Assembly: GCA_963746535.1 (NCBI GenBank)
Contig: CAVVBP010000007.1
Span: 752,319-816,318 of the forward strand
Direction of reading: 5' to 3'
DNA from: Vicinamibacterales bacterium
GTDB lineage: Bacteria; Acidobacteriota; Vicinamibacteria; Vicinamibacterales; JAMQPK01
Length of the DNA stretch: 64,000 bases
In this document: one piece after another, positions 1-64,000 of the stretch
How positions within the stretch are numbered: position 1 is the first letter of the stretch
How the letters are laid out: every line of letters begins with the position of its first letter
Notes under the pieces: model-generated
Database searches by the model: none
What the model was told of the DNA's origin: nothing
What the model saw: only the letters and a program-made list of their open reading frames with translations
Made by a program: the position numbers and the translations under genes

Positions 1-118
1 GCGGCGATCCCAAGGTCAGAAGCATCACAACAGTCGGAAGTTTGTGGACACACTGAACGGTCGCACCATCACGAGGGAGACGCTCTCGGCGCGCCAAGCC
101 CCCGCGGCCAGGCAGTAA
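1..118 (+). CDS. C-terminal end of an unidentified CDS entering from the left edge
   Basis: Open frame from nt 2 (...KFVDTLNGRTITRETLSARQAPAARQ) to TAA at 116-118. No family is recognisable from 38 residues. Confidence 0.2.
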   Translation, partial: RRSQGQKHHNSRKFVDTLNGRTITRETLSARQAPAARQ

Positions 119-266
119 CGAGCATCAATCCGGGATGGCCGAAAGCCGTGAATTTGTCTCAAAATGTCTCAAGACTTCGTTCCACTATCTGCTACATTTC
201 CGGTCTCACTCAAAACTGGACGTAATTTTCCTCCTCGTCACAACGCAACACTCAGGAGGGGCAAGT

Positions 267-3200
267 ATGAAGAAACGAACGGGATTGCTGCCGGCGCTTC
301 TGGCTAACGTTCTTCCCGGGCTTGCGATGGTTTGCGTTGTTCTGGTCGTGCCGCTGTATGGCCAGGTTGAGCGGGCGTCGATTGTCGGCACTGTAACAGA
401 CACGTCCGGAGGAGCGATGCCCGGTGTCCAGGTGGAGGTCACCAATGAAGCCACCAACACCACGACCCGATTGGTTACTGACAGCGCCGGCTCGTACTCG
501 GCGGTGAATTTGATTCCGGGCAGCTATACCGTGGGCGCTTCCCTGCAGGGATTTCAGCCGAAGGCTTTTCGCAACTACGTGCTGCAGGTATCCCAGAGAG
601 CGCGCCTGGACATTACACTCGCCGTAGGCGGTCTGGAGCAGGCAATTGACGTGATTGCGGCGGCGCCGCTGCTGCAAACGGAGAATGCGTCGATCGGTCA
701 GGTGATCAGTTCCGAAGCCGTGAATGCGCTGCCACTGAACGGCAGGAATTTCGTCCAACTGGCGATCCTGGCCCCTGGCGTGACCGGGCTCGACTACGCC
801 CAGCAAAACACGATCAACTCCGGACGAAGGCCCGACGAGCTGCGGCCCGGAGGTACGACGCTTCAGGCGAACGGCGCCAGCAGCTGGAGCAATCAGGTGC
901 TGATCGATGGGATCGACAACACCGAGATGATCTCGCAAACCTTCGTGGTCCGGCCGGCGGTGGAGGGCATCCAGGAGTTCAAGGTGATTACGAACAATGC
1001 CGGAGCGGAGTACGGCCGCTCGGCGGGCGCAGTGGTCGTGGTCACGACGAAGGCGGGCGGCAACAACCTTCATGGGTCGGTGTTCGAGTTCTTCCGGAAC
1101 AGCGCGCTGGACGCCAGGAATTACTTCGCGAATCCGGATTTTGACAAGCCTCCCTTCCGCCTGAACCAGTACGGCGGAAGTCTCGGCGGGCCCATCGTCA
1201 AGAACCGCACATTCTTCTTCGCGACCTACGAAGGCTACCGGGAGGTCTTCGGAGACACCCAGTTGGTGACGGTTCCCACGATGGCCATGCGGCAGGGAAA
1301 CTTCCAGGGTGTAACGCCAAACGGCATCTACGATCCGATGACCACGCGGCCGAACCCGAACGGTACCGGCGTGATTCGTGATCGGTTCCCGAATGACATC
1401 ATTCCGCCGGAGCGCTGGGACAGAATCGGAGCTGCTCTGATCAATATGTATCCGGCGCCACAGAACTCGTCCGTGTTCAACAACTATGTCGCGAACCCGA
1501 AGAAGGTGAGCAACATGCATCGGGCGGATGGACGCATCGACCATCAGCTGACAGAGAGAGACACGCTGTTCGGCCGCTACTCAATCGATCGTGGGTTCCT
1601 CACCATCCCCGATACGTTCAATACGGATATCGGCGGCAGCCCCGCAAGCTTCGCCGGAGACAATGACGTGAAGGGACAGAACATGGTTGGTTCCTGGACA
1701 CGCCCGCTGTCCTCGAACCAGGTGTTGGAAGTCCGGTATGGCTACACGCAGTACGATATGGCTCTGATTCCAACCCAGCTGACCAACGCACTGTGGCAAA
1801 CCATCCCAGGCCGCAACAACAGCGACCCCTATCAGCCTACGGCGCCGATCATCGACCCGTCGGATCGCGTAGGTCTGGGCAATGCCCGGTCCACCCCGCT
1901 GATCCGTAACCAGCACATGCATGAGGTCATCGGCAACATGAACTGGCAGCGGGGCTCGCATAACATTCTTTTCGGCGCTGACATTCGCTGGCGGCGCACG
2001 TCGGAAACGGCAAGCCCTCCGGGTCAGAGCGCATTTGGCCGGTGGAATTTCAGTCCGGCATGGACGCGCAGCACCGTATCGGCGGGAGGGACCGGCGACA
2101 CGATGGCGGCGATGCTGCTTGGGTTTCCCGACGCCATCGTGAGAGATGTGTTCACGCCCGGCACCGCCGTTCTGCGAGCCTCGGAGAGCAATTTCTACAT
2201 TCGCGATGAATGGCGCGCGAAGCGCAATCTGACCCTGAATATCGGACTGCACTATGAAATCAACACCCCGTTCGTGGAAGACGACGACGTGTGGGCCAAC
2301 TTCGACCCCGCGACGGGAACGCAACTGCTCGCGGGCCTGAACGGCGTTTCGCGAAGCGGCAACATCAAGACGGACTACCGCGCAATCGGGCCGCGACTTG
2401 GGTTCGCGTACACGCCGCAGAGCAAGATGGTGGTCCGCGGCGGCTTCGGACTCTTCTACGCGCCGCAGGGTAACGCCGCCACGAACATACGCCAATTCCG
2501 TCAGCCGCCATTCGGCTTTCAGGTGAATGTTCCCATCAACACCAACGGTGTTCCCGTAAACCGCTTGACGGATGGTTTCCCGACCGTCGTCACCACGCCG
2601 AACTTGACGCAGGGGCCGCCGATTTACTCCCTCATGGGAGTCGATCCCGATTACCGGAACGCGCAGATGATGCAGTTCAACCTTGCGGTGCAACGCGAAC
2701 TGGACCGCCGCACGGTGGTGACGCTCGGGTATGTGGGCTCGCTCGGCCGTTATCTTGCGTGGGCGCGTCCGCTGAATGCTCCTGATCCGGGACCGGGCGC
2801 TCTCGATCCGCGGCGGCCTGTACATCAACTACCTGCCCGGCGTTGCAAATATCAACTGGCTGGAGTCGTCCGGTACGTCGGAATACAACTCGATGCAGGC
2901 GTCGGTTGAACGGCGGTTTGACCGGGGATTTTACCTGCTCTCGAACTGGACGTGGTCCAAGGGTTTCGACAATTTCGGCGGCGACGGAGGAGCCGGTGGC
3001 CCTGTACCGCAGGACCCGTTGAATCGCGATGCGGACTGGGGGCCTTCCAATAGCGATATACGCCATCGGGTGAATGTGGCGGGTACCTGGGAACTGCCAT
3101 TCGGGATGGGACGCAAGTGGCTTCACGAGGAAAACATCGCGTCCGATGTTCTCGGCGGCTGGGACTTTTCCGGAATCATGGTGTTCCAGACGGGCCTGCC

Positions 3201-3594
3201 GTTCACGGTCACGGCTCCCGGCTCACCAACCAATACGGGCAGGGGAGGCCGGGCAGATGTCGTATCCGGACAACCGTTGTATCCAGAGAATCAGACGATC
3301 TCGCAATGGTTCAATCCCGACGCGTTCAGCACTCCAACCGCGTTCAATTGGGGCAACTCATCGCGGAACGTGCTCCGCGGACCTGGAAGGACGAACGTCG
3401 ACTTGACCCTGGCCAAGGGTTTTCGGCTGGGGCAACAGCGGGTACTTACATTCCGCACGGAAGTGTTCAATGCGTTTAACACTCCCCAGTTCGCTCTCCC
3501 CGCTGCGGCTGTGGGTTCCGGGAATATAGCCACGATCACCAGTACGGCCCGGGCCAGCCGGCAGATTCAGCTGGCGCTTCGGCTGACATTCTGA
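267..3594 (+). pseudogene. TonB-dependent outer-membrane receptor with N-terminal carboxypeptidase-regulatory-like domain; reading frame broken near 2812-2822
   Basis: ATG at 267 follows AGGAGGG (254-260). Signal peptide, then IVGTVTDTSGGAMPGVQVEVTN...GSYTV (CarboxypepD_reg-like). The barrel continues in another frame (ORF 2776-3594) and ends in the typical ...QIQLALRLTF terminal Phe. The two ORFs overlap and switch frame after ...PGPGALDPRRP. Confidence 0.85.
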
Positions 3595-3879
3595 CGTGGC
3601 TGCGAGAAATACTATCGGCGCCAGGGTTACGAGATCCTCGAATGCTTTCACGAGGAAGGCGAGAGCGCCAACTGTCGACTGAACAAGGGCCGCGTGCATT
3701 TCGTGGTCGTGTTTAATCTGACACTCTTCGCGCGTGACAAGTACGACCACTTCGCGCTGCGTTCGCACCTGCAGTCGCCCGGCATTTCCCTGCGTTCCGC
3801 GACGGAACCGACGAACAGACGTCAAGGTGAGAAGCGGTGTCTAATCAGGTCGAGGAGGTGCGGCGATGACGACTCTTAA
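3595..3879 (+). pseudogene. Remnant of a serine recombinase (resolvase-type catalytic domain), 5'-truncated and degenerate
   Basis: The translation directly after the receptor stop reads CEKYYRRQGYEILECFHEEGESAN...VHFVVVFNLTLFARDKYDHFALRSHLQSPGISLRSATEPTN. This follows the resolvase pattern (Y..RQGWEIV..F.DEG.SA ... D.VVV..LDR.SR ... L...GI.L.S.TEP.D). The N-terminal catalytic Ser segment is absent. Confidence 0.5.
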
Positions 3880-4087
3880 CGGCTGGCAACGGATTTGGCT
3901 ACTAGCTTCGATTCTTTGGGCAGTTGTGATCCTGTTACTTGCAGGGATTCTTCAGCCGGACCGCGATCAGACCGTCCAGAGCGCCCTGTTCGTGGTGCGG
4001 CTGTGGATCGTCCCAGTCGTGGCGGTTTATGGGTTCGGCCTTGGCCTCGCTTGGGTCCGCCGCGGATTTCGAGTCGAGTCAAAGTAG
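3866..4087 (+). CDS. Small membrane protein (two predicted TM helices), unknown function
   Basis: GAGGAGG lies 6 nt upstream of ATG 3866. Hydrophobic stretches are IWLLASILWAVVILLLAGIL and LWIVPVVAVYGFGLGLAWV. Confidence 0.45.
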   Translation: MTTLNGWQRIWLLASILWAVVILLLAGILQPDRDQTVQSALFVVRLWIVPVVAVYGFGLGLAWVRRGFRVESK

Positions 4088-4151
4088 CCCACTACCGGAT
4101 TCAGCGTTCTCCTTGATCGCTGGGATGAGTCCATATAGGCAATGTTAGACG

Positions 4152-4379
4152 CTATTTCTTGTACTCCTCGGCGTCGACCTCGAAGGTCTGGCGCGGTCGC
4201 AACCCAAGCTCAAGTTTTTCAAGCATGCCCCCCAGCTTCTCACCATCGACCAATTCGATTGGCGGCGCCCCGTCTCGCACGGCCTCTTTCCGCGCCTCGG
4301 ACGTGAACGACCCGGTAGTGATGATGATGCCCTTGTCCGAATCGCGAGGCTGGGGTTGAGATACACGTTCTGAATTCAC
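4152..4379 (-). pseudogene. C-terminal fragment of an Mrr-like type IV restriction endonuclease
   Basis: KGIIITTGSFTSEARKEAVRDGAPPIELVDGEKLGGMLEKLELG matches the conserved Mrr_cat C-terminus (G.FITTS.FS..A...A......IELIDG..L..LL). The catalytic N-terminal part is missing; the fragment abuts the next gene. Confidence 0.55.
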
Positions 4380-4414
4380 CTGAGCAAAGCGGTATCAGGA
4401 GGGGGACAACATCA

Positions 4415-5404
4415 ATGGATTTGCATAAGCTGGTTCCGGTTCTGCTTCTCACCATGGGTGGGGTTCTGCTCCCAACGCGCATCGGTGCCCAAGCGCCTTC
4501 GGCGCCGGCATTTCCGAAATCCATTCCAACGTCGCCGGGACCGAAGACCAACCTGTTTCCTCACCTGATGACGAAAGCCGAGGTCCTCGCGGCGTTGGCA
4601 CAAGTGCAGGATTCACAGGACCTCGTGGTGAAGACTAATTTCGCCATTACACTCCGCGCCGCGAGCAACAAGACAAAGCTACCGTGGAAGTTGCACACAG
4701 AGGCCGATGAGCTGTGGTTTGTGTACAAGGGATCAGCCAAAGTCACCCTGGCTCCCTTCTCATTACAGGTGGGAGTGACGCCGCCGGGAAGCACCTATGA
4801 TGCAGCGGAAGGGGACATCGTGAACGTCCCGCGCGGGATGGCCTATCAGGTTATGCCGGCCGGCCGCTTCGAATATGTTGCGGTCCGGAAATTTCTGATC
4901 CCGCCCCCACCTACCGGACGAGGCGGTGGCGCGCCCGCGCAACAGGGACCACCGCCGACGGTGGTGACCAAAGCCGAGATCGACAAAATTTACGCCACAG
5001 CCACGGCGAGCGTGCCCATCTATCCTGGGATCACGGCGAATCTCTACGACGGCGGACCAAAGGGCGTGAAATGGGGTCCCCAGCCGGGCGGTCCCGTGGA
5101 AAACCATGAACGCGATGAGCATCTTTATATTGCGACGTACGGCCAGGCGAAGGCCTACATGGACGGCTTTATCACCGATGGGCATTGGGATAGACGTGGC
5201 GTGATGGGACTCGGGACCGCAGGTTCTACCGAGTACACGATGAACCCAGGCGATCTCCTGTTCGTCTTCCGAAATACGCTGCACTATATCGTCCCAATTC
5301 CAACGACAGGTAAGGCTGGCTACTTCCTTGTGAGTTTGAATGGGACGACCACGGAGCAGTCTCTGCCGAAAGCGATCATTCCGAATGGCGGAGGGGCCTA
5401 CTAG
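4415..5404 (+). CDS. Secreted two-domain cupin-like protein, paralogue 1 of 3
   Basis: Signal peptide. Cupin-like strands HTEADELWFVYKGSAKV...GDIVNVPRGMAYQV...FEYVAVRKF, and a second domain ENHERDEHLYIATYGQAKA...PGDLLFVFRNTLHY. Strongly similar to ORF 6370-7341. Confidence 0.8.
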   Translation: MDLHKLVPVLLLTMGGVLLPTRIGAQAPSAPAFPKSIPTSPGPKTNLFPHLMTKAEVLAALAQVQDSQDLVVKTNFAITLRAASNKTKLPWKLHTEADELWFVYKGSAKVTLAPFSLQVGVTPPGSTYDAAEGDIVNVPRGMAYQVMPAGRFEYVAVRKFLIPPPPTGRGGGAPAQQGPPPTVVTKAEIDKIYATATASVPIYPGITANLYDGGPKGVKWGPQPGGPVENHERDEHLYIATYGQAKAYMDGFITDGHWDRRGVMGLGTAGSTEYTMNPGDLLFVFRNTLHYIVPIPTTGKAGYFLVSLNGTTTEQSLPKAIIPNGGGAY

Positions 5405-5451
5405 GATGCTCACGTGCGCTTTGTATTTCTTGATTGGAAAGGACTAGGGCT

Positions 5452-6369
5452 ATGAACCGTTCACGGACTGTCGGGATAGTCGCGGTCGCGTCGTGCGTCC
5501 TCGTGCTGGGACTGGCCTCCAGCCGTGTGAACGCGCAAGCCAAGTTGACGAAAAACTTGTTTTCGCACGTGATGAAGAGCGCGGATGTCGACGCGCAGTT
5601 TGCGAAGATCAATGATTCCTGGGATGTGTATACGAAGACGAATCATGCGGTCACGTTCCGTGTGAACACGAAGAAACTGCCGCCGACGAATCATGAGGAG
5701 GCTGATGAGTATTGGTTTGTACGGAAGGGTTCGGCCAAGGTCAGCCTCAAGACCGGAACGGCAACTGCCGACGCCCCACACGATGTCGCAGCTGGCGATG
5801 TGGTGTATGTCCCGAGAAACGTCCCCTATGAGATCGATCCGGGTGCAACCCGTTTTGAGTATGTCGCTCTTCGAGTATTCACACCCCCGCAACTCGGGAG
5901 AGGCGCAGGAGCCGGCGCGGCCGGGGCAGCTCAGCCCGAACCTACGTCGTATTTCGCAGCGAAGGCTCAGATCGACCAAACGTTCGCCACAGCACCGCAG
6001 TCTACCCAACTGCGATTTCCGCGGGGTGGCAGTGTCAACATGATCATCTACAACGGCGCGACTGGCCCCTACGAATCGCATGAGGCAGTAGACCAGATCT
6101 ATTTCGTGCGTCATGGAACAGCCAAGGCGGCCATGGACGGCCGACTCGTGAATCCCACCGTAACCGGCCCAGGTCAGATACGCGGAACCGGATACATCGA
6201 CAGCAGCGAGTACACCATTGCTCCTGGTGACATCGTCTGGATTCCGCGAAATCAACTGCACTTTGTGGATCCCGGCACTGCGAGGATTGGATATTTTCTG
6301 GTCGGTTTCCCCAGCTCTCAGTCTGGCTTTCCGGAGCCACCTGATGGCGGGCGAGGAGGTGGACAGTAG
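5452..6369 (+). CDS. Secreted two-domain cupin-like protein, paralogue 2 of 3 (more divergent)
   Basis: ATG 5452 after GGAAAGGA (the ORF track starts at TTG 5434). Signal peptide VAVASCVLVLGLASSRVNAQA. Motifs NHEEADEYWFVRKGSAKV, GDVVYVPRNVPYEI, FEYVALRVF, HEAVDQIYFVRHGTAKA, PGDIVWIPRNQLHF. Confidence 0.8.
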   Translation: MNRSRTVGIVAVASCVLVLGLASSRVNAQAKLTKNLFSHVMKSADVDAQFAKINDSWDVYTKTNHAVTFRVNTKKLPPTNHEEADEYWFVRKGSAKVSLKTGTATADAPHDVAAGDVVYVPRNVPYEIDPGATRFEYVALRVFTPPQLGRGAGAGAAGAAQPEPTSYFAAKAQIDQTFATAPQSTQLRFPRGGSVNMIIYNGATGPYESHEAVDQIYFVRHGTAKAAMDGRLVNPTVTGPGQIRGTGYIDSSEYTIAPGDIVWIPRNQLHFVDPGTARIGYFLVGFPSSQSGFPEPPDGGRGGGQ

Positions 6370-7341
6370 GTGAAATTTCTCACTGCCTCGGGCGTCTTGT
6401 CAGGGCTGTGTCTGATATCTGCAGTGCACAGTGCGGCTCAGGTCTTGAGTCCTCCAAAATTTCCTGAGACCGTGACGGTATCTCCAGGGCCAAAGACGAA
6501 CTTGTTTCCGCACGTCATGAAGAAAGCCGAAGTGCTTGCAGCCCTGTCGCAAGTCAAGGAGTCGCAGGATCTATTTGTCAAAAGCAACGCCGGAGTCGCA
6601 TTGCGTGTTGCTTCTAACACAATGAGGTTGCCTTGGAAACAGCACCTCGAAGCAGATGAACTGTGGTTCGTATATCGCGGCGCGGCGAAAGTGAGCCTGG
6701 CTCACTTCTCGCTGCAGCTGGGGATCACCGCACCCGGCGAGACCTACAGCGTGGGAGAAGGCGATATCCTCAATGTTCCGCGGGGTATCGCGTATCAGAT
6801 CATGCCAGGTTCCGAACGCTTTGAATATGTTGCGGTTCGAAAGTTTGCCATTCAGCGGCCAAATTCGCAGCAGACCGCAGCGGCTGGTGGCCAGCCAGGT
6901 TCTCCCGTGACGACAAAGGCACAGATCGACGAATGGTACGAGGCGGGCATTGCAGGTACTTCCGGCATCCCGCCGGGAATCAACAGAATCATCTTCGACC
7001 GCGCCAAAGGTCCTGACTGGCGTAAAGGCGGGGCTCCTGGTCCCTGGGAGAACCACGAGACTAATGAGCACCTCACTATTGTGGTTTACGGAACCGCGAA
7101 GGCCACTCTAGACGGCTTTGTTACCGGCGCGGCGTGGGACAATCGCGGCGTAATGGGTAGGGGCGTGGTCGGCGGCAGCGATTACACGGTCGGACCCGGA
7201 GACCTGGTTTTTGCTTTTCGGAATACCGCGCACTTTTTTGATCCCATCTCTCAGAAATTCGGGTACCTCCTGGTGGATTTGCCGCAAAGTGAGCGGTTCT
7301 GGCCTACATCGATAGTGCCCAATGGAGCCGGTCCGTATTAG
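6370..7341 (+). CDS. Secreted two-domain cupin-like protein, paralogue 3 of 3
   Basis: GTG start immediately after the TAG of the previous gene. Near-colinear with paralogue 1 (SPGPKTNLFPHVMKKAEVLAAL..., EADELWFVYRGAAKV, GDILNVPRGIAYQI, FEYVAVRKF). Confidence 0.8.
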   Translation: MKFLTASGVLSGLCLISAVHSAAQVLSPPKFPETVTVSPGPKTNLFPHVMKKAEVLAALSQVKESQDLFVKSNAGVALRVASNTMRLPWKQHLEADELWFVYRGAAKVSLAHFSLQLGITAPGETYSVGEGDILNVPRGIAYQIMPGSERFEYVAVRKFAIQRPNSQQTAAAGGQPGSPVTTKAQIDEWYEAGIAGTSGIPPGINRIIFDRAKGPDWRKGGAPGPWENHETNEHLTIVVYGTAKATLDGFVTGAAWDNRGVMGRGVVGGSDYTVGPGDLVFAFRNTAHFFDPISQKFGYLLVDLPQSERFWPTSIVPNGAGPY

Positions 7342-7714
7342 GACCAGAAGATCATCTGGAAACGCGGCTCGCTTCGAGGCCTCGCCGGGCGCCCTCCAAG
7401 GTAGGTCGAGAATAAGGGCCTCAGCGTAGCGCTGTGCCGCACCCTCTGGATTGTGAGATCCACTTCCAGCGCGGCCAGGTTCAAGTAAGACCGCGCACTA
7501 AAGGGATTCGCACGCAGCGCCTTCAAATGCTTCGCGCGGCGGTTGCAATTGCCCAAGGCTTGCGAGCAATGCACCGAGAAGATTCTCGGCACGTGAATGG
7601 CCCCGGCTCGTTACGCACCACGAATGCCGCGTCCTGGGCAGCGAGATCTGGTCGACCCTGTAGAAAATAGAGTGAGGCGCCGTCGGCGTTCACGATAGGT
7701 CGTACCCGATTTCG

Positions 7715-8650
7715 CTACTTCGCGGGCGCCTCGCGGACGAACCGCGCCGCATAGAGCGCAAGGTTGGAACCCGTGACCGCGTACGCTTCCGGAAGGAGCG
7801 TCATCAGCGTGGCCCCGGTGAGGCCCTGCTCGTAGGACACGAAGCGGTAGCGCGTGAGCTTGTCGCTCGGCCGCTCGTGGAACACGACCCACTCGCCGCT
7901 GAACTCGACCGTTCCCGCCGCCGCCGCGCGGACCACGCTGCCGCTGGACAGACCCTGAAACCTGTAGCTGTACCGTCCGTCGGCGGCGATGGAATAGTAG
8001 TCCCCGGCAAACGTCACCGACGTGCCGGCGTAGGTGCCGGTACTGCCATTCACATACGAAACGACACTCGCGCCTCCGGTCTTCCAGTCGCCAACGAGAT
8101 CCGCGACCCCGATCGTCGTCTTGATCGGCGCCGCATGCAGCGGAGCGATACGGACGCTGCCAATCACCATCCGCACCGTTTCATACAGGGCGTCGAGCAC
8201 CGCACGGTTGGGACCGACAACCACCACCGGAACGAACGTCGCGACACTGGGCCGCAGGATATAGAGGGCGACCTCCCTGGTGCGATTGGCCACGGCGCCA
8301 CCTGACCACTTCGCAGCATAGCCGACCGATCCGCGAACGTCGTAGATCGGCGACGGCAGCGACAGGCGGGGATCATTCTCGACCAGCGTGCGCCACGCAA
8401 TCGCAAAGTCCCTGTCGGCAGCGCCACTGCTCGGCTGAGGCGCCGTCAGAAGGATGATCAGGTACGCGCCATTAGTGTTCTGCCAGACCATCTCGGCGCG
8501 ATCAGGCGCGCTGGTCTCGTACTTCCAGCCGTCCGGCACTGCGAAGGACAGCGGCTCGATCGTCTTCACGTCGGCGATGGCGAGGCGAGGAAGCAGCGTC
8601 GCGCAGACGGCCACAAATAGGGTGACTGCGAGCGAACGCGTATAGCGCAT
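7715..8650 (-). CDS. Secreted protein of unknown function
   Basis: ATG at 8650 (MRYTRSLAVTLFVAVCATLLPRLAIA signal peptide) after a GAGAGGA-like RBS. No recognisable motifs. Confidence 0.7.
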   Translation of the reverse strand: MRYTRSLAVTLFVAVCATLLPRLAIADVKTIEPLSFAVPDGWKYETSAPDRAEMVWQNTNGAYLIILLTAPQPSSGAADRDFAIAWRTLVENDPRLSLPSPIYDVRGSVGYAAKWSGGAVANRTREVALYILRPSVATFVPVVVVGPNRAVLDALYETVRMVIGSVRIAPLHAAPIKTTIGVADLVGDWKTGGASVVSYVNGSTGTYAGTSVTFAGDYYSIAADGRYSYRFQGLSSGSVVRAAAAGTVEFSGEWVVFHERPSDKLTRYRFVSYEQGLTGATLMTLLPEAYAVTGSNLALYAARFVREAPAK

Positions 8651-8881
8651 GGTCACAGATCCTCTCGGTTTGCGAGCGGAGATTAGTCGAACCGATCGGG
8701 AAAAGGCAAACGAACATCGAGCGGCTGCGTGAGGCACTCATGCAACGTGCGAACAAAGCAAATGATGAACGAACGCGTTCTGAAGCTCAGCCTTCCAACG
8801 CTCTGCAAGTCATCGAGGCCCATGTGTCCTCGGTGACCGCGAATTGTTCGATGGGCGCAGACGGGCCGACGGCCCGACTCA

Positions 8882-9094
8882 TTACGCAAGCTTGCCTACC
8901 GCCGGGCCGGGATCGCGTCCCTCGTAATGGTCCGCATCATCCTCGACTTGCACGACGAGAGACACGCCATTCTTCGCCCTGCGCACCAGGAAGCTGTTAC
9001 GAATGTCATGGTTATCGAGGATGGCCTCCAATTGACGCAGGTTGCGGCGCGAAAGCCTCAGGTATACACGGTCCCCAATAATGGTCGCGAACAT
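8882..9094 (-). CDS. Small hypothetical protein (70 aa)
   Basis: ATG at 9094 (MFATIIGDRVYLRL...) preceded by GGGAGAAG. No family recognised. Confidence 0.4.
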   Translation of the reverse strand: MFATIIGDRVYLRLSRRNLRQLEAILDNHDIRNSFLVRRAKNGVSLVVQVEDDADHYEGRDPGPAVGKLA

Positions 9095-9279
9095 GTCTTC
9101 TTCTCCCACTTCTCCGCGCAACGCGCGCGATTAGACACAGGCAACTTCAGTTCCACTCGGGCTGCTCTGCGATCTGATTGATATTCAGGAGGTTGGGCGT
9201 CGTGGGCGCCGCGTCACTTTCGGTCGGCGTGACGAAATAGAGGCAGATGCCGAGGCGTGATCGCGAGCGCTTTCCCCGG

Positions 9280-10965
9280 TCACCTGTCTTCCGGGGGATG
9301 TTCGGAATACTTGATGTCCCGGAACAGGCTCACGCCCATGATGCACGCCGTCGCATAGCCGATCGCGCCGAACAGCGACACACCTCCGACGAGCGGCTCA
9401 GCATGCAGGCTCCAGAGGAGGGACGAGCCAAGAAGGAGCGACGATGTCAGCAGACCCAGGACCAAACGATTGACGACCGGGTCAAGACGTCGATGCTCCA
9501 GGTGCACGCTGAGGCTTCCCGCGCGCATGCTTGCCAGCATGTCGTTGAGGTCGCTCGGGACCGTGCGCAGCAGACGCTCCCATACGCGCGCGCCGCGCTG
9601 CACCTGGAGCCAGACCCGTTTGGGGGCCAACCTGCGCCTGGCCGCGTCTTCGGCATACGGTCGAATCAATTCGAACAGGCCGAACTGCGGATTGAGCTGC
9701 TTGGCGGTCCCTTCGAGCTCGCCGAGCATCCGCAGTAGCAGCATCACGCCGGGCGGCAGGAACAGGCGGTTCTCGTAAATGACGGCGGTCAGGCTCCTGA
9801 CCAGCGCGGCGACATCGACGCTGCCGATGCTCTGCCCCGCGTACTCGGTGACGAGCTCCGTGATGTCGGACTGCAGCCGTTTGCGCTCGGTCGTGGGCGG
9901 CGTTGTGCAGAGGTCCCACACCGCCTCGGTGACGGTTTGCGGATCGCGACGCACCGCTGCGAGGAGCAGGTCCTCGATGGCCTCGCGCAGATCGTCGTCC
10001 AGCCGTTGGACCATGCCGCAATCGAGCACTCCCACGACGCCATCGGGCAGGACCTTGAGGTTCCCGGGATGCGGATCCGCGTGGTAAAAGCCATCGCGGA
10101 AGATCATCTCCAGGTACATGTTCGCGCCGCGCCTGGCGAACTCGTCCATCTCAGGGTTCGGCCCCGGGACTAATTTGACCTGCGACACGAGCGCGCCCTC
10201 GAGTCGCTCCATGGTCAGGACGCGTCCTGAGCACAGCTCGGGATACGGGACCGGAAAATGGACGGTGTCGTCCGCGGCGAAGTTTTGACGGAACTGCTGG
10301 ATGTTGCGCAGCTCGCGCAGGAAATCGAGCTCGGCGCGCATCGTCTTCGTGAACTGATGGACGAGGGCGACCGGGTGGTACGGCTTCAGGTCGTCGACAT
10401 GGCGTTCGGCCAGTGCCGCAAGATCCGCGAGCATGCTCAGGTCGGCTTCGACCCGACCCTCGATGCCGTCTTTCTGAACCTTGACGACGACGTGCTCGCC
10501 GCTGTGCAGACGCGCGTGGTGCACCTGCGCGATGGAGGCTGATGCAAACGGCGTGGGATCGAACGAGGCGAACAGGGTCGCGGGCGGACTTCCGAGCTCC
10601 TTCTGAATCGTCGCCTCCGCCACGCCCGACGGATCGGGCGGCGTCTGGCTTTGCAGGTGCGTTAACTCGGCTGCCACATCTTGCCCGACCAGATCCGGCC
10701 GCGTGCTCAGCATCTGACCGAACTTGATGAACGTGGTGCCCAGTTCGCTCAGCGCCAGCCGGATGCGGACGGGCGTGCTGAGATCCACGATGTTCTGGCC
10801 TGCCGACCCGCGCAGCCACTGTTGCATGCGCTTCCCCGGCATCTTGCGAAGTTGATCGGCGAGGCCGTATCGAACTGCGACGCTGGCGATCTGCCGGAAC
10901 CGATGCGTGTTGCGCTGGCGTTGGCTGCGTCGTTCCAGACGTTCGCGCACGGAGGCGATGTTCAT
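9280..10965 (-). CDS. ABC1/UbiB-family atypical protein kinase with C-terminal TM helices
   Basis: FIKFGQMLSTRPDLVGQDVAAELTHLQSQTPP, SIAQVHHARL, HADPHPGNL and LDCGMV motifs are typical of ABC1/AarF/UbiB. Two hydrophobic C-terminal segments. The start could also be at 11058. Confidence 0.85.
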   Translation of the reverse strand: MNIASVRERLERRSQRQRNTHRFRQIASVAVRYGLADQLRKMPGKRMQQWLRGSAGQNIVDLSTPVRIRLALSELGTTFIKFGQMLSTRPDLVGQDVAAELTHLQSQTPPDPSGVAEATIQKELGSPPATLFASFDPTPFASASIAQVHHARLHSGEHVVVKVQKDGIEGRVEADLSMLADLAALAERHVDDLKPYHPVALVHQFTKTMRAELDFLRELRNIQQFRQNFAADDTVHFPVPYPELCSGRVLTMERLEGALVSQVKLVPGPNPEMDEFARRGANMYLEMIFRDGFYHADPHPGNLKVLPDGVVGVLDCGMVQRLDDDLREAIEDLLLAAVRRDPQTVTEAVWDLCTTPPTTERKRLQSDITELVTEYAGQSIGSVDVAALVRSLTAVIYENRLFLPPGVMLLLRMLGELEGTAKQLNPQFGLFELIRPYAEDAARRRLAPKRVWLQVQRGARVWERLLRTVPSDLNDMLASMRAGSLSVHLEHRRLDPVVNRLVLGLLTSSLLLGSSLLWSLHAEPLVGGVSLFGAIGYATACIMGVSLFRDIKYSEHPPEDR

Positions 10966-11117
10966 GACGGTCACCCTGATCCGCAAAGGGCGTTCCAATG
11001 GGTCTGCGTAGGCATCGGCCGATGAAGTGCTCAGGGTCGTGACGAAATCAAGGCACAAGACCTGTGGCCGTCAGCACGACCGAGGGCAGCGCCGTTGCAC
11101 TGCACGCGAACATCGCC

Positions 11118-11513
11118 ATGTCCCGCCTCTTGATTCTGGGCGCGACCGGGTCTCTCGGTCGCCACGTGCTGCGACAGGCGCTCGCCGCCGGCCACGCGGT
11201 CACAGTGTCCGTCCGGACGCCGTCCAAGCTGCCGCCCGAAGTCCGGGAACGAGTGTCCGTTCACAGCGGCGACCTCGGCGCCGTCGTGCCTCCCGATCTC
11301 GTCAGCGGCCAGGACGCCTTGATCAATGGCGCCGGCCACGTCGCCGACGGCGAAGCGTTCGTCGCCATGGTCGACACGCTTGTCACCTGGATCGTGCCGT
11401 ACGCAGATGCGGCTGCCCTGATGCTCGCAAACCTCGATCGTGGTGACGCCATGTCGCGCCATCGCGTCGGGCTGGCGCTGCCTGTGGGGATGCGCGGGCG
11501 GAAGCCGCGGTAG
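11118..11513 (+). CDS. NAD(P)-binding (NmrA/atypical SDR-like) protein, abnormally short; possibly internally deleted
   Basis: MSRLLILGATGSLGRHVLRQALAAGHAVTVSVR Rossmann GxxGxxG start. Only 131 aa, and the central part of the fold appears to be missing. Confidence 0.5.
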   Translation: MSRLLILGATGSLGRHVLRQALAAGHAVTVSVRTPSKLPPEVRERVSVHSGDLGAVVPPDLVSGQDALINGAGHVADGEAFVAMVDTLVTWIVPYADAAALMLANLDRGDAMSRHRVGLALPVGMRGRKPR

Positions 11514-11552
11514 GGCGTGGGTTCGGGATCTCCGCCGCACGAGGAAGAAGCG

Positions 11553-11600
11553 GGACGATCACCGCCTGCAGATCTGGCTCTTTCGAGTCGGTGATCGTCC
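11553..11600. terminator. 12-bp perfect inverted repeat between convergent genes (possible bidirectional terminator hairpin)
   Basis: GGACGATCACCG (11553-11564) and CGGTGATCGTCC (11589-11600) with a 24-nt loop. No U-tract. Confidence 0.3.
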
Positions 11601-11618
11601 AAACCAGTGGCGACAGAG

Positions 11619-11945
11619 TTACTTCTTTTCCGACGGTGTCGTGAACTTGCGCCTGAAGTCCTCGAGCGACGCCTGGAACGCCACGATCGCCGCATCGATG
11701 TCGACCTTGGCGCGTGCGACCTGCACGTCTCGCGTCGTCTTGAGGTCGACCACCATCCGTTCGATGTTTTGTCTGGCGGCCTTCAAGCCATTGATCGCGG
11801 AGATTTCTGCCTGTGCCCGCCTTGGCTTCGCACTCGCCTCGAGCTCGTCGATGCGGATGTTCGCCGCGTGAATCTGCGCGGCGATCTTGTCCTCGTAGGC
11901 TTGGAGTGTGGACGCGGTTCCGGGTTGTGTGTTTTGTGTCTCCAT
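11619..11945 (-). CDS. Small coiled-coil protein, unknown function
   Basis: ATG at 11945 after AGGAGAAGG. Heptad-like, charged helical sequence (IAAQIHAANIRIDELEASAK...). Confidence 0.55.
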   Translation of the reverse strand: METQNTQPGTASTLQAYEDKIAAQIHAANIRIDELEASAKPRRAQAEISAINGLKAARQNIERMVVDLKTTRDVQVARAKVDIDAAIVAFQASLEDFRRKFTTPSEKK

Positions 11946-12250
11946 TTTCCTTCTCCTCTTCACATCAGCGATACGCGCACGGTCAGCCCTGAAGTCGGGC
12001 CCCGCGGATGAAAGACCGCAAGTGTCGTTCCGCGGGACGCAGCTGAAGGAAACGATGTATCCCGTTCTCAGTCAAAATGTTACGGACTCATGGCGATGGG
12101 CGGGCCGGTGCGACCGTGACGAAATAAAGGCACGAGATCTCTCAGCGTCACGGGGAGTGGGGTCACGACCTGGGCGAACCTGCGGCGTGGGCCAATCGAG
12201 CCCGGCGCGAATGAAGTCTGGCGTTTGAGAATCCGGGAGAGCGACGCCCG

Positions 12251-14332
12251 TCAGCGGGTGCGGGCGTCGCGATTTGCGCCGGCCTGTGGCCTTGGTCGGA
12301 CGATGCCCAGCCGTCGCATCGTCGAGACAAGTGACGTGCGTTTGAGACCAAGGCGCGCGGCCGCGCCCTGGGTGCCGCCAATGACCCAGTCCGTCTGCTC
12401 GAGCGCGCGCAGGATGTGGTCGCGTTCGGCGTCCTCCAGCGTCACGGGCGAGGACGTGAGAGGCGAGGGCAACTCGAACTCCGAGCGGGGTACGGTCAGC
12501 ACCGTGCCCTGCGACAGGATGACCGCGCGCTCGATCACGTTCTGCAGCTCGCGGATGTTGCCGGGCCACGGCCAGCGGCACAGCATCTCCATGCTCTCGC
12601 GGGAGACCGACTCGATGGGCCGCCGTAGCCCCTTGGCGAACCGCTGCGCGAAGTAGCGGACGAGCAAAGGAATGTCCTCCCGGCGTTCCCGCAGCGGCGG
12701 AATGCGTATGGGAAACACGTTCAGGCGGTAGTACAGATCCGAGCGAAATTCCCGCTTCGCCACCATGTCTTCGAGATCGCGGTTAGTGGCGGCGATCAGC
12801 CGAAAGTCGACGCGAATGGTTCGCGTGCTTCCCAATCGCTCGATTTCACGCTGCTGAAGCGCGCGCAGCAGCTTCGACTGCAGTTCGAGTGGCACGTCGC
12901 CGATCTCGTCGAGGAACAACGTGCCCTGATGCGCCAGCTCGAAACGGCCGATTTTCTGCGCCAGTGCCCCGGTGAACGCTCCACGCTCGTGGCCAAACCA
13001 CTCGCTCTCGAGGAGCCCCGCGGGCGAGGTGGCGCAGTTCACCGTCACGAGCGACCGGCCTCGGCGCTCTCCGGCCGCGTGAATCGCCCGCGCGATGAGC
13101 TCCTTGCCGGTGCCGGTCTCGCCGAGCAGTAGGACGCTGGCATCGGTCGAGGCCACCGTGGCCACCTGGCTCAAGATGCGTTTCAGCGCCCGGCTTTCGC
13201 CGACGATCTCTCCGAAATGCTGGGCGCCTCGGATCTCCTCCTCCAGATAGATGTTCTCGCGCGCAAGGCGATCCCTCAGCGAAGCAATCTCGCCGAACGC
13301 GAGCGTATTCTCGAGCGCGAGAGCGATCTGCTCGGCGATCTGCGCGACCCAGCCCAACTCTTCGCTCGTGAATGGCGTCGGGGTCAGACGGCCGAGCGAG
13401 AGGATCCCGAGCACGCCATGCGGTGTCTTCAGCGGCGCGTTGCAGATGCGCTTCACACCCGACGCCTCGACGTGCGCCTTCAGCGCTTCCCACCCCTTCG
13501 GATCCGCACGTGTGACGTCCACGTCCACGGCGCGATCGAAGGGAGCGAGCCACGATGTGTATGGTTCGGTGTCGGGCCGGATGTGCGCCGCCAGGTCGTC
13601 GGGCCAGGCCAAAGCGTCCGGATCGATCACGAACGGTCCGATCCGGCGCTGTTCGTCGATGAGATACAGGTTCGTGTGATCGTGCAGGACGATCCGCCGG
13701 ACGTTCGGCACGATGGCCGCACGCAGCGCGGCGACGTCGCGCTGGGTGACGACCGCGTTGGTCATCTCGAGCAGCGTTCGCCAGTGATCGCGCTCGGCTT
13801 GCAGCTGGCGCTCACGCGCCACTGCCTCCTGCTGATGGCGTTCGTTGTCGATCGCCATGGCAACCAGCGCGCCAATGTGCCGCAGGAAACTGGTGTCGCA
13901 CTGACAGTACGTCCCTTCGCGCGATGACGCGAACGCGATCAGCCCCACCGGGCCCAGCGCGGTTGCGAGCGGCAGCAGACAGGCCGACTGCTGGCCGAAC
14001 CCGCGCAACGCGGCGATGACATCCGCGTATTCGCCTGGCTCGTCAAGGCGGTCGAAGACCATCGCCGGGGAACCCGTTGCGGCGAGGGCAGCCAGGCGCG
14101 CTTCATCGAGCGGCGCAACGGCCATCGACTGAACCTGCGCCGCCGCCGACGCACCGTCAGGCCCTCCAACGCGGACGGATTTCAGCTGTGCGGTTCTCCA
14201 TTCGTGATGCGGAACGACCACGCCAAGCACGTCGAAGTTGGCGACCGTTTGAAGAGAGGCGGCCAGCGGCGGCAGGAAGTCGTCAAGGTGAGTGTTACGA
14301 CCGATCAGGTCGATCACACGTGTGAGAGGCAT
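12251..14332 (-). CDS. Sigma54-dependent transcriptional activator (bEBP): GAF sensory domains, AAA+ domain and C-terminal HTH; FhlA-like architecture
   Basis: Walker A GETGTGKE, the sigma54-contact loop ERGAFTGA, FLDEIGD and RVDFRLIAATNRDL. Also a C-terminal Fis-type HTH (GAAARLGLKRTSLVSTMRRLGI) and about 370 N-terminal residues with GAF-like sequence. Confidence 0.9.
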   Translation of the reverse strand: MPLTRVIDLIGRNTHLDDFLPPLAASLQTVANFDVLGVVVPHHEWRTAQLKSVRVGGPDGASAAAQVQSMAVAPLDEARLAALAATGSPAMVFDRLDEPGEYADVIAALRGFGQQSACLLPLATALGPVGLIAFASSREGTYCQCDTSFLRHIGALVAMAIDNERHQQEAVARERQLQAERDHWRTLLEMTNAVVTQRDVAALRAAIVPNVRRIVLHDHTNLYLIDEQRRIGPFVIDPDALAWPDDLAAHIRPDTEPYTSWLAPFDRAVDVDVTRADPKGWEALKAHVEASGVKRICNAPLKTPHGVLGILSLGRLTPTPFTSEELGWVAQIAEQIALALENTLAFGEIASLRDRLARENIYLEEEIRGAQHFGEIVGESRALKRILSQVATVASTDASVLLLGETGTGKELIARAIHAAGERRGRSLVTVNCATSPAGLLESEWFGHERGAFTGALAQKIGRFELAHQGTLFLDEIGDVPLELQSKLLRALQQREIERLGSTRTIRVDFRLIAATNRDLEDMVAKREFRSDLYYRLNVFPIRIPPLRERREDIPLLVRYFAQRFAKGLRRPIESVSRESMEMLCRWPWPGNIRELQNVIERAVILSQGTVLTVPRSEFELPSPLTSSPVTLEDAERDHILRALEQTDWVIGGTQGAAARLGLKRTSLVSTMRRLGIVRPRPQAGANRDARTR

Positions 14333-14704
14333 GACATAAACCTCAGAACCAACCGCTCGACCGCCGCGAGTACCAGTCGGAGTTTGTGTCTGGTCCGCAT
14401 CATATCCTCTAACGCCCGGCGGCCACGACGCGAAGTATTCCCCACCGCGAGCGCGCCGGCGATGTGACAGTCGCGCCCAGGTCGCGTGACGTACCGGAAA
14501 CTTCTGACTTCATTTCGCCACCGCCGCCCCGCGCGGCAACGCCGACGGCTGGCGTCAACCTCCTGATGGACAAGCAGATACCACTACGGTCCGGCATTCG
14601 CGGGCGAGGTATCGATCTTGCCGCCAAGGTCACTGGAAGGACGCGAGCACGAGGACGCGCCGCAGTTCGCAGCGGAAGTCTTCGTCTGTGGCGAGGGCGC
14701 ATCA

Positions 14705-15004
14705 ATGTTACGGGTGATTACCGAGAGGCAGGGAGACCGCTACAGGCTCGAGCTCCATGGGGCACTCGGCGGCGAATGGGTGGCGGTGCTCGAACAACAC
14801 TGGCGCTCCATCATGGACGACCTGCCGTCCGCGAAGGTGACGCTCGTGCTGTCGAACGTCGACTTCATCGATCGCGACGGTGAACAGTTGCTCGAGCGAA
14901 TGCTTGACGACGACGTCGAGTTCGTCGTGGCCGGGTGCATGAATCGATATGTCATCGACAGCTTGAAGCCGGGTCTGCGCGCGGCCGAAGGAGGACAGCG
15001 ATGA
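14705..15004 (+). CDS. STAS-domain (anti-sigma-factor-antagonist-like) protein
   Basis: MLRVITERQGDRYRLELHGALGGEWVAVLEQHW...VTLVLSNVDFIDRDGEQLLERM follows the SpoIIAA/STAS pattern. Transcribed divergently from the bEBP. Confidence 0.55.
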   Translation: MLRVITERQGDRYRLELHGALGGEWVAVLEQHWRSIMDDLPSAKVTLVLSNVDFIDRDGEQLLERMLDDDVEFVVAGCMNRYVIDSLKPGLRAAEGGQR

Positions 15005-15291
15005 GATGTCCGGCGACAGTCAGAGACGCCCGCGAGGCTCGTGCCTTGATTTCGTCAGCGGGCTACGGCGTCGCGGCCGCGACTCACCGCGCAAGCCTGC
15101 GAACGATAACGGGATCGAGGGTCTCCGTCCAGTTGGCTCATTGGAACGAGGCTTGCCCTGTTGATGACAACGCTCGATGTGATGCTACGGCGGCACGGTG
15201 CTGCACACGACGTTGAGCAAGGAGCAGCAGGCGAAGGTCGAAGCAACGCTGCAAGGCCGGTAACACAACACACCAGGAAAGGAAGGCGCTT

Positions 15292-16086
15292 ATGGACAAA
15301 GTAGTCGCAGTCGTATTCAACGAGGAGAAGCAGGCGTACGAAGGATTGCGTGCGTTTCGCGACCTGCACGCAGACGGCAGCATCACGTTGTATTCGGATG
15401 CGGTCGTTGCCAAGGACGCGAGCGGAAAGCTCTCAGTGCGAGAAGGCGGTGAGGTTCCGGAGGGGACGTTCTTCGGTCTGCTCACCGGAAGCCTCATCGG
15501 GATCCTCGGAGGGCCACTCGGCGTGGCGGTCGGCGCGAGCACCGGGACGATGATCGGCGCAACGTTCGACCTGGCTCGGGCCGGCATCAGCGACGACTTT
15601 CTGCAGGAGATGTCGGAGTATCTGCTCCCCGGAAAGACCGCGGTCATCACGGAGGTCGATGAGGACTGGCAGGCGCCGATCGACACCCGGATGGAGGCGC
15701 TGGGCGGTCACGTATTCCGGCGCAATCGGATTGAGATCGAGGACGCCTACTACGAGAAGCAAATCGCCGCGGACCGCGAGGAGTTGGCCGCGCTGGAGGC
15801 GGAACTCAAGAAAGCCTCCGCGGAGCGGAAGGCCAGGCTCGAAGCGAGAATCGAGGACACACGCCACAAGCTTCAGGACAAACGGGACGAGCTCAAGGCC
15901 CGCATCGAATCGGTGAAGCGGGAGGGCGAAGCCAAGATCGAGTCTTTGCAGCAACAGTTGAAAACCGCGCGGGATGAGCGGAAGCAACGCCTCGAGAAGC
16001 GGCTGGCCGAGATCCGAGCCAATTACCGCGAGCGATCGGACAAGCTCCATCAGGCGTGGGAGCTCACGAAATCTGCGCTCCGCTGA
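15292..16086 (+). CDS. DUF1269-like membrane-associated protein with long C-terminal coiled coil
   Basis: RBS AGGAAAGGAAGG. The N-terminal half (AVVFNEEKQAYEGLRAF...GLLTGSLIGILGGPLGVAVGASTG...) resembles DUF1269. The C-terminal half is a charged coiled coil. Confidence 0.7.
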   Translation: MDKVVAVVFNEEKQAYEGLRAFRDLHADGSITLYSDAVVAKDASGKLSVREGGEVPEGTFFGLLTGSLIGILGGPLGVAVGASTGTMIGATFDLARAGISDDFLQEMSEYLLPGKTAVITEVDEDWQAPIDTRMEALGGHVFRRNRIEIEDAYYEKQIAADREELAALEAELKKASAERKARLEARIEDTRHKLQDKRDELKARIESVKREGEAKIESLQQQLKTARDERKQRLEKRLAEIRANYRERSDKLHQAWELTKSALR

Positions 16087-16178
16087 GCGCATGCTGAATC
16101 CTCGCACGGCGGACGAAGCGCCGTGCGGGGACCGCTGAAACGTTCTCACAACCCTCACTGTATGAAAAGGAGCATCTT

Positions 16179-16748
16179 ATGGCGAACTCGATGGCGAACT
16201 CGATGACGAACCCGATTGCCGGCGATATCCACCAGGCGACGACGTGGTCGATCGTGCTCAGTGTGCTGATGATCGCCGCTGGCGTGCTGGCGATCTTCTC
16301 TCCCGCGATCGCAGGCGTGGCCGTCACCGCCTTATTCGGATGGCTGCTGATCCTCAGCGGCATCCTGCACCTGGCGTATGCCTGGCAGGCGGGCCGCGCC
16401 GGCGCCGTCGTCTGGGAGATTCTGGTCGGAATTCTCTATGGCGGCGCGGGCTTCTACCTGCTCGCACACCCCGTCGCCGGCCTGGCGTCGCTGACGATGG
16501 TGCTGGCGATCTACCTGGTGATCGAAGGCGTTCTGGAGTTCATTCTGGCGTTCCAGTTGCGCCCGGCCCCGGGTAGCGGGTGGCTGCTATTCGACGGCAT
16601 TGTGACGCTGGCGTTGGCCGCGATGATCGGGAGCGCCTGGCCGATCAGCTCGGTTTGGGCGGTCGGCACGCTCGTCGGCGTCAGCATGTTCTTCAGCGGC
16701 ATCTCGCGGCTGATGACCTCGGTCGCCGTGCGCCGGGCCGTGGCGTAA
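16179..16748 (+). CDS. HdeD/DUF308-family membrane protein
   Basis: RBS AAAGGAG. Repeated ...GILHLAYAW... and ...GIVTLALAAMI... six-TM pattern typical of HdeD. Confidence 0.75.
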   Translation: MANSMANSMTNPIAGDIHQATTWSIVLSVLMIAAGVLAIFSPAIAGVAVTALFGWLLILSGILHLAYAWQAGRAGAVVWEILVGILYGGAGFYLLAHPVAGLASLTMVLAIYLVIEGVLEFILAFQLRPAPGSGWLLFDGIVTLALAAMIGSAWPISSVWAVGTLVGVSMFFSGISRLMTSVAVRRAVA

Positions 16749-16805
16749 CGGCAGGCGACGGCATTGCCCGTCGCTCTGCCGAAGCCGTAATGCACTGGAG
16801 GTCCC

Positions 16806-17846
16806 ATGCACCGTCGTACGCTGCTGCTCGCGCTCAGCCTGATTTCAAGCACCATCGTTCAGGCAGCGGTTGGGCGCGCACCGCTGACCATCTTCACGGA
16901 CCTCGGGCTGACGTCGCAACAGATCGCGGCCATCGACGCCGGCCGTCCGGTCGCGAAGGTCCTCCCGTGGGGCGGTCCGTCCGAGGTGTACGTGTTCGGC
17001 GCGGTGCACGTGCAGGGGTCACCAGAGACATACCTCGAGGCCGCGCGTGACGTCGGACGGCTGAGCGGCACGCCGGGATACCAGGGTATCGGCGAGATCC
17101 GCGAAGACGCAACGGTCGCAGATCTCAGCGCACTGGCGCTCGACCCGGACGATGTGAAGGCGCTCCAGAACTGCCGCGAAGGCTCGTGCGACTTGCAGTT
17201 GCCCACCAGCGGGATTCAACGGTTTCGGGACGGCGTGGACTGGTCGCGGCCCGATGCGGCGGATCAGGCCAACGCCCTCGCCCGTGCGGGGGTGCTGCAA
17301 CTGGTGCAGGCGTATCGAGGTGGCGGTAACGAAGCGCTCGGCGAATATCGGGATAAACAGCATCCCGCTCGTGTCGCCGATCAGTTCCAGACGATGATCG
17401 GCCGCGCGTCGACGCTGCCCGACGTGCTGCCGGAGCTGCGCCGCTATCTCCTCGGATACCCCAAGGCCGAGCTCGCCGGCGCCGACAGCTTCTTCTACTG
17501 GGAGAAGGTGTCGTTCGGACTGAAGCCCACGATTCGGGTGAATCACGCCGTCATCTATCGCGGCACGGCGCAGGGCCGCGACTTCGGCGTCGTCGCGATC
17601 AAGCAGCTGTACGCGACGCACTACTTCCATACCGCGCTGGACATGTCGGTGTGCGTCGACGACGGAGCGACGGTCGCCCCCCACGGTTTCTATCTGCTGA
17701 CGCTCAAAGGTTCAGAGCAGGAAGGGTTGACTGGCGTCAAAGGCTCGATCCTCCGGAAGGTCGTCGTGGACAAGACGCGCTCGTCGCTCGAAAGCGCGCT
17801 CGCCTCGATCAAGCGCTCTGTCGAACAGTCCGTGCCCCGTCGCTGA
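16806..17846 (+). CDS. Secreted protein of unknown function
   Basis: Signal peptide MHRRTLLLALSLISSTIVQA. Its stop lies 1 nt before the next start codon. Confidence 0.7.
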   Translation: MHRRTLLLALSLISSTIVQAAVGRAPLTIFTDLGLTSQQIAAIDAGRPVAKVLPWGGPSEVYVFGAVHVQGSPETYLEAARDVGRLSGTPGYQGIGEIREDATVADLSALALDPDDVKALQNCREGSCDLQLPTSGIQRFRDGVDWSRPDAADQANALARAGVLQLVQAYRGGGNEALGEYRDKQHPARVADQFQTMIGRASTLPDVLPELRRYLLGYPKAELAGADSFFYWEKVSFGLKPTIRVNHAVIYRGTAQGRDFGVVAIKQLYATHYFHTALDMSVCVDDGATVAPHGFYLLTLKGSEQEGLTGVKGSILRKVVVDKTRSSLESALASIKRSVEQSVPRR

Positions 17847-17847
17847 C

Positions 17848-18966
17848 ATGGATGCCCGCATGTCTGACGCCTCACAACATCCCTCGACGTTCACACAGCG
17901 TGCGCTCAAGTGGACAGTGTTCCTCGCCGCGACCGCGCTGGTCGTCTACTTCTGTCTGTTGATCGTGAAACCGTTTCTGAACGTGATTGCCTGGTCGTCG
18001 GTCTTGGTAATCACGTTCTATCCGGTACATCAACGGCTCGTGCGGAAGACCGGACGCGTGTCGTTGAGCGCGTTCGTCTGCAGCGTGATGGTGGTGGTGG
18101 CCTTCGTCATTCCACTCCTGTTCCTCACGGCTGTGGCAATCGATCAATTCGTGGCGCTGGGCGCCAGCCTGCAGCAGGTGTTCACCGACCAGACCGGCCT
18201 CAAAGCCTGGGCGCCGCTGCGGCAGGCCTACGAGTGGCTGAGTGACAGTCTGGGACTCGATGCCGCTGAAATCGTGGCGTGGACCCGACAGCACGCGAGC
18301 GAGCTGACGCGCGACGTTGCTGGATACACACTCGCGGCCGCGCAGAACGTGGCCGGCGCCGTGGTGTCGTTCGTCTTCGTCATCTTCGCGATGTTTCTGC
18401 TGTTCCGCGACGGAGACCGCATCGTCGCGAGGATTCCCGATCTGCTTCCTTTCGAACGGGCACGAAGCGAAGCGTTGCTCGCTCGGGTACGCGACGTCAT
18501 CTACGGCAGCGTGTACGGCGTCGTCGTCATCGCGGTCGTTCAGGGTGCGCTCTGCGGCGCGATCTTCTGGATCCTCGGGATTCCATCCGCCGCGCTGTGG
18601 GGCATGGTCACCGTGGTGACGAGTGTGCTTCCAGTGGTCGGTGCGGCTGGAGTCTGGGCGCCCGGCGCCGTGTACCTGGCCGCGACCGGGCATTGGACGC
18701 GCGCGATCATCCTCGCCGTGTTTGGAACGGCCGTGATCAGCACCGTCGATAATTTCCTGAGGCCCAGACTCGTCGGAGGCCGCGTCGGGCTGAGCGAGCT
18801 CGTGATGTTTTTCTCGCTGCTCGGCGGGCTGCAGGTGTTTGGCGTGTTGGGCGTCGTGCTCGGACCTGTGCTCTTTGCCATCGCCGGGGCGATCCTGGAC
18901 GTCTTGAGCGACGAAACTGCCGCGTCCGGCGGTGCGAAGACGCAGTCGGTCGACGCACGCTCCTGA
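17848..18966 (+). CDS. AI-2E (PerM/YhhT) family transporter
   Basis: Multi-TM protein with the family-typical C-terminal FLRPRLVGGRVGLSELVMFFSLLGGLQVFGVLGVVLGPVLFA. Confidence 0.85.
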   Translation: MDARMSDASQHPSTFTQRALKWTVFLAATALVVYFCLLIVKPFLNVIAWSSVLVITFYPVHQRLVRKTGRVSLSAFVCSVMVVVAFVIPLLFLTAVAIDQFVALGASLQQVFTDQTGLKAWAPLRQAYEWLSDSLGLDAAEIVAWTRQHASELTRDVAGYTLAAAQNVAGAVVSFVFVIFAMFLLFRDGDRIVARIPDLLPFERARSEALLARVRDVIYGSVYGVVVIAVVQGALCGAIFWILGIPSAALWGMVTVVTSVLPVVGAAGVWAPGAVYLAATGHWTRAIILAVFGTAVISTVDNFLRPRLVGGRVGLSELVMFFSLLGGLQVFGVLGVVLGPVLFAIAGAILDVLSDETAASGGAKTQSVDARS

Positions 18967-19175
18967 CCAATCCGGGACCGGAATCGTCTCAGCGGAATCC
19001 CAGCAACCAATCGCGACCTCGTCCGGAACGGCGCGTGGCGCCCGTGGCTGGCCGGTGACGTCTACAATCGGGACGGGAACGGGTGCGGGACGTCGGCCTG
19101 TATGTCGATCTGGCGCCTTGGCCATGCCACATCTTCCACGTGCGTGTACTGTAAGACGCGTCAGAAGGGATTCGA

Positions 19176-19830
19176 ATGAAGGCCATCACCGTTGAACCGC
19201 ACAAGCCCGAGACCGCACGCCTCGAGGATATCGCCGAGCCGGACGGACGCAACGGTTCGGTCCTCGTGGAAGCCATCGCGGTCGGGGTGTGCGGGACCGA
19301 TGTCGAAATCGTCGAGGGAAAGTACGGGTGGCCCCTCAGGGCAAGACACGTCTCGTACTCGCGCACGAGTCGCTGGGGCGGGTGATAGACCCGGGCCCGA
19401 ACTCCTCGCTCAAAGAGGGTGACCTCGTCGCTGGCATCGTCCGTCGACCTGACCCTGTGCCGTGCCCCAACTGCGCGGTCGGCGAGTGGGACATGTGCCG
19501 CAACGGCCAGTACACCGAGCGCGGCATCAAGGAGATCGACGGGTTCATGTCCGGCCGATCGGCCTTCTGGCGGCGTTGATTGGCAAGCAGGGGGGACTCG
19601 AAGTCCACGTCCTCGACCGGATCGAATCAGGTGCGAAGCCGGAGATCGTTCGTGCCCTCGAGGCCACCTACCACGCCGGCACACTCGCGGGCATCGGCTT
19701 CCAGCCCGACGTGATCATCGAGTGCACGGGCGTCCGGCAGGTCATCATCGACGCGATCAACACCGTCGCTTCTGGCGGTGTGGTGTGCCTCGCGGCTATC
19801 TCGTGCCGGCCATCCGGTGGAACAACCGTC
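19176..19830 (+). pseudogene. Zn-dependent medium-chain dehydrogenase (glucose 1-dehydrogenase-like), frameshifted, internally deleted and 3'-truncated
   Basis: MKAITVEP...VLVEAIAVGVCGTDVEIVEGKYG, then a frame change at the GGG run 19326-19328. Continues as APQGKTRLVLAHESLGRV...CPNCAVGEWDMCRNGQYTERGI, then a further frame change with about 50 aa missing before PIGLLAALIGKQGG. The 3' end is overlapped by the convergent MIP gene. Confidence 0.7.
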
Positions 19831-20587
19831 GACGATCGCTCTCGAAGTGATAGAGCTTCGCGACTTCGATGCGCCTCGCGAGGGAGCCGAAAGCGAGGAC
19901 GGCGGCCAGCATACCCAGCATCGGGCCGACCCAGTAAATCCACCATCCGTCCCAGCGACCTGAGATCAGCGCGGGACCGAAGGTGCGCGCCGGGTTGGTG
20001 CTCGTACCGGAGATGTGTGACTCGAGCGGCACCATGACGGCATAAAGAAACGGGATCACATACGGCGTGTAAGGTCGCAGATGTCGAAACCCCAGAAAGA
20101 TCATCAGCGTCGCAACCAGGGCAAACGTCGTGACAGCCTCACCCATGACGACCGTTGCCGTTGAGTAGCCCGCACCCGGAATCGTGGCGCCGAACGCGAC
20201 GCTGCGGCCCATCGATCCCCACGCCAGAAGAGGAAGAGCCCCAAAGGAGGCGCCCAGCAACTGCGCGAGGATATAGCCTGCCGCCGTCCGCCCGTCGAGT
20301 TTGCGCATCGCCCAGAAACCCATGGTGACCGCCGGGTTGATGTGCGCCCCACTTTCTCTACCGACACGCGACAGGGTGACCGCTGTGCCAATACAGCCAA
20401 AGAGAAACGCCGTCAGCGCCATGCGCAGCCCTTCGTTCGGCACGATGCGTCCCATGGGGCTGCCGTCGCCGGACATCACGATCACCGTCGACAGGCCGCC
20501 AAACACCAGCGCGGCCGTGCCGACCACCTCGGAGGAGAAGAAGCGCCAGCGGACCCGCCAGTCTGTTTTTGACGACTCTGTCTGCAC
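19796..20587 (-). CDS. MIP-family channel (aquaporin/glycerol-facilitator-like)
   Basis: Two NPA boxes (HINPAVTMG and NPARTFGPA). Six-TM layout. GTG start. Confidence 0.85.
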   Translation of the reverse strand: MQTESSKTDWRVRWRFFSSEVVGTAALVFGGLSTVIVMSGDGSPMGRIVPNEGLRMALTAFLFGCIGTAVTLSRVGRESGAHINPAVTMGFWAMRKLDGRTAAGYILAQLLGASFGALPLLAWGSMGRSVAFGATIPGAGYSTATVVMGEAVTTFALVATLMIFLGFRHLRPYTPYVIPFLYAVMVPLESHISGTSTNPARTFGPALISGRWDGWWIYWVGPMLGMLAAVLAFGSLARRIEVAKLYHFESDRRRLFHRMAGTR

Positions 20588-20637
20588 CGCCTTCTTTCGT
20601 GCCGCTCAGATCATTCAGCCACACCCAGGCGGTCACC

Positions 20638-23418
20638 TCATTTATGACCGGATGCGTGGGCCAGGTGTTCCTCTCTTACCTGCGCGGGTTTCGCGCCGGT
20701 TTTTTCGAACACGGCCTTCTTACCCATTGCCAGCGCGCGCTCGGGATCCAGAACGCCGTAGAGCTCGATGAGCTTGGCGACGAGTCCGGTCCACCCGGTC
20801 TGATGACTGGCGCCCAACCCGGCGCCGTTGTCGGCGTGGAAGTACTCGTAGAAGAGGATGTAGTCGCGCCAATGCGGATCGGTCTGGAACTTCTCGGTGC
20901 CGCCGTACACCGGGCGACGGCCCCGATCGTCGCGGGTGAACGTGCTGACGAGCCGGTCGGAGATCTCCTTGCTCACCTCGAACAGGTTCATCAGCCGGCC
21001 GGAGCCGGTGGGACATTCGATCTTAAAGTTGTCGCCGTAGTACAGGTAGAAGTTCTGCAGCGCCCGGATGATGAGCGCGTTCACCGGCATCCAGACCGGG
21101 CCCCGCCAATTGGAGTTGCCGCCGAACATGCCTGTGTTCGATTCCGCCGGCAGGTAATCCACCCGGTACTCCTGGCCGTTCGCATGGAAGACATACGGGT
21201 TCCGCTCGTGGAACTTCGAGATCGAGCGAATGCCGTGAGGCCCCAGGAACTCGTTTTCGTCGAGCATCCTCGTGAGAATCCGGCGGAGACGCTCCGGGTT
21301 GACGAGGGCGAGAACACCCCGCTCGGCCACGCCGAAGTGACCCGGGCCGGTCGGGTGTATCGTCGTCGCCAGTTCGGGCATCCGGCGCAAGCGCTCCTGC
21401 ACATAGGACATGGCGCTCGGGATCTGCTCCCGCTGCGCCTTCTCGATCACCGTGGTTGCGCATAGCGGGAGGAGTCCTACCAGAGAACGCACCTTGAGCC
21501 GCGTGGCGCTGCCGTCGGGGAGCCGCAGGATGTCGTAGTAGAAGCCGTCCTCCTCGTCCCACATGCCGTCCTGGCCGGGCCGGTTCATGGCGGCGGCGAT
21601 GTAGTAGAAGTGCTCCACGAACTTGAAGACCATGCCCTCGTAGACCGGATCGTGTGCGGCGAGCTCGATCGCGAGTTCCAGCATGTTCTCGCTGAAGAGG
21701 GCCATCCACGCCGTGCCGTCCGCCTGCTCGAGGTGGCCGCCGGTGGGCAGCGGGGCGCTGCGGTCGAAGACGCCGATGTTGTCCAGGCCGAGAAAGCCGC
21801 CCTCGAACACGTTCTTGCCGAAGCGGTCCTTGCGGTTGACCCACCAGGTGAAGTTCAGCAGGAGCTTGTTGAAGGTCGATTGGAGGAAGTCCAGGTCCGG
21901 CTTGCCGTGCAGGGCCTGCTCGGTGCGATAGAGGAACAACGTGGCAAAGGCGTGGACGGGCGGGTTCACGTCGCTGAAGTTCCACTCGTAGGCGGGCATC
22001 TGGCCGTTGGGGTGGAGGTACGCGCCACGAAGCATCAGGTCCATCTGGTGCTTGGCAAAGTCGGGGTCCACGATCGCCAGCGGCAGCGTGTGAAACGCCA
22101 GATCCCAGGCCGCGTACCAGGGGTACTCCCACTTGTCGGGCATCGAGATGATGTCCTCGTTCAACATGTGGTACCACTCCGAGTTCCGCGCGGGGCGATA
22201 ACCGTGATGGAGCGGGTTGGAGTTGTGCTCGTCGAGCCAGTTGTCCCCGTCGAAAAAGAAGAACTGCTTGCTCCACAGCATGCCCGCCAGGGCCTGGCGC
22301 ATCACGTTGGCGGCATCTTCGCCGACCGATGGCGGCGTGACCGACGCGTAGAACTCGTCGGCCTCACGAAGCCTGGCGGCGAAGACGTCGTCGAACGTCT
22401 TCCCGAAGGGTTGAACCGTCTTGCTTCGGAGAAGCGGGCGAGAGCCGCACGCGAATCACCTCGGACTGACCGGCGCCGACGGTGACCTTGTAGTGTGCCG
22501 CGACCTTCGTGCCCTGCCTGCCGGGGTTCACGGCATCCTGGTTGCCGTGGACGACGCAGTCGTTGATGCCGTCCTTGACGTGCGCGCTCTCGTTCTGCTG
22601 CCCCGGAAAGAGCCGCTCGTGGTTCGTTTCGTTCTCGGTGAAGAGCAGCGGCACGTCGCCTTCGCACGACAGAGACGAACTCACCGAGCACCGGGTGCGC
22701 CACCGCCGCCGCGCTCACGCCTGCCGGCGCCTCGGTCTGACGGAGGTGGGGCTTCTGGCGCGGCCCGGTTGGATTCGGCAATCCAGGCCGACCAGTCGTT
22801 GCGGAACCACAGCGTCGGCAGGAGATGCAGGTCTGCCGCGTCCGGTCCCCGGTTGACCGCCGTGATGCGCACGAGGATGTCTTCCGCGGCGCCCTTGGCG
22901 TACTCCACGAACACGTCGAAGTAGCGGTCGTCGTTGAAGACGCCGGTGTCGAGGAGCTCGTACTCCATCTCCTCGCGGGTGCGCCGGCCGTTGGTCTGCA
23001 CCAGGTCGGCGTAGGGAAACGCCGCGTGCGGGTACTTGTACAGAAACTTCATGTACGAGTGGGTCGGCGTGCTATCGAGGTAGAAGTAGTACTCCTTGAC
23101 GTCCTCGCCGTGGTTGCCTTCGCTGTTGGTCAATCCGAAGAGCCGCTCCTTGAGGATCGGATCGTTCCCGTTCCACAAGGCCAGCGCGAAGCACAGGCGC
23201 TGTTTGTCGTCGGAGATGCCGGCCAGGCCGTCTTCGCCCCAGCGATAGGCGCGTGAGCGGGCCTGATCGTGGGTGAAGAAATTCCAGGCGTCTCCGTTCT
23301 CGCTGTAGTCCTCGCGGACCGTTCCCCACTGGCGCTCGCTGAGGTACGGACCCCATTTCTTCCAATCGACCTTGCCCTCGCGAGCCTCGTCAAGCCTGGT
23401 CTGTTCAGCTGTATTCAT
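20638..23418 (-). pseudogene. GH63-like (MGH1/YgjK-type) glucosidase split over at least four frame segments
   Basis: N-terminal segment 22681-23418 ([18 protein letters not shown]...LWFRNDWS). Middle segments lie in two other frames (KPHLRQTE...AHPVLGEF, then LLFTENETNHERLF...VKDGINDCVV). The C-terminal 555 aa (FGKTFDDVFAARLREADEFY...MLWSKQFFFFDG...) lies in a further frame. Confidence 0.8.
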
Positions 23419-23696
23419 AACTTCTCCTTCGCTCCGCCACTGGACGAGTGTTTTTGCTCACCATCGACGCAATGCTGGCACCACCTGAATCATTGGTCCC
23501 CAGCCAGTCAAACCTGCAGTATACGGAGTAAAGGCTCCGCTATAGGAAACTTTTGATAACGCTCCGGTCGTTCATCGGGTGACGTCGGGCACTGTAACAA
23601 GGGCGGAATGAGACATGTACTGCCCTTAGGGGAAGGATCGGCGCGGATGCCGCGAAGGCGATTCAGTGCGCGACGCGACATCCACGAACCGACGGC

Positions 23697-24515
23697 TTAC
23701 GGTGTCAGGCCGAAGGCCTGCTGAAGTTTACCGAGCGAGGTCTGCACGGCTTGCCAATTCGTCATGGCCGGCATCGGGTGCGCGTCGACGAATGTCTGGA
23801 GCTTGGCCACCTGTTCAACAACCTGCCGCATTTCACCGGTCGCCGGCTTGCCGTCGCTCGTACGGGATTTCACCGCATCGGCCTGCTTGATGAGCATCTC
23901 GACGTCCTTCTTGGCCGTGTCCTTCTCGGGTTTCAGCAGGGTCTTGTCTTTGTCGAGGTCGTTCTTGAAGCGGTTCGCGGCATCGGCGATCGTTGAAGCG
24001 ACGCTCGCGGTCTCCTTATCGTTCATCCGACGGACCGCGGCGCCATCCGGAAGGGGAAACGTGGTGCCGTACGCGTCCGCCAGTTGCTTGAGATTCGTCG
24101 TCAGCCGATCCCATTCGCTGCGGCCCTTCATGTCGCTCGGCGAGCCCTTCATGAACGTGTCGATCGCCGTGGACTGTTTGAGAACGGTGACGACCTCGGC
24201 GCTGGCGGAGTAGTCCGCGGTGAATCGATCCTTGAGCTTCTTGGTGCTGTCCTGATAGTCCTGGAGAGCGCCGGAGACCTTTATCTCCCCGTTCGCTCCT
24301 TGCACCGTCGATCCCTTGAAGTCGCCGTCGAGGTTGCCTTCGAACTTGTCACGTCCCTCATCGACCTGGTCGATCAGCATCTTGACGTCCTTGTCAGAGA
24401 GGCGTTCAGGTCGCTCCTGGGCGAGCGCCGGAAGGGTCCACAGGGACAGGGTGGTCACGAGGAGAATGGTCCGGGCGCGCGCGGCGATGATGCGTGGGCT
24501 GCGAGTGGATTTCAT
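23697..24515 (-). CDS. Secreted helical protein with an internal two-fold repeat, unknown function
   Basis: Signal peptide ...LSLWTLPALAQ. Repeated segments DKDVKMLIDQVDEGRDKF / KKDVEMLIKQADAVKSRT and VVTVLKQSTAIDTFMKG / VVEQVAKLQTFVDA. Confidence 0.7.
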   Translation of the reverse strand: MKSTRSPRIIAARARTILLVTTLSLWTLPALAQERPERLSDKDVKMLIDQVDEGRDKFEGNLDGDFKGSTVQGANGEIKVSGALQDYQDSTKKLKDRFTADYSASAEVVTVLKQSTAIDTFMKGSPSDMKGRSEWDRLTTNLKQLADAYGTTFPLPDGAAVRRMNDKETASVASTIADAANRFKNDLDKDKTLLKPEKDTAKKDVEMLIKQADAVKSRTSDGKPATGEMRQVVEQVAKLQTFVDAHPMPAMTNWQAVQTSLGKLQQAFGLTP

Positions 24516-24623
24516 GGTTGTTCCTTGTCTTATCGAGTGATGGATCTGACCTAATCCCTCAGGCTAGCAGCGTCCCCGCACGTCGACTGTGTCGAATTGA
24601 ACAGGTGAGGATCACACGTTCAC

Positions 24624-25379
24624 TCAATGCCGCGCTACAGGCACAGGAGACCACGGTGAACGAGTGTGTCCGGACACCGGCGGTTCCTCGACTGGGGCCT
24701 TGAACGCCGCCCTGTATGCGACGCCCGCGACTGCGGCGCCGATCACCGGCGCAAGCCAGAACAACCAGAGCTGCTGGAGAGCCCAGCCTCCGACGAACAC
24801 CGCTGTGGCAGTGCTGCGCGCCGGATTGACCGAGGTGTTCGTCACCGGGATGCTGATCAGATGGATCAGCGTGAGGGCGAGGCCGATGGCGAGACCAGCG
24901 AATCCTGCAGGGGCACGTGTGTGAGTGGTGCCGAGAATGACCAGCAGGAACATGAACGTCATCACGACTTCGCACACAAGCCCCGCCGCCAGCGAATACT
25001 CACCCGGGGAGTGCGCGCCGTAGCCGTTCGAGGCAAACCCGCCGGCGAGGCTGAAATCGGCGCGCCCGCTCGCGATGAGAAAGAGCACGAGTGCGCCGGC
25101 GATGCCACCGAGGACTTGCGCCCCGGCGTACGGCAACAGCAGGCCGGCGGGGAAGCGGCCTCCTGCCCACAGGCCGACGGAGACAGCGGGGTTGAAGTGA
25201 CCGCCCGAGATCGGGCCGAAAGCGTACGCCCCGGTGAGCACCGTGAGACCGAACGCCAGTGAGACCCCGAGGAATCCGATCCCGACCTCTGGAAAGGCGG
25301 CCGCGAGGACCGCGCTGCCGCAACCGCCGAGCACGAGCCAGAACGTGCCGATAAACTCCGCAGAAAGCTTAGAGAACAT
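24624..25379 (-). CDS. aqpZ: Aquaporin Z
   Basis: ATG 25379 after [42 protein letters not shown] and NPARSTA NPA boxes. About 20 extra C-terminal residues. Confidence 0.9.
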
Positions 25380-25442
25380 GGCGCACTCCTTTGGTGACCC
25401 TGCGACGATCGTCACGAAGGTATCGTCCGGCGACGCGGAACG

Positions 25443-25459
25443 AAGCATCTTCCGTACCG
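25443..25459 (-). promoter_or_regulatory. Candidate sigma54 (-24/-12) promoter of aqpZ
   Basis: The minus strand reads CGGTACGGAAGATGCTT: GG-N10-GC spacing, with GGTACG/TGC against the consensus TGGCACG-N4-TTGC. Lies about 66 nt upstream of the ATG and forms part of the repeated module. Confidence 0.5.
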
Positions 25460-25548
25460 GGACGGGGCGAGGATCGTCGTCAATTCGAGGAGGTATGACG
25501 CAGGCGCGCGGGATCCCGCGATCCAAGCCGCGTTATATCGTGTGTGTC
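25443..25548 (-). repeat. Copy A of a 106-nt regulatory module (promoter block plus distal site)
   Basis: Gap-free alignment with 29462-29567: 37/40 identical, then 8/11, then 37 nt unrelated, then 16/18 (CGTTATATCGTGTGTGTC at 25531-25548). Confidence 0.8.
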
Positions 25549-25633
25549 GTGATGTTCTCCAGACCGGGCTCCAGCGTTGACTACATCAGAGCGGATGGCT
25601 GAGGCCACCGCATAGTGAAGTCAAGGAGGACAC

Positions 25634-26020
25634 ATGTCTGCTCGAAAGGTCATTCACACGTTGTTTGGCGTGGCGCTCATCGGCGTGCTGGCAACCTCGT
25701 CGATCGGCGCAATGCCGGAGGCGGGGAAAATGACGTACTTCACGTTCAGCAAAGCCGTGCAGCTCCCCGGCGTCGCACTGCCAGCCGGCACCTATATCTT
25801 CGAGATCATCAACCCCGACACGAGCGCGAACGTCGTTCGCGTGGCCAGTCGCGATCGCTCGAAGGTCTATCTGACGCAAATCACCCATCGGGTTGAACGC
25901 CCGCGGTCGCGTGATATGGAGCCGCGGATCGTGCTCGGCGAGGCTCCGGCTGGCCAGCCGCCCCCGGTGGCGTCGTGGTTTCCCCATGGCGAGACGATCG
26001 GCCGCGCGTTCATCTACTAA
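25634..26020 (+). CDS. Small secreted protein, unknown function
   Basis: RBS AAGGAGGA. Signal peptide IHTLFGVALIGVLATSSIGA. Confidence 0.65.
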   Translation: MSARKVIHTLFGVALIGVLATSSIGAMPEAGKMTYFTFSKAVQLPGVALPAGTYIFEIINPDTSANVVRVASRDRSKVYLTQITHRVERPRSRDMEPRIVLGEAPAGQPPPVASWFPHGETIGRAFIY

Positions 26021-26109
26021 TCTCGACGAGTCAGCGCTCGCCATGCCGGGACGCATATGGTTGCCCGGTATGGCGGGCTCGCCCGCAACCAACACAACTC
26101 GGCGTGACG

Positions 26110-26643
26110 TCAACGCGAACAGTGATTCTCTGCCCGGCGATAAATCCTGTGGCAGCCGCTGCACGAGTCGGCCAGCTGTCCGTTCGCCTCGCTGATTTGC
26201 TCCTGGCTGCGCGCACGTGCCGCCGCGGCCGTCGCGCGGGCCGATACGCGCATCGCCTCCACCGCCGCTTTCCACTGTGATTCGTCGACCGGGACCGGCC
26301 TGCCGTTCGCACAGGCACGGCCGCGGAGGTTCAGCAGGTCCGCTGACTCCAGCAGTGCAAGGCTGCTGTTCTCGACCGCCTGCCACCCGCCGTAGAGACC
26401 CGAGAGCGGGTTGGTCGATGTCGACGGCTTGATATCGCGGGGAACAGCGGCGGGATCGTCACTCTCAGTGGCGAAGATCACGTTGGCGTTCGGGAACAGG
26501 ATCGCCTGCATCAACTGCTGAGCCGTCGAGGCGGGGCGGGGCGCCGGGGTCTGCGCCTGCGTTTCCACACGCGCCATGATGCCGGCCACGATCGCAACCG
26601 CAACGAGCAGGCAGCATCGCTTCACGGCTGCGCTTCGCGGCAT
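26110..26643 (-). CDS. Cytochrome c' (class II c-type cytochrome) with signal peptide
   Basis: Single CxxCH (CSGCHRIY) close to the C-terminus of a helical protein of about 150 aa, as in class II cytochromes. The start overlaps the upstream gene by 22 nt. Confidence 0.7.
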   Translation of the reverse strand: MPRSAAVKRCCLLVAVAIVAGIMARVETQAQTPAPRPASTAQQLMQAILFPNANVIFATESDDPAAVPRDIKPSTSTNPLSGLYGGWQAVENSSLALLESADLLNLRGRACANGRPVPVDESQWKAAVEAMRVSARATAAAARARSQEQISEANGQLADSCSGCHRIYRRAENHCSR

Positions 26644-27383
26644 TTTCCGCCCGGGCAGCGATTGTTCTCCTCGCACACGTACTCAAGCAGGCCGAGCTTG
26701 TCCCAATCGGGACGCAGCGTCAGCTCGAAGTCCTGCGAGAACGGGCGTTCGAAGATCTTCGAATCGTCAATCGTGATGCGGTACCGCAGCTTGTCGCCGG
26801 CACGCTGCAATCGCTCGGTCGTCTTGAGCGCGTCGGTGTGCCACCGGCTCCTGGTCGGATCGGTGTAGTGGTAGTCGTCGAGGATCCACGGCTTGAAGTT
26901 GACCGTCTCGATGACGAGCGCGTCGCCGTCCCACCGGCCCACTGAGTCGCCGTAGTAGGTCGGCTCGATGTCCTCCCGGTGCGGGCGCCCATCCGTCGGG
27001 ATAATCCGCGCGGCGCGCTGGAGCTCCGGGATGATCACGATGTAGTTCTGGTTCTGCACGATCTGGATCGGCAGGATGTAGAGCATGCCCGACGGGAAGC
27101 CCGACGGCAGGCAGGCGGCGCGCGGCTCGTCGAGACGAACATCGCCCGTGCGCATGTGGTACAGCAGGCTCTCGGCGCCGGGTTTCACCGGCGCCATCTT
27201 GTCGGCGTTGAAGATCAGGTTGCCGCGCGGCCCGGTCGCGTTGACCGTGGCCGGCGGTGTGTAGATGCCAGAGAAGTCAGGTTTGCCGTTTGCGGTGCGC
27301 GGAATGTCCTGCGCCCGGCTGGAATGGCCGGCGAGGAACACCAGCGCCGTCACAAGTGCCGAAGCGATGAATCGGCGGCTCAT
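26622..27383 (-). CDS. Secreted protein of unknown function (operon gene 5)
   Basis: Signal peptide ALVTALVFLAGHSSRAQ. ATGA overlap with the upstream gene stop at 27380-27383. Confidence 0.75.
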   Translation of the reverse strand: MSRRFIASALVTALVFLAGHSSRAQDIPRTANGKPDFSGIYTPPATVNATGPRGNLIFNADKMAPVKPGAESLLYHMRTGDVRLDEPRAACLPSGFPSGMLYILPIQIVQNQNYIVIIPELQRAARIIPTDGRPHREDIEPTYYGDSVGRWDGDALVIETVNFKPWILDDYHYTDPTRSRWHTDALKTTERLQRAGDKLRYRITIDDSKIFERPFSQDFELTLRPDWDKLGLLEYVCEENNRCPGGKCREAQP

Positions 27384-27775
27384 TTCCCACCCTCCGTTGG
27401 CGTCAGCACATTCGTGCCGTCGGCGAACGTGATGCGCCGGGCTGAAGCGTTGTTGGAACCATCACGGGCACGCACGCCTTCGACGTTGATCACCGAGCCG
27501 AGTTTGAGCGCCGTCTTGGTCACCCCGCGGCGCATCAGCGCTCCAGGGGGCGCCGTGGAAAAGCCCCAGGTCGTCAGCTTCCCGTCCTGTTCCTTCACCT
27601 CGACATAGAACCAGACATGCGGGTTCTGCCATTCGACCTTCGTCAGCATGCCGCTGACCTTGACCGGCTTGGTCGTGTCGTACTCGGCGGCTTCCGCATG
27701 GTGTGCGCGCAGCAGTGGGCCCGAGAGAAAGAGACCCAGGCCAATCACGAGCAAGAGCAGTCTGTGGCGTGGCAT
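27380..27775 (-). CDS. DUF6152-like periplasmic protein; predicted mature N-terminus His-His
   Basis: MPRHRLLLLVIGLGLFLSGPLLRA/HHAEAAEYD...VKVSGMLTKVEWQNPHVWFYV matches the remembered DUF6152 pattern (AHHSF..FD...V.L.G.V..F.W.NPH). A TTG at 27799 is an alternative start. Confidence 0.7.
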   Translation of the reverse strand: MPRHRLLLLVIGLGLFLSGPLLRAHHAEAAEYDTTKPVKVSGMLTKVEWQNPHVWFYVEVKEQDGKLTTWGFSTAPPGALMRRGVTKTALKLGSVINVEGVRARDGSNNASARRITFADGTNVLTPTEGGK

Positions 27776-27826
27776 GCAGTGCCTCAAAAGACGTTTCAAA
27801 GACTGTAAGAGAAGGGTTTCGGTTCG

Positions 27827-28324
27827 TCAACGTATCTCGGCAAAAAACGGCAGCATGCGGCCGAAGTAGAGCACGGCGAACCAGGCGACGAGCGAGACCC
27901 CGCCTACGACCTTGAAGGTCAGCGGCGTATCCTCGCCGGCCCCAATCGCCAGGACGCGGGCCCCCTGCGTGGTCTCGAAGAACATGGCGTTGAGACCCGC
28001 CACCAGCAGGAAGGCGACCTTTCCCCACCAGGCCCAGCTCACAACGTACTGGGAGGGCAGGGCCAGGAAGAACAGAATCCCGGTCGTCAGATTGAGACCG
28101 AAGCCGCACAGGGCCAGCGGCATGAACTGCCGCGCGACGGTCAACGGCACCCGCTTCATCAAACCGAGCAGGCGCAGGTCGAAGAATCCTGTCGCGCCGA
28201 TCAGCAGCGCCAGGCCGATGAAGTGCAACGTTTCGGAGAGCGGCCAGAGCCACGGCGCCTGCGACTGCAGAAACAGCGAGACCGACGTGTTCTGCAGGTC
28301 GCGTGCGAATGCTTCAACCGGCAT
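27827..28324 (-). CDS. Integral membrane protein (about 4 TM), paralogue of the next gene upstream
   Basis: Hydrophobic segments with TLHFIGLALLIGATGFFDLRLLG. Similar layout to the 28332-28802 product (TILVLHTAGFALVVGSALVVNARLLG). Confidence 0.7.
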   Translation of the reverse strand: MPVEAFARDLQNTSVSLFLQSQAPWLWPLSETLHFIGLALLIGATGFFDLRLLGLMKRVPLTVARQFMPLALCGFGLNLTTGILFFLALPSQYVVSWAWWGKVAFLLVAGLNAMFFETTQGARVLAIGAGEDTPLTFKVVGGVSLVAWFAVLYFGRMLPFFAEIR

Positions 28325-28331
28325 CGTCGCG

Positions 28332-28802
28332 CTACTTGATATAGGCCATCAGCCGGCCGGCGACGATGGCGCCGGTCCAGGTCACGAGTGACACCACGGC
28401 GAGCACGCGGCCGCGTGCCGGCACCACGCTCTGCTCGCCGGCGCCCTTGACCATCCGCACGATCGGCACAGTAACGCCCAGCGCCATGGCGATCAGCGAC
28501 AACTTGATCCAGAAGATCGCTTGAAACGCCTTCACCGTTGCCGCGATAGCGAACAGGATGAACCCGCTGATGGCATTGACCGTGAATCCCGCCCACATGA
28601 TTGGGAACAGCGGTCCAAATGCGGACAGCGGCGCGAGACGGCCCAGCCCCAGCAACCGCGCGTTCACGACCAGGGCTGAACCGACGACGAGCGCGAAGCC
28701 GGCGGTGTGCAGGACGAGAATGGTGGGGTATCCCCAGATCGACCCCGATTCCGCGATCGTCACGAAGATGGGAAGATGCTGCAGCCACTCGAGAAATGCC
28801 AC
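28332..28802 (-). CDS. Integral membrane protein (about 4 TM), paralogue of 27827-28324
   Basis: GTG start. 7-nt gap to the downstream paralogue. Motifs shared with it. Confidence 0.7.
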   Translation of the reverse strand: MAFLEWLQHLPIFVTIAESGSIWGYPTILVLHTAGFALVVGSALVVNARLLGLGRLAPLSAFGPLFPIMWAGFTVNAISGFILFAIAATVKAFQAIFWIKLSLIAMALGVTVPIVRMVKGAGEQSVVPARGRVLAVVSLVTWTGAIVAGRLMAYIK

Positions 28803-28839
28803 AGCCGCCGATGCTACCCTAACTTTCCTTCATCGCCTC

Positions 28840-29409
28840 CTATTTGGGAGCTTTGCCCTCGATAACAGTCTTGGTCGAGATGACGGTCCGGGGCTCTTCG
28901 ATGACTTTTTCTCCTGAGACCTTCATGCCCTTCTTCAGATCGGTGACGGCGGCCGGCTTGCCTTCCACAACGAACCGGAACGTCGGAGGAACGACGTACT
29001 CCCGGTTCTCGCCGCTTGGGAGCGTGAGAATCACGTAGTTGCCCGACGTGTACCACACGGTGCCGTTGGTGACGGTCGTCGTCCGCACCACGATCGGCTG
29101 CGTCGTCGTAATCGCGGTCGCCCTCAGAACCGTTCCCGGCCGGAGGTCGCTGATGAGTCTGGCTTGACCATCGATGATGAACTGCCGTCCGGGTGGGATG
29201 TCGAAGTAGCGGTACTGGCCGCTCGGTTGCAATTTGACCAGGAGCCAGTTGCCCTCAGTCAGCACCACTTCTCCAGTGATCTGCTCCTGGGTCACCTTGG
29301 CGTTGCCCGCAGCCTCTGTGACCTTGCTTGTCGTGGTCTGCGCTCGAAGCCCCACAGCCGAGGCCAGCAACACCGCCACGCCCGTGATAATGAGATGCCG
29401 TTTCGTCAT
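28840..29409 (-). CDS. Secreted Thr/Val-rich beta-type protein (operon gene 1)
   Basis: ATG 29409 after AGGAGAAGG. Signal peptide HLIITGVAVLLASAVGLRAQ. Alternating beta-strand-like sequence. Confidence 0.7.
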   Translation of the reverse strand: MTKRHLIITGVAVLLASAVGLRAQTTTSKVTEAAGNAKVTQEQITGEVVLTEGNWLLVKLQPSGQYRYFDIPPGRQFIIDGQARLISDLRPGTVLRATAITTTQPIVVRTTTVTNGTVWYTSGNYVILTLPSGENREYVVPPTFRFVVEGKPAAVTDLKKGMKVSGEKVIEEPRTVISTKTVIEGKAPK

Positions 29410-29461
29410 CTTTCCTTCTCCTTTTGGTACGTGCTCGTACCGCCGTGACAGTCCCGAAATG

Positions 29462-29567
29462 GAGCATCTTCCGTGCCGGGAAGGGGCGAGGATCGTCGTC
29501 ATTTCTGGGAGGACCTGCCGCAGCGCACGGAGTACTACGATAGAAACCACGATATATCGTGCGTGTC
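29462..29567 (-). repeat. Copy B of the 106-nt regulatory module; contains the perfect palindrome CACGATATATCGTG (29548-29561)
   Basis: See copy A. The palindrome centre lies about 85 nt upstream of the -24 element, a typical enhancer distance for bEBP sites. Confidence 0.8.
29463..29479 (-). promoter_or_regulatory. Candidate sigma54 (-24/-12) promoter of the six-gene operon
   Basis: The minus strand reads CCGGCACGGAAGATGCT: GGCACG-N4-(A)TGC(T) with exact GG-N10-GC spacing. Lies about 55 nt upstream of ATG 29409. Confidence 0.6.
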
Positions 29568-29594
29568 TCGCCCTTGGCGGTTCGTTGACTGACG

Positions 29595-32510
29595 CTAATC
29601 CACCGCTCGATATGCCACGAGCCGCCACTCGGAGCTCACCCGCCGCCAGACGAACACGATCGTCCCGCCCGGCCGTCCTTCATGAACGACCTGCAGCAGG
29701 GCGCCGTAGTACGTGCCGTACTCCGGCGTCGTCGACGCCACGAACGTCTTCGGCGGCGTCGTTCCACACTCGTACAGTGCGCCTAGCTCCGTGGGAGCCT
29801 CGACGATCGTGAAGTCCCGATCGAACGCGTGCTTCACGACGCGCACCGCGGACGACCAGGGCACGACGGGATTCATCGCCTGGGTCAGGCTGGTTGGCCG
29901 TCCCCACTGGTTCGCGGTCTGTTCCAACAGCTTCACGCTCGCGTGCCGTAGACGTTCCGGCGACGTCTTCGGATTCATGTCGAGCGAGTCGGCGACGCAC
30001 GGCAGAACATCCGGTGCGAGGAACGCCGCGGCTTCCTGGTAGTTGCGCCGGATCAGCCAGTCCGCCAGGAACTCCTGCACGGCGTCGGCGATCTCCGGAA
30101 CCGACTCTGTGGCCCGGTTGGGTGGCACGGTGGTCGGCGGCCGTGTCGGCGCACCACCAAAGGCACCGTCCTCACCCCGCTCGCCGAACCTGACGGCGCC
30201 GAACGTTTCCGACCACCAGTTGGCGAAGCCGTTCCACCGCCGCGTGTGGCGTTGCGCGTTGTCGCCGGCCCGGACGTCCGAGTTCGAGGACGTGAGATGC
30301 CCGTTGAACAACGATTGCGGCGCCTTGCTCGCGCGATAGTCGACGTCGATGTCGGCGCCGAGCCCATCTTCAGCCACGGAGAACTGGACGCTCGGGACGC
30401 CCGCGCCAAGACGGAATGAGTGCGGGTAGCCGGCATGGTACGCCGTGTTCTCCTGACTCAGGACGAACTCGCGCGATTGCTCCAGAACGTCGCGCGCGTT
30501 CGGCCGCAGGGTCACGTAGACGCGGAACTGCTGATCGCCGCTCCGGCCGGCCTGCTCGCCGGCAATGCGATTGAGACCGGCCACGAGGTCGATCGCCCGT
30601 CCGAGTGGTTGTCCGCGATCGTCGGTCAACACCGAGTGGAGGAGCGCGTGCGTGATCGCATCGAACGTCGTCTGTTCGGAAGGGCTGAGCGCCCGGAAGC
30701 GTTCATCGGGCGTGAGGTTCTCGCCGAGCCTGGTGTTCATCGCGCGAGCGTAGGTGTCGAAGATCCGCTGCCGCTCGGGTTCGAGCTCGACGTACCGGTT
30801 CCTGACCGGTCGTACGACGACGCGCGGATCGACCAGCGAACGGCCGGGCCACTCGCGATCGATGCCGACAACGCGGAGGCCAGCGGTCTCCCGGCGCAGA
30901 TACACGCTCACGGCCATGCCCGGAGGTGCGCCGTCCGCCGTGATGCGCGCCAGGACGTAGCTGCCGGCGGGAGCGTTGACGGCCGCGGCGGGTATCGGCT
31001 GGCCCTGATCGGTCGATCCCAGCACCGCCGCTGGTTTCGCCGTTCTGTTGTCGTAGGTCAGCCAGTCCACGCGGTAGCGGCGTGCCTCCGTGTACTGGTG
31101 TTGCAGCGCGAGATCGACAAACGTCAGCTCCGCACCGCGGACGGCGATGTCGTCGATTGGAAGCACCGTCGCGAAGTACGCGCGTCCGATGCGATTGCGC
31201 CGATCGATCAGGCAGTCCGCGATCCAGCGTTCGGCGTTCGGGTCGGCATACTGCGCGACCTGCACGATGGCGCGGATGTCCTCGTCTGTGAATGCGCCCA
31301 CCTGCCGGGCCGCCCAGAAATCGTCGTCTGGCAGCCGGTTGGCGAACGGGGCCACATCGTAGACGGGAGCCCACTTGTCCGGCTCGAACGTTTTCGAATC
31401 GAAGGCGCCGACCGCCGGAAGATTCGGATATGTGGCACGCATCCAGGCCGGCGTGTACAAGCCGAGTCCGGAGACATTACGGAGCGACGCCTCCGCTCCG
31501 TAAATCGGATCCCGGCCTTCCCATACGCCTTTCGGGCCGTTGATGCCGCTACCCAGCGTGGCCATGAAATCCAGGAGGTAGTGACGGATATGCGGAGCCT
31601 GTCCCTGCGGCTGGACCACGACGTCGAACGTGTGGAGCGCGTCCATGCGCGCGTGGTTCAGCCAGGCCGAGAAGACCCGTAAACCGCGCAGGTCGCGCCG
31701 GTGCTCGTGCGGCACGATGTCGTTCGGGTCGTCGCTTCGCGTTCCGAACAGCTGATACGGACCGACCAGCGATACGCCGTCCGTGGGCACTCTCAGGGCA
31801 ATAGCACGGTATTGGCCGTCGCGCCGGCGCTCGACCGTGGCCAGCAGACGGTCGATGTGTTCGGGGCGGAGCGGGCGGACGCCGGCGTTGGAGGTCACCG
31901 CCGTGGCGTTCGTCTCGACGACGAGGCGATCGCGCAAGAACAGCGTCAAGTAGGTTTCGGGAACGTAGTAGCCGAGCGCGTGAAAGAAGCGCGAGGAGAT
32001 CATCGCGGCGCCGGTCGCCAGCTCGGACGACCCGCGCGGATCGAAGTTCAGAAAGTAGACCCGGCTGTTCTCGTCGCGAAACACGATCGTCGGCCGCAGC
32101 CCCGTGTTCTTCACCACGAGGACGTGCCACGGGCCCGTCGTCGATGGCGGCTGGTCGTCTCCGCTGCCGCGGCGCAACTCCTCCAGGCTCATGCGGGTGC
32201 GCCCGTGACGGTTCACGTACCACGGGCCGTCGAGCACCTCGCCCAGCGTGTTGACGCCCTGCGCCCCGATGACGCGCGTGCCAGGATGTCGTTCACCCGG
32301 ACGGCCGAACGTTGCCGACACCGCCTCGAGAAGCACGCTCAGATTGCGCGGACCCGGATCGGGCGCGGGCAGTGGCGCCGGTTCGCCGAGCAACGGATCG
32401 TCGGGATAGAACTTCTGCGCGGCCGCCGGTCGCGGCCCGATACCCGTCGCTACGGCGAGAAGCGCCAGCACGAGCGTGAGGTGGTAAGCCGGCAGTCGGC
32501 GGGGCGTCAC
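29595..32510 (-). CDS. Large (971 aa) secreted protein of unknown function
   Basis: The probable GTG start at 32510 shares a G with the TAG of the upstream Omp85 gene (TAGTG). Signal peptide LPAYHLTLVLALLAVATGIGPRPAAAQ. No family recognised by eye. Confidence 0.75.
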   Translation of the reverse strand: MTPRRLPAYHLTLVLALLAVATGIGPRPAAAQKFYPDDPLLGEPAPLPAPDPGPRNLSVLLEAVSATFGRPGERHPGTRVIGAQGVNTLGEVLDGPWYVNRHGRTRMSLEELRRGSGDDQPPSTTGPWHVLVVKNTGLRPTIVFRDENSRVYFLNFDPRGSSELATGAAMISSRFFHALGYYVPETYLTLFLRDRLVVETNATAVTSNAGVRPLRPEHIDRLLATVERRRDGQYRAIALRVPTDGVSLVGPYQLFGTRSDDPNDIVPHEHRRDLRGLRVFSAWLNHARMDALHTFDVVVQPQGQAPHIRHYLLDFMATLGSGINGPKGVWEGRDPIYGAEASLRNVSGLGLYTPAWMRATYPNLPAVGAFDSKTFEPDKWAPVYDVAPFANRLPDDDFWAARQVGAFTDEDIRAIVQVAQYADPNAERWIADCLIDRRNRIGRAYFATVLPIDDIAVRGAELTFVDLALQHQYTEARRYRVDWLTYDNRTAKPAAVLGSTDQGQPIPAAAVNAPAGSYVLARITADGAPPGMAVSVYLRRETAGLRVVGIDREWPGRSLVDPRVVVRPVRNRYVELEPERQRIFDTYARAMNTRLGENLTPDERFRALSPSEQTTFDAITHALLHSVLTDDRGQPLGRAIDLVAGLNRIAGEQAGRSGDQQFRVYVTLRPNARDVLEQSREFVLSQENTAYHAGYPHSFRLGAGVPSVQFSVAEDGLGADIDVDYRASKAPQSLFNGHLTSSNSDVRAGDNAQRHTRRWNGFANWWSETFGAVRFGERGEDGAFGGAPTRPPTTVPPNRATESVPEIADAVQEFLADWLIRRNYQEAAAFLAPDVLPCVADSLDMNPKTSPERLRHASVKLLEQTANQWGRPTSLTQAMNPVVPWSSAVRVVKHAFDRDFTIVEAPTELGALYECGTTPPKTFVASTTPEYGTYYGALLQVVHEGRPGGTIVFVWRRVSSEWRLVAYRAVD

Positions 32511-33799
32511 TAGAACGTCCTCCGCGAGATATCGCTGAGCGACCATATCCACCTGAAGCCCTCGCGGCTCGCGGCGACGTCCATGCGCAGCACGACCGCG
32601 CCACGTACGCGGGCGCGCAGGCCGAGGCCGCCGCTGTAGTTCAGCTGAGAGAAGTCGACATGCCCCTTCTGCGGCACGGTCTTGCCGGCGTCCGCGAACG
32701 CCGCCATCTCGAGGCCGCTGAACACATACCAGCGGTGCTCGACCGCCGCCATGAACGCGTTGTTGTCGGAGAACCGGTACTGGTTGAAGCCGCGCAGCTC
32801 GAAGTTGCCCCCCAGCTGCGGCAACAGATAGAACGGGACCACGCGATCGTCGCCGCCGGCGTACGCGAACCGGGCCCTGACGAACAGCGCCACCACACGC
32901 TGCTTGTTGAAGTACGGGAAGAAGTGCTGCCCCTCGAGAGCCAGCTTGCGATGCGTGTACGTGCCCTCATCCAGATCCAGGTAGCGTTTGAACTCGATCC
33001 CGTAGAAGCCGCCGCTCCTGGGTCCGCGCACCAGGTCGCGGGAGTCGAATCCCGCAAACGCGCCCCACGAACCGAACCTGGTGTCGTCAAAGAGGCCGGG
33101 CGCCGTGGTCTGATCGAATATGGCCTCAATGGATGGAACGTCTCCGCCGCTGACCGGGCCGGTATGTGCCGCGCCGTACCCGAAATCGATGCCGGCGTTC
33201 AGCGAGCGCGCGAACCGGTAGCCGGCCCGGAGGTCGATCGACGCCGTGTTCAGCAGATAGCGGGTGCGGTCTTCCTCTCTGGAATCGGCGCCAAGGCCGT
33301 AGTACTCCATCCGCGGCGATCGTTCGTATTTCGTGTAGACGTCGAGGAAGGTGTCGGCCGCGCGGCGCACTCCGTTCACCTGCAGTTCGCCGTCGGCGAG
33401 GACCGCGCCGCTCAGCGTGCCGCGAACGGTGGCGCGGGCGGTGAGCGCGTCGTTGAACAGATCCGAACGTCGATAGCCGATGCCGAAGGTCTGGCCCTGC
33501 GCGGGGCGTGTTCCTGAAAAGAGCAACTGCCAGCCGTTATTGCCCTGGCCGCTCTGGATGCCTTCGATAAGGCCCCGATCCACAAGACGATTGGCCCGGA
33601 CGACGAGCGGACTCTCCCGCTCGGGCCACAACGTCGCGTGTTTCTGACGCCGCGCCAGCTCGATCTGCTCGACTCGCGTCGCGGGTTCCGGCGCCGGCGC
33701 GGAAGCCTGCGCCTCCGTTGGCGCTTGCCCCCGTACGAGTGGAGCAGACAGGCCCCAGACCAATACCGTGCAGAGCCAGCGGGAACGCGGATCTCTCAC
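32510..33799 (-). CDS. Omp85/BamA-superfamily outer-membrane barrel, apparently without POTRA repeats
   Basis: Signal peptide. C-terminal barrel signature ...GGNFELRGFNQYRFSDNNAFMAAVEHRW...NYSGGLGLRARV...WIWSLSDISRRTF (terminal Phe). Only about 100 aa precede the barrel. Confidence 0.75.
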   Translation of the reverse strand: MRDPRSRWLCTVLVWGLSAPLVRGQAPTEAQASAPAPEPATRVEQIELARRQKHATLWPERESPLVVRANRLVDRGLIEGIQSGQGNNGWQLLFSGTRPAQGQTFGIGYRRSDLFNDALTARATVRGTLSGAVLADGELQVNGVRRAADTFLDVYTKYERSPRMEYYGLGADSREEDRTRYLLNTASIDLRAGYRFARSLNAGIDFGYGAAHTGPVSGGDVPSIEAIFDQTTAPGLFDDTRFGSWGAFAGFDSRDLVRGPRSGGFYGIEFKRYLDLDEGTYTHRKLALEGQHFFPYFNKQRVVALFVRARFAYAGGDDRVVPFYLLPQLGGNFELRGFNQYRFSDNNAFMAAVEHRWYVFSGLEMAAFADAGKTVPQKGHVDFSQLNYSGGLGLRARVRGAVVLRMDVAASREGFRWIWSLSDISRRTF

Positions 33800-34055
33800 G
33801 TGTCACCTGCAGTGTTCGAGGTCGTCGTCGTTGGAGCAGGGGGAGTCAGCGGAATCGTAGCACTCGGCACCAGCAACGGACAGACCAACCGCCATCCCAG
33901 GAGGAGCGTTTGATGGCTACGTCCCGTCGGAGTTCTCGCCTCCCGTCGGAGGCTGTCCACTCGCATTCGGGCCGATTCCGGGCAATTTCCTGAGATCGCC
34001 TCGTCACCGTTGTCTGGCCAAGACCTTGCTATGTATAGGACCCCGCCCGACTGGA

Positions 34056-34071
34056 CGGCACGGAACCGGCA
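34056..34071 (+). promoter_or_regulatory. Weak-to-moderate candidate sigma54 promoter upstream of the serine dehydratase operon
   Basis: ACGGCACGGAACCGGCAC: GGCACG at 34057-34062 and GC at 34069-34070 (GG-N10-GC). Shares CGGCACGGAA with the module promoters. The -12 element is CGGCA rather than TTGCA. Confidence 0.3.
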
Positions 34072-34121
34072 CGATTCAGCCCGAACCGCGTCGTCATACA
34101 CAAAGGAGCTGGAGAAGCACC

Positions 34122-35753
34122 ATGTCCAACAGAGACGACGTGAAAGACGATGATCGCGATCTGCTCGACCCTTCGCCGCAGGTGCCATCGGAGATTCCGA
34201 CCGGCGTCGACCGCCGGAAGTTCATCGTGCGCAGCGCCGTGATCTCGGCCGCGACGGTGATGAACGGCTGCACGCGATCGGAGACCGAACAAAAAGCCCC
34301 TCCGCCCGCAGCCGAATCTGCACCGGCGGCCGCTGCGCCCGCTGTCCCGTTGGCTGGCGACCTGAACGTGGTGATGAAGCAAAAGGGGCCGGTGTTGACG
34401 ACCGTGGACGAGTTCTACAAGGTGGGCCCTGGCCCTTCCAGTTCGCACACGATTGGTCCGATGCGCATTACCTACGATTTCTACCAGCGAGCCACCAAGC
34501 TGCCGGCCGACCAGCTCGCCAAGGCGACGAAGCTTCAGGTAAACCTGTTCGGCAGCCTCAGCGCGACGGGCAAGGGACACGGCACGGAGCGCGCCGCGCT
34601 CGCCGGGCTGGTCGGGAAAGAACCGGCCACGGTCGACCCGTTATTTCTGGACAGCTTGCGAGACAAGCCGGACCAGGTGTTCCCGGTGAAGCTCGGCAGC
34701 AAGTCCATCGATGTAAGCCTCAAGGATGTCATCTACGATGCGCCCAAGGGTGACTTCAAACACCCGAACACGATGACGGTCAAGCTCCTCGCCGGCAACG
34801 ATGTGCTGCTCGAGCAGGAGTACTACTCGGTGGGCGGCGGATTCATCGAGTGGAAAGGCTATACGCCCCCGAAGAAGAACCCGCCGAAGTACCCGTTCGC
34901 GACGATGAAAGAGCTTCGGGCCCACGCCGACGACAACAAGACCACCATCGCCAAGATCATGCTCGCCAACGAGATGTCGATCACGGGCAGGTCGGAAGCC
35001 GAGGTGAATGCCTTCGTCGACAAGATCATCAACGCGATGGTCGCGACGGTAAAGTCGGGGCTTTCGATGTCGGAGGATGACGTGCTGCCCGGACCGATCA
35101 AACTGCACAGCAAGGCCGCGTCCGTTTACAAGCGCGCGATGGACGACAAGTTTCCGGCGGACCGCGGTATCGGCATTCTGTCGGCATTCGCGTTGGCGGC
35201 ATCCGAAGAGAATGGGCGCGGGCACCTCGTCATCACCGCGCCGACCGGCGGTTCCGCCGGTGTGATGCCGGCGCTGGTCTACGGGCTCTCTGAGATCCGG
35301 AAGGTCGATCGGCAGAAGCTCCGTGACGGCATGCTCGCGGCCGCGGCGATCGGTTACCTCTGCAAGCACCATGCGACGCTGTCTGCGGCCGAGGGCGGCT
35401 GCCAGGCGGAGATCGGCGTGGCGTCGTCGATGGCGGCGGCATTGACCGCGACCGCGTACGACGCACCATCGCTGGTCGTCGAGAACGCGGCCGAATCGGC
35501 TCTGGAGCATCACCTGGGCATGACCTGCGACCCGGTCGCCGGTTACGTGCAGGTGCCATGTATCGAACGCTGCGCCTTCGGTGCGGTCAAGGCCTGGACC
35601 GCCTACGCGATCGCCAGCAACGAGATCGCGTCGAGACACCGGATCAGTTTCGACGAGACCGTGTTAGCGCTGGCCCAGACGGCGAAAGAGATGAACAGCA
35701 AGTACAAGGAAACAAGCGAGGCTGGTCTCGCCCTCTCCGTGGTGCTCTGCTGA
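34122..35753 (+). CDS. sdaA: Fe-S L-serine ammonia-lyase (single-chain L-serine dehydratase) with an N-terminal extension of about 105 aa carrying a twin-arginine signal
   Basis: RBS AAGGAG. DRRKFIVRSAVISAATVMNGC Tat-type signal, then FYKVGPGPSSSHTIGPMR, GGSAGVMPALV and CDPVAGYVQVPCIERCAFGAVKA, typical of SdaA. Confidence 0.9.
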   Translation: MSNRDDVKDDDRDLLDPSPQVPSEIPTGVDRRKFIVRSAVISAATVMNGCTRSETEQKAPPPAAESAPAAAAPAVPLAGDLNVVMKQKGPVLTTVDEFYKVGPGPSSSHTIGPMRITYDFYQRATKLPADQLAKATKLQVNLFGSLSATGKGHGTERAALAGLVGKEPATVDPLFLDSLRDKPDQVFPVKLGSKSIDVSLKDVIYDAPKGDFKHPNTMTVKLLAGNDVLLEQEYYSVGGGFIEWKGYTPPKKNPPKYPFATMKELRAHADDNKTTIAKIMLANEMSITGRSEAEVNAFVDKIINAMVATVKSGLSMSEDDVLPGPIKLHSKAASVYKRAMDDKFPADRGIGILSAFALAASEENGRGHLVITAPTGGSAGVMPALVYGLSEIRKVDRQKLRDGMLAAAAIGYLCKHHATLSAAEGGCQAEIGVASSMAAALTATAYDAPSLVVENAAESALEHHLGMTCDPVAGYVQVPCIERCAFGAVKAWTAYAIASNEIASRHRISFDETVLALAQTAKEMNSKYKETSEAGLALSVVLC

Positions 35754-35758
35754 TCTTA

Positions 35759-37111
35759 ATGAGGCTCCTCGCTGGAACTCGACCTGGCAAGAGTTCTACG
35801 AGGAGCCTTCATTGCTCCCGGCGATGGCTCGCCAGGGCTTCGGTCGCATTGGCGTTGACGTTCGTTCCGTTCCTCACAACGTCTGCCTCCGGACAGTCGC
35901 CCGCACCACAGCCAAAAGACGAACGCTACAAAGACGGCATCGTCATCTGGGAAACTCCCCCGGATGCGGACGTGCCGTTCCTGCTGAAGTTCAACATCAA
36001 TACCCAGCTCCGCTATCTCAACACCCAGGATAGCGACGAGACCTACACCGACCACCTGGGTGTTACCCGCGACGTTCACACGCGGAACGACATCACCGTC
36101 AATCGCGCGATGTTCATCCTGGGCGGCTACGTGTTCGACCAGCGGGCGCGATATAGCTTCACCGTCTGGACGTCCGCGGGGGCCGCGTCTATTGTTGTTG
36201 CCAGCAACATTGGCTGGCAATTCAACAAAGCCCTCACCATCATGGCAGGCTACACGGGCATTCCGGGCAGCCGATCGCTGGTCAACACGTTTCCGTTTTT
36301 TACTGGAACCGACAGGAGCATGGCCGACAACTTCTTCCGCCCGGGATTCACGCAGGGCGCCTGGGCGAGCGGAGACCTGGGGAAGGGGCTGAATTACTTA
36401 GCGTTCATCGGCAACGGTCTGAATACGCTGAGTATCTCGGCCAACAAGATCGATACGCATCTGGCGTTCTCCGGCAGTACCTGGTGGGAGCCGCTGGGCC
36501 CCTACGGGGAACCCGGCAAGTCTCGCAACATGTACGACGATTATTTCGCGTCCGACCAGGTGCGCATTCGCCTGGGCACGGCATTCACGCGATCGCGCGA
36601 AGACCGTTTTTCCAATCTCGATCAATCGAGTCCCGAGAACACGTCGTTGTACAACTCCGACGGCGTGCTGACCTTTTCGACCGGCGCGTTTGCGCCGGGT
36701 GTCACGCTCGACCAGGCGACGTACAGGATGTGGGCGGCCGACGCCGGCATCAAATGGAACGGGCTTGCGATCAACGGGCAGTACTTTATGCGTTGGCTGG
36801 ATGATTTCGAGTCCGACGGACCGCTTCCGCTTGCATCTACCTTCGACCGCGGCGGCGAGGTGTCGGCGGGCTATTTCGTCGTGCCGAAAAAATGGATGAT
36901 CTACGGCCGCGGCTCGTGGGTGCGCGGAGAGTTCGGCGACTCTCATGAGTACGGCGTCGGGGCGAAGTGGCACATGCTTCCGACGGAACGGCTCTGGCTC
37001 AACACAGAGCTATTCCGGGTCAACAAAGCTCCCTATAGCGGGGCCTTCACTCCGTATACCGCGGGTATGACGGGCTGGGTGCCGATGGTGCAGACAGTCC
37101 TCGCGTTCTGA
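35759..37111 (+). CDS. Outer-membrane beta-barrel porin (phosphate-selective porin O/P-like)
   Basis: ATG 5 nt after the sdaA stop. Signal peptide. Alternating barrel sequence ending ...MVQTVLAF. Confidence 0.65.
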   Translation: MRLLAGTRPGKSSTRSLHCSRRWLARASVALALTFVPFLTTSASGQSPAPQPKDERYKDGIVIWETPPDADVPFLLKFNINTQLRYLNTQDSDETYTDHLGVTRDVHTRNDITVNRAMFILGGYVFDQRARYSFTVWTSAGAASIVVASNIGWQFNKALTIMAGYTGIPGSRSLVNTFPFFTGTDRSMADNFFRPGFTQGAWASGDLGKGLNYLAFIGNGLNTLSISANKIDTHLAFSGSTWWEPLGPYGEPGKSRNMYDDYFASDQVRIRLGTAFTRSREDRFSNLDQSSPENTSLYNSDGVLTFSTGAFAPGVTLDQATYRMWAADAGIKWNGLAINGQYFMRWLDDFESDGPLPLASTFDRGGEVSAGYFVVPKKWMIYGRGSWVRGEFGDSHEYGVGAKWHMLPTERLWLNTELFRVNKAPYSGAFTPYTAGMTGWVPMVQTVLAF

Positions 37112-37222
37112 CGACCATCCGCTCAAGGCGCCAACGGATTTCAGGCGCGGATACCGCAAACAGTGATAAAAGAGTGCTCTGCTACGATCAGGCGCAGGCC
37201 GGATCATTGAGGGAGGCCTTGT

Positions 37223-37630
37223 GTGCATCTAGTAACTGTGTGCATGGCGCTTTTTGCTGGACTTCTGAGTCAACAGGCGGCCGCGCCCTCCCTTGATTAC
37301 GAGTACTTCAAGTCGAGAGTGCAGCCGATCTTCGTGGCGAGGCGTCCGGGCCACGCCAGATGCATCGCGTGTCACGCGTCGGGGACGCCGCTGCGATTGC
37401 AGCCCCCATCGGTCGATGGTTCGAGCTGGACGGAAGAGGCGTCGAAGAAGAACTTCGAGGCCATGCGGCGCGTCGCGTTTGCGGGAAACGCGAAAAGCCT
37501 GCTGCTGGTCCACCCACTCGAAGAGACGGCCGGCGGAGACTTCTTTCACAGTGGTGGCAAGCACTGGGCCTCGCAAAACGATCCCGAGTGGCAAGTGCTA
37601 AGAGCGTGGATCATGGGCCAGACCAGGTAG
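37223..37630 (+). CDS. Small secreted c-type haem protein (Planctomycete-cytochrome-C-like domain)
   Basis: GTG start after GAGGGAGG. Single CxxCH (CIACH) in the context FKSRVQPIFVARRPGHARCIACH. Confidence 0.6.
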   Translation: MHLVTVCMALFAGLLSQQAAAPSLDYEYFKSRVQPIFVARRPGHARCIACHASGTPLRLQPPSVDGSSWTEEASKKNFEAMRRVAFAGNAKSLLLVHPLEETAGGDFFHSGGKHWASQNDPEWQVLRAWIMGQTR

Positions 37631-37645
37631 AGGGAGGAGAGAGCG

Positions 37646-38668
37646 ATGAAGACTGTTCCACGGACCCTCGTTCTCGTAATGGGCGCAATGATTTTGTGTA
37701 CATTCTCGCTTTCTGCGCAGAACAAGGTCCGGATCATCCAGACCAACAGCGCAGGGGACAACGTCCACATCATCGATCCCGCCACCAACAAGGTCGTGGG
37801 CGAGATCAAGGGCATCGAGGCCGGACACGGCGCCGGCGCCTCGCCCGATGGCACACGCATCTACATCAGCAACGAAGCTGAGAGCACGCTCGATTTCGTC
37901 GATGCCAGAACGTTGAAGGTGTTGACGCGCGTCCCGCTCAGCGCCCACCCGAACAACATGGCTGTCGGCAAGGACGGCAAGCACGTCTACGTCGGGATCA
38001 TTCAGGATCCCGGTGGCGTCGACGTCATCGAGACGGCGACGCACAAGAAGATCAAGAACGTCCCGACCAAGGGCACGATCCACAACGCGTACGTCACACC
38101 AGATGGCAAGTATGCGGTGGCGGGCTCGATTGGCGGCAAGAGCATCAACGTCATCGACGCGGACACGTTGCAGACCGCGTGGACGATGGACATGGACCTT
38201 GGCGTCCGGCCGATGACGTTCAACACGAACCCGGACGGTTCCACAAAGTGGATCTTCGTGCAGGTCAGCGGCTTCAATGGATTCGCGGTCGTCGACTTCG
38301 CGACGCACAAGGAGATCAAGCGGATCAAGAACCCGGACCTTCCGCCAGGGAAGTCGACCGTAACAGCCGGATCCGATCCGTCGCACGGCATGGCCGTCAC
38401 CTCCGACGGCAAGACGCTCGTCGTCTGCAGCCGCTTGAACAACTACCTCTACTCGTACTCGCTGCCGGACTTGAAGCACCTCGGCGGCGCGGAGCTGGGC
38501 GGGAAGGGCGCCGGCTGGGTGACGCTGACGCCCGACGGGAAGACCGCGTACGTCGCGAACCCGGTGACCAACGATGTGTCGGTCGTCGACGTCGCGTCGA
38601 TGAAGGAAACGTCACGAATCAAGGTCGGGTTCGTGCCGAAGCGCAACGCGACCGTGATGCTTCAATAA
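37646..38668 (+). CDS. YVTN-repeat (YncE-like) seven-bladed beta-propeller protein, secreted
   Basis: Repeated ...PDG..xYVxN.....VxVID... blades (SPDGTRIYISNEAESTLDFVD, TPDGKYAVAGS, TPDGKTAYVANPVTNDVSVVD). Confidence 0.8.
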   Translation: MKTVPRTLVLVMGAMILCTFSLSAQNKVRIIQTNSAGDNVHIIDPATNKVVGEIKGIEAGHGAGASPDGTRIYISNEAESTLDFVDARTLKVLTRVPLSAHPNNMAVGKDGKHVYVGIIQDPGGVDVIETATHKKIKNVPTKGTIHNAYVTPDGKYAVAGSIGGKSINVIDADTLQTAWTMDMDLGVRPMTFNTNPDGSTKWIFVQVSGFNGFAVVDFATHKEIKRIKNPDLPPGKSTVTAGSDPSHGMAVTSDGKTLVVCSRLNNYLYSYSLPDLKHLGGAELGGKGAGWVTLTPDGKTAYVANPVTNDVSVVDVASMKETSRIKVGFVPKRNATVMLQ

Positions 38669-38674
38669 GTCGGT

Positions 38675-39973
38675 TCAATCGGTCGAGGGGACTTTCATCC
38701 GCCGTCCTTCGAGTGTGAGGTCCCAACCCAATCCCCGCCTGCGAAGCTCTGACTCATAGACGGACTCGCTGCCAAGCCGCCTGGATACGGAGGTGGAAAC
38801 GACGGTCGCCACGAGCAGCGGCAGGACGATGGGATAGTCGCCAGAGAGCTCGAAGATCATCACGGCCGCCGTCAGCGGAGCGTGAATGCTTGCGGCGGTC
38901 GTGGCGGCCATCCCTACCAGCGCGTAGCTGCCGGCGCTCGCCTGGAACGGCGTCGACAGTGCAATGAGATGTGCCCACAACGTGCCGAGCGCTGCGCCCA
39001 CGAGCAGCATCGGCGTGAAGATCCCACCTGGCACACCAGAGGCGATCGCGCCACTCGTCGCGACCACTTTCGCCACCAGGAGCACGGCAACAGCGCCGAC
39101 CAGCATTCGCTGATCGAGCATCGCATTCAACGGCTCGTAGCCGTTCCCGGCAACGGCTGGCAGCCAGACCGCAATCGCGCCCACGAGGGCGCCTCCCATC
39201 ATGGCGCGCCACGGTTGCGGAGCCGGGTGCCGCTCGAACCAGTTCTCGAATGAGGCGAGGAGCCATTTGAAACCGGATGCGGCCAGTGCCGCGGCCACTC
39301 CGAGCGCCGCAAACGACAGCAACTCCAGATTCGACTCCAGGCCGAACGTTCGCTGACCGTAGATAGGTCCGATGCCAACGATCGCGCGAGTCATGGCCGT
39401 CGCGAGGATCGTCGCACCCGTGGCAGGCAGCAACAGTTCCGGCGCGGCGATGCCCACAATCGTCTCGAGCACGAACAGGACGGCCGCAAACGGCGTGTTG
39501 TAGGCCGCCGCGAAGCCCGCAGCCGTACCAGCGGCGACGAGAATGCGCGTCTGGGTCAGCGATGTGGCCAACATCCGCCCCATGGCTGCGCCAAGTGCGC
39601 CTCCGAACTCGATCAGCGGTCCCTCGCGGCCGATGGACATCCCGCCGGCGATTGCCGCCCAGGAGGACACGACCCGCGACGCCGTCGTGCGAAGGGAAAG
39701 CCGCACGTTTCCCAGAGCGACGGCTTCCATGACGTTGCTGACGCCCTGGGCTGGCGTCGCTCGCAGACGCGCGATCGTCCCCGCGACTCCGGCGCCCGCA
39801 AGCGGCACCAGCAGTCGCAGCCATGGTGGCAGGCCGGCAATCGCGTCGACCACATTGTCTGCGTGATAGACGGTGCGGTAGAGCACGCTCAGGGAGGTGC
39901 GAAAGGCCACGGCGAACGTCGCGGCACCTGCGGCAACCAGAGCCACACTGATCGTGAATCGCCGGGCCGTCAT
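38675..39973 (-). CDS. ClC-family chloride channel/antiporter
   Basis: GREGPLIEFG selectivity motif, GIFTP and multiple TM helices. ATG at 39973 (the ORF track start at 40258 is probably too far upstream). Confidence 0.85.
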   Translation of the reverse strand: MTARRFTISVALVAAGAATFAVAFRTSLSVLYRTVYHADNVVDAIAGLPPWLRLLVPLAGAGVAGTIARLRATPAQGVSNVMEAVALGNVRLSLRTTASRVVSSWAAIAGGMSIGREGPLIEFGGALGAAMGRMLATSLTQTRILVAAGTAAGFAAAYNTPFAAVLFVLETIVGIAAPELLLPATGATILATAMTRAIVGIGPIYGQRTFGLESNLELLSFAALGVAAALAASGFKWLLASFENWFERHPAPQPWRAMMGGALVGAIAVWLPAVAGNGYEPLNAMLDQRMLVGAVAVLLVAKVVATSGAIASGVPGGIFTPMLLVGAALGTLWAHLIALSTPFQASAGSYALVGMAATTAASIHAPLTAAVMIFELSGDYPIVLPLLVATVVSTSVSRRLGSESVYESELRRRGLGWDLTLEGRRMKVPSTD

Positions 39974-40112
39974 CAGTAGGTGAGTGTAGTTGTGTCCGCG
40001 CCCCAGGTGAGGTTTCCCTGCCGCGAGATTTTCCGGTTTTTGCGGGATCCTTCCCAAAACAAGCTGATGCTCTCGTCGAATCCGCCCTGACTTCCCGATC
40101 CTGCTGCGGCCA

Positions 40113-41090
40113 TTGTCTTGCTTTCTTCGAATTAATGTGGCGAATCGAATCACGGTGGCCGCGGGTCTCGCTTCAGTCGTGGCCGTCATGCTGGTGATGC
40201 CATCGCAAGGCTCGGCCCAGGCATTGCAATCTTTCGAGGACCTCGCGCTGAAGGTCAACCTCGAGGACCATCTTCAGGTCGAGGATCAATCAGGAGTCAA
40301 GGCCACCGGCCGCCTCACCCGCCTCACCCGCGATGAGATCGCGATCCAGACCGAGGCCGGCGAGAAAGCTTTCACGCACGACGCCGTTCGCGCGGTGGCC
40401 GTGCGCGGCCACGCGCTCCGCAGGGGCGCACTCATCGGGGCCGCGGTGGTCGCGGTTCTTGGCGCGGTGGCGACCTGCTCGCACGAAGGGACTGCGGGCT
40501 GCGCCATCATTGGACTGCTCGGCGCCGCACCGATCGGCGCAGGCGTCGGACTGGCTATCGGAGCCCTCATTCCTCGGATGCATCCTGTTTATCGCGCGTC
40601 AGACGATCGCTTGTCGATTCAGCCGTCGCGCGCGGCCGTTCAGGCCAGCCTGCTCGAGGACCTTGCGCTTCGGGTCAACCTCGACGACAGGCTCCAGGTT
40701 GACGACGTGTCGGGGGGCAGGACCATTGGTCGTCTGACGCGCCTTACGGCCGATGAAATCGCGCTCCACACCGCGGCCGGCGAGAAGCAGTTCACGCGGG
40801 AGACCGTCCGGCAGGTTGCCGTGCGTCACCGGCCACTCCGCATGGCTGTGCTCATTGGGGCCGGCGCGGGAGCCGCGGCGGGTGCCGTGGCCGCATGCAC
40901 GGGCCAGGACCGCGAAGAATGCGCAGACGCGCCGATCATCGCCGGCGCCTTTGGCGCGGGCCTCGGACTTGGTGTGGGGGCGCTCATACACACGACGACG
41001 GTCGTCTACCCCGAGCCGGGGAAGCGAACATTTGTTGTACCGCTGATATCACGTGGCGCCGTCGGCGTTCGGGTCAGCCGACGCTGGTGA
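40113..41090 (+). CDS. Protein built from two tandem copies of a module of about 150 aa (soluble domain plus Gly-zipper hydrophobic segment)
   Basis: FEDLALKVNLEDHLQVEDQSGVKATGRLTRLTRDEIAIQTEAGEKAFTHDAVRAVAVR... is repeated as LEDLALRVNLDDRLQVDDVSGGRTIGRLTRLTADEIALHTAAGEKQFTRETVRQVAVR.... Start codon uncertain. Confidence 0.6.
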   Translation: MSCFLRINVANRITVAAGLASVVAVMLVMPSQGSAQALQSFEDLALKVNLEDHLQVEDQSGVKATGRLTRLTRDEIAIQTEAGEKAFTHDAVRAVAVRGHALRRGALIGAAVVAVLGAVATCSHEGTAGCAIIGLLGAAPIGAGVGLAIGALIPRMHPVYRASDDRLSIQPSRAAVQASLLEDLALRVNLDDRLQVDDVSGGRTIGRLTRLTADEIALHTAAGEKQFTRETVRQVAVRHRPLRMAVLIGAGAGAAAGAVAACTGQDREECADAPIIAGAFGAGLGLGVGALIHTTTVVYPEPGKRTFVVPLISRGAVGVRVSRRW

Positions 41091-41130
41091 TGGCAGTCAT
41101 CGTGGATACTTTGAACATGGGAGGCCGAAC

Positions 41131-41613
41131 ATGAAGGGCAATAAACAACTGCTGATGGTCCTGAATCAACTCCTGGCGGACGAACTCACCGCCATCAGCC
41201 AGTACATGGTGCACTCAGAGATGTGCGACAACTGGGGCTACGACAAGCTGCACAAGGCCATCGAGCGCCAGGCGAAGGACGAAATGCACCATGCCGAGTG
41301 GCTCATCCGCCGCATCATCTTCCTGGAGGGGACGCCGGTGATCTCGAAGCTGAATCCCATCAAGATCGGACAGACCGTCGCGGACATGGTGGGCAACGAT
41401 CAGAGGGCTGAACTCGAGGCTGTGCGCGCCTACAACAAGGCAATCGCCATGGCGCGCGATGCTGGCGACCAGGCGACGGGGGACTTGCTGCTGCAGATCC
41501 TCAAGATGGAAGAGGGCCACGCGGACTGGGCAGAGATGCAGCGCGCCCAGATCGAACAGATGGGGCTGCAGAATTACCTGGCCAATCAAACCGCCGGCGC
41601 GAGCCAGCCTTGA
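41131..41613 (+). CDS. bfr: Bacterioferritin
   Basis: RBS GGGAGG. MKGNKQLLMVLNQLLADELTAISQYMVHSEMCDNWGY...EMHHAEWLIRRIIFLEG...EEGHADW: ferroxidase-site residues and the haem-ligand Met context. Confidence 0.9.
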   Translation: MKGNKQLLMVLNQLLADELTAISQYMVHSEMCDNWGYDKLHKAIERQAKDEMHHAEWLIRRIIFLEGTPVISKLNPIKIGQTVADMVGNDQRAELEAVRAYNKAIAMARDAGDQATGDLLLQILKMEEGHADWAEMQRAQIEQMGLQNYLANQTAGASQP

Positions 41614-41640
41614 AGGCACGAATGCGATGCGAGAGCTGGA

Positions 41641-42324
41641 TTAGCGATCGTTCGTCTCTTTGCGAAACACGACGAAGTGCTGTCGTGGAAGGAAATCGTG
41701 CCTGGCGTCGAGCCGGTAACCTGCCTGCTTCATCTCACCGATGATGTGATCGGCTTCGAAGCGGAACTCGGGCGGCGGGCCTTCCGGTGAGTCCTTCCGG
41801 AAGTCGATGATCGCCACCCGTCCTCCCGCTGTCAGGGACTTCGCCAGCTCGCGGAAGTACGTCGGACGACTCGGGAGGTGGTGGTAGGTGTCAACGACGA
41901 GAACAAGATCGACCGGCTTCGGCAGGTTCGGGCTCGTCCCACTGGCCTGCACGGTGATCAGGTTCGAAAGCCGGTCGCCAATCGCGCGCTTCCGAATGTG
42001 TTCGAGCATGGACGGCTCGACGTCGACGGCATAGACGGTTCCACGGGGGACCGCCTTTGCCAGTCGCACGCTGAAATATCCCGTGCCGGCGCCGATATCC
42101 GCGACCGACGCGTTGGGCGACAACTTCAGCGTCTCGATGACGCGGGTCGGCATCTGCCAGCTGTCTCGTGCCGGGTCGTCGAAGGATTTTGCGTACCGCT
42201 CCGGGTCGTCGAAGCGGTGCTCCATATGGTCGGGCTTGCTCTGTGGCTGGTGCTCTTGCGCCGCGACGGCCAGTCCGAGGCACCCGAACGCGACGATTGC
42301 AAGCGGAAACGGCCGGTTCCTCAT
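41641..42324 (-). CDS. Class I SAM-dependent methyltransferase with N-terminal signal-peptide-like segment
   Basis: VADIGAGTGYFSVRLA (motif I) ...VYAVDVEP.... N-terminus MRNRPFPLAIVAFGCLGLAVAAQE. Confidence 0.8.
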   Translation of the reverse strand: MRNRPFPLAIVAFGCLGLAVAAQEHQPQSKPDHMEHRFDDPERYAKSFDDPARDSWQMPTRVIETLKLSPNASVADIGAGTGYFSVRLAKAVPRGTVYAVDVEPSMLEHIRKRAIGDRLSNLITVQASGTSPNLPKPVDLVLVVDTYHHLPSRPTYFRELAKSLTAGGRVAIIDFRKDSPEGPPPEFRFEADHIIGEMKQAGYRLDARHDFLPRQHFVVFRKETNDR

Positions 42325-42418
42325 CGCTGTCCTCCCGGAAAGGTATCGTGGGATTCTCTCATCAATGATGACGTCGAGACAATGGCGCCAATCAGGCCGA
42401 GCGACGACACGGCTGGAT

Positions 42419-42448
42419 GGAATAAAACCGTGGTTCAGGTGTTCTGAT
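42419..42448 (+). promoter_or_regulatory. Candidate ECF-type promoter (GGAAT-N19-TCTGA)
   Basis: GGAATAA at 42419-42425 and TCTGAT at 42443-42448, just upstream of the ECF sigma gene. Resembles the RpoE-type GGAACTT-N16-TCTGA but with a spacer 1 nt longer. Confidence 0.3.
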
Positions 42449-42483
42449 AAGTGTCGAAGACGGCCCGGCCATTCGATTCGAAG

Positions 42484-43107
42484 ATGGACGGCGTTTTGTG
42501 GCTACACTCTGACGCGGCCAGCGTGCCAATCCGCAACCAAAGCTCACGGCGGCAGCAGCGCGCGCTCGATCGCGAGGCGTTTCGCACCGAAACGCTCGCG
42601 CTCTTCGGAAGCGTGTCCCGCGTCGCGCGCCGGCTGACCAGAAGTGCGGCCGACGCGGAAGACCTGACGCAGGAGACGTTCGTCCGCGCGCTCGGCGCCT
42701 CCCGCCGCTTCCAGTTGGGCACGAACGTGAAGTCATGGCTGTTCACGATTCTGCGTAACATCAATCGCAACCGGACGCGCGATCGCACGCGCGCGATGGT
42801 GGTGGCAGACGGCGAAGCGGTGGAACGGTTCGCTGCCGCCGCTGCTTCGAGCGACACCCCGGAGGCCCGGCTCATCCGGAACGCTGAGAGTCGTGACTTG
42901 CGGGCGGCCCTCGACTCGCTGCCGCCCGCCCTCCGGCAGACGGTGTGGCTCCGCGACATCGAGGAGCTGCCGTATGCAGAGATCGCCAGGCGTCAGAACA
43001 TTCCGATCGGCACCGTCATGTCCCGGTTGTCACGGGCACGTGAGCTCCTGTCTCGCCGCATGATGGAGCGAGCGAATGCCGGTCGCGTGGGAGGAACAAC
43101 GACATGA
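42484..43107 (+). CDS. ECF (group IV) sigma-70 family sigma factor
   Basis: AEDLTQETFVRAL (region 2) and LPYAEIARRQNIPIGTVMSRLSRAR (region 4 HTH). The ORF opens at GTG 42451; ATG 42484 is preferred if the candidate promoter is real. Confidence 0.85.
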   Translation: MDGVLWLHSDAASVPIRNQSSRRQQRALDREAFRTETLALFGSVSRVARRLTRSAADAEDLTQETFVRALGASRRFQLGTNVKSWLFTILRNINRNRTRDRTRAMVVADGEAVERFAAAAASSDTPEARLIRNAESRDLRAALDSLPPALRQTVWLRDIEELPYAEIARRQNIPIGTVMSRLSRARELLSRRMMERANAGRVGGTTT

Positions 43108-44270
43108 GAACGATCCAATGCTGGCGGCTTCGGTCGGTGTTGACGGCCTACGTTGACGACGAAGTGTCCGCAGGCGAGCGGCTGCGCATCGAGAGCCATC
43201 TCGAGCGATGTGACGCGTGCCGTCATCGCGTCAGCCGCGAACGGGCCGTGCGGCAGCGGCTGCGGCGCTGGTCGACCGAGATGCGAGGCGTGGGCCAGCC
43301 ATTAACGTGGCCAGCAGTCGCCCAAACGCCTTCCCATCACCGCATCCGTGCCCTGACTCGAATCGTGGCGGCGTCCGCCGCGGCGATTGCGCTGGTGTTC
43401 GCAGCATGGAGTCGCTGGCCAGACGGTGCCGTGGCGTTTGCCGCGCATGGTCAGATCACCGATAGCCGGTGTGCGAGCGGCCATGCGCACAGCGGGCCGG
43501 CGCTCAGGGACATCAGTGGCGGAGACTGCGTGCGACGTTGTGTCGCGATGGGGGCTCACTACGTGTTCGTCTCCCAGGGCGTCGTCTATCCGATTCGCAA
43601 TCAGGATTTCGTGGATCTGACCCACGTGGCCGGGCAGGACGTGCAGCTCGAGGGCGAGGTGCGCCAGAACGTGCTGACGGTGTCGCAGGTGCGTCCGCTC
43701 TCTGCCCGATCTGGACAACTGTTCCTATTCAAGACAAGCGAGGACGTCATGATTAAAGTTCGTCTGCTCGTGCTGCTGGCGGCCGCCGGCGTGGTGGTTC
43801 CGGTCGTTGGTGCCCAGCGGGAGACGCCGCCCGCGGGTGTGGCCAACTACACGCGTGTCGATGCCACCGTGGCATGTGCCGGGGCGACGCCGGTTCAGGC
43901 GCTCCCCGAATTGAAAAAGAGCGGCTTCGCATCCGTCATCAACTTCCGGATGGCGCAGGAACAGGGAGCCAACATCGACGAGTCAAAGGCGGCGGCGGCA
44001 CAAGTCGGCTTGAAATACATTCACTTGCCCTTCCAGACCCCGACGCCTGAGATCGCCGCGGCGTTCCTCAAGGCGGTCGCAGATCCGTCGAACCAGCCGG
44101 TCTACATTCATTGCGGCTCGGCAAATCGTGTCGGGGCGATGTGGTTCATCAAGCGCGTCAAGATCGACGGCTGGGACGTCGACCGCGCCATGAAGGAAGC
44201 GGAAGCGATCGGCTTGAGGGCGCCTGGCTTGAAGGAGTTCGCGTTGAACTACGTGAGCTCGACACGCTGA
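43104..44270 (+). CDS. Anti-sigma factor (zf-HC2, one TM) in an uninterrupted frame with a signal-peptide-bearing DUF442/PTP-like phosphatase module
   Basis: ATGA overlap with the sigma gene. CWRLRSVLTAYVDDEVSAGERLRIESHLERCDACRHRV, then TM AASAAAIALVFAAW. An internal ATG at 43749 (own GAGGA RBS) begins MIKVRLLVLLAAAGVVVPVVGAQ, followed by ...VYIHCGSANRVGAMW. Confidence 0.6.
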   Translation: MRTIQCWRLRSVLTAYVDDEVSAGERLRIESHLERCDACRHRVSRERAVRQRLRRWSTEMRGVGQPLTWPAVAQTPSHHRIRALTRIVAASAAAIALVFAAWSRWPDGAVAFAAHGQITDSRCASGHAHSGPALRDISGGDCVRRCVAMGAHYVFVSQGVVYPIRNQDFVDLTHVAGQDVQLEGEVRQNVLTVSQVRPLSARSGQLFLFKTSEDVMIKVRLLVLLAAAGVVVPVVGAQRETPPAGVANYTRVDATVACAGATPVQALPELKKSGFASVINFRMAQEQGANIDESKAAAAQVGLKYIHLPFQTPTPEIAAAFLKAVADPSNQPVYIHCGSANRVGAMWFIKRVKIDGWDVDRAMKEAEAIGLRAPGLKEFALNYVSSTR

Positions 44271-46477
44271 TGGGGCGGACACTCCTGACGTGTCGCCTGT
44301 CGATTGCAGCCGTGTGCGTGTGTGTCGCTACACCCCTGTCGGCCCAGGTGCACCAGCACGGACCCGGCGCGCGCGAGCAATATCAGGTGGAGCCCACACC
44401 AACGGCGCAAGCGCCGACCATCGACGGCGCGCTCGATGACCCGGCCTGGCAGACGGCGGCGTTGATCGAGACGTTCACGCAGCAGGAGCCAGCGGAGGGC
44501 GAGCCGGCAACGGAACGGACAGAGGTGCGGCTCCTCTATGATGCGCATGCCCTGTACATCGGCGTGCACGCGTACGACTCGAATCCGGACGCCGTGATCG
44601 CGACCGAGATGCGACGCGATTCGCCGCGGCTGCTGGAGGAGGACAACTTCCAGGTCATCTTCGATACCTTCCGCGATTCGCGGTCCGGCTACATGTTTCT
44701 CACCAGTCCGCTCGGCGCAAAGCTCGAGCAGCAGGTGTTCGAGGAGGGCGGCGGCAATGCCCGAGGGTCGGCCTCGAACATCAACCGGGACTGGAACGGG
44801 GTGTGGTCGGCGGCCGCACGCCGTACGAGCGACGGCTGGACCGCCGAGATCATGATTCCAACGGTGACGCTCCGCTCTCCTGACGCGGAGTCGCAACTGT
44901 GGGGCATCAACTTCATGCGGAACATCGGCCGGAAGAACGAGCAGGTCTTCTGGGCGCCCATTCCCAAGCCGTACGGCCTGACACAGGTGAGCCTGGCCGG
45001 CACCCTGTCTGGCATGAGGAACCTCTCGCGAGGCCTCGACCTCCGCGTCAAGCCCTTTGTCGTGGCAGGAGGGCGGCGCGACCGCATCGGCACGGGCGTT
45101 CGACGCGACGTCCTGAGAGAGATCGGCCTCGACATGAAGTACGGCGTGGCATCGGGGCTCGCGCTGGACGTGACGGTCAACACCGACTTCGCGCAGTCGG
45201 AAGTGGACGAGCAGCAGGTGAATCTCACCCGGTTTGCGCTGTTCTTTCCGGAGAAGCGGGACTTCTTCCTCGAGAATTCCGGTCAGTTCACCATCAGCAA
45301 CCAGGGGACGGACCGCCTGATGGACCTGTTCTTCAGCCGGCGAATCGGGCTCTCGGATGCCGGACTGCCGATCCCGATTGTCGGCGGCACGCGCCTGTCC
45401 GGCAAAGTGGCCGGGAACAACATCGCGCTGATGAACATTCAGACCGCCTCGTTTCTCGGCCGGCCCAGCGAGAACTTCATGGTGGCGCGCTACAGCAAGG
45501 ATCTGTTCGGGCGCTCGAAGCTGGGTGGCATGGTCGTCAACAAAGAGGCGATGGACAGCACGCACTTCAACAGGACGTTCGTGGTCGACTCGGTGCTGGC
45601 GCCGACCACCAGCCTCAACTTTCACACGTTCCTCGCCCGGACCTCCTCGCCGGGCGTCAGCGACGGGCAGATGGCCTTTCACACGCGGGCCGTGTTGCTG
45701 AACACCAAGTGGAATACCTACGCCGAATACACGGACATCCAGGACCACTTCAATGCCGAAGTCGGCTTCGTCCCGCGCGTCGGCATCCGCACGACGAAGG
45801 TGCATGTCGAGCGAAATCCCCGACCCGGGAACTGGATCAGGGTAATGGAGCCGATGGTCAACCTGACTTACACGACCGACCAGGACAACCGGCTGCTCAC
45901 CCGCCGAATCCACAACATGCTCGGCACCCGGCTCAGCAACGGGGCGTACATCAACGTCTGGTACAACAACTGGTTCGACCAGGTCGATCGCCCGTTCACG
46001 CTCCAGAACCTCGTCACGATTCCAGTGGGCACATACCGGTTCGGCGAATGGAACTTCTCGTTCAGCAGCAATCCGTCCCGCCGGCTCTACGGCGCCATCA
46101 CGTACAAGCCGCAGACCTTTTATGACGGCACGAGAACAGACCTGAACACGACGCTCGGGCTGCGCGCGTCGAGCCGCGTGTCCACCGAGCTCTCGATGCA
46201 GCAGAACGACGTCGACCTGCCGTGGGGCAGCTTCGTCGTCAACCTGGGCATCCTCAAGATCGACTACGCGCTCTCGCCCCGGATGACGATCCGCACGCTG
46301 TCGCAATACAACTCGTTGACCCGCCAGTTGAGCACCAGCGTGCGGTACAACTTCATTTACAGTCCCGGGAGTGACGTCTATGTCGCCTACGACGAGCTGC
46401 AGGCAGACGAGCTGGGCCGCGCTGAAGTGCGGAACCGCCAGCTGGTCGTCAAGATGACGTACCTCGTGTCGCGTTGA
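44270..46477 (+). CDS. Secreted CBM9-like / DUF5916-type protein
   Basis: TGATG overlap with the previous ORF. Signal peptide. APTIDGALDDPAWQTAALIETFTQQEPAEGEPATERTEVRLLYDAHALYIGVHAYD is typical of this family. Confidence 0.7.
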   Translation: MGRTLLTCRLSIAAVCVCVATPLSAQVHQHGPGAREQYQVEPTPTAQAPTIDGALDDPAWQTAALIETFTQQEPAEGEPATERTEVRLLYDAHALYIGVHAYDSNPDAVIATEMRRDSPRLLEEDNFQVIFDTFRDSRSGYMFLTSPLGAKLEQQVFEEGGGNARGSASNINRDWNGVWSAAARRTSDGWTAEIMIPTVTLRSPDAESQLWGINFMRNIGRKNEQVFWAPIPKPYGLTQVSLAGTLSGMRNLSRGLDLRVKPFVVAGGRRDRIGTGVRRDVLREIGLDMKYGVASGLALDVTVNTDFAQSEVDEQQVNLTRFALFFPEKRDFFLENSGQFTISNQGTDRLMDLFFSRRIGLSDAGLPIPIVGGTRLSGKVAGNNIALMNIQTASFLGRPSENFMVARYSKDLFGRSKLGGMVVNKEAMDSTHFNRTFVVDSVLAPTTSLNFHTFLARTSSPGVSDGQMAFHTRAVLLNTKWNTYAEYTDIQDHFNAEVGFVPRVGIRTTKVHVERNPRPGNWIRVMEPMVNLTYTTDQDNRLLTRRIHNMLGTRLSNGAYINVWYNNWFDQVDRPFTLQNLVTIPVGTYRFGEWNFSFSSNPSRRLYGAITYKPQTFYDGTRTDLNTTLGLRASSRVSTELSMQQNDVDLPWGSFVVNLGILKIDYALSPRMTIRTLSQYNSLTRQLSTSVRYNFIYSPGSDVYVAYDELQADELGRAEVRNRQLVVKMTYLVSR

Positions 46478-46747
46478 TGAGATCTCTCGCGTCGCCGGGC
46501 GCTCCTTATACACCTTTGAACGCAGGAAACGAACGGTTCCTCAACCAACGCTCAAGCCAGCGCGCGCGGGATTTGCGCAGGCATCGGGGATTTTTCCCGC
46601 CTGTGCGGGCCCCATCCGGGCACCGACGTCGTCGTTCTGGCGCAATTCGGGCGTTCTGCGTTCCTGGGCCGCCGGAACAGCAGTTGCACAACCTCTCTTG
46701 GGACGTCGAGCACTCTTTCTGGCGCGATTGGCTCTTGGAGTGGCGAT

Positions 46748-47158
46748 ATGTCGAAGGAACTAGGATTCAACGTCGAACTGCCGCTTTCCTTCGAAGCTGC
46801 GGTGCCGCACGTGCGGGAGGCGCTCAAGCAGGAGGGATTCGGCGTGCTGACGGAGATCGACCTGCGTGCCGCGTTCCGGGAGAAGCTTGGCCGGGAGTTT
46901 CGCCCCTACATGATTCTCGGCGCGTGCAATCCGCCGCTCGCGTTCAGCGCGATCTCGGCTGACCCGTCAGTCGGACTGCTGCTGCCGTGCAACGTGACGG
47001 TCGAATGGCTCGCAGAAGGGCGTACCGGTGTCCGCCTGACCGATCCCGAGGCCCTGCTCAGCACGGTGGTGCTCCAGGGAGCTCCAGAACTGACATCGGT
47101 TGCGCGTGATGCGCGCGCGCGCATGGTACGGGTCGCCGAGTCGCTCGCGAAGCACTGA
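46748..47158 (+). CDS. DUF302-domain protein
   Basis: FEAAVPHVREALKQEGFGVLTEIDLRAAFREKLGREFRPYMILGACNPPLA matches the DUF302 pattern. Confidence 0.75.
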   Translation: MSKELGFNVELPLSFEAAVPHVREALKQEGFGVLTEIDLRAAFREKLGREFRPYMILGACNPPLAFSAISADPSVGLLLPCNVTVEWLAEGRTGVRLTDPEALLSTVVLQGAPELTSVARDARARMVRVAESLAKH

Positions 47159-47198
47159 CACTCAGCGACTACGGGTCGGCCTGCGGAAGGAGGCGCTC

Positions 47199-47717
47199 AT
47201 GACTAAACGGTTTCACACGGCAGCTGTCATTCAGATGCTGCTCGTCGCTCTGATCACCGTCACGCCCGCATTCGGACAAGGCAGACATGGGGGCCGGGGC
47301 ATGATGATGGGCGATCCTGCACATGCGGCCGACATGCAGCTGTTTCACCAGCTGTTCGAGCACCGAACGGAAATCAACCGGCAAGTGATTCTGCGAGAGG
47401 ACGGCATCGAAACCGTCACCGAATCGACGAACCCCGAGGTCACACGCCTGCTGCAGACGCACGTCGCGTCGATGCTGGCGAGGGTGAAGGAGGGACGACC
47501 GATTCATCAGCGCGATCCGCTGTTTGTGGAGCTGTTCAAGAACGCGGACCAGATCGAAGCCAGGCACGAGCTGACGGCCGGCGGCGTACGGGTCATCGAG
47601 ACGTCGAAGGACGCCTTCGTGGTCAAGCTGTTACACGCACATGCGGAGGTGGTCAGCGCGTTTCTCGCGAACGGCATGTCGGAGATGATGAAGAACCACC
47701 CGGTTCCGCCGCGCTAG
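47199..47717 (+). CDS. Secreted protein of unknown function
   Basis: RBS GGAAGGAGG. Signal peptide AAVIQMLLVALITVTPAFGQ. Confidence 0.65.
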   Translation: MTKRFHTAAVIQMLLVALITVTPAFGQGRHGGRGMMMGDPAHAADMQLFHQLFEHRTEINRQVILREDGIETVTESTNPEVTRLLQTHVASMLARVKEGRPIHQRDPLFVELFKNADQIEARHELTAGGVRVIETSKDAFVVKLLHAHAEVVSAFLANGMSEMMKNHPVPPR

Positions 47718-47821
47718 TAGTGAAACGCGCGGCCACCGAACGCGACCGGGCGCGACGATTCAACCGATTGCAGAGTTTCCGTCCGCAACATTAACCTCAG
47801 CGTCCCCATGTTTCCCGCGGC

Positions 47822-48454
47822 ATGGGCGTCCTGCCTGATAGACTCATGGCGTCGCACCCCAGTCCTGAGATGAGGAGAACATTCGTGGATTCTGACAACT
47901 TGGTCCACTCCGCGCGGTCGCTCGAAAATGCGTTTTTCGACAAGGAGAATACCCGGCTTCTGAAAGAGATGCGCGAGCGGGCGCGCACCCAGGAACGGCG
48001 CGCGGCCATGCGCGAGGTCGTGCGCGTCGACGACGAGGCCTTGATCGATCACCTCATCGCGCTCGGACTCGAGCCGGAAACCGTGCTGGCGCTGCAACTC
48101 GTGCCGCTCGCCGCCATCGCCTGGGCCGACGGCCAGATGGAGCCGCGCGAGCGGAATGCGGTGCTGAAGGCCGCCGCTGCCCAGGGCGTGGCGCCCGACA
48201 GCGTTGCCGGGCGGATGCTCGACAAGTGGCTGGCGCAGCAGCCCGGCGCCGACCTCGTGGACGCGTGGAAGCGTCACATGCGGGCGCTTTGGCCGCTGCT
48301 CTCGCCGAAGGAACGGAGCGACATCCGCGCGTCGGCGCTCGATCGTGCGCGCAGCGTCGCGGAAGCGGCCGGCGGCTTCCTCGGCCTCACCTCCAAGATT
48401 TCCGCCCAGGAGCAGGCGGTTGTAGACGAGTTGTCAAAGACGCTTGCCGATTGA
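47822..48454 (+). CDS. TerB-like (tellurite-resistance/DjlA N-domain-like) protein
   Basis: LVPLAAIAWADGQMEPRERNAVLKAA is the characteristic TerB-type A.ADG....E motif. Start codon uncertain. Confidence 0.55.
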   Translation: MGVLPDRLMASHPSPEMRRTFVDSDNLVHSARSLENAFFDKENTRLLKEMRERARTQERRAAMREVVRVDDEALIDHLIALGLEPETVLALQLVPLAAIAWADGQMEPRERNAVLKAAAAQGVAPDSVAGRMLDKWLAQQPGADLVDAWKRHMRALWPLLSPKERSDIRASALDRARSVAEAAGGFLGLTSKISAQEQAVVDELSKTLAD

Positions 48455-48541
48455 GCGAGCCGTCGCGAGTGTTCGACGCCGGCTGTTCAAGTGGGAACAG
48501 GCCCGGATGCCCTTACGCAATACAGTTAACGATGGGGCTTC

Positions 48542-50353
48542 ATGGATGACACGTCAAACACCTTGAAACCGTGGGTGATATTCGCCGGTTGTGTACTCGT
48601 CATTGTCGTCCTCTATTGGGCGCAGGCCGTGCTCGTGCCGATCGCACTCGCCGTGCTGCTCACGTTCGTCCTCACACCTCCTGTCACCTGGCTTCAGCGT
48701 TGGCTCGGCCGCGTCCCGGCTGTCCTCGCGGCGGTCACGCTCGTGTTCATCGTTCTCGGTCTCGCCGGTTGGGGTCTCGCGCGACAGATGAATCATCTGG
48801 CCGACGACCTCCCCACCTATCGCGTCAATATCCTGGCGAAGATCGCGGACGTCCGCGGAGTAGGGAAGGGAGGATCGGTCGAGAAGCTTCAGGAGACGAT
48901 CGAAGGGATCAAGACCGATCTTGGACAATCGAGCGCGCCGACCGGAAGGGCCTCGCGGGCTGTTGTGTTCACGTCCGAGCCGGTCGGGGGTTTCTCGGGC
49001 TTCTCGTGGCTTGGTCCGATCGTCGGCCCCGTGGGGACCGCCGGGCTGGTGCTGGCGATGGTGATCTTCATGCTGCTCGAACGGCGGGATCTGCGCGATC
49101 GGCTGATTGGTCTGTTCGGCCTCGGTCAGTTGACGCTCACGACGAAGGCGTTCGATGAGGCAGGCACGCGTGTCAGCCGTCAGCTGCTGATGCAGTCGCT
49201 GGTCAATCTGGTCTATGGCATCGCCGCCGGGCTGGGGCTCTACCTCCTCGGCGTGCCGTACCCGTTGGTTTGGTCGACACTTGGCGCGGCACTTCGATTC
49301 ATCCCGTATGTCGGACCCGTGATCGGGGCCGGTGCGCCGATCCTGGTCAGCCTTGCGGCCCTCCCGGGGTGGGCCGGTCCGCTCTGGGTGGTGGGCATGT
49401 TCGTCGCGCTCGAGCTGTTCACGAATCTCGTGCTCGAAACCGTCCTTTATGCAGGGGCGGCGGGAGTCTCCCAGGTCGCGTTGCTCGTATCCGTGGCCTT
49501 CTGGACCTGGTTATGGGGCCCGCTCGGTCTGCTCATGGCGACACCGCTGACGGTGTGTCTCGTCGTACTCGGGAAGCACGTACCGGGTCTCGAGTTCGTC
49601 GGGATGTTGATGGCCGACACCCCCGCGCTCGCCCCAGAGTATGGCTACTATCAGCGATTGTTGGCCCACGACCAAAGCGAGGCAGCCGACCTCATTGAGC
49701 GGCACGTCAAGACGGAGGTCCCGCGCTCGGTCTACGACGCCTTGCTGCTGCCGGCGCTCAACTATGCTGAGCGCGACCGCCTCGAGCAACGGTTATCGCC
49801 GGATGAAGAAACTGCGGTCATCGATGCGACGCGAGAACTCCTGTCCGACGCGGCGGAGTCGATCCGGCGTCTCCAGCCGGCGCCGTCAGCGCCTGATGAT
49901 CCGGCACTTCCCACGCCACGGGAACCGCTGCGCGTGATGGGCCTGGCCACCAATGGCACCGCTGACGAGCTTGCGTTGCAGATGCTCGGCCACGTGCTCG
50001 ACGATCTGCCAATCGTCGTGGAGATCGCCAAGGGGCGCATGCTCGCCTCGGAACTGGTGACGCTGGTACAAGCGCAAGGGGTCTCGGTCATCTGCTTCGC
50101 CGATCTACCGCCCAGCCCTCCGTCCAAGACGCGCTATCTGGTTAAGAAGCTCCACGCCGCGATGCCGGAGGTGCGAATCCTCGTTGGGCGCTGGGCTCCG
50201 CAGGCGTTGGCGGACGACAGCACGCAGCAGCTGCGGGACGCGGGCGCGACGCTCGTGGCCTCGACGCTTGCCGAGACCCGGACTTACCTGGGCGCGCTGG
50301 TCGAGATTCCACGTGTCCCGGTTCCGGAGACCAGCAGCGTCCACGCGGCCTGA
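48542..50353 (+). CDS. AI-2E family transporter fused to a cytoplasmic C-terminal domain of about 230 aa
   Basis: N-terminal 370 aa are multi-TM with AI-2E-like ...LVLETVLYAGAAGVSQVALLVSVAFWTWLWGPLGLLMATPLTVCLVVLG. The C-terminal soluble part has the alpha/beta pattern LRVMGLATNGTADELALQMLG...VSVICFADLP. Confidence 0.75.
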   Translation: MDDTSNTLKPWVIFAGCVLVIVVLYWAQAVLVPIALAVLLTFVLTPPVTWLQRWLGRVPAVLAAVTLVFIVLGLAGWGLARQMNHLADDLPTYRVNILAKIADVRGVGKGGSVEKLQETIEGIKTDLGQSSAPTGRASRAVVFTSEPVGGFSGFSWLGPIVGPVGTAGLVLAMVIFMLLERRDLRDRLIGLFGLGQLTLTTKAFDEAGTRVSRQLLMQSLVNLVYGIAAGLGLYLLGVPYPLVWSTLGAALRFIPYVGPVIGAGAPILVSLAALPGWAGPLWVVGMFVALELFTNLVLETVLYAGAAGVSQVALLVSVAFWTWLWGPLGLLMATPLTVCLVVLGKHVPGLEFVGMLMADTPALAPEYGYYQRLLAHDQSEAADLIERHVKTEVPRSVYDALLLPALNYAERDRLEQRLSPDEETAVIDATRELLSDAAESIRRLQPAPSAPDDPALPTPREPLRVMGLATNGTADELALQMLGHVLDDLPIVVEIAKGRMLASELVTLVQAQGVSVICFADLPPSPPSKTRYLVKKLHAAMPEVRILVGRWAPQALADDSTQQLRDAGATLVASTLAETRTYLGALVEIPRVPVPETSSVHAA

Positions 50354-50362
50354 CGCGATAAG

Positions 50363-51631
50363 ATGGCGGCACCCATGCCGACACTTGCCATCGCGATCTT
50401 CGTCGCCGTGTTCGCCATCGCGACGTTCCGCAACATTCATCTCGGCGTCCTGATGCTGCCCGCCGCCGTCGTCGTTGGCGTCTGGCTGGCGGGCATGCCG
50501 CTTCGGGACATCCTGGCGGGATTTCCCGTCAACATCCTGGTCCTTGTCGGGGGCGTCACCTACTTCTTCGGCATCGCCCAGGGCAACGGCACCATCGACG
50601 GCGCTATTCAGAAACTGATCGCGGCAGTCGGCGACCGGCGCGCGCTGCTGCCATTTCTGATCTTCCTGATTACGGCCGGTGTTGCGTCGATGGGCTCGTC
50701 GCAGGCGGGGTACGTCATGATCCCGCTCGCGATGGCCGCTGCGAGGCGCTCGGCTATGGATCCCATGTTGATGGGCGTTGCGCTCAACTCTGGCATGAGT
50801 ACGGGCGGGTTTGCGCCAACCAGCCTGTTCGGCATCGTCACGGTCACCACAGCCCGTCAGGCCGGCATCGATCTCAATCCGCTTACGCTTCTGGCCGCAG
50901 CGCTTATTTCGAACCTGGCATTGCTTTTTGTCGCCGTATGGATGTTCCCGGGCCAGGGCGTCGCCACCGTACCTCGAAACTCCGCAATCGAGCCGGCGGC
51001 AACGGTCGCACCTTCACGATTCGCCTCACATCAGGTCGTGACGCTCATCTGCATCGTCGGTCTGGTTCTCTCTGTCGTCACTGGCTTCTCGCTGGGATAC
51101 CAGCCGGATCTCGGCGTGATCGCATTCGGGTTGGGCGCCGTGCTCGCACTGATGTACCCGAAAGCGGGGGCCGAAGGCATTCGCAGGATCGATTGGTCGA
51201 CGATCTTCATGGTTGGAGGGATCGTGACGTTCGTGGGTGTCTTGCAGCGAATGGACGCGGTCAATTTGCTCGGGCACGCGGCGATGAACGTCGGCACGCC
51301 GCTCGTGGCCGCGTTCGTGGTCTGCATGATCGCCGGGCTGGTCTCGGCGTTTGCGTCGACCGCGGGGATCCTTGCGGCGCTCGTGCCGATGGCCGTGCCG
51401 CTGGCCACGTCAGGTGGTGTGGCCGGGTGGGCCTTGCTGTGCGCGATGGGCGTGTGTGCGTCGATCGTCGACGCCTCACCATTCTCGACGACGGGTGCGC
51501 TGATCGTCGCGGCGTCCCCCGAGGAAGAACGGCCGCGGTTGAGGTCGCTGTTGACGCGATGGGGACTGTCGATGGTAATTGTCGGGCCTGTTGCCGCGGT
51601 AATTGTGCTACTGCTGCTCGGACGTTCCTGA
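50363..51631 (+). CDS. ArsB/NhaD-superfamily (CitMHS/SLC13-like) anion permease
   Basis: About 12 TM segments. LPFLIFLITAGVASMGSSQAGYVMIPLAMA resembles this superfamily. Confidence 0.7.
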   Translation: MAAPMPTLAIAIFVAVFAIATFRNIHLGVLMLPAAVVVGVWLAGMPLRDILAGFPVNILVLVGGVTYFFGIAQGNGTIDGAIQKLIAAVGDRRALLPFLIFLITAGVASMGSSQAGYVMIPLAMAAARRSAMDPMLMGVALNSGMSTGGFAPTSLFGIVTVTTARQAGIDLNPLTLLAAALISNLALLFVAVWMFPGQGVATVPRNSAIEPAATVAPSRFASHQVVTLICIVGLVLSVVTGFSLGYQPDLGVIAFGLGAVLALMYPKAGAEGIRRIDWSTIFMVGGIVTFVGVLQRMDAVNLLGHAAMNVGTPLVAAFVVCMIAGLVSAFASTAGILAALVPMAVPLATSGGVAGWALLCAMGVCASIVDASPFSTTGALIVAASPEEERPRLRSLLTRWGLSMVIVGPVAAVIVLLLLGRS

Positions 51632-51668
51632 AATGCGCGCCCATGATTTTCGGGCTGGAGGATTCTTC

Positions 51669-53030
51669 ATGTCTGTCGCCGCCACACTCGAACAAATCGC
51701 ACTCAGCTTCACCGGTCGGCTGCTCCGGCCGGCCGACGCCGGTTATGACGAAGCGCGTCGCGTGCACAACGGGCTCGTCGACAAGCGTCCGGCGCTCATC
51801 GCGCGCTGCCATGGAACGGCGGACGTCGCGGATGCCGTGAGGCTCGCGAGATCGCTCAACCTCGAAGTCGCCGTGCGCGGCGGCGGCCACAACGTCGGCG
51901 GCCGCGGAACGATCGACGACGGACTGATGATCGATCTCGCGCCGATGAAGGGGATGTATGTCGATCCGTCTGCGCGCCGAGCACGCGCGCAGGGCGGCGT
52001 ATTGTGGAAGGAGCTCAATCGCGAAACGCAGCTCCACGGCCTGGCGACGACCGGTGGCGTCGTCGGCACCACGGGCATCGCGGGCCTGACGCTCGGCGGC
52101 GGGCTCGGCTGGCTGATGCCGAAGTACGGGCTGGCGCTCGACAATCTGCGATCGGCCGAAATGGTGATGGCGGATGGGACGGTGCGCCGCGCGAGCGCAG
52201 ACGAGAACCCGGATCTGTTCTGGGCCATTCGCGGCGGCGGCGGCAACTTCGGCATCGCGGCGTCGCTCGAATACGAGCTGCATCCGGTCGGTCCGATTGT
52301 CACCGGTGGCCTCGTCGCCCACCCGCTGCAGAACGGCCGCGACGTCCTGAAGTTCTTCCGCGACAGCTGCGCGTCCCTGCCGGACGAGATGATGCTCGTC
52401 GCCGGACTTCTGACGGCGCCCGACGGCTCCGGAGCCAAGCTGACCGGCATCGTGGCGAGCCACTGCGGTCCACTCGCGGACGGCGAGGCCGCGGTACGGC
52501 CCCTCAAGGCGTTCGGCCCGCCGGTGATGGACGCGATGGGACCGATCCCGTACTGCGCGCTGAACGGCTTGTTCGATCCAGGGCTGCCGAAAGGCGCGCT
52601 CAACTACTGGAAGGCGCACTTCCTTACCGACCTGAGCGACGCGTGCATCGCGACGCTCGTCGAGCGATTTGCGGCGACGCCGTCGCCGATGACGCAAGTC
52701 GTTATCGAGCACTTCCACGGCGCGGCTAGCCGGGTGCCTGTCGCCGACACGGCGTGCGCGATGCGAATCACCGGCTTCAACGTCGTCCTGATAAGTCAAT
52801 GGACGGAGCCGGCGGACACCGAGAAGAACATCAGCTGGTGCCGCGAGACGTACGACGCGCTCCGGCCGTATCTCGGCACGTTCCGGTATCTGAACTATCT
52901 CGACGCCGATGAGGCCGGCGACCCTGCCGCTATCGCGTACGGCCCGAACTACGCGCGGTTGCGTGAGCTCAAGACGAAATACGATCCGGACAACTTCTTC
53001 CATGTGAATGTAAACATCCGTCCACGCTGA
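51669..53030 (+). CDS. FAD-linked oxidase with berberine-bridge-enzyme-like C-terminus
   Basis: VAVRGGGHNVGG, GGVVGTTGIAGLTLGGGLGWL, NPDLFWAIRGGGGNFGI and C-terminal YGPNYARLRELKTKYDPDNFFHVNVNI. Confidence 0.85.
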   Translation: MSVAATLEQIALSFTGRLLRPADAGYDEARRVHNGLVDKRPALIARCHGTADVADAVRLARSLNLEVAVRGGGHNVGGRGTIDDGLMIDLAPMKGMYVDPSARRARAQGGVLWKELNRETQLHGLATTGGVVGTTGIAGLTLGGGLGWLMPKYGLALDNLRSAEMVMADGTVRRASADENPDLFWAIRGGGGNFGIAASLEYELHPVGPIVTGGLVAHPLQNGRDVLKFFRDSCASLPDEMMLVAGLLTAPDGSGAKLTGIVASHCGPLADGEAAVRPLKAFGPPVMDAMGPIPYCALNGLFDPGLPKGALNYWKAHFLTDLSDACIATLVERFAATPSPMTQVVIEHFHGAASRVPVADTACAMRITGFNVVLISQWTEPADTEKNISWCRETYDALRPYLGTFRYLNYLDADEAGDPAAIAYGPNYARLRELKTKYDPDNFFHVNVNIRPR

Positions 53031-53151
53031 GGGCTGCGTCGGCAACCAAGGGATATTTGTCGTCTCGGGCGGCGTGGCCGGGTGGGCATTGATGGGCGCG
53101 ACAGGAAACAGCAGGACGCGCTTCATCATTGAAGCGCGCCCTGCTCAAGAC

Positions 53152-55386
<2,235 letters not shown>

Positions 55387-55559
55387 CTACGAACAACGAC
55401 ATCGCCGTTCTTGGCACCGGATGCACCATGAACGGTTCGTTTTTCAGGAACGGGAGCGCAACGCGCGTGCCAACGCGATTCTTCGTGTTTTAGGCGGAAA
55501 GTACCTGAAATCGATCTGATCAACGGCGGGGGCCGAGAGATAATCCGCAGGCGGCACGA

Positions 55560-55588
55560 ACTATCGCGCACGCTGCGTATGCGATAGT
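55560..55588. promoter_or_regulatory. Inverted repeat in the katG / PQQ-dehydrogenase divergent intergenic region
   Basis: ACTATCGC (55560-55567) - N13 - GCGATAGT (55581-55588), 22 nt upstream of ATG 55610. Confidence 0.25.
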
Positions 55589-55609
55589 AACGTCTGCCTT
55601 GGAGGCGCT

Positions 55610-57433
55610 ATGAGAACCCTTATTGCCGCCCTCGTGTGCGGTGTGATCGTGTTAGTGACCTTGATTGCCCAGGATGGACCGGAGACCGTGTTGCGCGGGA
55701 CGAAGCAGTTCCGCCAGAGCGAGGTAGTGACGGGGCTGGCCGGGCCATATGAGGTGACGTGGGGCCCGGACAATATGCTCTGGGTTACGGAGCGTACGGG
55801 CAAGCGGATCACTCGCGTGAATCCGGCGACGGGCGAGCAGAAGGTCGCGATCACGATCGACGAAGTGCTCGCGCCGGGAGGACAGGACGGGCTCATGGGG
55901 CTGGCGCTCGACCTGGCCAACAACGTCGTCTACACGGGATATACGTACACCGATCGGAGTCTGCCGCCTCACGTGACGGTGGCGAATCCCGAGAGCCCGT
56001 ATCGTTATCTCTACACCAAGATCGTCCGCCTCACCTACGATCGGGCGACGGAAACGCTCAGCAATCCCGTCACGCTGATCGCGGGCATGCCCGCGGGCAA
56101 CGACCATCAGGCCGGGCGGATGAAGATCGGTCCGGATCGCAAGCTGTACTACACCATCGGCGACCAGGGGAACGATCAGCTCGGCAACTACTGCATTCCG
56201 ATCGAAGCCCAGCGGCTGCCGACGCAGGCGGAGATCCAGGCGAAGCACTACGCCGCGTACGTGGGGAAGTCGCTGCGGCTGAATCTCGACGGCTCGATTC
56301 CGAACGACAATCCGGAGATTGCAGGCGTGCGGAGCCACGTCTTTACGTACGGCCATCGCAACCCGCAGGGCATCGATTTCGGCCCGGATGGCACGTTGTA
56401 CGAGTCCGAGCACGGTCCGAAGACAGACGACGAGGTCAACATTCTCAAGGCGGGCGCGAATTACGGGTGGCCGCATGTGGCCGGACTGAAGGACGGCAAG
56501 GCGTACGAGTACGCCCGATGGGCGGAGTCGACGACGCCGTGCGCGCAGCTCAAGTTCAGCGACCTGGCGATTGCCCCCACGGTGCCGCGCGAGCCGGAGT
56601 CCGCGTTCACCAGGCCCTTTAACGAGCCGATCGCGACGATGTTTACGGTGCCGACGGGGTACAACTTCAGCGATCCGGTGTGCAAGGGCATCGACTACAT
56701 CTGCTGGCCGACGGTGGGCGTGTCGAGCGTCGAATTCTACGGGTCTCCCCGCACTAGCGGCATCCCCGGTTGGGACAAAGCGTTGCTGTTGACGACGCTG
56801 AAGCGCGGGTCGCTTTACGTGGTGGCGCTCAGCGCCGATGGGCAGCGCGTGCAGGGAAAGTTTTCACGCTACTTCCAATCCGACAACCGCTATCGCGATA
56901 CCGCCGTCAGCCCCGACGGCAAGACGATCTACATCGCGACCGATCCAGCGGGCCTGGCCGAGGCGACCGCGGGCGGCACCACGCGCACGATGACCAACAA
57001 GGGATCGATCCTCGCGTTCACGTACGTGGGGGAAGGGACGGGTGCGCCCATCGAACCTCAACGCACCACGACCGTGGCGCCGGCGGGTCCGGCCAAACCG
57101 GCGCCGGCGGTGGCGGGCGCCGCTCCGCAATATACGGCCGCGCAGGCCGCCGCGGGCAAGACGGCATTCGAGGCCGATTGCGCGGTGTGCCACGGGAATA
57201 CGTTGACGAACGGCACGATGGCGCCGCCGCTCGCGGGCGAGTCGTTCCACGCCGTGTGGGCAGGGCAGTCCGTCCGCACGCTGTTCGACAGTGCGAAGGC
57301 GATGCCCCCGGCAAATCCTGGTTCGCTCCCGGACGCAGCCTATTCGAGCATCCTTGCCTACATCCTTCAGGTGAACGGTTATCCAGCGGGCGAGACGCCA
57401 TTCACGACAGGAGATGGTACGGCGCTGCGTTAA
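55610..57433 (+). CDS. PQQ-dependent soluble sugar (glucose/sorbosone) dehydrogenase fused to a C-terminal cytochrome c domain
   Basis: GLAGPYEVTWGPDNMLWVTERTGKRI, GGQDGLMGLALD, HQAGRMKIGPDRKLYYTIGDQG and YGHRNPQGIDFGPDG, then CAVCH in the last approximately 90 aa. Confidence 0.85.
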   Translation: MRTLIAALVCGVIVLVTLIAQDGPETVLRGTKQFRQSEVVTGLAGPYEVTWGPDNMLWVTERTGKRITRVNPATGEQKVAITIDEVLAPGGQDGLMGLALDLANNVVYTGYTYTDRSLPPHVTVANPESPYRYLYTKIVRLTYDRATETLSNPVTLIAGMPAGNDHQAGRMKIGPDRKLYYTIGDQGNDQLGNYCIPIEAQRLPTQAEIQAKHYAAYVGKSLRLNLDGSIPNDNPEIAGVRSHVFTYGHRNPQGIDFGPDGTLYESEHGPKTDDEVNILKAGANYGWPHVAGLKDGKAYEYARWAESTTPCAQLKFSDLAIAPTVPREPESAFTRPFNEPIATMFTVPTGYNFSDPVCKGIDYICWPTVGVSSVEFYGSPRTSGIPGWDKALLLTTLKRGSLYVVALSADGQRVQGKFSRYFQSDNRYRDTAVSPDGKTIYIATDPAGLAEATAGGTTRTMTNKGSILAFTYVGEGTGAPIEPQRTTTVAPAGPAKPAPAVAGAAPQYTAAQAAAGKTAFEADCAVCHGNTLTNGTMAPPLAGESFHAVWAGQSVRTLFDSAKAMPPANPGSLPDAAYSSILAYILQVNGYPAGETPFTTGDGTALR

Positions 57434-57702
57434 TACGAAAACGCGTCTCCTGAACTCGACCGTACGATTCTTGTAACCCCGGTCCCAGAAATAAGCACCG
57501 GGCGCTTCAGCGTGATGCGACATCACAGGTTGAGGTCTCAAAACCGTGACGCTGCGGCGACGGTGCGACAACCTAAATATGGTGTACGTGCGGCCTTGCG
57601 ATACTAAATCCCGCTCGGAAGTCTGCCTCGTAGATGACTTGTCTGGCCCTTCCAGCCGGTGCGACGCCTCCGGTATGGCAGCGGCGTGGGGCGTGCGGCG
57701 GC

Positions 57703-57717
57703 GGCATTCACCTTGCT
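57703..57717 (+). promoter_or_regulatory. Candidate sigma54 promoter immediately upstream of the receiver-domain gene
   Basis: GGCATTCACCTTGCT: GGCA...TTGCT with GG-N10-GC spacing. The GC lies only 14 nt before ATG 57730, implying an almost leaderless mRNA. Confidence 0.3.
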
Positions 57718-57729
57718 CCCTGCTGAGGC

Positions 57730-58092
57730 ATGAAGACTACAAAACGCCGCGTACTCGTCGTTGCACCGCATGCGGAGGTTGCCGACACCGTTGTCGGCTG
57801 GCTGACGTCGCAGGGGCACGAGGCATCGCTCGTCAAGGACTTCGTCAGCGCGCGCTCGGAGTTCGACGCGAATCCACCCGATCTTCTTGTCACGGAAGTC
57901 AGGCTTGGCGAATTCAACGGGCTCCAGCTGGCGATTCGTGCGCATGTACACTCGCCCACGATTTCGACAATCGTGATTGGGGATGACGACATCGTCCTGG
58001 AGCGGGATGCGCTCGCGCAACAGGCGCGATATGTGAAGACGCCGGAGCTCTCGAGAGTCTTCTCGGAGACGGCGTGCGCTGCGTTCAGCTGA
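57730..58092 (+). CDS. Stand-alone receiver-like domain lacking the canonical acidic pocket (pseudo-receiver)
   Basis: CheY-like layout, but VLVVAPHAE replaces the DD pair and DLLVTEVRLGEFNG has Glu where the phospho-acceptor Asp is expected. The conserved Lys context (YVKTP) is retained. Confidence 0.6.
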   Translation: MKTTKRRVLVVAPHAEVADTVVGWLTSQGHEASLVKDFVSARSEFDANPPDLLVTEVRLGEFNGLQLAIRAHVHSPTISTIVIGDDDIVLERDALAQQARYVKTPELSRVFSETACAAFS

Positions 58093-58113
58093 CGCTTTAC
58101 TCGAGTTCAGAGC

Positions 58114-58191
58114 GCCAGCCGCCGAAGGTGGCACAGGGCTTCAGCCCTGTCGATCGGGCGGCTGGCGGACAGGACTAAAGTCCTGTGCCAC
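58114..58191 (+). other. Dense nested/alternative stem-loop element downstream of the receiver gene
   Basis: Outer stem GCCAGCCGCC (58114-58123) / GGCGGCTGGC (58157-58166). Hairpins ACAGGGC-TTCA-GCCCTGT (58133-58150) and ACAGGAC-TAAA-GTCCTGT (58169-58186). Competing 10-bp pairing GTGGCACAGG (58128-58137) / CCTGTGCCAC (58182-58191). Confidence 0.4.
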
Positions 58192-58198
58192 ATCACAG

Positions 58199-58223
58199 GC
58201 AGTTTTGAAACTGCTTCTACTTT
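58199..58223 (+). terminator. Rho-independent-terminator-like hairpin
   Basis: GCAGTT-TTGA-AACTGC followed by the T-rich TTCTACTTT. Confidence 0.4.
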
Positions 58224-58270
58224 CCGAGCGGCCCCAGAGGGCAGTCACCGGGCCTGGCCTCGGGCGCCTT

Positions 58271-58282
58271 GGGAAATTTCCC
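58271..58282. promoter_or_regulatory. Perfect 12-bp palindrome GGGAAATTTCCC, candidate enhancer (UAS)
   Basis: Lies about 100 bp upstream of the consensus sigma54 promoter at 58373. Confidence 0.3.
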
Positions 58283-58372
58283 ACTCACTGCGAACTAGTC
58301 CTCCCCGCCAGTGCACCGTCGCCTCATTCGCGCGGAATCGGCCCTGCTTCGACGTAATTCGACGTCGGCACG

Positions 58373-58388
58373 TGGCACCGTCGTTGCT
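58373..58388 (+). promoter_or_regulatory. Consensus sigma54 promoter TGGCAC-N5-TTGCT upstream of the Tat flavoprotein gene
   Basis: TGGCACCGTCGTTGCT matches the RpoN consensus TGGCAC-N5-TTGCW at all specified positions. Caveat: the GC lies only about 19 nt before ATG 58406, so the leader would be very short. Confidence 0.55.
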
Positions 58389-58405
58389 CAGGGAGGGGGA
58401 CGCCC

Positions 58406-60208
58406 ATGAGCCGGAAGAGCGACAGCACGAACCGTTACACGCGGCGGGACTTTCTCGGCAAGACGACCGCAGCAGGTGCTGCTGCCCTGGCCAGCGCGAT
58501 GCCGGCGGCGGCGCAAGCTCTCGCGCCGCCACGGCGCTGGACTCGCGAGGCCGACGTGGTCGTCATCGGCTCCGGCGCGACCGGACTTCCGGCCGCCATC
58601 GCCGCGCGCCAGAAAGGTGCGTCGGTCATCGTCGTCGAGGCCAATCATGACGTCGGCGGCCACGCAATTCTCAGCAGCGGCAACGTGGCGCTCGGCGGCG
58701 GCACGTCGGCGCAAAAGAAATACGGCATCGACGATTCGTCCGACCTCCTCTACTCCGACCTCACCGACTGGTCCATCGTGGAACCCAACGGGTTTCCGGA
58801 TTATCGGTACAACGATCGTGAAATCATGCGCGCGTTCGCCGACGAGAGTGCCGCGACCTACGACTTCCTCGTCGGCAACGGCGTGACGTTCGTCGAGAAG
58901 GCTCCCGACAACAGCGGCGCCGGCAACACGGGCAACTCCGCCCCGCGGGAGAACCATTGTGCGCCCCTTGACTACCCGCTGATTCAGACCGGGAAGCCGG
59001 TCGATCCGGCCATCGCGCGCACAACCTCCGCCGGCATCGGCTTCGTCCGGCCGCTCGAGGCGAGCGCACGGAAACTGGGGGTGGAAATCCTGCTCAAGCA
59101 CCGCATGACCGCCATCTACCGCGAGCAGCCGACCTCAGGGCGTGTCGTCGGCATCGCCGTGTCAACCGAAGGCAAGACGCTGAACATCCGCGCGCGGAAG
59201 GGGGTCATCATCGCGACGGGCGGAGGCACCAGCAACGTCAATTTCCGGCGCATCTTCGATCCGCGTCTCACCGAGGAGTACTGCGGCGTCGCAGGCGAGC
59301 CCTACACACCGCAGGACGCGAGCGGCGAGCTTGCCGGGATGGCCATCGGCGCGTCGCTCTGGGGCGCGTACAACCAGTCGGCCGAGTTCGGCCAGCACCT
59401 CACCAAGGCAGGACGGATCGGCTGCCAGTATGGCTACGTCTCGATGATGCCACCGTGGGCGCCGACCAGCCCGATCTTCGACAAGGTCCGCGCCGTCGGT
59501 CTGCGGGTCGCCGACTATCAGAACGTGATCCTGGTCAACAAGGTCGGCCAGCGCTTTTTCGACGAGACGCAAGGGCAGTTCACGCAGAACAGCTACCAGA
59601 GGGTGAAGGACTACGTGCCGCACAGCTGGCGGAACGCGACGAAGATCAGCTACGAGCCTCGGAACTTTCTCAACGCCGCGCTGGCGGGCGTACGCGGCGA
59701 CGCGACCAACGGCGGCGGGCCAATCTGGGCCGTTTTCGATTCAGAGGCGGTGCAGCGCGAAAAGTGGACCGTGGCGTCTCCCTGGGTGGACGAGGCAGAG
59801 GGCTTCTTCTTCCGCGGGAACTCGATCGAGGATCTGGCGGCCAGCATCGCCAACAAGTACCAGACCAGGCCGATGTCCGCCGCCGCATTGGCGGCGACCG
59901 TCGCGCGCTACAACAGCTTCGTCGACGCCGGTCGAGACGAGGACTTCGAGAAACCCAAACCGAGGTACAAGATCCAGACGCCGCCGTTCTACGCCGGGTG
60001 GGCGACGCCGGTCCTCCACGATTCCCGTGTCGGACTCAGAATCAACGCGAAGTGCGAAGTGGTGGATCTGAACGGTCAGATCATTCCTGGTCTCTACTGC
60101 GGAGGTGAGTCGGCGGGCGGCTTCAGCCTGCACGGTCTGGCGCGTTGCGCCGTTCAGGGCCGCGCCGCGGGCCAGAACGCGGCCGCTCGAGTCGTGACGG
60201 CATCATGA
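58406..60208 (+). CDS. Tat-exported FAD-dependent oxidoreductase (fumarate-reductase/flavocytochrome-c flavoprotein family)
   Basis: Twin-arginine signal YTRRDFLGKTTAAGAAALASAMPAAAQA. ADVVVIGSGATGLPAAIAA dinucleotide fold. GGESAGGFSLHGLARC C-terminal family motif. Confidence 0.85.
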   Translation: MSRKSDSTNRYTRRDFLGKTTAAGAAALASAMPAAAQALAPPRRWTREADVVVIGSGATGLPAAIAARQKGASVIVVEANHDVGGHAILSSGNVALGGGTSAQKKYGIDDSSDLLYSDLTDWSIVEPNGFPDYRYNDREIMRAFADESAATYDFLVGNGVTFVEKAPDNSGAGNTGNSAPRENHCAPLDYPLIQTGKPVDPAIARTTSAGIGFVRPLEASARKLGVEILLKHRMTAIYREQPTSGRVVGIAVSTEGKTLNIRARKGVIIATGGGTSNVNFRRIFDPRLTEEYCGVAGEPYTPQDASGELAGMAIGASLWGAYNQSAEFGQHLTKAGRIGCQYGYVSMMPPWAPTSPIFDKVRAVGLRVADYQNVILVNKVGQRFFDETQGQFTQNSYQRVKDYVPHSWRNATKISYEPRNFLNAALAGVRGDATNGGGPIWAVFDSEAVQREKWTVASPWVDEAEGFFFRGNSIEDLAASIANKYQTRPMSAAALAATVARYNSFVDAGRDEDFEKPKPRYKIQTPPFYAGWATPVLHDSRVGLRINAKCEVVDLNGQIIPGLYCGGESAGGFSLHGLARCAVQGRAAGQNAAARVVTAS

Positions 60209-60651
60209 CATCCCGCGTGTTTGTTCTGGCGATGAGCGTCGGTCTCAGCAATCTCGCTGCTCAAGTACAAATGCCGGCTGCCACACCGATGATGGCGGCC
60301 GCCGCGCCGGCTGTGCGGGCGCAGGATTCACCGCCGGCGGCCTCCGAGCCGGAGTGTCTGAAATGCCATTCGTACGACGACGTCATTGCCGCAACCGTTT
60401 CTTACGCCACGAGGCGAGGCGAGAAGGTGAACCCGCACCGGTACGTGGAAGCCGGCAGCACCAGGGAACACTTCGGTCAACCGCACCAGGCGATCGGGAC
60501 CGAACACATTCCCCAGTGCATCAACTGCCACACCCCACATCCGATTCCTCCCACCGGCGCCGTCGATCGTTCCAGGATCAACGTCGAGTGGTGTTACTCG
60601 AGCTGCCACCACCAGAACGACTTCATGCGGTGCAGCATGTGTCACCAGTAG
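60205..60651 (+). CDS. Small secreted tetrahaem c-type cytochrome
   Basis: ATGA overlap with the flavoprotein stop. Signal peptide. Haem motifs CLKCH, CINCH, CYSSCH (CX3CH) and CSMCH within about 110 mature residues. Confidence 0.8.
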   Translation: MTSRVFVLAMSVGLSNLAAQVQMPAATPMMAAAAPAVRAQDSPPAASEPECLKCHSYDDVIAATVSYATRRGEKVNPHRYVEAGSTREHFGQPHQAIGTEHIPQCINCHTPHPIPPTGAVDRSRINVEWCYSSCHHQNDFMRCSMCHQ

Positions 60652-60677
60652 TGCCGCCGGCGAGTCAGGTTACCTGC

Positions 60678-62195
<1,518 letters not shown>

Positions 62196-62273
62196 GTCCC
62201 TCACGCCCCAAGCCTCAAGCAAACCATTGTCTCGCGTCCGGGCCAGCGATGAGCGCAACACGGGCTTCGGCCC

Positions 62274-62831
62274 TCAACCGATCTGTCCGACCACCGGGAT
62301 GTCTTGAATGCCCAGGTGCCTTTCGATTTCGCGTTCGATCGACAGGGCCTGTTCCTCACTCCCGAGGCTGCTGACGAGCGTCGTGTTCCGGCCGTCATGC
62401 GTGACTGCCCGGACCTCGAACGTCGAGGTGCTGCGCCCGCGACGGCTCTGGATGACGCGCTCCTGCGCGTAGAGCTGCTTCAGCTTCGATGCGTCGATTT
62501 CAGCATTGCCGAACCAGGGGATTGGCCGGTGGCGCACGGTCACCTTTCCGCGCCCGACGAGGATATGGGTGCGATTCAGCCACCCGGCGATCGCGTAATA
62601 GGTGACCCCGAGGCCGACGGCGACATGGACCAGGGGCAGGTATGTCGCCATGGTGTCTGCGCGGGGCGCCACGTTCATGTACCAGTTGATCAGGAATCCA
62701 TCCCAGAAGAGGGCAAAGCCGGTGATCGCCACGATCCGCCATTCGAACCACTTCCGCACGATCTCGATGTGCGAGCCATGATTGACGACATCCAGGCCCT
62801 CGGGCAGTCCGACCTCGATCCTATCGAGCAT
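62274..62831 (-). CDS. Membrane protein of unknown function (two TM)
   Basis: RBS GGAGGA. WRIVAITGFALFWDGFLINWY and LPLVHVAVGLGVTYYAIAGW hydrophobic segments. Confidence 0.6.
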   Translation of the reverse strand: MLDRIEVGLPEGLDVVNHGSHIEIVRKWFEWRIVAITGFALFWDGFLINWYMNVAPRADTMATYLPLVHVAVGLGVTYYAIAGWLNRTHILVGRGKVTVRHRPIPWFGNAEIDASKLKQLYAQERVIQSRRGRSTSTFEVRAVTHDGRNTTLVSSLGSEEQALSIEREIERHLGIQDIPVVGQIG

Positions 62832-62929
62832 GTTCGTCCTCCAGCCCTGGATCTCATATCGTGCGTTCCGGCCTGTCGCGGTAGCGGCCGGGACTCAGAC
62901 GCGGGCGTGAGGAATTGTGAAAATCGTCT

Positions 62930-63589
62930 CTACGGTCCTGCGCCGCATCCAGTGACAGACACTCTGGGCTCGAACCTGACAGGACTGCCGGACCCGTCGT
63001 TGTAGGACCAGTGGAGGCGACTGCTCACGTGGATCTCCGGGTAGCAGAAATCCACGAGCTCGATCAGGATGTGGCGTTCGCGTCCTGCAGGCAGCTCGGT
63101 CGCGCCGAGCCTGCCCGCATAGCGTCCGTGCACCCGCCGCGACGATCCCCGGCGCATGCCGACCACCCACGTCCCGACCAGCGCCTCGGCGTGCCGTTCG
63201 AAGAACGCGGGCTCGGCCACCGCGCTCGACGCGCGATCCCGGAACATGAATGTCGTGAGGTCGCGGTCGCGTCCGCGGAACTCGAATGATCCGAGCGGTG
63301 GATGCAGGAACGCCACCTCGGTCGGACCGATACGCACCGGCGGATCGATCAGATCGTCAACCGTCACGCGCACCGTGACGAGCGCGAACGCCTTGACGGC
63401 GTCTCCCGTGCCGGCGCCGACATCCTCGCACGATGCGGACGGATTATTGCAGCTCACTCCCGTGATCTCGGGGCCGGGATCGGTACCGGGCTCTCCGGGA
63501 GGATGCGGGTAGATCACCCGGCTGGAAGATCCGCACGCCGACAGCGCCGCGACGAGGACGACAAGAGCAAGCACACGCACGCGCGTCAA
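62930..63589 (-). CDS. Lipoprotein of unknown function
   Basis: Lipobox LVVLVAALSAC. The start is TTG 63589 or the nearby GTG. Confidence 0.6.
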   Translation of the reverse strand: MTRVRVLALVVLVAALSACGSSSRVIYPHPPGEPGTDPGPEITGVSCNNPSASCEDVGAGTGDAVKAFALVTVRVTVDDLIDPPVRIGPTEVAFLHPPLGSFEFRGRDRDLTTFMFRDRASSAVAEPAFFERHAEALVGTWVVGMRRGSSRRVHGRYAGRLGATELPAGRERHILIELVDFCYPEIHVSSRLHWSYNDGSGSPVRFEPRVSVTGCGAGP

Positions 63590-63636
63590 TCGTAACAGCC
63601 TGCGGCCTTATAATCGTGCCCTAAGGCCGACAGCTC

Positions 63637-64000
63637 TTGGCGACAGCCTGGCTTGCTCATCTCTACACTGCCACCGGCGGCGTGCTGGCCTTTCTTGCCG
63701 CGACCGCGATCTTCCAGTCTGATTACCGCCAGGCGTTCTTCTGGTTGTACGTGCAGGTGCTAATCGATGCGACCGACGGCGCGCTCGCTCGATTTCTTCG
63801 CGTGAAAGAGCAGCTGCCCTGGTTCAACGGCGCCAAGCTGGACGACATCGTCGACTACCTCTGTTATGTGTTCGTTCCGGCACTCATCGTGTGGCATGCG
63901 CATCTGGTGCCGGACGCCTGGTCCATGCCGGTCGTTGCCGCAATACTGCTTTCGAGCGCGTACGGATTCAACCGCGACGACGCGAAGACCGACGATCGGT
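63637..64000 (+). CDS. pcs: CDP-alcohol phosphatidyltransferase family, phosphatidylcholine-synthase-like (partial, runs off the right edge)
   Basis: Frame opens after TAA 63622-63624, with a probable TTG start at 63637. AHLYTATGGVLAFLA...FWLYVQVLIDATDGALARFLRVKEQLPWFNGAKLDDIVDYLCYVFVPA parallels rhizobial Pcs (H.LTASG..LAFL...VDGIDG..AR...VKE.LP...G..LDNIIDY..YV..PA). Confidence 0.6.
   Translation, partial: MATAWLAHLYTATGGVLAFLAATAIFQSDYRQAFFWLYVQVLIDATDGALARFLRVKEQLPWFNGAKLDDIVDYLCYVFVPALIVWHAHLVPDAWSMPVVAAILLSSAYGFNRDDAKTDDR

Follow-up and report, generated by a model that had tools for sequence, protein, structure and literature searches.

How did three adjacent homologous genes for exported proteins come to lie in a GC-poor tract of an acidobacterial genome, and what may their products do? 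The genes were found in the window, that is, the whole 64,000-nucleotide stretch of DNA analysed here, which comes from a member of the Vicinamibacterales. These are abundant, rarely cultured soil bacteria, and most of their many TonB-dependent transporters have, to our knowledge, no known substrate. We favour an explanation to which, as a whole, we assign a probability of about 0.65: the genes encode old paralogues of an exported bicupin family, they belong to a transporter-linked module, they reached this genome in a truncated import, and their products would act as metalloproteins in the periplasm.

Three genes for exported bicupins

The three genes, here called A, B and C (Table 1), form an operon of anciently diverged paralogues that belong to an uncharacterised family of Sec-exported bicupins; a literature search found no paper on this family. 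The ORFs are co-oriented and intact, and all are equipped with ribosome-binding sites and signal peptides. An AGGAGG sequence is located 12 nt upstream of the start of A. The ATG of B is preceded by an AAGGA Shine-Dalgarno sequence, and an alternative TTG at 5434 is also open and would give a product of 311 aa. The start codon of C is a GTG that directly abuts the stop codon of B and has GAGGAGG upstream. As read from the translations, the N-termini of A, B and C are composed of a positively charged stretch, a hydrophobic core and an AxA-type cleavage site, and they contain neither a twin-arginine motif nor a lipobox; in the AlphaFold2 models an N-terminal helix is followed by a disordered linker. 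Scans for promoters and terminators revealed nothing exceeding shuffled expectation.

These results agree with much of a preliminary description of the locus. It had recognised three consecutive genes of the lengths listed in Table 1, and it had assigned to each a signal peptide plus two cupin-like halves, which is borne out by the N-termini, Pfam, and the AlphaFold2 and Foldseek results. All three sequence motifs that it had quoted were found in each of A, B and C, and the proposed closer kinship of the first and third copies is reflected in identities of 57% between A and C and 44% between A and B.

Table 1. Features at and around the bicupin genes (positions in the window)
Feature	Position	Strand	Remarks
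TonB-dependent outer-membrane receptor, resident	135–3594	+	Pfam CarboxypepD_reg and OMP_b-brl_4
Serine-recombinase (resolvase) remnant without N-terminus	3595–3876	+	Pfam Resolvase
Small repeated piece	3829–4097	+	73-aa ORF with two TM segments (3866–4087); 97% identity to an unlinked G021 locus
Mrr-type restriction endonuclease, C-terminal stub	4152–4379	-	Pfam Mrr_cat, E 1.1e-7, profile positions 76–114 of 115
Donor-type (cognate) TonB-dependent receptor, 3'-end stub	4339–4373	+	35 nt; 91% identical to L015 7855–7889
Apparent imported mosaic block	4391–7679		Identity to G018: B, C and downstream stub 93–98%, A 77–96%
Bicupin A	4415–5404	+	329 aa; Sec signal, Pro-rich linker, N-barrel, C-barrel
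Bicupin B	5452–6369	+	305 aa from ATG; divergent type, Gln at the H236 position
Bicupin C	6370–7341	+	323 aa
Fused MFS/spermidine-synthase/TPR gene, 3' remnant, stop-riddled	7342–7679	-	tblastn

Family range and conserved neighbourhood

Members of the family occur in 8 of the 25 species of one Vicinamibacterales genus. None of 400 other Acidobacteriota genomes contained a family match at E≤1e-20; the relatives found are Vicinamibacterales metagenome-assembled genomes, along with distant, single-copy B-like genes in Terriglobia and Bryobacterales. Thus, among the genomes searched, close members are confined to a single genus of soil Acidobacteriota. In this genus the conserved unit is a gene pair, with the A/C-type member first and the B-type member second; at some loci there is a third copy. 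The preliminary description had asked whether homologues are usually single-copy; this applies to the distant B-like genes only, and within the genus the pair is the usual arrangement. The constancy of the pairing suggests that the two types form a hetero-oligomer or catalyse two consecutive steps.

A gene for a TonB-dependent transporter is adjacent to the array, or within two genes of it, at 12 of 15 loci. The linked transporters are co-oriented with the exported proteins, and two gene orders, transporter-A-B-(C) and A/C-B-NHL-transporter, are based on a single transporter clade. Nine array-linked transporters form one clade with 56–96% identity, compared to 25–31% identity to other paralogues, seven of them having been compared by sequence and those of L047 and L048 placed by matching size and position only. 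Further recurrent neighbours are an NHL/SGL β-propeller gene (L022, L029, L030, L047) and, at about ten loci, a convergent gene for an MFS/spermidine-synthase/TPR membrane protein. Genes for a PQQ dehydrogenase, an enolase-superfamily protein and an aldehyde dehydrogenase are present at some loci, and a two-component system at two. Because all informative loci come from one genus, the conserved neighbourhood may in part reflect inherited synteny rather than functional coupling.

The co-orientation of an outer-membrane TonB-dependent transporter gene with genes for exported processing proteins is reminiscent of the PULs of Bacteroidota and the CUT loci of proteobacteria. By contrast, the transporter is of the acidobacterial CarboxypepD_reg/OMP_b-brl_4 type, and neither a SusD-like partner nor glycoside hydrolases were seen at the array loci. 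The association of one transporter clade with a constant pair of secreted bicupins provides a concrete and testable handle on one uptake system, although the gain is incremental and does not overturn current understanding.

Evidence for a truncated import

The resident receptor upstream of A is 95% identical at the DNA level to its orthologue in the nearest relative, G021, up to position 3671, and homology to G021 stops at 3672. With only 27–30% identity to the cassette-linked transporter clade, it is not the usual partner of the cassette. A single additional T at 2819 disrupts its reading frame; this base is found neither in G021 nor in any covering contig of four soil metagenome runs. The recombinase remnant that follows matches the Resolvase profile at positions 23–114 of 145 with an E-value of 2.4e-4 and 21.6 bits, below the Pfam cut-off of 23.3; the Mrr_cat match of the next stub is clear, but this is a defence gene and not a mobility gene. 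Between the two, metagenome contigs diverge from the present sequence past 4094–4096.

Within the block the relationships are different. Over 3.3 kb it matches G018 with 92.4% identity, whereas the backbone of G018 is only 77–80% identical; conversely, the backbone of G021 is 86–98% identical and its bicupin pair only 72%. Ordinary backbone DNA served as the yardstick of distance in these comparisons because rpoB, which is 92–95% identical to all five relatives, is uninformative. The dS values to G018 are 0.11–0.13 for B and C and 0.50 for A. At its left end the block is cut inside the donor transporter gene, of which 35 nt remain; the matching positions 7855–7889 of L015 are the last bases of the transporter gene of G018, and the stub is collinear with the main 92% alignment. 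At its right end about 340 nt remain of the donor MFS/spermidine-synthase/TPR gene. This remnant matches residues 951–1046 of a 1061-aa protein of G010 in tblastn and shows 90–93% DNA identity to G018; in relatives the gene is intact and a convergent neighbour of the cassette. Pfam and DNA identity to G018 confirm that both flanking remnants are real, as had been proposed initially. The block adjoins the recombinase and Mrr stubs downstream of the unrelated resident receptor, att-like direct repeats were not found around it, and the transporter, NHL and MFS/spermidine-synthase/TPR partners have no orthologue elsewhere in this assembly (G000). These comparisons establish the cassette as an apparently recent, mosaic and truncated import from a more distant congener. 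As such the locus illustrates cleanly, on a small scale, how congeneric soil bacteria exchange cassettes and recombine them into mosaics.

The same borders could be viewed differently: the cassette might be an orphaned, idle passenger heading for decay, or the block a chimera, assembled from two Vicinamibacterales populations that occur together. We consider this unlikely, yet serious enough to be weighed in detail. Both donor neighbours are truncated and their orthologues missing, other scars are present in the region, and degenerate, frameshifted arrays exist in G024, in G014 and on contig 11 of G008. With no cognate transporter in this genome and a frame break in the assembled gene of the adjacent receptor, the cassette may indeed be idle here. 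Moreover, the receptor and the block differ in depth in other soils, and no independent soil-metagenome contig spans any of the junctions at 3672, about 4340 and 7679, which is attributable to the shortness of these pieces. Decay, however, is at odds with three intact ORFs that have retained ribosome-binding sites and signal peptides, and with dN/dS values of 0.12–0.21 indicative of purifying selection, though most of the underlying divergence is older than the import. G021 and G003 likewise retain arrays beside non-cognate receptors. A chimera would require two joins within 4 kb, each inside a gene.

The base composition of the block is in line with the proposed import. The GC content is 58.7% for A, 57.8% for B, 56.3% for C and 57.5% for the block, as opposed to 64.2% for the genome, of which only 0.4% of equal-sized segments are as low. 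GC3 is 0.61–0.67 in the block genes and 0.78–0.81 in downstream backbone genes. The bicupin family is slightly GC-poor in every genome that carries members, and the low GC content here thus has two sources, this family-wide tendency and the recent import of a congener-like cassette. The lower GC content noted in the preliminary description is real, and composition is not uniform when properly calculated, but the spot counts of 53–55% were too extreme and the tract extends from about 1 to 7700, i.e. beyond the A-B-C block.

Fold and predicted metal site

Pfam yields only weak Cupin_2 matches, located in both halves of the proteins. The AlphaFold2 models of A and B (pLDDT 81 and 85) consist of two β-rich domains, and Foldseek assigns a probability of 1.0 to matches with bicupins including MncA, OxdC, vicilins and YxaG. 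Global TM-scores to known bicupins are low (0.31–0.47), implying that the placement of the barrels in the models either is unreliable or differs from that in known bicupins. The only compact superposition was obtained with 3rns, a 'Cupin 2 conserved barrel domain protein' of Leptotrichia buccalis (TM 0.68–0.70 normalised by the target, rmsd 3.8 Å over about 240 columns). This structural genomics target is, by contrast, shorter (208 residues modelled), shares 10–12% identity, and has neither a known function nor an export signal.

Ligand positions were surveyed in 119 family members, with the register taken from the E/x6/G spacing and a HMMER alignment to 7zvy. The canonical set H-x-H-x3-4-E-x6-G plus G-x5-P-x-G-x2-H is complete in neither barrel. 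The N-barrel reads K/T92-x-H94-x4-E99-x6-G (numbering of A), has Y144 at the position of the motif-2 histidine, and thus is devoid of two of the three canonical histidines; it would be lined instead by the invariant residues K73, N75, R81, D98, E99, R140, Y144, E153 and Y154. The C-barrel reads E229-x-H231-x4-H236-x6-G and retains H290, with E229, H231 and H290 being invariant and H236 replaced by Gln in B. The partial loss of the canonical His cluster that had been suspected is thereby confirmed for both barrels, the C-barrel having a set that begins with Glu. Judged by these residues, a plausible metal site, E-x-H-x4-H/Q...H, has survived in the C-terminal barrel alone. A related arrangement, E/H-x-H-x4-D/E...H, occurs in the small archaeal or bacterial monocupins 7zvy and 7zvm (E 5e-10 for the match of 7zvy to family profile A3) and in secreted metagenome monocupins of about 155 aa; unlike A, B and C, these proteins have a single barrel, and the secreted ones are uncharacterised, too. 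The family hence adds to the cupins a group in which the metal site is predicted to be rearranged and retained in one barrel only.

Proposed function

In view of fold, conserved residues and neighbours, A, B and C are likely to be periplasmic metalloproteins that act on a substrate imported by the transporter. We propose that the metal is held in the C-terminal barrel by E229, H231 and H290 together with H236 (Gln in B), and that the N-terminal barrel probably either has a regulatory role or accommodates an organic ligand that is anionic. The substrate, taken up via the TonB-dependent transporter, would most likely be a small organic acid, a sugar lactone or sugar acid, or a chelate.

It is improbable that the bicupins are not enzymes at all and instead bind or buffer metal in the periplasm, as do MncA and CucA of cyanobacteria. 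In such a metal or metallophore uptake module the transporter would import a chelate, the MFS/spermidine-synthase fusion would make or export a polyamine-like ligand, and the bicupins would receive the metal. MncA (Sll1358) of Synechocystis PCC 6803, a periplasmic Mn bicupin (PDB 2vqa) and thus likewise an exported bacterial bicupin, is the top Foldseek match of A (E 2e-11, probability 1.0). Both the transporter and the fusion resembling spermidine synthase recur in the neighbourhood, and Sec export, as documented for CucA, implies folding and metal loading in the periplasm (PMC4192464). However, the TM-score with MncA is 0.38 at 12% identity (ranges 0.35–0.40 and 11–12%), no better than what is obtained with oxalate decarboxylase or seed vicilins. 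MncA is Tat-exported and has canonical metal sites in both barrels (PMC4192464, with general knowledge), whereas the signal here is of the Sec type, most ligands including two histidines are missing from the N-barrel, and the C-barrel set is permuted to E/H/H(Q)/H. In addition, an organic ligand is suggested by the large number of invariant Arg, Lys, Tyr and Asn residues, neighbouring genes for PQQ dehydrogenase, lactonase-like, enolase and aldehyde dehydrogenase proteins point to carbon catabolism, and neither a metal regulator nor an ABC metal importer was seen nearby.

It is a long shot to assume that the bicupin pair, the dedicated transporter, the NHL propeller and the MFS/spermidine-synthase/TPR fusion together constitute an undescribed envelope module, for which two routes can be envisaged. 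Either the bicupins would form a heteromer that has one permuted metal site and converts an imported organic acid, sugar acid or sugar lactone in a novel periplasmic reaction, or the module would acquire a metallophore-like chelate whose metal is handed to the bicupins.

Oxalate is abundant in soil, and exported oxalate decarboxylases or oxidases of the OxdC or germin type might serve to exploit it. OxdC of B. subtilis (1j58, 1uw8) shares the bicupin fold and is matched by the models of both A and B in Foldseek with E-values of about 1e-10. Nevertheless, we regard this function as very doubtful. TM-scores are 0.38–0.44 with an rmsd of 11–12 Å, and TIGR03404, the oxalate decarboxylase/oxidase family, matches A with 13.3 and B with 19.9 bits and C not at all, the cut-off being 254.2 bits. 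The Mn site of oxalate bicupins, which comprises three His and one Glu in both barrels, is not kept in the 119 proteins surveyed: K/T and Y occupy two of the three His positions in the N-barrel, and in the C-barrel Glu replaces the first His and His or Gln the Glu. Genes for formate or oxalate metabolism were not seen nearby.

Two further cupins were considered. Quercetin 2,3-dioxygenase YxaG of B. subtilis (1y3t, 2h0v) is a cytoplasmic enzyme with canonical sites in both barrels. Its second barrel is matched at motif 2 by the profile of the C-terminal half (E 1.4e-7) and its Foldseek TM-score is 0.43–0.47, but no more than some 35 residues near motif 2 can be aligned, and the ligands of the N-barrel have been lost. 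(S)-ureidoglycine aminohydrolase was included because of its site, which we take to be of the E-x-H...H type; hhalign of family profile A2 with AllE of E. coli K-12 returned a probability of 0.3% (E 0.23). When the PDB was searched by sequence with the full-length profile of the family, no match had an E-value below 0.08, and NCBIfam returned only sub-threshold oxalate-bicupin and mandelonitrile-lyase fragments. The original failure to place the family is understandable, as oxalate decarboxylase, MncA, quercetinase and ureidoglycine aminohydrolase all do not fit.

Age of the three copies

Comparison of their sequences identifies the presumptive periplasmic metalloproteins A, B and C as old paralogues and not as products of a fresh triplication. 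In the tree they fall into three deep clades (support 99–100), each of which includes orthologues of congeneric species, and B and C of the window are sister to G018 genes. Orthologues in G018 are 88–97% identical, as compared to 44–57% among the paralogues within this genome, and the order A-B-C recurs in G018, G008 and the metagenome contig L048. A single bicupin gene that was recently triplicated in tandem within this genome, as originally suggested, would account for three adjacent, same-strand homologues of similar length, which indeed are tandem paralogues, but it is virtually precluded by the depth of the clades, the closer kinship of each copy to its orthologues, the shared gene order and the near absence of DNA similarity among the copies. 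This similarity is limited to fragments of at most 50 nt at about 74%, and silent sites between A and C are saturated to the point that dS is not estimable.

Three adjacent bicupin genes of old paralogy

The window contains, between 4415 and 7341 as first described, three adjacent genes encoding the secreted bicupins A, B and C, whose ORFs were confirmed (see table); the 305 residues originally assigned to the second copy are counted from its internal ATG. The three recurring motifs of the preliminary description are present in every copy, and the signal peptides it had proposed are recognizable in each N-terminus by its short charged stretch, hydrophobic core and A-x-A-like site. Neither a twin-arginine motif nor a lipobox was found in these N-termini. 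The AlphaFold2 models begin with a helix, after which comes a disordered linker.

Features of the window discussed in the text
Feature	Position	Strand	Remarks
Resident receptor	90-3671		TonB-dependent; 95% identical to the G021 receptor
Two-TM ORF segment	3829-4097		ORF of 73 aa; 97% identical to an unlinked place in G021 (C9:225292-225560)
Bicupin A	4415-5404	+	329 aa; AGGAGG 12 nt upstream of start
Bicupin B	5434-6369	+	311 aa from TTG; ATG at 5452 (AAGGA before it) gives 305 aa
Bicupin C	6370-7341	+	323 aa; GTG start abuts stop codon of B; preceded by GAGGAGG
Secreted protein	7715-8737	-	340 aa, no Pfam family; just past right border of import; 98% identical to G021 contig C4

A and C share 57% protein identity and A and B 44%, in line with the original view of copies 1 and 3 as close and copy 2 as divergent. 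No further family members are encoded in the genome carrying the window (G000). Among 60 relatives searched, the family occurs in 7 of 24 other species of the genus, always as arrays. Tblastn searches and a maximum-likelihood tree revealed three deep clades, each with orthologues of several species: B (support 100) and an A/C superclade (100), within which A (99) and C (100) separate from each other and from another A/C-like clade. G018, a more distant congener, G008 and metagenome contig L048 share the order A-B-C with this genome; G021 (the closest relative), G003, G014, L028 and L029 have A-B pairs, and G010 has B-C plus A-B. Between A and C, silent sites have reached saturation, and DNA similarity among the copies is confined to short fragments, which places the duplications before the radiation of the genus. 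Thus, the genes are tandem paralogues, but the triplication originally proposed is not of recent origin. Distant homologues in Terriglobia and Bryobacterales MAGs are single-copy and B-like (35–44% identity), and the A/C type therefore arose later.

Linkage to a receptor clade

In 12 of 15 loci compared, a TonB-dependent receptor of the CarboxypepD_reg/OMP_b-brl_4 type adjoins the array or lies at most two genes away. Two gene orders occur, namely receptor-A-B-(C) with a convergent MFS/spermidine-synthase/TPR gene after it, and A/C-B-NHL propeller-receptor. Receptors of G018, G008 (both loci), G010, L028, L029 and L030 form one clade with 56–96% mutual identity, as compared with 25–31% to other receptors; the cassette has its own partner in this clade. 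In L047 and L048 the receptors agree with it in size and position, the identity comparison covering the other seven. Exported bicupin pairs or trios of old paralogy are thus linked to a transporter clade.

An NHL/SGL propeller is a recurrent neighbour. Others are a PQQ dehydrogenase (G021, L030), an enolase-superfamily protein (G021, near L028), an aldehyde dehydrogenase (L030) and a two-component system with an NMT1_3 binding protein (G010, G003). A candidate regulator of the module flanks the bicupin/receptor cluster in two species (L017 14983-18406; L019 1450-4776), its three genes coding for a periplasmic binding protein of NMT1_3 type, an OmpR-type response regulator and a histidine kinase. 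In MAGs of relatives, frame breaks split some bicupin genes as well as large neighbour genes (L015 10901-14060, L016 1764-7597, L020 8382-9479, L021 8596-10289, L022 9956-10666). These genomes are MAGs and probably derive from long reads; genuine decay may account for some breaks (G024, G008 contig 11) and long-read indel errors for others.

A recent mosaic import

The block in G000 is a recent mosaic import with truncated ends. Positions 4391-7679 are 92.4% identical in DNA to G018, while the G000 backbone reaches only 77–80% where it matches G018 at all and is 86–98% identical to G021, whose own pair (A', B') is only 72% identical to the G000 copies. In 100-nt steps against G018, B, C and 340 nt downstream show 90–98% identity and A 77–96%; dS values are 0.13 (B), 0.11 (C) and 0.50 (A). 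The much greater divergence of A indicates that the block itself is mosaic.

Homology of the resident receptor to its G021 orthologue, after which enolase, PQQ dehydrogenase, A' and B' come in that genome, ends at 3672. In G000 the receptor is followed by a resolvase-like remnant, a small repeated piece, an Mrr stub and the cassette piece, of which 35 nt ahead of the bicupin genes match the end of a G018-type receptor gene. On the 3' side lies a stop-riddled 3' stub of an MFS/spermidine-synthase/TPR gene, so that the block is bracketed by gene remnants as initially noted. No flanking direct repeats were found around it.

G000 has no orthologues of the cognate receptor (best match 30%), NHL propeller (40–45%) or MFS/spermidine-synthase/TPR protein (44%), and the cassette is therefore separated here from its usual partners. 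This absence, and the lack of any independent soil metagenome contig bridging the block junctions, would fit idle genes or an assembly chimera. We consider this unlikely; it concerns the G000 copy alone and is compatible with every functional reading. The dN/dS values of 0.12–0.21 against G018 and 0.08–0.12 against G008 indicate constraint, although most of the divergence behind the G018 figures arose before the import.

A dip in GC had been reported and is real, albeit milder than the initial spot counts: GC is not uniform, the block having 57.5% (A 58.7%, B 57.8%, C 56.3%) against 64.2% for the genome (sd 1.9, 2.9-kb windows), with only 0.4% of windows as low. GC3 is 0.61–0.67 in the three genes and 0.78–0.81 in downstream backbone genes. 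GC below the genome mean spans the entire 1-7700. Part of the dip is a family trait because same-family arrays elsewhere are slightly GC-poorer than their surroundings in 11 of 12 cases, by 0.4–3.7 points.

The frame of the resident receptor is broken (within 2776-2909) by one extra T at 2819. Neither the G021 orthologue nor any contig covering the site in four independent soil metagenome runs has this base, so that it probably reflects an assembly error or a private mutation and not a fixed pseudogene. Metagenome contigs diverge three ways past 4094-4096 in the two-TM ORF segment, which together with its unlinked G021 match suggests a small repeated or mobile element. A segment right of B' in G021 (L018 7683-8061) corresponds to C7:751373-751751 in G000, left of the orthologous receptor and about 600–950 nt ahead of the window start; because it changed sides, the receptor/bicupin locus was rearranged between these genomes.

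Fold, predicted metal site and function

Weak Pfam Cupin_2 matches in both halves (A 25.6 bits, under the cut-off; B 48.8; C 34.1) and Foldseek matches to bicupins bear out the two cupin-like halves. The barrels are confidently modelled (pLDDT 80.9 for A, 84.9 for B, cores >90). Foldseek gave probability 1.0 to MncA, OxdC, seed vicilins and YxaG, yet TM scores were only 0.31–0.47 and identities 10–16%; only the uncharacterised 3rns superimposed compactly. With the motif register set by E-x6-G spacing and HMMER alignment to 7zvy, the N-barrel has K/T92-x-H94-x4-E99 and Y144 at the motif-2 His position. The C-barrel has E229-x-H231-x4-H236 and retains H290, H236 being Gln in all B-type members. 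The canonical His cluster is thus only partly kept, as stated earlier. In a comparison of 119 family members, the three named clades show no variation at H94, D98, E99, R140, Y144, E153, Y154, R286, N287, H290 and Y303, and E229 and H231 persist in every member but one. From these residues we infer that only the C-barrel has a metal site, and that the N-barrel has a charged ligand pocket largely free of metal.

A, B and C may be metalloenzymes of the periplasm whose substrate, an organic acid, sugar lactone or sugar acid, would be brought in by the transporter (probability roughly 0.4). MncA/CucA-like metal handling within a chelate uptake module would be consistent with the Foldseek match to MncA but appears improbable. 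MncA differs in export type and N-barrel ligands and is no more similar than OxdC. An oxalate decarboxylase or oxidase, despite the OxdC match, is highly improbable at 13–20 bits against a 254-bit cut-off (TIGR03404) and with a failed ligand test. Ureidoglycine aminohydrolase (hhalign probability 0.3% to E. coli AllE) and YxaG quercetinase (a match over ~35 residues only) fit no better, NCBIfam yielded no family above cut-off, and no paper on these bicupins turned up in the literature searched. The family, which the preliminary description could not place either, is best described as new and lineage-restricted within the cupin superfamily.

Among 400 genomes spread evenly over the phylum (228 genera), the family profile found no further genome at E<=1e-20; the relatives carry the title "MAG: Vicinamibacterales bacterium". 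Large protein collections contain 117 clusters at 90% identity, and a 50%-identity representative library 39 representatives at E<=1e-30. Weaker matches are mostly secreted monocupins of ~155 aa that match the C-terminal barrel. These widespread proteins (alignment A3, P0213-P0263), likewise of no assigned function, share the C-barrel signature G-x2-E-x-H-E...D...G-D-x-V-x-I-P-x2-T-P-H...Y-F-x-V-K.

Follow-up and report, generated by a model that had tools for sequence, protein, structure and literature searches.

The window, a 64-kb stretch of DNA from a soil bacterium of the order Vicinamibacterales (Acidobacteriota), carries two minus-strand genes preceded by similar non-coding sequence. 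aqpZ (24624..25379) encodes a 251-aa aquaporin Z (NCBIfam NF003838, 380 bits; Pfam MIP). Gene 1 (28840..29409) encodes a 189-aa secreted protein that has two tandem small beta-barrel repeats and 431 homologues; its AF2 model (pLDDT 81) is all-beta, with a weak fold match to OB/TOBE/EF-P-like structures. Gene 1 is followed by five tightly packed minus-strand genes, genes 2-6 (26110..28802), assigned by Pfam to two DUF6644-like membrane proteins, a DUF6152 protein, a 253-aa protein and a cytochrome c'-like protein. The similar sequence is a minus-strand module composed of a candidate upstream activator site (UAS), a spacer, a conserved block and a -24/-12 element. Copy A (25443..25548) lies 5' of aqpZ and copy B (29462..29567) 5' of gene 1. 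Copy A sits in a divergent intergenic region that aqpZ shares with a plus-strand gene for a 128-aa secreted protein (25634..26020), which is outside the module and 85 nt away.

On the minus strand, the two copies aligned without gaps at 79 of 106 positions (16/18, 18/37, 8/11 and 37/40 by segment), exactly as the original prediction had described. Compared without gaps, the two intergenic regions reached a best local score of 55, as against 9.3 +/- 1.4 (maximum 15) in 300 dinucleotide shuffles, and the pair was the top-ranked direct repeat in the whole window. Similarity ended at the UAS on one side and, as predicted, at the -12 element on the other; identity in the adjoining 40 nt was at background level both upstream (30%) and downstream (27%). 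The spacer had been described as 37 nt of unrelated sequence. Its length was correct, but the sequence is diverged rather than unrelated, with 49% identity between the copies and about 62% when a 1-nt indel was allowed. In L014, a 94.5%-identical relative, the copy B spacer is the same as that of copy A over CCGTGCGCCTGCGTCAT, indicating that the whole module is homologous. The L014 orthologue of copy A was identical at 101/106 positions.

Short, repeated, non-coding sequences that contain palindromes may be copies of a dispersed repeat (REP or MITE-like). However, the window held just two copies, both in 5' regions and in the same orientation, and neither terminal inverted repeats nor target duplications were seen. 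In a species-representative collection of 185,579 species genomes, the exact 19-mer of the conserved block had one genuine site, the orthologue; in the remaining 39 matches similarity was confined to the 19-mer. We do not regard the module as a dispersed repeat and leave that explanation a practically negligible probability. The two-copy arrangement was found only in the lineage of the window and L014.

The -24/-12 elements of copy A (25444..25459, CGGTACGGAAGATGCT) and copy B (29463..29478, CGGCACGGAAGATGCT) have GG-N10-GC at the predicted position. They read CGG(C/T)ACG-GAAG-ATGCT, i.e., GGCACG or GGTACG plus TGCT, and place the predicted transcription starts near 25433 (aqpZ) and near 29452 (gene 1). 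Neither copy is a perfect sigma-54 consensus: the -12 element is ATGCT instead of TTGCA, and copy A has GGTACG. The bare pattern GGYACGN5TGCW was found twice in the window (0.89 expected), which alone is not significant. Directly 5' of -24, the predicted near-invariant block TGACGACGATCCTCGCCCC was exact in both copies (25464..25482 and 29483..29501), and these were its only two occurrences in the window, as against 0.07 expected. The copy B block of L014 has one change, C to T. In classical sigma-54 promoters, IHF sites are often found at the position that the 19-mer occupies here. The GC-rich block itself has no role in the standard sigma-54 model.

Both copies share the upstream site CACGATATA(T/A)CG(T/C)G, 83-84 nt before the 16-mer of the -24/-12 element. 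The perfect palindrome claimed for copy B was confirmed at 29548..29561 (CACGATATATCGTG). The position matrices, like the weighted consensus score, were home-made; on the UAS matrix, built from 12 training sites with that of copy A among them, this candidate site scored 20.5 bits. The imperfect palindrome of copy A (25529..25542, CACGATATAACGCG) scored 15.7 bits, and its L014 counterpart has drifted further (13.6 bits); the copy A enhancer may therefore be the weaker of the two.

The same features could be assigned to a sigma-70-family or ECF-sigma promoter with operators, in which TTGACG at the start of the copy A block is the -35 element, the near-palindrome CGACGATCCTCG inside the block is a repressor site and the distal palindrome is a second operator. 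Palindromes resembling GACGATCGTC are enriched in the window (19 vs 7.7 expected) and are present in both blocks, in copy A as a one-mismatch version; a perfect one lies in the aqpZ 5' leader (25404-25413). However, CCGGTA or CCGGCA, 16-18 nt after TTGACG, is not an acceptable -10 element, and copy B has ATGACG. A sigma-70 scan gave no match at either module, and orthologous promoters keep GG-N10-GC yet lack the block. A promoter of this kind is unlikely; a repressor acting on the 19-mer block could be compatible with the sigma-54 model. We also considered a transcribed cis-regulatory RNA (leader or riboswitch) common to both mRNAs, with which the sense orientation of both copies 5' of start codons would agree. 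An Rfam search with the module gave no match at the gathering threshold or at E<=1, and folding z-scores lay between -0.15 and +0.81 for either strand. Conservation stops 53-64 nt before the start codons, the leaders in between are unrelated, and the 85 nt between copy A and the divergent gene leave little room for an upstream promoter. Such an RNA is extremely doubtful.

Promoters of related genomes showed a common layout before gene 1 and aqpZ: a CCACGGTATTTCG-type site, 85-123 nt, and (T/C)GGCAC-N5-TGC(A/T). Gene-1 orthologues with 74-90% amino acid identity have an unrelated proximal promoter sequence but keep CCACG(G/A)(T/C)ATTTCG 85-100 nt before TGGCGGGCnnTTTGCA, and CCACGATATTTCGC or CCACGGTATTTCGTG occupies the position of the copy B UAS. 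Among 47 non-redundant gene-1 upstream regions, 22 had promoter sites on the forward strand; the reverse strand had them in 7, and shuffles in 3.4 (maximum 8). The other 25 had no strong site within 280 nt. At seven aqpZ loci, representing three independent promoter types, ACGGTATT.C.GA lies 118-123 nt before the promoter CGG(C/T)AC(A/G)CGG(T/C)CTGCA, which in L126 immediately precedes aqpZ and elsewhere precedes a gene for a 183-aa secreted protein (the 183-aa gene) that is paired with aqpZ. With these loci, the core prediction has a wider basis than the two copies of the window.

Scanning for promoters with a UAS 60-150 nt before them revealed 31 pairs in 586 kb, as against 0-1 in shuffles. 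All 31 point toward a downstream gene start, as expected if module-type sites define a regulon. Pairs outside the training set were found in L117 (1770), L126 (8900), L125 (2866) and L127 (2634). The genes concerned are also linked: L117 has gene 1, the 183-aa gene and aqpZ side by side, L097 has aqpZ next to gene 1, and L055 and L095 have the 183-aa gene next to gene 1. These findings give good support to a putative sigma-54-type regulon, conserved across Vicinamibacterales and previously undescribed, that would comprise aqpZ, the 183-aa gene and the gene-1-family secreted proteins, and probably a few further envelope proteins. The approximate consensus of its upstream sites is C(C/T)ACGGTATT(T/A)CG. 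L108, together with four loci related to it (L113-L115, L119), also had a UAS-like site before a DUF481 gene, at which no -24/-12 element was detectable.

Alternatively, a neutral and recent event (segmental duplication or gene conversion) could have produced the pair, which would then resemble sigma-54 promoters by chance and share no function. The restriction of the pair to one lineage, the different proximal promoter kept by a 90%-identical gene-1 orthologue (L132) and the insignificance of the bare -24/-12 pattern would fit this explanation. However, divergence within the module is uneven, with 93-100% identity in the UAS, the conserved block and the -24/-12 element but 49-62% in the spacer, and the same architecture recurs, strongly enriched, in independent promoters of both gene families. 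Neutral duplication is therefore disfavoured, and we consider it very improbable. As judged from the relatives, predicted sigma-54-type control of aqpZ is conserved and not peculiar to the duplication, and the lineage-specific part is the presumed promoter copying that made copies A and B alike.

The module is best explained as a self-contained control region, dependent on sigma-54 (RpoN) and equipped with an upstream activator site, through which aqpZ and gene 1 would be co-regulated (probability roughly 0.82); the relatives' promoters thus support in silico the core of the original prediction. Sigma-54 RNA polymerase would bind CGG(C/T)ACG-N4-ATGCT as a closed complex, and an AAA+ activator, as a dimer or oligomer, would occupy the inverted repeat ~84 nt upstream. 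A DNA loop would bring the activator to the polymerase, and ATP hydrolysis would open the promoter. The lineage to which the window and L014 belong may have acquired a copy of the gene-1 control region 5' of aqpZ, or gene conversion may have homogenised the two regions; aqpZ and gene 1 would since have read the same activator via near-identical DNA. The UAS and spacer of copy B are orthologous to those of relatives' gene-1 promoters. The 84-nt spacing between UAS and promoter and the spacer homology (GCAG..CC..CC..AAT) fit gene-1 rather than aqpZ promoters, suggesting that copying ran from gene 1 to aqpZ. Because the targets are an aquaporin and secreted proteins, the signal would most plausibly be osmotic, desiccation or envelope stress. 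The Brucella aquaporin is induced under hyperosmotic conditions.

The proposal that a six-gene operon is under the module was supported for gene 1 but not for genes 2-6. In relatives, gene 1 stands alone and genes 2-6 form a separate five-gene cluster with 80-120 nt of upstream sequence, in which no sigma-54 promoter or UAS was found. The conserved target thus appears to be gene 1. No terminator-like site was seen in the 37-nt gap between gene 1 and gene 2, and it is possible that genes 2-6 are co-transcribed from copy B by lineage-specific read-through.

Classical sigma-54 promoters of E. coli and Salmonella (glnAp2-NtrC, pspA-PspF, hyc/hyp/fdhF-FhlA, zraP-ZraR) share with the module GG-N10-GC, flanking matches to TGGCACG-N4-TTGCW and an inverted-repeat site about 80-120 nt upstream; as in those systems, the genome encodes an AAA+ activator with GAFTGA. 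Targets that are small periplasmic or envelope proteins also occur in the zraP and psp systems of the Salmonella regulon table (PMC4987338), and the "bacterial exterior" has been described as a sigma-54 theme (PMC3162934). In contrast, the UAS of the module (CACGATATATCGTG; CCACGGTATTTCGTG in relatives) matches no enhancer-binding protein site listed in PMC4987338, and, compared with the FhlA site CATTTCGTACGAAATG given there, the upstream site has just the heptamer ATTTCGT in common. Neither aqpZ nor any secreted beta-barrel protein is known to be a sigma-54 target. Regulation of E. coli aqpZ, which encodes the same product (aquaporin Z equivalog), is linked to stationary phase, and the gene is reported in PMC3141248, citing Soupene et al. 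2002, to be sigma-S dependent, whereas here and at seven related loci it has a sigma-54-type promoter with an enhancer; control would be stress-linked rather than housekeeping in both. Full-text searches turned up no paper that connects sigma54 or RpoN to aqpZ or aquaporin Z, and aquaporin goes unmentioned in a large comparative study of sigma-54, in keeping with the predicted novelty of such control.

The window encodes an enhancer-binding protein (bEBP) of GAF-GAF-AAA+-HTH_8 architecture (12251..14332, minus strand; Pfam Sigma54_activat, 233 bits) with the motifs GETGTGK and GAFTGA. The intact GAFTGA implies that the organism uses sigma-54; rpoN is absent from the window, and its presence in the genome is presumed because bEBPs are encoded. 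This bEBP had been proposed as the activator of the module. However, four sigma-54-type promoters with a GGAAC-type -24 element flank it, each preceded by TGCCTYKATTTCGTCA, a conserved site unlike that of the module. Assigning the bEBP to these four promoters is more economical, and it probably serves them and not the module. In L126, an NtrC-type bEBP adjoins the regulon genes. The second regulon resembles the module in organism, promoter class and a conserved site upstream of GG-N10-GC, at 43-85 nt. It differs in its upstream site (TGCCTYKATTTCGTCA vs CACG-N6-CGTG), in its -24 element (GGAAC vs GGCAC/GGTAC) and in the clustering of its promoters around the activator gene. Its site contains the ATTTCGT core of the relatives' aqpZ and gene-1 sites, whereas the module sites of the window do not.

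Re-alignment of the two minus-strand copies of the module, copy A (25443-25548) before aqpZ and copy B (29462-29567) before gene 1, was gap-free with 79/106 identities, and the segment identities given in the original prediction (16/18, 18/37, 8/11 and 37/40) were reproduced exactly. Ungapped local alignment of the two intergenic regions gave a best score of 55 (9.3 ± 1.4, maximum 15, in 300 dinucleotide shuffles), and no direct repeat in the 64-kb window ranked above this pair. The 19-mer TGACGACGATCCTCGCCCC occurred twice in the window vs. 0.07 times expected. The module edges were as sharp as claimed: identity was just 27-30% in the 40 nt beyond either end. Downstream of copy A is aqpZ (24624-25379; NCBIfam aquaporin Z, 380 bits). 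Downstream of copy B is gene 1 (28840-29409), which encodes a 189-aa secreted protein; tightly packed behind it are genes 2-6, encoding two DUF6644-like membrane proteins, a DUF6152 protein, a 253-aa protein, and a cytochrome c'-like protein. A plus-strand gene begins at 25634, so copy A sits between divergently transcribed genes.

When 185,579 species genomes were scanned for the 19-mer, 40 hits were obtained; such a scan misses copies with even one mismatch (e.g., copy B of L014), and diverged copies may also exist. The rest of the module was present at one of these hits, L014, a Vicinamibacterales MAG; the other 39 hits had no similarity beyond the 19-mer itself. A dispersed REP/MITE-like repeat, found mostly outside 5' regions, had been considered from the outset as an explanation of the module. 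It is unlikely: the 64-kb window has two copies, each within a 5' region, and the 19-mer gave one genuine hit among the 185,579 genomes. L014 is collinear with window positions 24278-32254 (94.5% identity) and has both module copies. Its copy B spacer, CCGTGCGCCTGCGTCAT, resembles that of window copy A; therefore, the 37-nt spacer that had been termed unrelated is homologous but diverged, and the duplication took in the whole module. Some parts of the module have diverged far more than others: identity was 93-100% in the distal palindrome, the 19-mer block, and the -24/-12 element and down to 49-62% in the spacer, as would be expected of bound sites with a linker between them. In copy A, the candidate upstream activating sequence (UAS) is imperfectly palindromic, and its L014 counterpart shows drift.

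Sigma-54 promoters have an invariant GG at -24 and GC at -12, exactly 10 nt apart, and the extended consensus TGGCACG-N4-TTGCW. GG-N10-GC was present in both module 16-mers, CGGCACGGAAGATGCT and CGGTACGGAAGATGCT, and the spacing was identical in 19 distinct related promoters. Copy B matched 10 of the 12 specified consensus positions (deviations: C for T at the first position and A for T at -15) and copy A matched 9 of 12; in a weighted sigma-54 scan they scored 17.5 and 16.0, respectively, of a maximum 20.5. The two copies alone are little proof, because a loose pattern gives 0.89 chance hits per window. Enhancers of bEBPs, the AAA+ activators of sigma-54, are dyad sites ~70-150 bp upstream of -24 that are common to co-regulated promoters. 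A dyad-symmetric CACG-N6-CGTG site was located 84 nt upstream in both copies, and related sites were located 84-123 nt upstream in the 31 pairs of the matrix scan described below. The organism probably uses sigma-54, because the ORF at 12251-14332 encodes a GAF-GAF-AAA+-HTH_8 bEBP with Walker A motif GETGTGK and GAFTGA; an RpoN box was not found within the 64-kb window. A sigma-70 promoter was considered as the conserved element; scans for sigma-70 promoters and for terminators detected neither, whether at the modules or behind gene 1. The conservation could alternatively reflect a cis-regulatory RNA or leader; no Rfam family matched at gathering or E<=1 thresholds, neither strand of either copy folded better than shuffles (z -0.15 to +0.81), and the conserved sequence lies upstream of the predicted transcription start.

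Decisive support for the sigma-54 reading came from the same architecture in relatives, not from the window copies alone. The gene-1 family comprises 431 homologues. In seven relatives' loci (L041, L043, L044, L046, L047, L051, and L132; 74-90% aa identity), gene 1 is a solitary gene, and its neighbourhoods are unrelated. In their promoter-proximal part, these orthologues have no sequence relationship to the window module, and each keeps CCACG(G/A)(T/C)ATTTCG 85-100 nt upstream of TGGCGGGCnnTTTGCA. In a set of 47 non-redundant gene-1 upstream regions (80 metagenome loci included), a sigma-54-like site was found on the forward strand in 22 and on the reverse strand in 7; shuffles gave a mean of 3.4 and a maximum of 8. 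The aqpZ orthologues kept the -24/-12 element in 7/7 loci (85-91% identity), with three promoter types: GCCACGGTATTTCGG, 119 nt, and CGGTACGCGGTCTGCA directly before aqpZ in L126; CCTACGGTATTACGG, 118-119 nt, and CGGCACACGG(T/C)CTGCA before the gene for a 183-aa secreted protein, then aqpZ, in L125 and L127; and the latter arrangement with a leader of ~300 nt in L128-L131. The -24/-12 element was thus retained while its surroundings diverged, for gene-1 and aqpZ orthologues alike. Neutral duplication is an unlikely explanation of the module, since it cannot account for a layout that recurs in both gene families where their promoter sequences are unrelated.

A matrix scan of related genomes, proposed in the original prediction, gave a consistent result. 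Position matrices were built from the gene-1 and aqpZ promoter instances, with the upstream site 60-150 nt before the promoter. This paired scan revealed 31 pairs in 586 kb (0-1 in shuffles), all facing a gene start downstream; in the window, nothing but the two modules scored on both matrices together. Pairs outside the training set were found at L117 1770, L126 8900, L125 2866, and L127 2634. Gene order in L117 is gene 1, upstream site and promoter, 183-aa gene, aqpZ; aqpZ directly precedes gene 1 in L097, and the 183-aa gene directly precedes gene 1 in L055 and L095. Gene order is therefore an independent tie between the three families. Every testable sequence-level feature of a sigma-54/bEBP promoter was found. 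These findings strongly support the predicted sigma-54 promoter with enhancer, and the control common to aqpZ and gene 1; from in silico data, we put the probability of this mechanism at about 0.8. As a whole, the initial observation was confirmed and its interpretation was partly supported.

The pairs at L125 2866 and L127 2634 (UAS plus TGGCAC(A/T)CGACATGCC) lie directly upstream of the 183-aa-aqpZ unit. The cluster behind them encodes a DUF502 protein (L125), a sortase (L127 only), a Ysc84-like protein, and a protein that matches the LPXTG anchor weakly and below threshold (E=0.006); these genes are possible further regulon members. A GC-rich stem-loop (CCGGGGCG, ~12 nt, CGCCCCGG; no U-tract) was observed between the 183-aa gene and aqpZ in L125 (~5885-5915) and is conserved at the corresponding position of L127-L131 and L097. 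It could serve for processing or attenuation between the two cistrons. A perfect-consensus UAS-like site, GGGCCACGGTATTTCGTGATCGG, was present ~100 nt before a DUF481 outer-membrane protein gene in five further loci (L108 3139, L113 4342, L114 2544, L115 6312, and L119 4407), and no recognisable -24/-12 element lay between the site and the gene. The motif may also be active at non-sigma-54 promoters, or the DUF481 promoter may be atypical.

The window module has the 84-nt spacing of gene-1 promoters, vs. 118-123 nt in relatives' aqpZ promoters, and its spacer homology (GCAG..CC..CC..AAT) is with gene-1 promoters rather than aqpZ promoters. On these grounds, a gene-1 cassette was probably copied and transplanted in front of aqpZ. 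The older proximal promoter is still present in L132, whose gene-1 orthologue is 90% identical, which suggests a recent origin of copy B's proximal half in the lineage of the window and L014. The predicted control of aqpZ by sigma-54, as originally proposed, is conserved across relatives and is not peculiar to the duplication; the distinctive feature of this case is that each of the two promoters is a copy of the other. Candidate remnants of an ancestral aqpZ promoter upstream of copy A (GCGGTGGCC and CGGTCTGGA) were rejected, their local alignment scores to relatives' aqpZ promoters being within shuffle range. L108, a distant relative, has duplicated modules of ~130 nt (1733-1866 and 2666-2800), so module duplication recurs in the regulon. 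One L108 module precedes the gene-1 homologue, with CGGCACCCATCGTGCC; the second lies downstream of the gene and has a degenerate -12.

The Vicinamibacterales are soil Acidobacteriota, abundant and rarely cultured, and sigma-54 promoters stay off until triggered by an ATPase that senses a signal. We lean slightly towards the view that an undescribed, order-wide sigma-54 regulon in this group couples AqpZ to secreted small beta-barrel proteins via a new enhancer motif (~CCACGGTATTTCGTG) read by a bEBP, and that its cassettes have been repeatedly copied between members (window A/B; two modules each in L126 and L108) in a concerted evolution of cis-regulatory modules. The regulon would be a new one of a known kind: it would resemble textbook sigma-54/bEBP promoters in its workings, and the finding leaves knowledge of how sigma-54 works unchanged. 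What it offers is a first functional context for two uncharacterised secreted protein families, a clear case from nature of a promoter cassette moved from one regulon member to another, and, for a lineage that is major and poorly studied in soil, a testable wiring diagram under drying/rewetting that consists of one enhancer motif, a few envelope proteins, and aqpZ. An aquaporin behind a sigma-54 promoter would be an on-demand water channel, in contrast to the growth-phase function reported for E. coli, where aqpZ is described as sigma-S dependent in a passage of PMC3141248 citing Soupene et al. 2002. Full-text literature searches for aqpZ and sigma-54 revealed no paper linking the two. Aquaporins go unmentioned in a large study that compared sigma-54 regulons (PMC3162934); the theme of that study, control of the bacterial exterior by sigma-54, fits an aqpZ/gene-1 regulon. 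The enhancer motif resembles none of the listed bEBP sites (PMC4987338). The FhlA site in that list shares just the heptamer ATTTCGT with the relatives' upstream sites. In the window, the sites have ATATCGT and ATAACG at this place, and the FhlA resemblance is a weak lead only.

The bEBP encoded at 12251-14332, the only one in the window, had been proposed as the module activator; however, it has four flanking sites of its own with a different motif. Exact matches to TGCCTYKATTTCGTCA occur at 9230-9245 (-), 11040-11055 (-), 12117-12132 (-), and 15042-15057 (+), vs. 0.08 expected. All four are followed, 43-85 nt downstream, by a GGAAC-type GG-N10-GC element and a gene start within 9155-15160: TGGAACTGAAGTTGCC (9155), TGGAACGCCCTTTGCG (10997), CGGAACGACACTTGCG (12032), and TGGAACGAGGCTTGCC (15142). 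The genes behind these four promoters encode ABC1 kinase-like, 108-aa coiled-coil, and DUF1269/apolipoprotein-like proteins and a small ORF. Judged by this arrangement, the sites and promoters look like the bEBP's own local regulon. Among all fetched loci, a bEBP adjoined regulon genes only in L126, where an NtrC-type response regulator and a HAMP sensor kinase (9770-12608, -) lie directly beside aqpZ and the 183-aa gene; the two are candidates for the cognate two-component system. We predict that the 12251-14332 protein binds TGCCTTGATTTCGTCA and that another, possibly an orthologue of the L126 NtrC-type protein, binds CACGATATATCGTG. The L126 aqpZ and 183-aa gene are 3 kb apart and have one module each (5750-5885 and 8780-8915), consisting of an upstream site and CGGTAC(G/A)CGGTCTGCA with 118-119 nt spacing.

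The six-gene operon of the original prediction did not hold: genes 1-6 are not linked in relatives and have no common promoter there. Gene 1 occurs without genes 2-6 in L041-L044 and L132, and orthologues of genes 2-6 make up a separate five-gene cluster that lacks gene 1 in L133-L137, where neither an upstream site nor a -24/-12 element was found in the 80-120 nt upstream. The conserved target is therefore gene 1. No terminator-like hairpin was found in the 37-nt gap behind gene 1 (28803-28839), and read-through into genes 2-6 is possible in the window; it would be a lineage-specific juxtaposition. The last ~15 nt of this gap (GTTAGGGTAGCATCG) are conserved in relatives (GTTAAGGTAGCATCGTG, L133 4960-5000), and relatives with the stand-alone cluster have TAAGGT 6 nt before a GTG start, which points to a separate promoter for the cluster and possibly to a leaderless mRNA. 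By BLASTP and hhalign (probability 1%), the gene-1 product and the 183-aa secreted protein showed no homology. The AF2 model of gene 1 (pLDDT 81) gave no functional assignment, PDB matches being generic small beta-barrels only (TM <= 0.23).

The GC-rich, invariant 19-mer directly upstream of -24 holds the near-palindrome CGACGATCCTCG. A perfect palindrome, GACGATCGTC, is present in the aqpZ 5' leader (25404-25413); one-mismatch versions are present in both 19-mer blocks (25469-25478 and 29488-29497) and upstream of module B (29655-29664). The window contains 19 such sites vs. 7.7 expected, and a second regulator may act at the 19-mer/palindrome sites. Inspected by eye, neither the window module nor the relatives' conserved A/T-rich blocks matched the IHF consensus WATCAANNNNTTR. 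Three more strong sigma-54-like sites were observed in intergenic DNA directly before gene starts, TGGCACGCGCGTTGCG (55472, -), TGGCACCGTCGTTGCT (58373, +), and TGGCCAAGACCTTGCT (34015, +), and the window appears rich in sigma-54 promoters.

Follow-up and report, generated by a model that had tools for sequence, protein, structure and literature searches.

Results

Organisation of the locus

The window, by which we mean the whole 64-kb stretch of DNA that was analysed, contains six open reading frames on the same (minus) strand between positions 26110 and 29409, with coordinates that match those of the original prediction (Table 1). Recomputed gaps are 37, 7 and 51 nt (27 nt if g4 starts at the TTG), while g4 and g5 share an ATGA overlap at 27380-27383 and g5 and g6 overlap by 22 nt at 26622-26643. 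A public contig with an identical g6, on which genes had been called independently, encodes the same six products (189, 156, 165, 131, 253 and 177 aa) with identical spacing, and in that call g4 starts at the ATG and not at the TTG. The tight same-strand cluster that had been described, with its six genes, coordinates and exact spacing, is thus borne out both by the ORF check and by gene calls on another contig. Because the same arrangement recurs in other genomes, it lies far beyond what chance would produce. The intergenic region upstream of g1 is the sole long same-strand gap, and a promoter for the cluster probably lies there; searches for a sigma-70 consensus promoter, an internal terminator and Rfam elements found none. 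Elsewhere in the window no further copies of these families occur.

Table 1. Features of the locus (coordinates within the window)
Feature	Position	Strand	Description
g1	28840..29409	-	189 aa, secreted Thr/Val-rich; ORF + AAGGAGAAGG ribosome-binding site
g2	28332..28802	-	156 aa, GTG start, 4 TM; divergent DUF6644 paralogue, first of tandem pair
g3	27827..28324	-	165 aa, 4 TM, DUF6644; PF20349
g4	27380..27775	-	131 aa from ATG (139 aa from TTG 27799); secreted DUF6152, PF19649
g5	26622..27383	-	253 aa, secreted; large family without Pfam model
g6	26110..26643	-	177 aa, secreted class II cytochrome c; PF01322
Upstream intergenic region	29410..29594	-	185 nt 5' of g1; likely promoter region

Domain searches gave matches for g3, g4 and g6, and nothing above threshold for g1, g2 and g5 (Pfam and NCBIfam); Pfam matched none of 10 diverse g5 relatives either. 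A literature search on DUF6152 and DUF6644 found no paper, in agreement with the earlier statement that the first five products have no known function.

DUF6152 has a fixed signal-peptidase site followed by His-His

The g4 product scores 87.7 bits against PF19649 (DUF6152; cut-off 27). Its signal peptide is predicted to be cleaved at LRA↓HH, and a W-x-N-P-H motif (WQNPH in g4) lies 24 residues further on. Both features had been predicted for g4, and the His-His turns out to be family-wide: 112 of 122 DUF6152 ORFs contain (A/V/L)-x-A↓HH followed by NPH after 23-24 residues, with Ala at position -1 in 92%. In 41 non-redundant DUF6152 sequences the positions conserved at 90% or more are A↓HH, D33 and W49-N51-P52-H53. 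Since the signal-peptidase site is fixed, the mature protein is predicted to begin with His-His.

The AlphaFold2 model of g4 (pLDDT 81) is a five-stranded barrel whose Foldseek matches are OB folds; as modelled, and on weak structural matches (E about 1e-3), DUF6152 is a secreted OB-fold protein. Around the N-terminal His (residues 24-28) the pLDDT falls below 50 because the signal peptide was included in the modelled sequence. Comparison with CusF, using an approximate CusF sequence, gave no homology (hhalign probability 3%).

The membrane pair and the calycin-like partner

The g2 and g3 products are paralogues (BLASTP E=1e-13, 28% identity across 144 aa) that both carry H(F/T)xGxAxxxGxxxxxxxRLLG, and hydropathy indicates four TM helices in the DUF6644-type proteins of the locus, as had been proposed for this pair. 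The PF20349 (DUF6644) model is matched by g3 at 27.1 bits (cut-off 27) and by g2 at only 11.8 bits, and g2 shares the invariant H/R/K/W/GR positions of DUF6644. Family-wide invariants, in g3 numbering, are H34, R51, G54, G82, K102, W148, G155 and R156. DUF6644 proteins span the inner membrane four times and have a single invariant His together with invariant Arg, Lys and Arg, and in most loci (74 of 80 anchored on g3) two paralogues are encoded in tandem. In Alpha- and Betaproteobacteria a single DUF6644 gene accompanies DUF6152, with no cytochrome or dehydrogenase close by. We found no similarity of DUF6644 to CopD/YebZ (profile hhalign against YebZ, probability 0.9%) or to HupE_UreJ_2.

The family of g5 is large, with 1390 close homologues and 10,539 representatives of 50%-identity clusters at E<=1e-3. 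It is a secreted calycin-like family, whose gene almost always follows that of DUF6152. The N-terminal part carries a DxSG(I/x)(Y/W) motif and the C-terminal part a calycin/FABP-like beta barrel, Cys91 and Cys237 are conserved, and the invariants across the superfamily are structural only. The g5 model (pLDDT 75) retrieved FABP/CRABP structures with Foldseek (E 1e-3 to 1e-2; TM about 0.5 by target and about 0.3 by query). For g4 and g5 together the structural matches were weak overall (TM 0.3-0.6).

The cytochrome and the first gene

That g6 is a class II cytochrome c, of the four-helix-bundle type, was confirmed by a match to PF01322 (Cytochrom_C_2; 29.0 bits, cut-off 26.5), a single C-terminal CSGCH, and alignment of its C-terminal 50 aa with solved cytochromes c' (4cx9, E=1.2e-3). 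The search for homologues yielded only 107, and the g6 subfamily is distinguished by an invariant Met45 in the first helix and two extra conserved Cys (110 and 175). A Met ligand, as in cytochromes b562 and c556, may make these proteins low-spin electron carriers, and the NO/CO-binding reading of g6 found no support. Gene orders with a g6-type cytochrome (Y; M, DUF6644; O, DUF6152; C, g5-type) are MMOCY (g2-g6 of the window; L003-L008, L077, L079), YOC (L013) and OMMY (L091). Locus L165 has the DUF6644 pair and a g6-type cytochrome (MM-Y), no g4 or g5, and lies beside a 3x HMBD protein; in Gammaproteobacteria g6-type cytochromes adjoin HupE/UreJ-2 proteins with a predicted N-terminal His. The attachment of g6 to the module is found only in Vicinamibacterales and relatives, its distant homologues occurring in other contexts.

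The g1 product consists of two tandem beta repeats of ~65 aa, the halves being 29% identical (E=1e-11), and the composition of the mature protein (14.5% Thr, 12% Val) agrees with its description as secreted and Thr/Val-rich. Among more than 150 loci, homologues were found only in L005, L076 and the independently called contig. Judged from this distribution, g1 is a recent lineage-specific addition that stands outside the conserved module, and it is probably unrelated to the other genes in function.

Conservation of the module

Sequence comparison indicates that the core is formed by three uncharacterised families (DUF6152, the g5 family and DUF6644) in shuffled gene orders, which co-travel across Acidobacteriota (soil Acidobacteria) and Alpha-, Beta- and Gammaproteobacteria. 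A g4-family ORF is present in 57 of 65 species-level g5-anchored genome loci from four phyla, and in about 55-58 of the 65, by hand count, it directly precedes the anchor g5; around most g4-g5 pairs there is no DUF6644 gene and no cytochrome gene. Among 28 g3-anchored metagenome loci, chosen for having 1.5 kb or more of flank on each side and not phylogenetically independent, 25 carry g4- and/or g5-family genes, and at least four gene orders occur around g3 anchors (MMOC, COMM, OMMC and MM~CC). On plasmids and chromids, where seven loci were looked at out of 12 plasmid records matched, DUF6152 adjoins a DUF6644 and/or g5-type gene in all seven. These replicons belong to cultured hosts (Caballeronia, Cupriavidus, Azospirillum, Novosphingobium, Sphingobium and Croceibacterium), so that the module is available for experimental study, and the Caballeronia pair carries this annotation at NCBI.

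Co-occurrence thus holds for g2-g5, in Acidobacteriota and in cultured Alpha- and Betaproteobacteria, and fails for g1 and g6 as universal members. The conserved six-gene unit that had been envisaged is not borne out, g1 being confined to the nearest relatives and g6 to Vicinamibacterales-like lineages; g2-g5 are part of a conserved envelope module to which g6 has been appended in this lineage.

Modules in Croceibacterium, Sphingobium and Novosphingobium, and at several acidobacterial loci, have TonB-dependent receptors next to them. Other recurrent neighbours are PQQ and GSDH dehydrogenases, aldo-keto reductases, Gfo/Idh/MocA enzymes and xylose-isomerase-like proteins, and two operon types recur (PQQ dehydrogenase-cytochrome c-g5-g5 and GSDH-g4-g5). 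Further cytochrome c genes adjoin modules at L041, L067 and L163. Metal-related neighbours are rare, with one HMBD locus.

Discussion

Relation to known systems

CopC and YcnI are Ig/cupredoxin-like sandwiches, whereas DUF6152 is a predicted OB fold, and the CopC/CopD (E. coli YobA/YebZ) and YcnI/YcnJ (B. subtilis) systems are not homologous to the module. They nevertheless share with it a secreted N-terminal-His protein encoded beside a polytopic membrane protein, a conserved membrane His and a total of 8 TM; in the module, unlike those systems, the membrane part consists of two 4-TM paralogues, and a calycin-like partner and a cytochrome c are added. In these systems the mature N-terminal His forms a (mono-)histidine brace, and the soluble protein is proposed to pass its metal on to the membrane protein (PMC8689200, PMC8424229, PMC12362106).

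A conserved post-cleavage N-terminal His has been shown experimentally to mark the secreted Ni/Cu-binding families DUF4198, DUF6702 and anglerases, which often adjoin TonB receptors or are fused to permeases and for which binding or transport, not catalysis, is proposed (PMC12537917). DUF6152, which is absent from the text and supplements of that paper, resembles these 'signal strapping' families (DUF4198/DUF6702/anglerase-HupE/UreJ-2) in its conserved cleavage site with His as residue 1, and the module likewise occurs near TonB receptors, though some of those families are fused to small permeases. The differences are an OB fold against a beta-sandwich, His-His against a single His, and a separate membrane partner that is not homologous to HupE/UreJ-2; HupE/UreJ-2 genes of this type are those that adjoin g6-type cytochromes.

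DUF6152 may also be likened to CusF/SilF, periplasmic Cu(I)/Ag(I) chaperones that are small OB-fold carriers handing metal to a membrane machine, but the CusF ligands are His/Met/Met/Trp, whereas DUF6152 lacks a conserved Met and has the N-terminal His-His and NPH. With class II cytochromes c (cytochrome c', c556) g6 shares the single C-terminal CxxCH and alignable C-terminal 50 residues; it differs in length (about 145 against about 125 mature residues), an insertion with YGGW-AVENS, and the extra Cys pair and helix-1 Met. The g5 family resembles calycins (FABP/CRABP and bacterial lipocalin-like proteins) in its predicted C-terminal antiparallel beta barrel, for which FABPs are the best match, and in an N-terminal G-x-W/Y; it is twice their size, with an N-terminal elaboration of about 100 residues and a conserved disulfide pair, matches no Pfam lipocalin model, and its structural likeness is borderline only.

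A possible capture-and-relay system and its alternatives

The module may serve to capture a metal or cofactor and pass it on. We tentatively predict that it captures a His-ligated metal in the periplasm and relays it, the cytochrome supplying a redox step, a reading that is possible though short of probable. A histidine-brace-like site, made up of the N-terminal amine with His25, His26 and His53 (plus Asp33) in mature DUF6152, would capture a late transition metal in the periplasm, copper being the most likely; calycin-like g5 would act as a co-receptor or carrier, working downstream of a TonB-dependent receptor in some genomes. A DUF6644 heterodimer (8 TM in total), with its invariant His near the periplasmic face, would receive the metal and move it into or across the inner membrane, and the cytochrome c would give or take one electron, e.g. 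Cu(II) to Cu(I), driving release or transfer. Such an outline would reproduce the logic of CopC/CopD, YcnI/YcnJ and anglerase-HupE/UreJ-2 by non-homologous parts. The copper/histidine-brace idea of the original prediction is something we infer, strengthened by the conservation of the site and by published precedents (PMC12537917).

Several features count against the metal reading. One invariant His with the positively charged R, K and R of DUF6644 would be unusual for a cation pathway, and these residues would fit haem-propionate binding as well or better; the recurrent dehydrogenase and sugar-enzyme neighbours suggest oxidation of sugars or alcohols in the periplasm. The rarity of metal-related neighbours, the many g4-g5 pairs apart from any DUF6644 or cytochrome gene, the lack of homology to CopD, HupE_UreJ_2 and CusF, and weak structural matches with a g4 model that is unreliable at the N-terminal His also weigh against it. 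A rival reading is an electron conduit: each DUF6644 paralogue would contribute one His to the bis-His ligation of a haem b lying towards the periplasmic face, with propionates held by the invariant Lys and Arg as in the SdhC/SdhD membrane anchor, g6 would shuttle electrons to or from periplasmic oxidoreductases, and DUF6152 and g5 would be redox or substrate-binding subunits of enzymes. Exactly one invariant His per DUF6644 together with R51, K102 and R156, the prevalent tandem pairing, the pair and cytochrome without g4/g5 at L165, the low-spin carrier suggested by Met45, the recurring dehydrogenase operons and the additional cytochrome c genes all argue for it. Yet it leaves the strictly processed His-His of DUF6152 unexplained, the membrane partner is missing from most g4-g5 pairs, the proteobacterial loci with a single DUF6644 have no redox partner nearby, and a quinone-site or haem-b signature is not recognisable; we consider it doubtful. 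Trafficking of haem, another tetrapyrrole or a different hydrophobic ligand is less likely still. Here a TonB-dependent receptor would import the ligand, the g5 barrel carry it, the DUF6152 His-His ligate it and the DUF6644 pair receive it. The FABP/CRABP-like lipid-binding barrel of g5 with its calycin-type first strand is consistent with this, as are the flanking receptors in the three genera named above and in acidobacterial loci, and a conserved transmembrane His accompanied by basic residues, as in DUF6644, is a typical trait of membrane proteins that handle haem, such as CcmC and CcsA. Against it, Foldseek gave weak matches for g5 (E 1e-3, TM by query about 0.3), the OB-fold haem chaperone CcmE, to which this reading likens DUF6152, is absent from the top 50 Foldseek matches listed for g4, the g5 superfamily invariants are purely structural, and TonB adjacency is not universal and may be chance, such receptors being very abundant in these phyla.

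The original prediction is partly supported: its list of parts stands, including the tight spacing, the Cytochrom_C_2 match of g6 and the predicted His-His of g4, but the six-gene unit and the NO/CO reading do not. Taken whole, as one six-gene operon responsive to copper and to NO/CO with a gas-binding five-coordinate cytochrome c', it is very improbable, with g1 found in the closest relatives only, most modules lacking g6, a helix-1 Met and extra Cys pair foreign to canonical c', and NO-related genes (nor, nir, hmp, nsrR) seen in none of the loci. Chance juxtaposition of small envelope genes without a common function would suit the heterogeneous neighbours beyond the four families and the probably unrelated g1. 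It is the least likely explanation for g2-g6, as the DUF6152, DUF6644, g5 and g6 families are pairwise linked in many orders across at least four phyla, and translational coupling is kept at the g4/g5 and g5/g6 overlaps.

Organization of the cluster

The six minus-strand ORFs of the cluster (g1 to g6) were confirmed with the coordinates, gaps and overlaps of the original prediction, g4 and g5 sharing an ATGA and g5 and g6 overlapping by 22 nt. On a public contig carrying an identical g6, independent gene calling gave products of 189, 156, 165, 131, 253 and 177 amino acids with matching spacing, and placed the start of g4 at the ATG at 27775. A strong AAGGAGAAGG ribosome-binding site precedes g1, and the 185 nt 5' of g1 are the only same-strand gap of any size. 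Downstream, the neighbouring gene is convergent with the cluster. Scans of the operon for promoters, terminators and Rfam elements turned up only chance-level matches: neither a credible promoter, nor an internal terminator, nor an Rfam element emerged. A sigma-70-like match in the g3-g4 gap (TTGACG-17-TACAGT; one found, 0.4 expected) is no evidence of an internal promoter. It is therefore from spacing and conserved gene order that we infer a single operon. The G+C content of the window is about 63-65% and its closest relatives are MAGs of the Vicinamibacterales (Acidobacteriota); the g5 of L005, one of the homologous loci in other genomes or contigs (L numbers), is 98% identical. Elsewhere in the window, over some 60 kb, no further copy of the DUF6152, DUF6644, g5 or cytochrome family is present, and none of the six products has a significant NCBIfam match.

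The g1 product is a secreted protein whose composition bears out its description as Thr/Val-rich. It consists of two tandem beta repeats of about 65 amino acids produced by internal duplication (29% identity, E=1e-11) and matches no Pfam or NCBIfam family. Among 65 species-level genome loci anchored on g5, only L005 contains a g1 homologue; being confined to the nearest relatives, g1 seems to have been inserted recently at the operon's 5' end.

Features of the window and of homologous loci
Feature	Sequence	Position	Strand	Remarks
Six-gene cluster g1-g6	window	26110-29409	-	
g1	window	28840-29409	-	secreted; Thr 14.5%, Val 12%
Sigma-70-like match	window	27802-27830	-	g3-g4 gap
985-aa ORF	window	29595-32552	-	directly upstream of cluster
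Omp85-family outer-membrane protein gene	window	32510-33799	-	
128-aa secreted ORF	window	25634-26020	+	convergent, downstream of g6
DUF6644 members, weak DUF2214 match	L165	3836-4817		
DUF6644 pair and g6-like cytochrome	L165/L166	2306-5642		
g6-type cytochrome and HupE/UreJ-2 protein	L070	6001-7944		
g6-type cytochrome and HupE/UreJ-2 protein	L075	3908-6573		
PQQ dehydrogenase and GSDH operon types	L099	7539-10470		
PQQ dehydrogenase and GSDH operon types	L093			
PQQ dehydrogenase and GSDH operon types	L090	7833-10223		
PQQ dehydrogenase and GSDH operon types	L001	4798-8762		

Gene neighbourhoods in other genomes

Neighbourhoods were searched with three anchors: g5 against one genome per species, g3 against metagenome contigs, and g4 against plasmids and chromids. 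The g5-anchored search yielded 65 loci, all from MAGs of Acidobacteriota, Gammaproteobacteria, Rhodospirillaceae and Acidimicrobiia. An ORF of DUF6152, the family of g4, was present in 57 of the 65 and, by our count, directly upstream of the anchoring g5 in about 55-58, and DUF6152-g5 pairs occurred in tandem, often several together. When neighbour ORFs were clustered all against all, families other than g4 and g5 reached at most 14 of 64 loci, and the operon partners of module loci were heterogeneous. The full g2-g3-g4-g5-g6 set was found in a few loci of Vicinamibacterales and other Acidobacteria only (L003/6, L004/24, L005, L008 and L036), and L013 has the order g6-g4-g5.

Tandem pairs of DUF6644, the family of g2 and g3, were present in 74 of the 80 metagenome loci recovered with g3, which are not independent samples. 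Twenty-eight of these loci extend 1.5 kb or more to either side, and 25 of the 28 also carry DUF6152- and/or g5-family genes, as judged with HMMs built from the same loci that were then searched. With M for DUF6644, O for DUF6152 and C for the g5 family, the order was C-O-M-M in at least 15 loci and M-M-O-C in at least nine, further variants being O-M-M-C and an M-M pair a few kb from C-C; these strings are approximate, as genes were called by a simple ORF and GC3 heuristic that over-extends some ORFs. Shuffled order with retained proximity is a classic signature of functional coupling, which these arrangements suggest.

A tblastn search with mature g4 matched 12 plasmid or chromid records of cultured bacteria, seven of which were examined, and in all seven a partner gene adjoins DUF6152. 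Caballeronia grimmiae, Cupriavidus campinensis and Azospirillum brasilense Sp7 carry a minimal DUF6152-DUF6644 pair, named as such by NCBI in Caballeronia, where the genes lie 3 nt apart. In Novosphingobium and Sphingobium, g5-g4(-g5-g4) faces a DUF6644 pair and a TonB-dependent receptor, and Croceibacterium has the order g4-g4-g5-TonB receptor. From the three anchors together we conclude that the conserved unit has DUF6152 at its hub, joined by the g5 family, DUF6644 or both, and does not comprise six genes. Thus, of the co-occurrence looked for across the whole cluster, the part concerning DUF6152, DUF6644 and the g5 family, which are neighbours widely, held up, whereas g6 proved lineage-restricted and g1 was limited, among g5-anchored loci, to a single relative.

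Two further operon types recur, cytochrome c-PQQ dehydrogenase (PF01011)-g5-like-g5-like and GSDH-DUF6152-g5 (see table), which hints at a link to periplasmic sugar/alcohol oxidation.

The three core families

The suspected resemblance of g4 to DUF6152 turned out to be clear membership (PF19649; 87.7 bits, cut-off 27; E=5.7e-25), and the same family is precomputed on all 120 homologues listed for g4. In 41 non-redundant sequences, A24, H25, H26, D33, G42, W49, N51, P52, H53, W70, G84, G93 and G120 are at least 90% conserved. The pattern (A/V/L)-x-A before the predicted cleavage site and H-H-(S/A/G) after it, with N-P-H 23-24 residues on, was found in 112 of 122 DUF6152 ORFs, residue -1 being Ala in 92%. 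Histidine-brace and related metal sites built on an N-terminal His are characteristically marked by a signal-peptidase site fixed so that His becomes residue 1 (PMC10952591, PMC12537917). In DUF6152 mature residue 1 is predicted to be His. Histidine-brace proteins (LPMO, CopC, YcnI, anglerases) bind Cu in T-shaped geometry through the terminal amine, the side chain of His1 and another His, for which the invariant H53 would be the candidate in a putative Cu site of DUF6152.

AlphaFold2 models g4 (pLDDT 81) as a signal helix followed by an OB barrel of five strands, with pLDDT below 50 at residues 24-28, so that the N-terminal His region is unreliable. The best PDB matches of the model are the OB folds of LysRS, PriB and SSB, at a borderline E of about 1e-3, and a sequence search of the PDB returned nothing. 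As brace families adopt an Ig/FnIII-like or cupredoxin-like sandwich, g4 would be an analogue, not a member, of the histidine-brace proteins. The idea of a histidine brace thus retains its predicted N-terminal His-His, which is family-wide, but loses the fold of the known brace families. Homology of DUF6152 to CusF was rejected (probability 3%, against a manually entered CusF sequence).

That g2 and g3 encode paralogous proteins with four transmembrane segments was upheld by BLASTP (E=1e-13) and hydropathy. The g3 product barely reaches the DUF6644 cut-off (PF20349; 27.1 against 27.0 bits); g2, at 11.8 bits, falls below it and has all the DUF6644 invariants, which in 22 non-redundant sequences are H34, R51, G54, G82, K102, W148, G155 and R156. 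With a topology drawn from hydropathy alone, and by the positive-inside rule, H34, K102 and R156 would lie near the periplasmic face. Two candidate relatives of DUF6644 were discarded after hhalign comparisons of the DUF6644 profile: CopD (PF05425; probability 0.9% with E. coli YebZ), for which 12 DUF6644 sequences also gave no Pfam match at E<=5, and HupE/UreJ-2 (PF13795; probability 0.4% with the HupE_UreJ_2 protein of L070). DUF6644 members of L165 match DUF2214 weakly (20.5 bits, cut-off 34.1), and these two uncharacterised membrane families may be remotely related.

No Pfam or NCBIfam family covers g5, and ten diverse members of its superfamily likewise have no relevant Pfam match. The superfamily is large, with 10,539 representatives of 50%-identity clusters matched at E<=1e-3, of which 4,341 remain when the limit is set to E<=1e-10. 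The g5 model (pLDDT 75) ends in a C-terminal antiparallel barrel, and Foldseek matched it to FABP/CRABP at borderline values (E of 1.3e-3 and weaker; TM 0.28-0.36 on the query, about 0.5 on the target). The protein starts with a calycin-like DxSGx(Y/W) strand, whose Gly is at least 90% conserved in the superfamily and whose Trp two positions on is a consensus at the 70% level; neither a Pfam lipocalin match nor a hit in a sequence search of the PDB was obtained. Only structural residues are invariant throughout the superfamily, namely the Gly of the motif, Cys91 (part of CxPxGxP), Trp151 and Cys237. With 66-93% identity between members from different phyla, the orthogroup of the window g5 is conserved to an unusual degree. 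Orthologues in loci binned as Gammaproteobacteria (L019, L020, L031, L032, L062 and L064) are 78-85% identical to the Vicinamibacterales protein, which suggests either that the g4-g5 pair has recently been transferred horizontally or that contigs were misbinned; the TPA MAG titles of several such contigs (Bifidobacterium, Enterobacteriaceae, Bordetella) look mislabelled.

The class II cytochrome c

Assignment of g6 to the class II cytochromes c, with a single C-terminal CSGCH (residues 161-165 of 177), was corroborated by Cytochrom_C_2 (PF01322; 29.0 bits, cut-off 26.5). Its best PDB match, 4cx9 (E=1.2e-3), covers only the last 50 residues, CSGCH included. Relatives of g6 were recognised by phmmer with a CxxCH filter. 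The subfamily is small, 5.8 billion clusters having yielded 107 homologues, and its invariants are QLM (Met45), YGGW-AVENS, Cys110, Cys175 and CxxCH. In b562/c556-type proteins a helix-1 Met is the sixth haem ligand and, by analogy, the invariant helix-1 Met45 could be the sixth ligand of g6. Cytochromes of the c' subclass bind NO/CO at a five-coordinate, high-spin haem whose distal pocket is hydrophobic; nothing found ties g6 to NO or CO, the link once proposed.

Homologues of at least about 57% identity occur with g4-g5, and those at 40-50% in other contexts. In L165/L166 a DUF6644 pair is directly followed by a g6-like cytochrome in a unit that has neither DUF6152 nor g5, and a protein with three heavy-metal-binding domains (HMBD) is divergent from it; a motif scan for this domain found it at this one locus only. 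Distant g6-type cytochromes adjoin TonB-type receptors in L072 and L074, and HupE/UreJ-2 membrane proteins in L070/71 and L075. The latter have a predicted mature N-terminal His (TSA/HN, AFA/HP, the slash marking cleavage) and so match the 'anglerase' architecture, for which Cu(II)/Ni(II) binding has been demonstrated experimentally (PMC12537917). L070 additionally encodes a 212-aa protein without a family. Other distant homologues stand in unrelated contexts, and in L091, a divergent module, O-M-M is followed by another protein with a C-terminal CxxCH that shares the ELM-x-x-I-x-x-P-N-A motif. Given these contexts, the cytochrome is an optional, lineage-restricted partner, and the recurring associate is a small His-bearing membrane protein.

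Proposed function

These families constitute an envelope module whose parts are secreted or membrane-embedded and whose conserved residues are strongly constrained. The leading but tentative reading, possible if short of probable, is metal capture and relay: DUF6152 would capture a metal, with the N-terminal His-His pair, His53 and Asp33 as ligands, the calycin-like g5 protein would act as carrier or co-receptor, sometimes supplied by a TonB receptor, a DUF6644 dimer would be the membrane acceptor or permease, and the cytochrome would contribute a one-electron step. The main competing explanation, which we regard as unlikely, takes the DUF6644 pair for an SdhC/SdhD-like anchor with bis-His haem b, in which case the whole module would be a periplasmic redox chain; the His and Arg/Lys/Arg pattern of DUF6644, the locus in which the cytochrome (Y) follows the pair as M-M-Y, and the recurrence of PQQ/GSDH dehydrogenases and cytochrome c as neighbours all agree with it, but the minimal DUF6152-DUF6644 pairs have no redox neighbours. 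Trafficking of haem or a hydrophobic ligand appears less probable still.

Functionally, the module comes closest to CopC/CopD, YcnI/YcnJ, the anglerase-HupE/UreJ-2 proteins and CusF. Its presumed design, a periplasmic N-terminal-His capture protein plus a membrane partner, is of a known kind. Membership in these systems was tested and did not hold, so the likeness is one of analogy, not homology. DUF6152 and DUF6644 are already catalogued as Pfam/NCBI names; our literature search found no paper mentioning either, and neither occurs in the signal-strapping paper (PMC12537917) or in its supplements. With due reserve, DUF6152, DUF6644 and the Pfam-less calycin-like family might represent an unrecognised, widespread kind of bacterial envelope machine, without homology to characterised metal-uptake, haem-handling or respiratory systems. 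In it, a capture protein with an OB scaffold and a His-His-brace-like site would work together with its own carrier and with a membrane acceptor made of two subunits, and a specialised class II cytochrome c would be wired in optionally. Its substrate, be it a metal ion, metal chelate or cofactor, would then define a new acquisition or redox pathway of soil Acidobacteriota and Proteobacteria.

Three experimentally uncharacterised protein families are joined here in one functional unit with sharp, residue-specific predictions, namely the processed N-terminal His-His with NPH and the single transmembrane His with Arg/Lys/Arg. A metal relay, if real, would be a fourth non-homologous type of periplasmic metal capture beside CopC/CopD, YcnI/YcnJ and anglerase-HupE/UreJ-2, and would partly explain the trace-metal supply of the abundant, largely uncultured soil Acidobacteriota; an electron conduit, if that is what the module is, would make the DUF6644 pair a small redox anchor of a new type in the membrane. 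Minimal DUF6152-DUF6644 units are present in cultured, genetically tractable bacteria (A. brasilense Sp7, Cupriavidus, Caballeronia and Novosphingobium).

Flanking genes

The convergent ORF beyond g6, which occurs on the independent contig too, matches DUF2911 weakly (17.8 bits, cut-off 27). On the other side of the cluster, the 985-aa ORF has no Pfam match at E<=0.01 and overlaps the Omp85-family gene by 43 nt; these two genes may form another uncharacterised envelope pair.

Follow-up and report, generated by a model that had tools for sequence, protein, structure and literature searches.

The sdaA gene in the window (the whole 64,000-nt stretch of DNA analysed here, from a soil acidobacterium) encodes a complete Fe-S L-serine dehydratase that carries a conserved twin-arginine leader, and we consider it probable that the product is a Tat-exported periplasmic serine deaminase, probably held at the membrane by a lipid anchor. 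We infer export, which a previous sequence-only reading had proposed, from the conservation of the leader, the types of candidate cleavage site that follow it and the tatC genes that the genome encodes. Only one neighbour of the gene is widely conserved, a predicted outer-membrane porin. The features discussed below are listed in Table 1.

Table 1. Features of the sdaA region, with positions numbered from the first letter of the window
Feature	Position	Strand	Description
GGCACG-N6-GC sigma-54-like match	34057..34070	+	Probably not functional; last base 51 nt before ATG
Ribosome-binding region	34102..34114	+	AAAGGAG then CTGGAG; GGAG 7 nt before ATG
sdaA CDS	34122-35753	+	543 aa; complete single-chain Fe-S L-serine dehydratase
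Predicted Tat signal peptide	34122..34268	+	Residues 1-49; based on conservation, codon statistics, AF2 helix, tatC genes
Cys50	34269..34271	+	Candidate lipidation/signal peptidase II site; V-M-N-G-C
Pro/Ala-rich flexible tether	34272..34403	+	Residues 51-94, between signal and catalytic core; pLDDT <50
Catalytic core and stop codon	34404..35753	+	Residues 95-543; type 2 single-chain [4Fe-4S] L-serine dehydratase
Outer-membrane porin (predicted)	35759..37111	+	450 aa; Sec signal; C-terminal Phe (...VLAF)
Small exported CXXCH protein	37223..37630	+	135 aa; C47-I-A-C-H51; own unit, not part of the sdaA module
YVTN-type beta-propeller	37646..38668	+	340 aa; signal peptide; TIGR02276; not part of the sdaA module

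SdaA has a complete catalytic core

As for the enzyme itself, the open reading frame and its motifs bear out the identification as an SdaA-type Fe-S L-serine dehydratase. Both domains are found in a single chain by Pfam, with SDH_beta (PF03315) at residues 97-245 and SDH_alpha (PF03313) at residues 272-537, and TIGR00720 is matched from residue 95 with a score of 395.9 bits, above its equivalog cut-off of 345.1. The protein aligns with the Legionella pneumophila enzyme LSD (PDB 4RQO) at an E value of 4e-89, the alignment including the GGCQAE, GMTCDP and VPCIER motifs as well as the terminal Cys. This C-terminal Cys, the intrinsic inhibitor in LpLSD, is C543 in the window (the chain ends in ...VVLC) and is kept in at least 90% of sequences in a 40-sequence alignment. 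Residues C427, C469 and C480, which correspond to the [4Fe-4S] cluster ligands reported by Thoden et al. 2014, are invariant in 40 aligned sequences, and their counterparts in 4RQO lie in its GCQGE, MTCDP and PCIER motifs. SdaA thus has the beta and alpha domain order and the cluster Cys residues in common with LSD and with SdaA, SdaB and TdcG of Escherichia coli. It differs from them by an additional N-terminal stretch of about 92 residues, comprising a signal architecture and a Pro/Ala tether, and by its link to a porin gene. Its identity to canonical enzymes is also low, at only about 40%, and it falls within a separate subclade where Tat-type leaders occur repeatedly.

The genome contains a single sdaA with no second copy. 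SdaA is missing altogether from many genomes of its order. Upstream of the gene, the context '..ggaactggagaagc.ccATG' is kept in the aligned upstream regions of close relatives, and a search for a riboswitch or leader RNA with Rfam at E<=1 returned a spurious match only.

The N-terminal extension is a conserved Tat-type leader

The extension preceding the core is composed of an acidic n-region, a D-RRKFI motif, an h-region, Cys50 and the Pro/Ala tether. Its presence had been noted from the sequence, at a length of about 105 aa; the shorter figure of about 92 aa given above is the correct one, the GPGPSSSHT motif of the core being found at residues 102-110. The predicted signal has an acidic n-region at residues 1-29, the twin-arginine motif D30-R31-R32-K33-F34-I35 and an h-region from S38 to G49. 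Residues 30-36 read D-R-R-K-F-I-V and are followed by 14 uncharged residues (S38-T51), and the whole segment from residue 30 to residue 50 is DRRKFIVRSAVISAATVMNGC.

Several lines of evidence indicate that this is a real, translated leader, as first suggested. The two Arg residues and the Phe of the motif are 100% conserved across 81 loci, and the extension is in frame in 79 of the 81, with frameshifts in the remaining 2. Diversity at codon positions 1, 2 and 3 of the extension in these 81 loci is 0.19, 0.15 and 0.51, the third position being about three times as variable as the first and second. By these comparative measures, in-frame conservation of the extension exceeds chance, and purifying selection acts on the leader, which is translated. 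In the AF2 model, residues 1-85 are disordered apart from a lone h-region helix at residues 31-49, pLDDT being <50 in both signal and tether, while the core is confidently predicted. The Pro/Ala-rich linker that had been described after the signal is likewise present, its length varying among homologues by whole-codon indels.

The features that follow the h-region are consistent with processing. A Cys occurs after it in 33 of the 81 loci and is invariant, as Cys50, in the subgroup to which the window belongs, while many of the remaining loci have a signal-peptidase-like site, R-x-VSA|EERT, after the same h-region. In sister loci, the place of V-M-N-G-C is taken by VMTGC or R-x-VSA|E. Two alternative candidate cleavage features (a Cys, or R-x-VSA|E) follow the same h-region, which would be sensible only if the leader is processed, and the extension is probably a processed signal. 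The suggestion that the Cys might be lipidated gains support from conservation, with Cys50 as a putative lipobox Cys, although V-M-N-G-C is a non-canonical lipobox by the PROSITE and DOLOP rules, its positions -3 and -2 being Met and Asn.

The machinery for such a route is encoded. Two PF00902 (tatC) matches are found in the genome, with scores of 218 and 196 bits. The genome also has further RR-x-F-L signals that look plausible, about 60 in number, some of them of the Tat lipoprotein type. The Tat-signal profiles themselves, which are short models and hence weak tests, gave no match, at E<=10 for PF10518 (residues 1-99) and at E<=0.01 for TIGR01409. No gene for a dedicated proofreading chaperone is found near sdaA.

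A porin is the conserved partner of sdaA

The porin start codon at 35759 is 5 nt past the sdaA stop codon. The close spacing, pointed out in the sequence-only reading, is confirmed, and the link between the two genes holds up among relatives: a survey of SdaA homologues of the kind it had proposed finds, besides the in-frame extension, that 54 of the 69 loci with enough sequence have a porin gene downstream of sdaA in the same orientation. On this synteny, the porin is a conserved partner of the predicted exported SdaA. Its AF2 model is a beta-barrel of moderate confidence (pLDDT 59), for which the top PDB folds in Foldseek are OprP (2o4v) and OprO (4rjw), with E values of 4e-12 and 4e-11 and a TM score of about 0.5, and its ESM Atlas cluster carries the name phosphate-selective porin O and P. 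The window porin thus resembles OprP and OprO, the anion-specific porins of Pseudomonas aeruginosa, in its fold, Sec signal and C-terminal Phe. Unlike members of that family, it has no Pfam match at E<=10 (PF07396 included) and no NCBIfam match, and its alignment, run as a profile against PDB sequences, gave no match either.

The Tat-bearing enzymes fall in one SdaA subclade that also includes related proteins from Syntrophales and Desulfovibrionaceae, whose Tat signals look independent. Identity between the clade and canonical enzymes is only about 40-47%. Operons in relatives have the order sdaA-(porin)-MFS-pta-ackA, and in the window's genome an MFS-pta-ackA island lies on another contig (C14). 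Further extended sdaA genes are adjoined by MFS and/or pta in 4 of 4 loci, while canonical acidobacterial sdaA genes are without any partner gene in 16 of 16. Genes for an exported glutaminase and an exported amidohydrolase, each with porins of their own, adjoin sdaA in 13-16 loci. Against export, the MFS-pta-ackA context would suit a cytoplasmic serine-fermentation operon, such as tdc of E. coli, equally well. Soil metatranscriptome contigs run across the boundary between leader and core, which suggests that sdaA is transcribed in soils; as the runs had been selected with sdaA, read depth was left out of any ranking of sdaA and the porin.

Alternative readings of the extended enzyme

An unlikely alternative to export is that the leader is vestigial or repurposed, as on NarG of E. 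coli, and that the enzyme stays in the cytoplasm, where the leader might serve as a handle for a chaperone or for cluster insertion, or as a tether to the inner face of the membrane beside the transporter. The characterised Fe-S L-serine dehydratases are, as far as is known, all cytoplasmic and oxygen-labile; this, together with the resemblance of the MFS, pta and ackA context to serine/threonine fermentation operons of the cytoplasm and the silence of the Tat-signal HMMs, would suit an enzyme that stays in the cytoplasm. However, a full n-h-c architecture, with a basic residue in the c-region and either a Cys or a VSA-type site, is kept across the 81 loci, which would be surprising for a vestigial signal, and the h-region, at 12-14 uncharged residues, lacks the length needed to anchor a protein across a membrane. 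Moreover, the conserved partner of the gene is an outer-membrane porin, and the neighbouring enzymes bear export signals of their own.

The choice of start codon bears on a second, quite improbable alternative, that of dual localisation, in which the long form would be exported and an internal start at GTG83, GTG84 or ATG85 would also yield a canonical cytoplasmic SdaA. In-frame GTG or ATG codons are found near the start of the core in 80 of the 81 loci, and the three candidates in the window lie 17-19 codons before the core motif, as do those of most relatives; with a single sdaA in the genome, a dual form would explain how cytoplasmic activity is retained. Nevertheless, the internal codons are preceded by no Shine-Dalgarno-like sequence, whereas GGAG stands 7 nt before the ATG at 34122; many homologues have Lys in place of Met85; and the Val codons simply encode conserved residues of a GC-rich gene. 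Nor is a cytoplasmic copy required, since so many genomes of the order do without SdaA. Met85 was also rejected as the main start, on the grounds of the Lys found at this position in homologues and the missing Shine-Dalgarno sequence before the internal codons.

A third reading, that the exported protein acts in vivo not on serine but on another small hydroxy- or thiol-amino acid (threonine, cysteine, D-serine) or on a derivative that the porin lets in, is very improbable. In its favour, the clade's identity to canonical enzymes is low, the TIGR00720 score of 396 exceeds the cut-off of 345 by no wide margin, and CyuA, a related enzyme with the SDH_alpha fold, acts as a cysteine desulfidase (PMC12647591). 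Against it, the protein retains every signature motif of SdaA along with the inhibitory Cys at its C-terminus.

The cytochrome c, propeller and sigma-54-like site lie outside the module

The sequence-only reading had listed a CIACH haem protein and a YVTN propeller as following closely after sdaA and the porin on the same strand. The two open reading frames and their positions stand, but they do not belong to the sdaA unit: both genes are absent from 80 of 80 related sdaA loci, and the pair occurs in 6 further relatives without an adjoining porin. Synteny thus rules out a four-gene operon that includes them, and, on the same comparison of loci, the cytochrome c and propeller genes are a separate conserved pair. 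The propeller matches TIGR02276 with 76.6 bits against a cut-off of 27.85, and TIGR03866 with 98 bits, under the cut-off of that model; no Pfam or NCBIfam family matches the CXXCH protein. A scan for terminators and promoters between the porin and cytochrome c genes gave nothing informative.

A sigma-54-like element had also been proposed upstream of sdaA, at 46 nt from the ATG instead of the distance in Table 1. The match has the correct GG-N10-GC spacing, with 3 mismatches to TGGCACG-N4-TTGCW, and none of the close relatives has it in the aligned upstream region. The GGCACG-N6-GC pattern occurs 15 times in the window, where 9 are expected by chance. With a pattern at chance level, 3 mismatches and no conservation, a sigma-54 promoter was rejected.

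Discussion

Our working model is that the gene encodes a normal [4Fe-4S] L-serine dehydratase whose precursor bears a twin-arginine signal. The enzyme would receive its cluster and fold in the cytoplasm, and would then be exported by TatABC. In this lineage, it would probably be cleaved and lipidated at Cys50, leaving the catalytic domain hung from a Pro/Ala tether of roughly 40 residues on a membrane face towards the periplasm, while in sister lineages cleavage at a site of the signal peptidase I type would set the enzyme free in soluble form in the periplasm. The porin would let substrate through the outer membrane. Within the periplasm, the enzyme would turn L-serine into pyruvate and ammonium, which would then be taken up. 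In relatives, where a transporter of the MFS anion-symporter type, a phosphotransacetylase and an acetate kinase follow in the operon, this context suggests that imported pyruvate may be converted to acetate with a gain of ATP.

Parts of this scheme have counterparts in known systems. Like Tat-exported Fe-S and other cofactor proteins (hydrogenase small subunits, DmsB-type proteins) and Tat lipoproteins, SdaA has an RR-x-F-hydrophobic motif and is a cargo that carries a cofactor, with a weakly hydrophobic h-region and, in sister lineages, a basic residue near the c-region. It differs from known Tat cargo in that its [4Fe-4S] cluster is of the dehydratase class, catalytic and solvent-exposed, and in its non-canonical lipobox. 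The operons of relatives recall tdcABCDEFG of E. coli, for anaerobic degradation of threonine and serine, in which dehydratase, transporter and acyl-phosphate/kinase genes are likewise combined. In contrast to tdc, the dehydratase here has an export signal, an outer-membrane porin is inserted, and MFS-pta-ackA of the window's genome is on a separate contig.

We found no described example of an exported dehydratase-class [4Fe-4S] enzyme in the literature, and nothing on periplasmic, exported or Tat serine dehydratases beyond incidental co-mentions. It counts against export that dehydratase-type [4Fe-4S] clusters are oxygen-labile and no periplasmic repair system for them is known, yet the known cultivated members of this bacterial class are aerobes. 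If the model is true, SdaA would be the first Fe-S enzyme of the dehydratase class to operate in a periplasm and would extend the range of Tat cargo to a catalytic cluster of this class, and how such a cluster survives or gets repaired beyond the cytoplasm would become a question.

We put forward a wider scheme tentatively. In soil Acidobacteria and some anaerobic Desulfobacterota, part of amino-acid catabolism may take place outside the cytoplasm, with dedicated porins feeding exported ammonia-releasing enzymes (the Tat-exported, lipid-anchored [4Fe-4S] serine dehydratase, glutaminase A and an amidohydrolase) alongside a DUF3300/DUF2950 pair, and with the carbon skeleton imported by an MFS symporter and fermented via Pta-AckA. 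The porin and the linked genes (glutaminase, amidohydrolase, DUF3300/DUF2950, MFS-pta-ackA) would thereby offer a model of the pathway, together with candidate functions for several uncharacterised families. If SdaA is indeed routed through Tat, a large conserved clade would shift serine deamination, together with the ammonium and pyruvate that it releases, into the periplasm of abundant soil bacteria.

A complete serine dehydratase core behind a conserved signal-like leader

The product of sdaA (543 aa) is read from an ATG with GGAG 7 nt upstream, and its identification as an Fe-S L-serine dehydratase by the sequence-only reading is borne out by several comparisons. By Pfam, residues 97-245 form SDH_beta and residues 272-537 SDH_alpha; the NCBIfam model TIGR00720 (single-chain L-serine ammonia-lyase; cut-off 345.1 bits) matches from residue 95 with a score of 395.9. 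The protein also matches the Legionella pneumophila enzyme LSD (PDB 4RQO; E = 4e-89), with which its GGCQAE, GMTCDP and VPCIER motifs align, and it ends in Cys. Aligning 40 sequences shows no variation at C427, C469 or C480 and almost none at C543. Together, these matches and conserved cysteines give the core all the sequence features expected of an active type 2 Fe-S serine dehydratase. No other SdaA-family gene is present in the genome.

Approximately 92 residues precede the core, rather than the 105 first proposed, and the architecture originally described for this leader stands (see table). In the AF2 model (overall mean pLDDT 81.5) the core is confident, while residues 1-85 have pLDDT below 50, the sole structure there being a lone helix at 31-49. 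The leader is found in all close homologues (86-97% identity), in which the RRKF...GC block is invariant and the n-region and linker vary by whole-codon indels. We surveyed 81 loci (80 genome loci and the window): the leader is in frame in 79, its RR and F are 100% conserved, and nucleotide diversity at codon positions 1, 2 and 3 of the 22-codon signal block is 0.19, 0.15 and 0.51, respectively. This codon-position pattern, with the full conservation of RR and F, indicates a translated peptide under purifying selection. In 33 of the 81 loci, including the window, the "M-x-G" at the end of the h-region is followed by Cys. In 28 it is followed by Arg, after which mostly comes x-VSA|EERT, a site of the signal peptidase I type whose c-region is basic. 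Two types of putative processing site behind one conserved RR/h-region would be difficult to account for if the leader were not a cleaved signal. A subgroup of leader-bearing ("extended") proteins, at loci L119 and L121 (G063:C32 and G150:C46 in other genomes), carries a CX2CX4CX2C cluster ahead of the RR, as in CDGCSSTACAMCP...KLDRRQFG.

Besides two TatC proteins, the genome encodes approximately 60 further plausible RR-x-F-L signals, of which some precede lipobox cysteines. In soil metatranscriptomes, contigs from relatives cross the leader/core junction, which shows transcription through the leader and says nothing on the translation start. Contigs from four such runs densely cover sdaA of this lineage (34100-35760) at 88-99% identity, suggesting that the gene family is transcribed in soils; since the runs were selected with sdaA, its depth is not comparable with that of the porin. 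Tat export of SdaA is a prediction that comparative evidence supports well, and the original observation is confirmed.

Features of the sdaA region and related loci
Feature	Position	Strand	Remark
sigma-54-like match	34057-34070		GGCACGGAACCGGC
sdaA	34122-35753	+	ATG start
porin gene	35759-37111	+	start 5 nt 3' of sdaA stop
CXXCH protein	37223-37630	+	
YVTN beta-propeller	37646-38668	+	
acidic n-region	SdaA residues 1-29		
twin-arginine motif	SdaA D30-R-R-K-F-I-V		
uncharged stretch	SdaA S38-T51		
Cys50	within SdaA leader		
Pro/Ala-rich linker	between Cys50 and SdaA core		
tatC, own genome	G000:C12:70163-70798; C12:373837-374472		two separate genes
DUF3300/DUF2950 pair	L100/L101 3337-5656; L069 2736-5399; L072 3710-6332		beside Tat-signal sdaA
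island without sdaA, own genome	G000:C14 ~303500-314800		L085, L097

The porin is the conserved partner of sdaA

The sequence-only reading had listed a porin, a haem protein and a propeller closely after sdaA and a possible sigma-54-like site before it; synteny and upstream comparison leave only the porin in the unit. It lies downstream on the same strand in 54 of the 69 loci with enough sequence and is the sole widely conserved neighbour, which argues that it belongs to the unit. The encoded protein, which bears a Sec-type signal and a C-terminal Phe, matched nothing in Pfam or NCBIfam. AF2 predicts a beta-barrel with moderate confidence (pLDDT 59); in PDB its closest folds are OprP (2o4v) and OprO (4rjw), then general 16-strand porins, and the ESM Atlas groups the protein with clusters that bear the names phosphate-selective porin O and P. 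Porin genes at L008 (8779-10077) and L079 (9027-9713) contain in-frame stops, and the sdaA leaders of L043 and L078 are frameshifted near 7000-7240. The cause is either assembly error or recent decay, since all four loci lie in long-read MAGs.

The CXXCH protein and propeller are absent from all 80 related sdaA loci, pair in six further relatives with no porin alongside, and form a two-gene unit, independent of sdaA, in about half of 30 related genomes. We therefore rule them out as members; they are a separate conserved unit, downstream of sdaA here by chance. The propeller weakly resembles TIGR03866 (PQQ-catabolism-associated), and in some of these units the cytochrome c genes are duplicated in tandem.

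The sigma-54 element is likewise ruled out. Its GG-N10-GC spacing is right, but it has three mismatches to TGGCACG-N4-TTGCW, the pattern is found 15 times in the window where 9 occurrences would be expected, and the site is absent upstream of sdaA in all close relatives. What these relatives share instead is a different conserved leader, ~90 nt 5' of the ATG in L006, L007, L011, L016 and L032, that contains the inverted repeat CCGCTCG...CGAGCGG. It may be a regulatory site, and the window carries just a diverged form of it. The upstream region matched no Rfam family.

Distribution and gene context of extended SdaA

In an exhaustive search of representative proteins, the extended form made up one main 50%-identity cluster (P0121). 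More distant SdaA proteins have different Tat-type leaders: P0128 (MDRRDFCKL...), P0130 (MTLRRTFLK...) and P0148. Proteins in the P0128 and P0130 clusters carry the labels Syntrophales and Desulfovibrionaceae and the plain name L-serine ammonia-lyase. A tree of 91 sequences gathers every Tat-bearing representative into a single 9-row subclade (SH-aLRT 92), which also holds leaderless members and is nested in a 16-row clade (support 100). Of 200 Acidobacteriota genomes drawn evenly, five have the extended form, the window's own genome among them, and about 40 have a canonical SdaA; many genomes of the window's order lack any SdaA. A literature search found no paper on an exported or Tat-signal serine dehydratase, and the variant is apparently undescribed.

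Clustering of all ORFs from the 81 loci revealed recurrent neighbours: exported glutaminase A with DcaP-type porins (~15 loci), exported Amidohydro_2 accompanied by a paralogue of the window's porin (~15) and DUF3300 with DUF2950 (8-10). This last, uncharacterised pair also adjoins a Syntrophales Tat-SdaA gene on a metagenome contig, an association across phyla. Pyrinomonadaceae-type loci have a one-strand run sdaA-(porin)-MFS-pta-ackA, and in each of four additional extended loci MFS and/or pta comes immediately after sdaA. As a control, none of these partners was found within 5 kb of canonical acidobacterial sdaA (16 of 16 loci). On C14, the window's genome has an island of exported small-molecule catabolic genes: glutaminase and Amidohydro_2 (both with signal peptides), DcaP porin, a porin paralogue (39% identity to the window's porin), DUF3300, DUF2950, ackA, pta and MFS. 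In relatives, the Tat-sdaA-porin pair is embedded within the corresponding island.

A possible route for periplasmic serine deamination

The MFS-pta-ackA context would suit a cytoplasmic SdaA equally well. Moreover, [4Fe-4S] clusters of this kind are oxygen-labile, a difficulty for a periplasmic enzyme, and the lipobox at Cys50 is non-canonical, a difficulty for export with lipidation. Internal translation initiation within sdaA is an unlikely further complication; Met85 is replaced by Lys in many homologues.

In the best-supported model SdaA is exported, and for it we infer the following roles. The Fe-S cluster would be inserted in the cytoplasm and the folded enzyme exported by Tat, in this lineage probably being lipidated at Cys50 and held on its Pro/Ala tether. 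Substrate would be supplied by the dedicated porin, and periplasmic deamination of serine would yield pyruvate and ammonium. The pyruvate would then enter the cytoplasm, possibly via the linked MFS transporter, for conversion to acetate by Pta-AckA.
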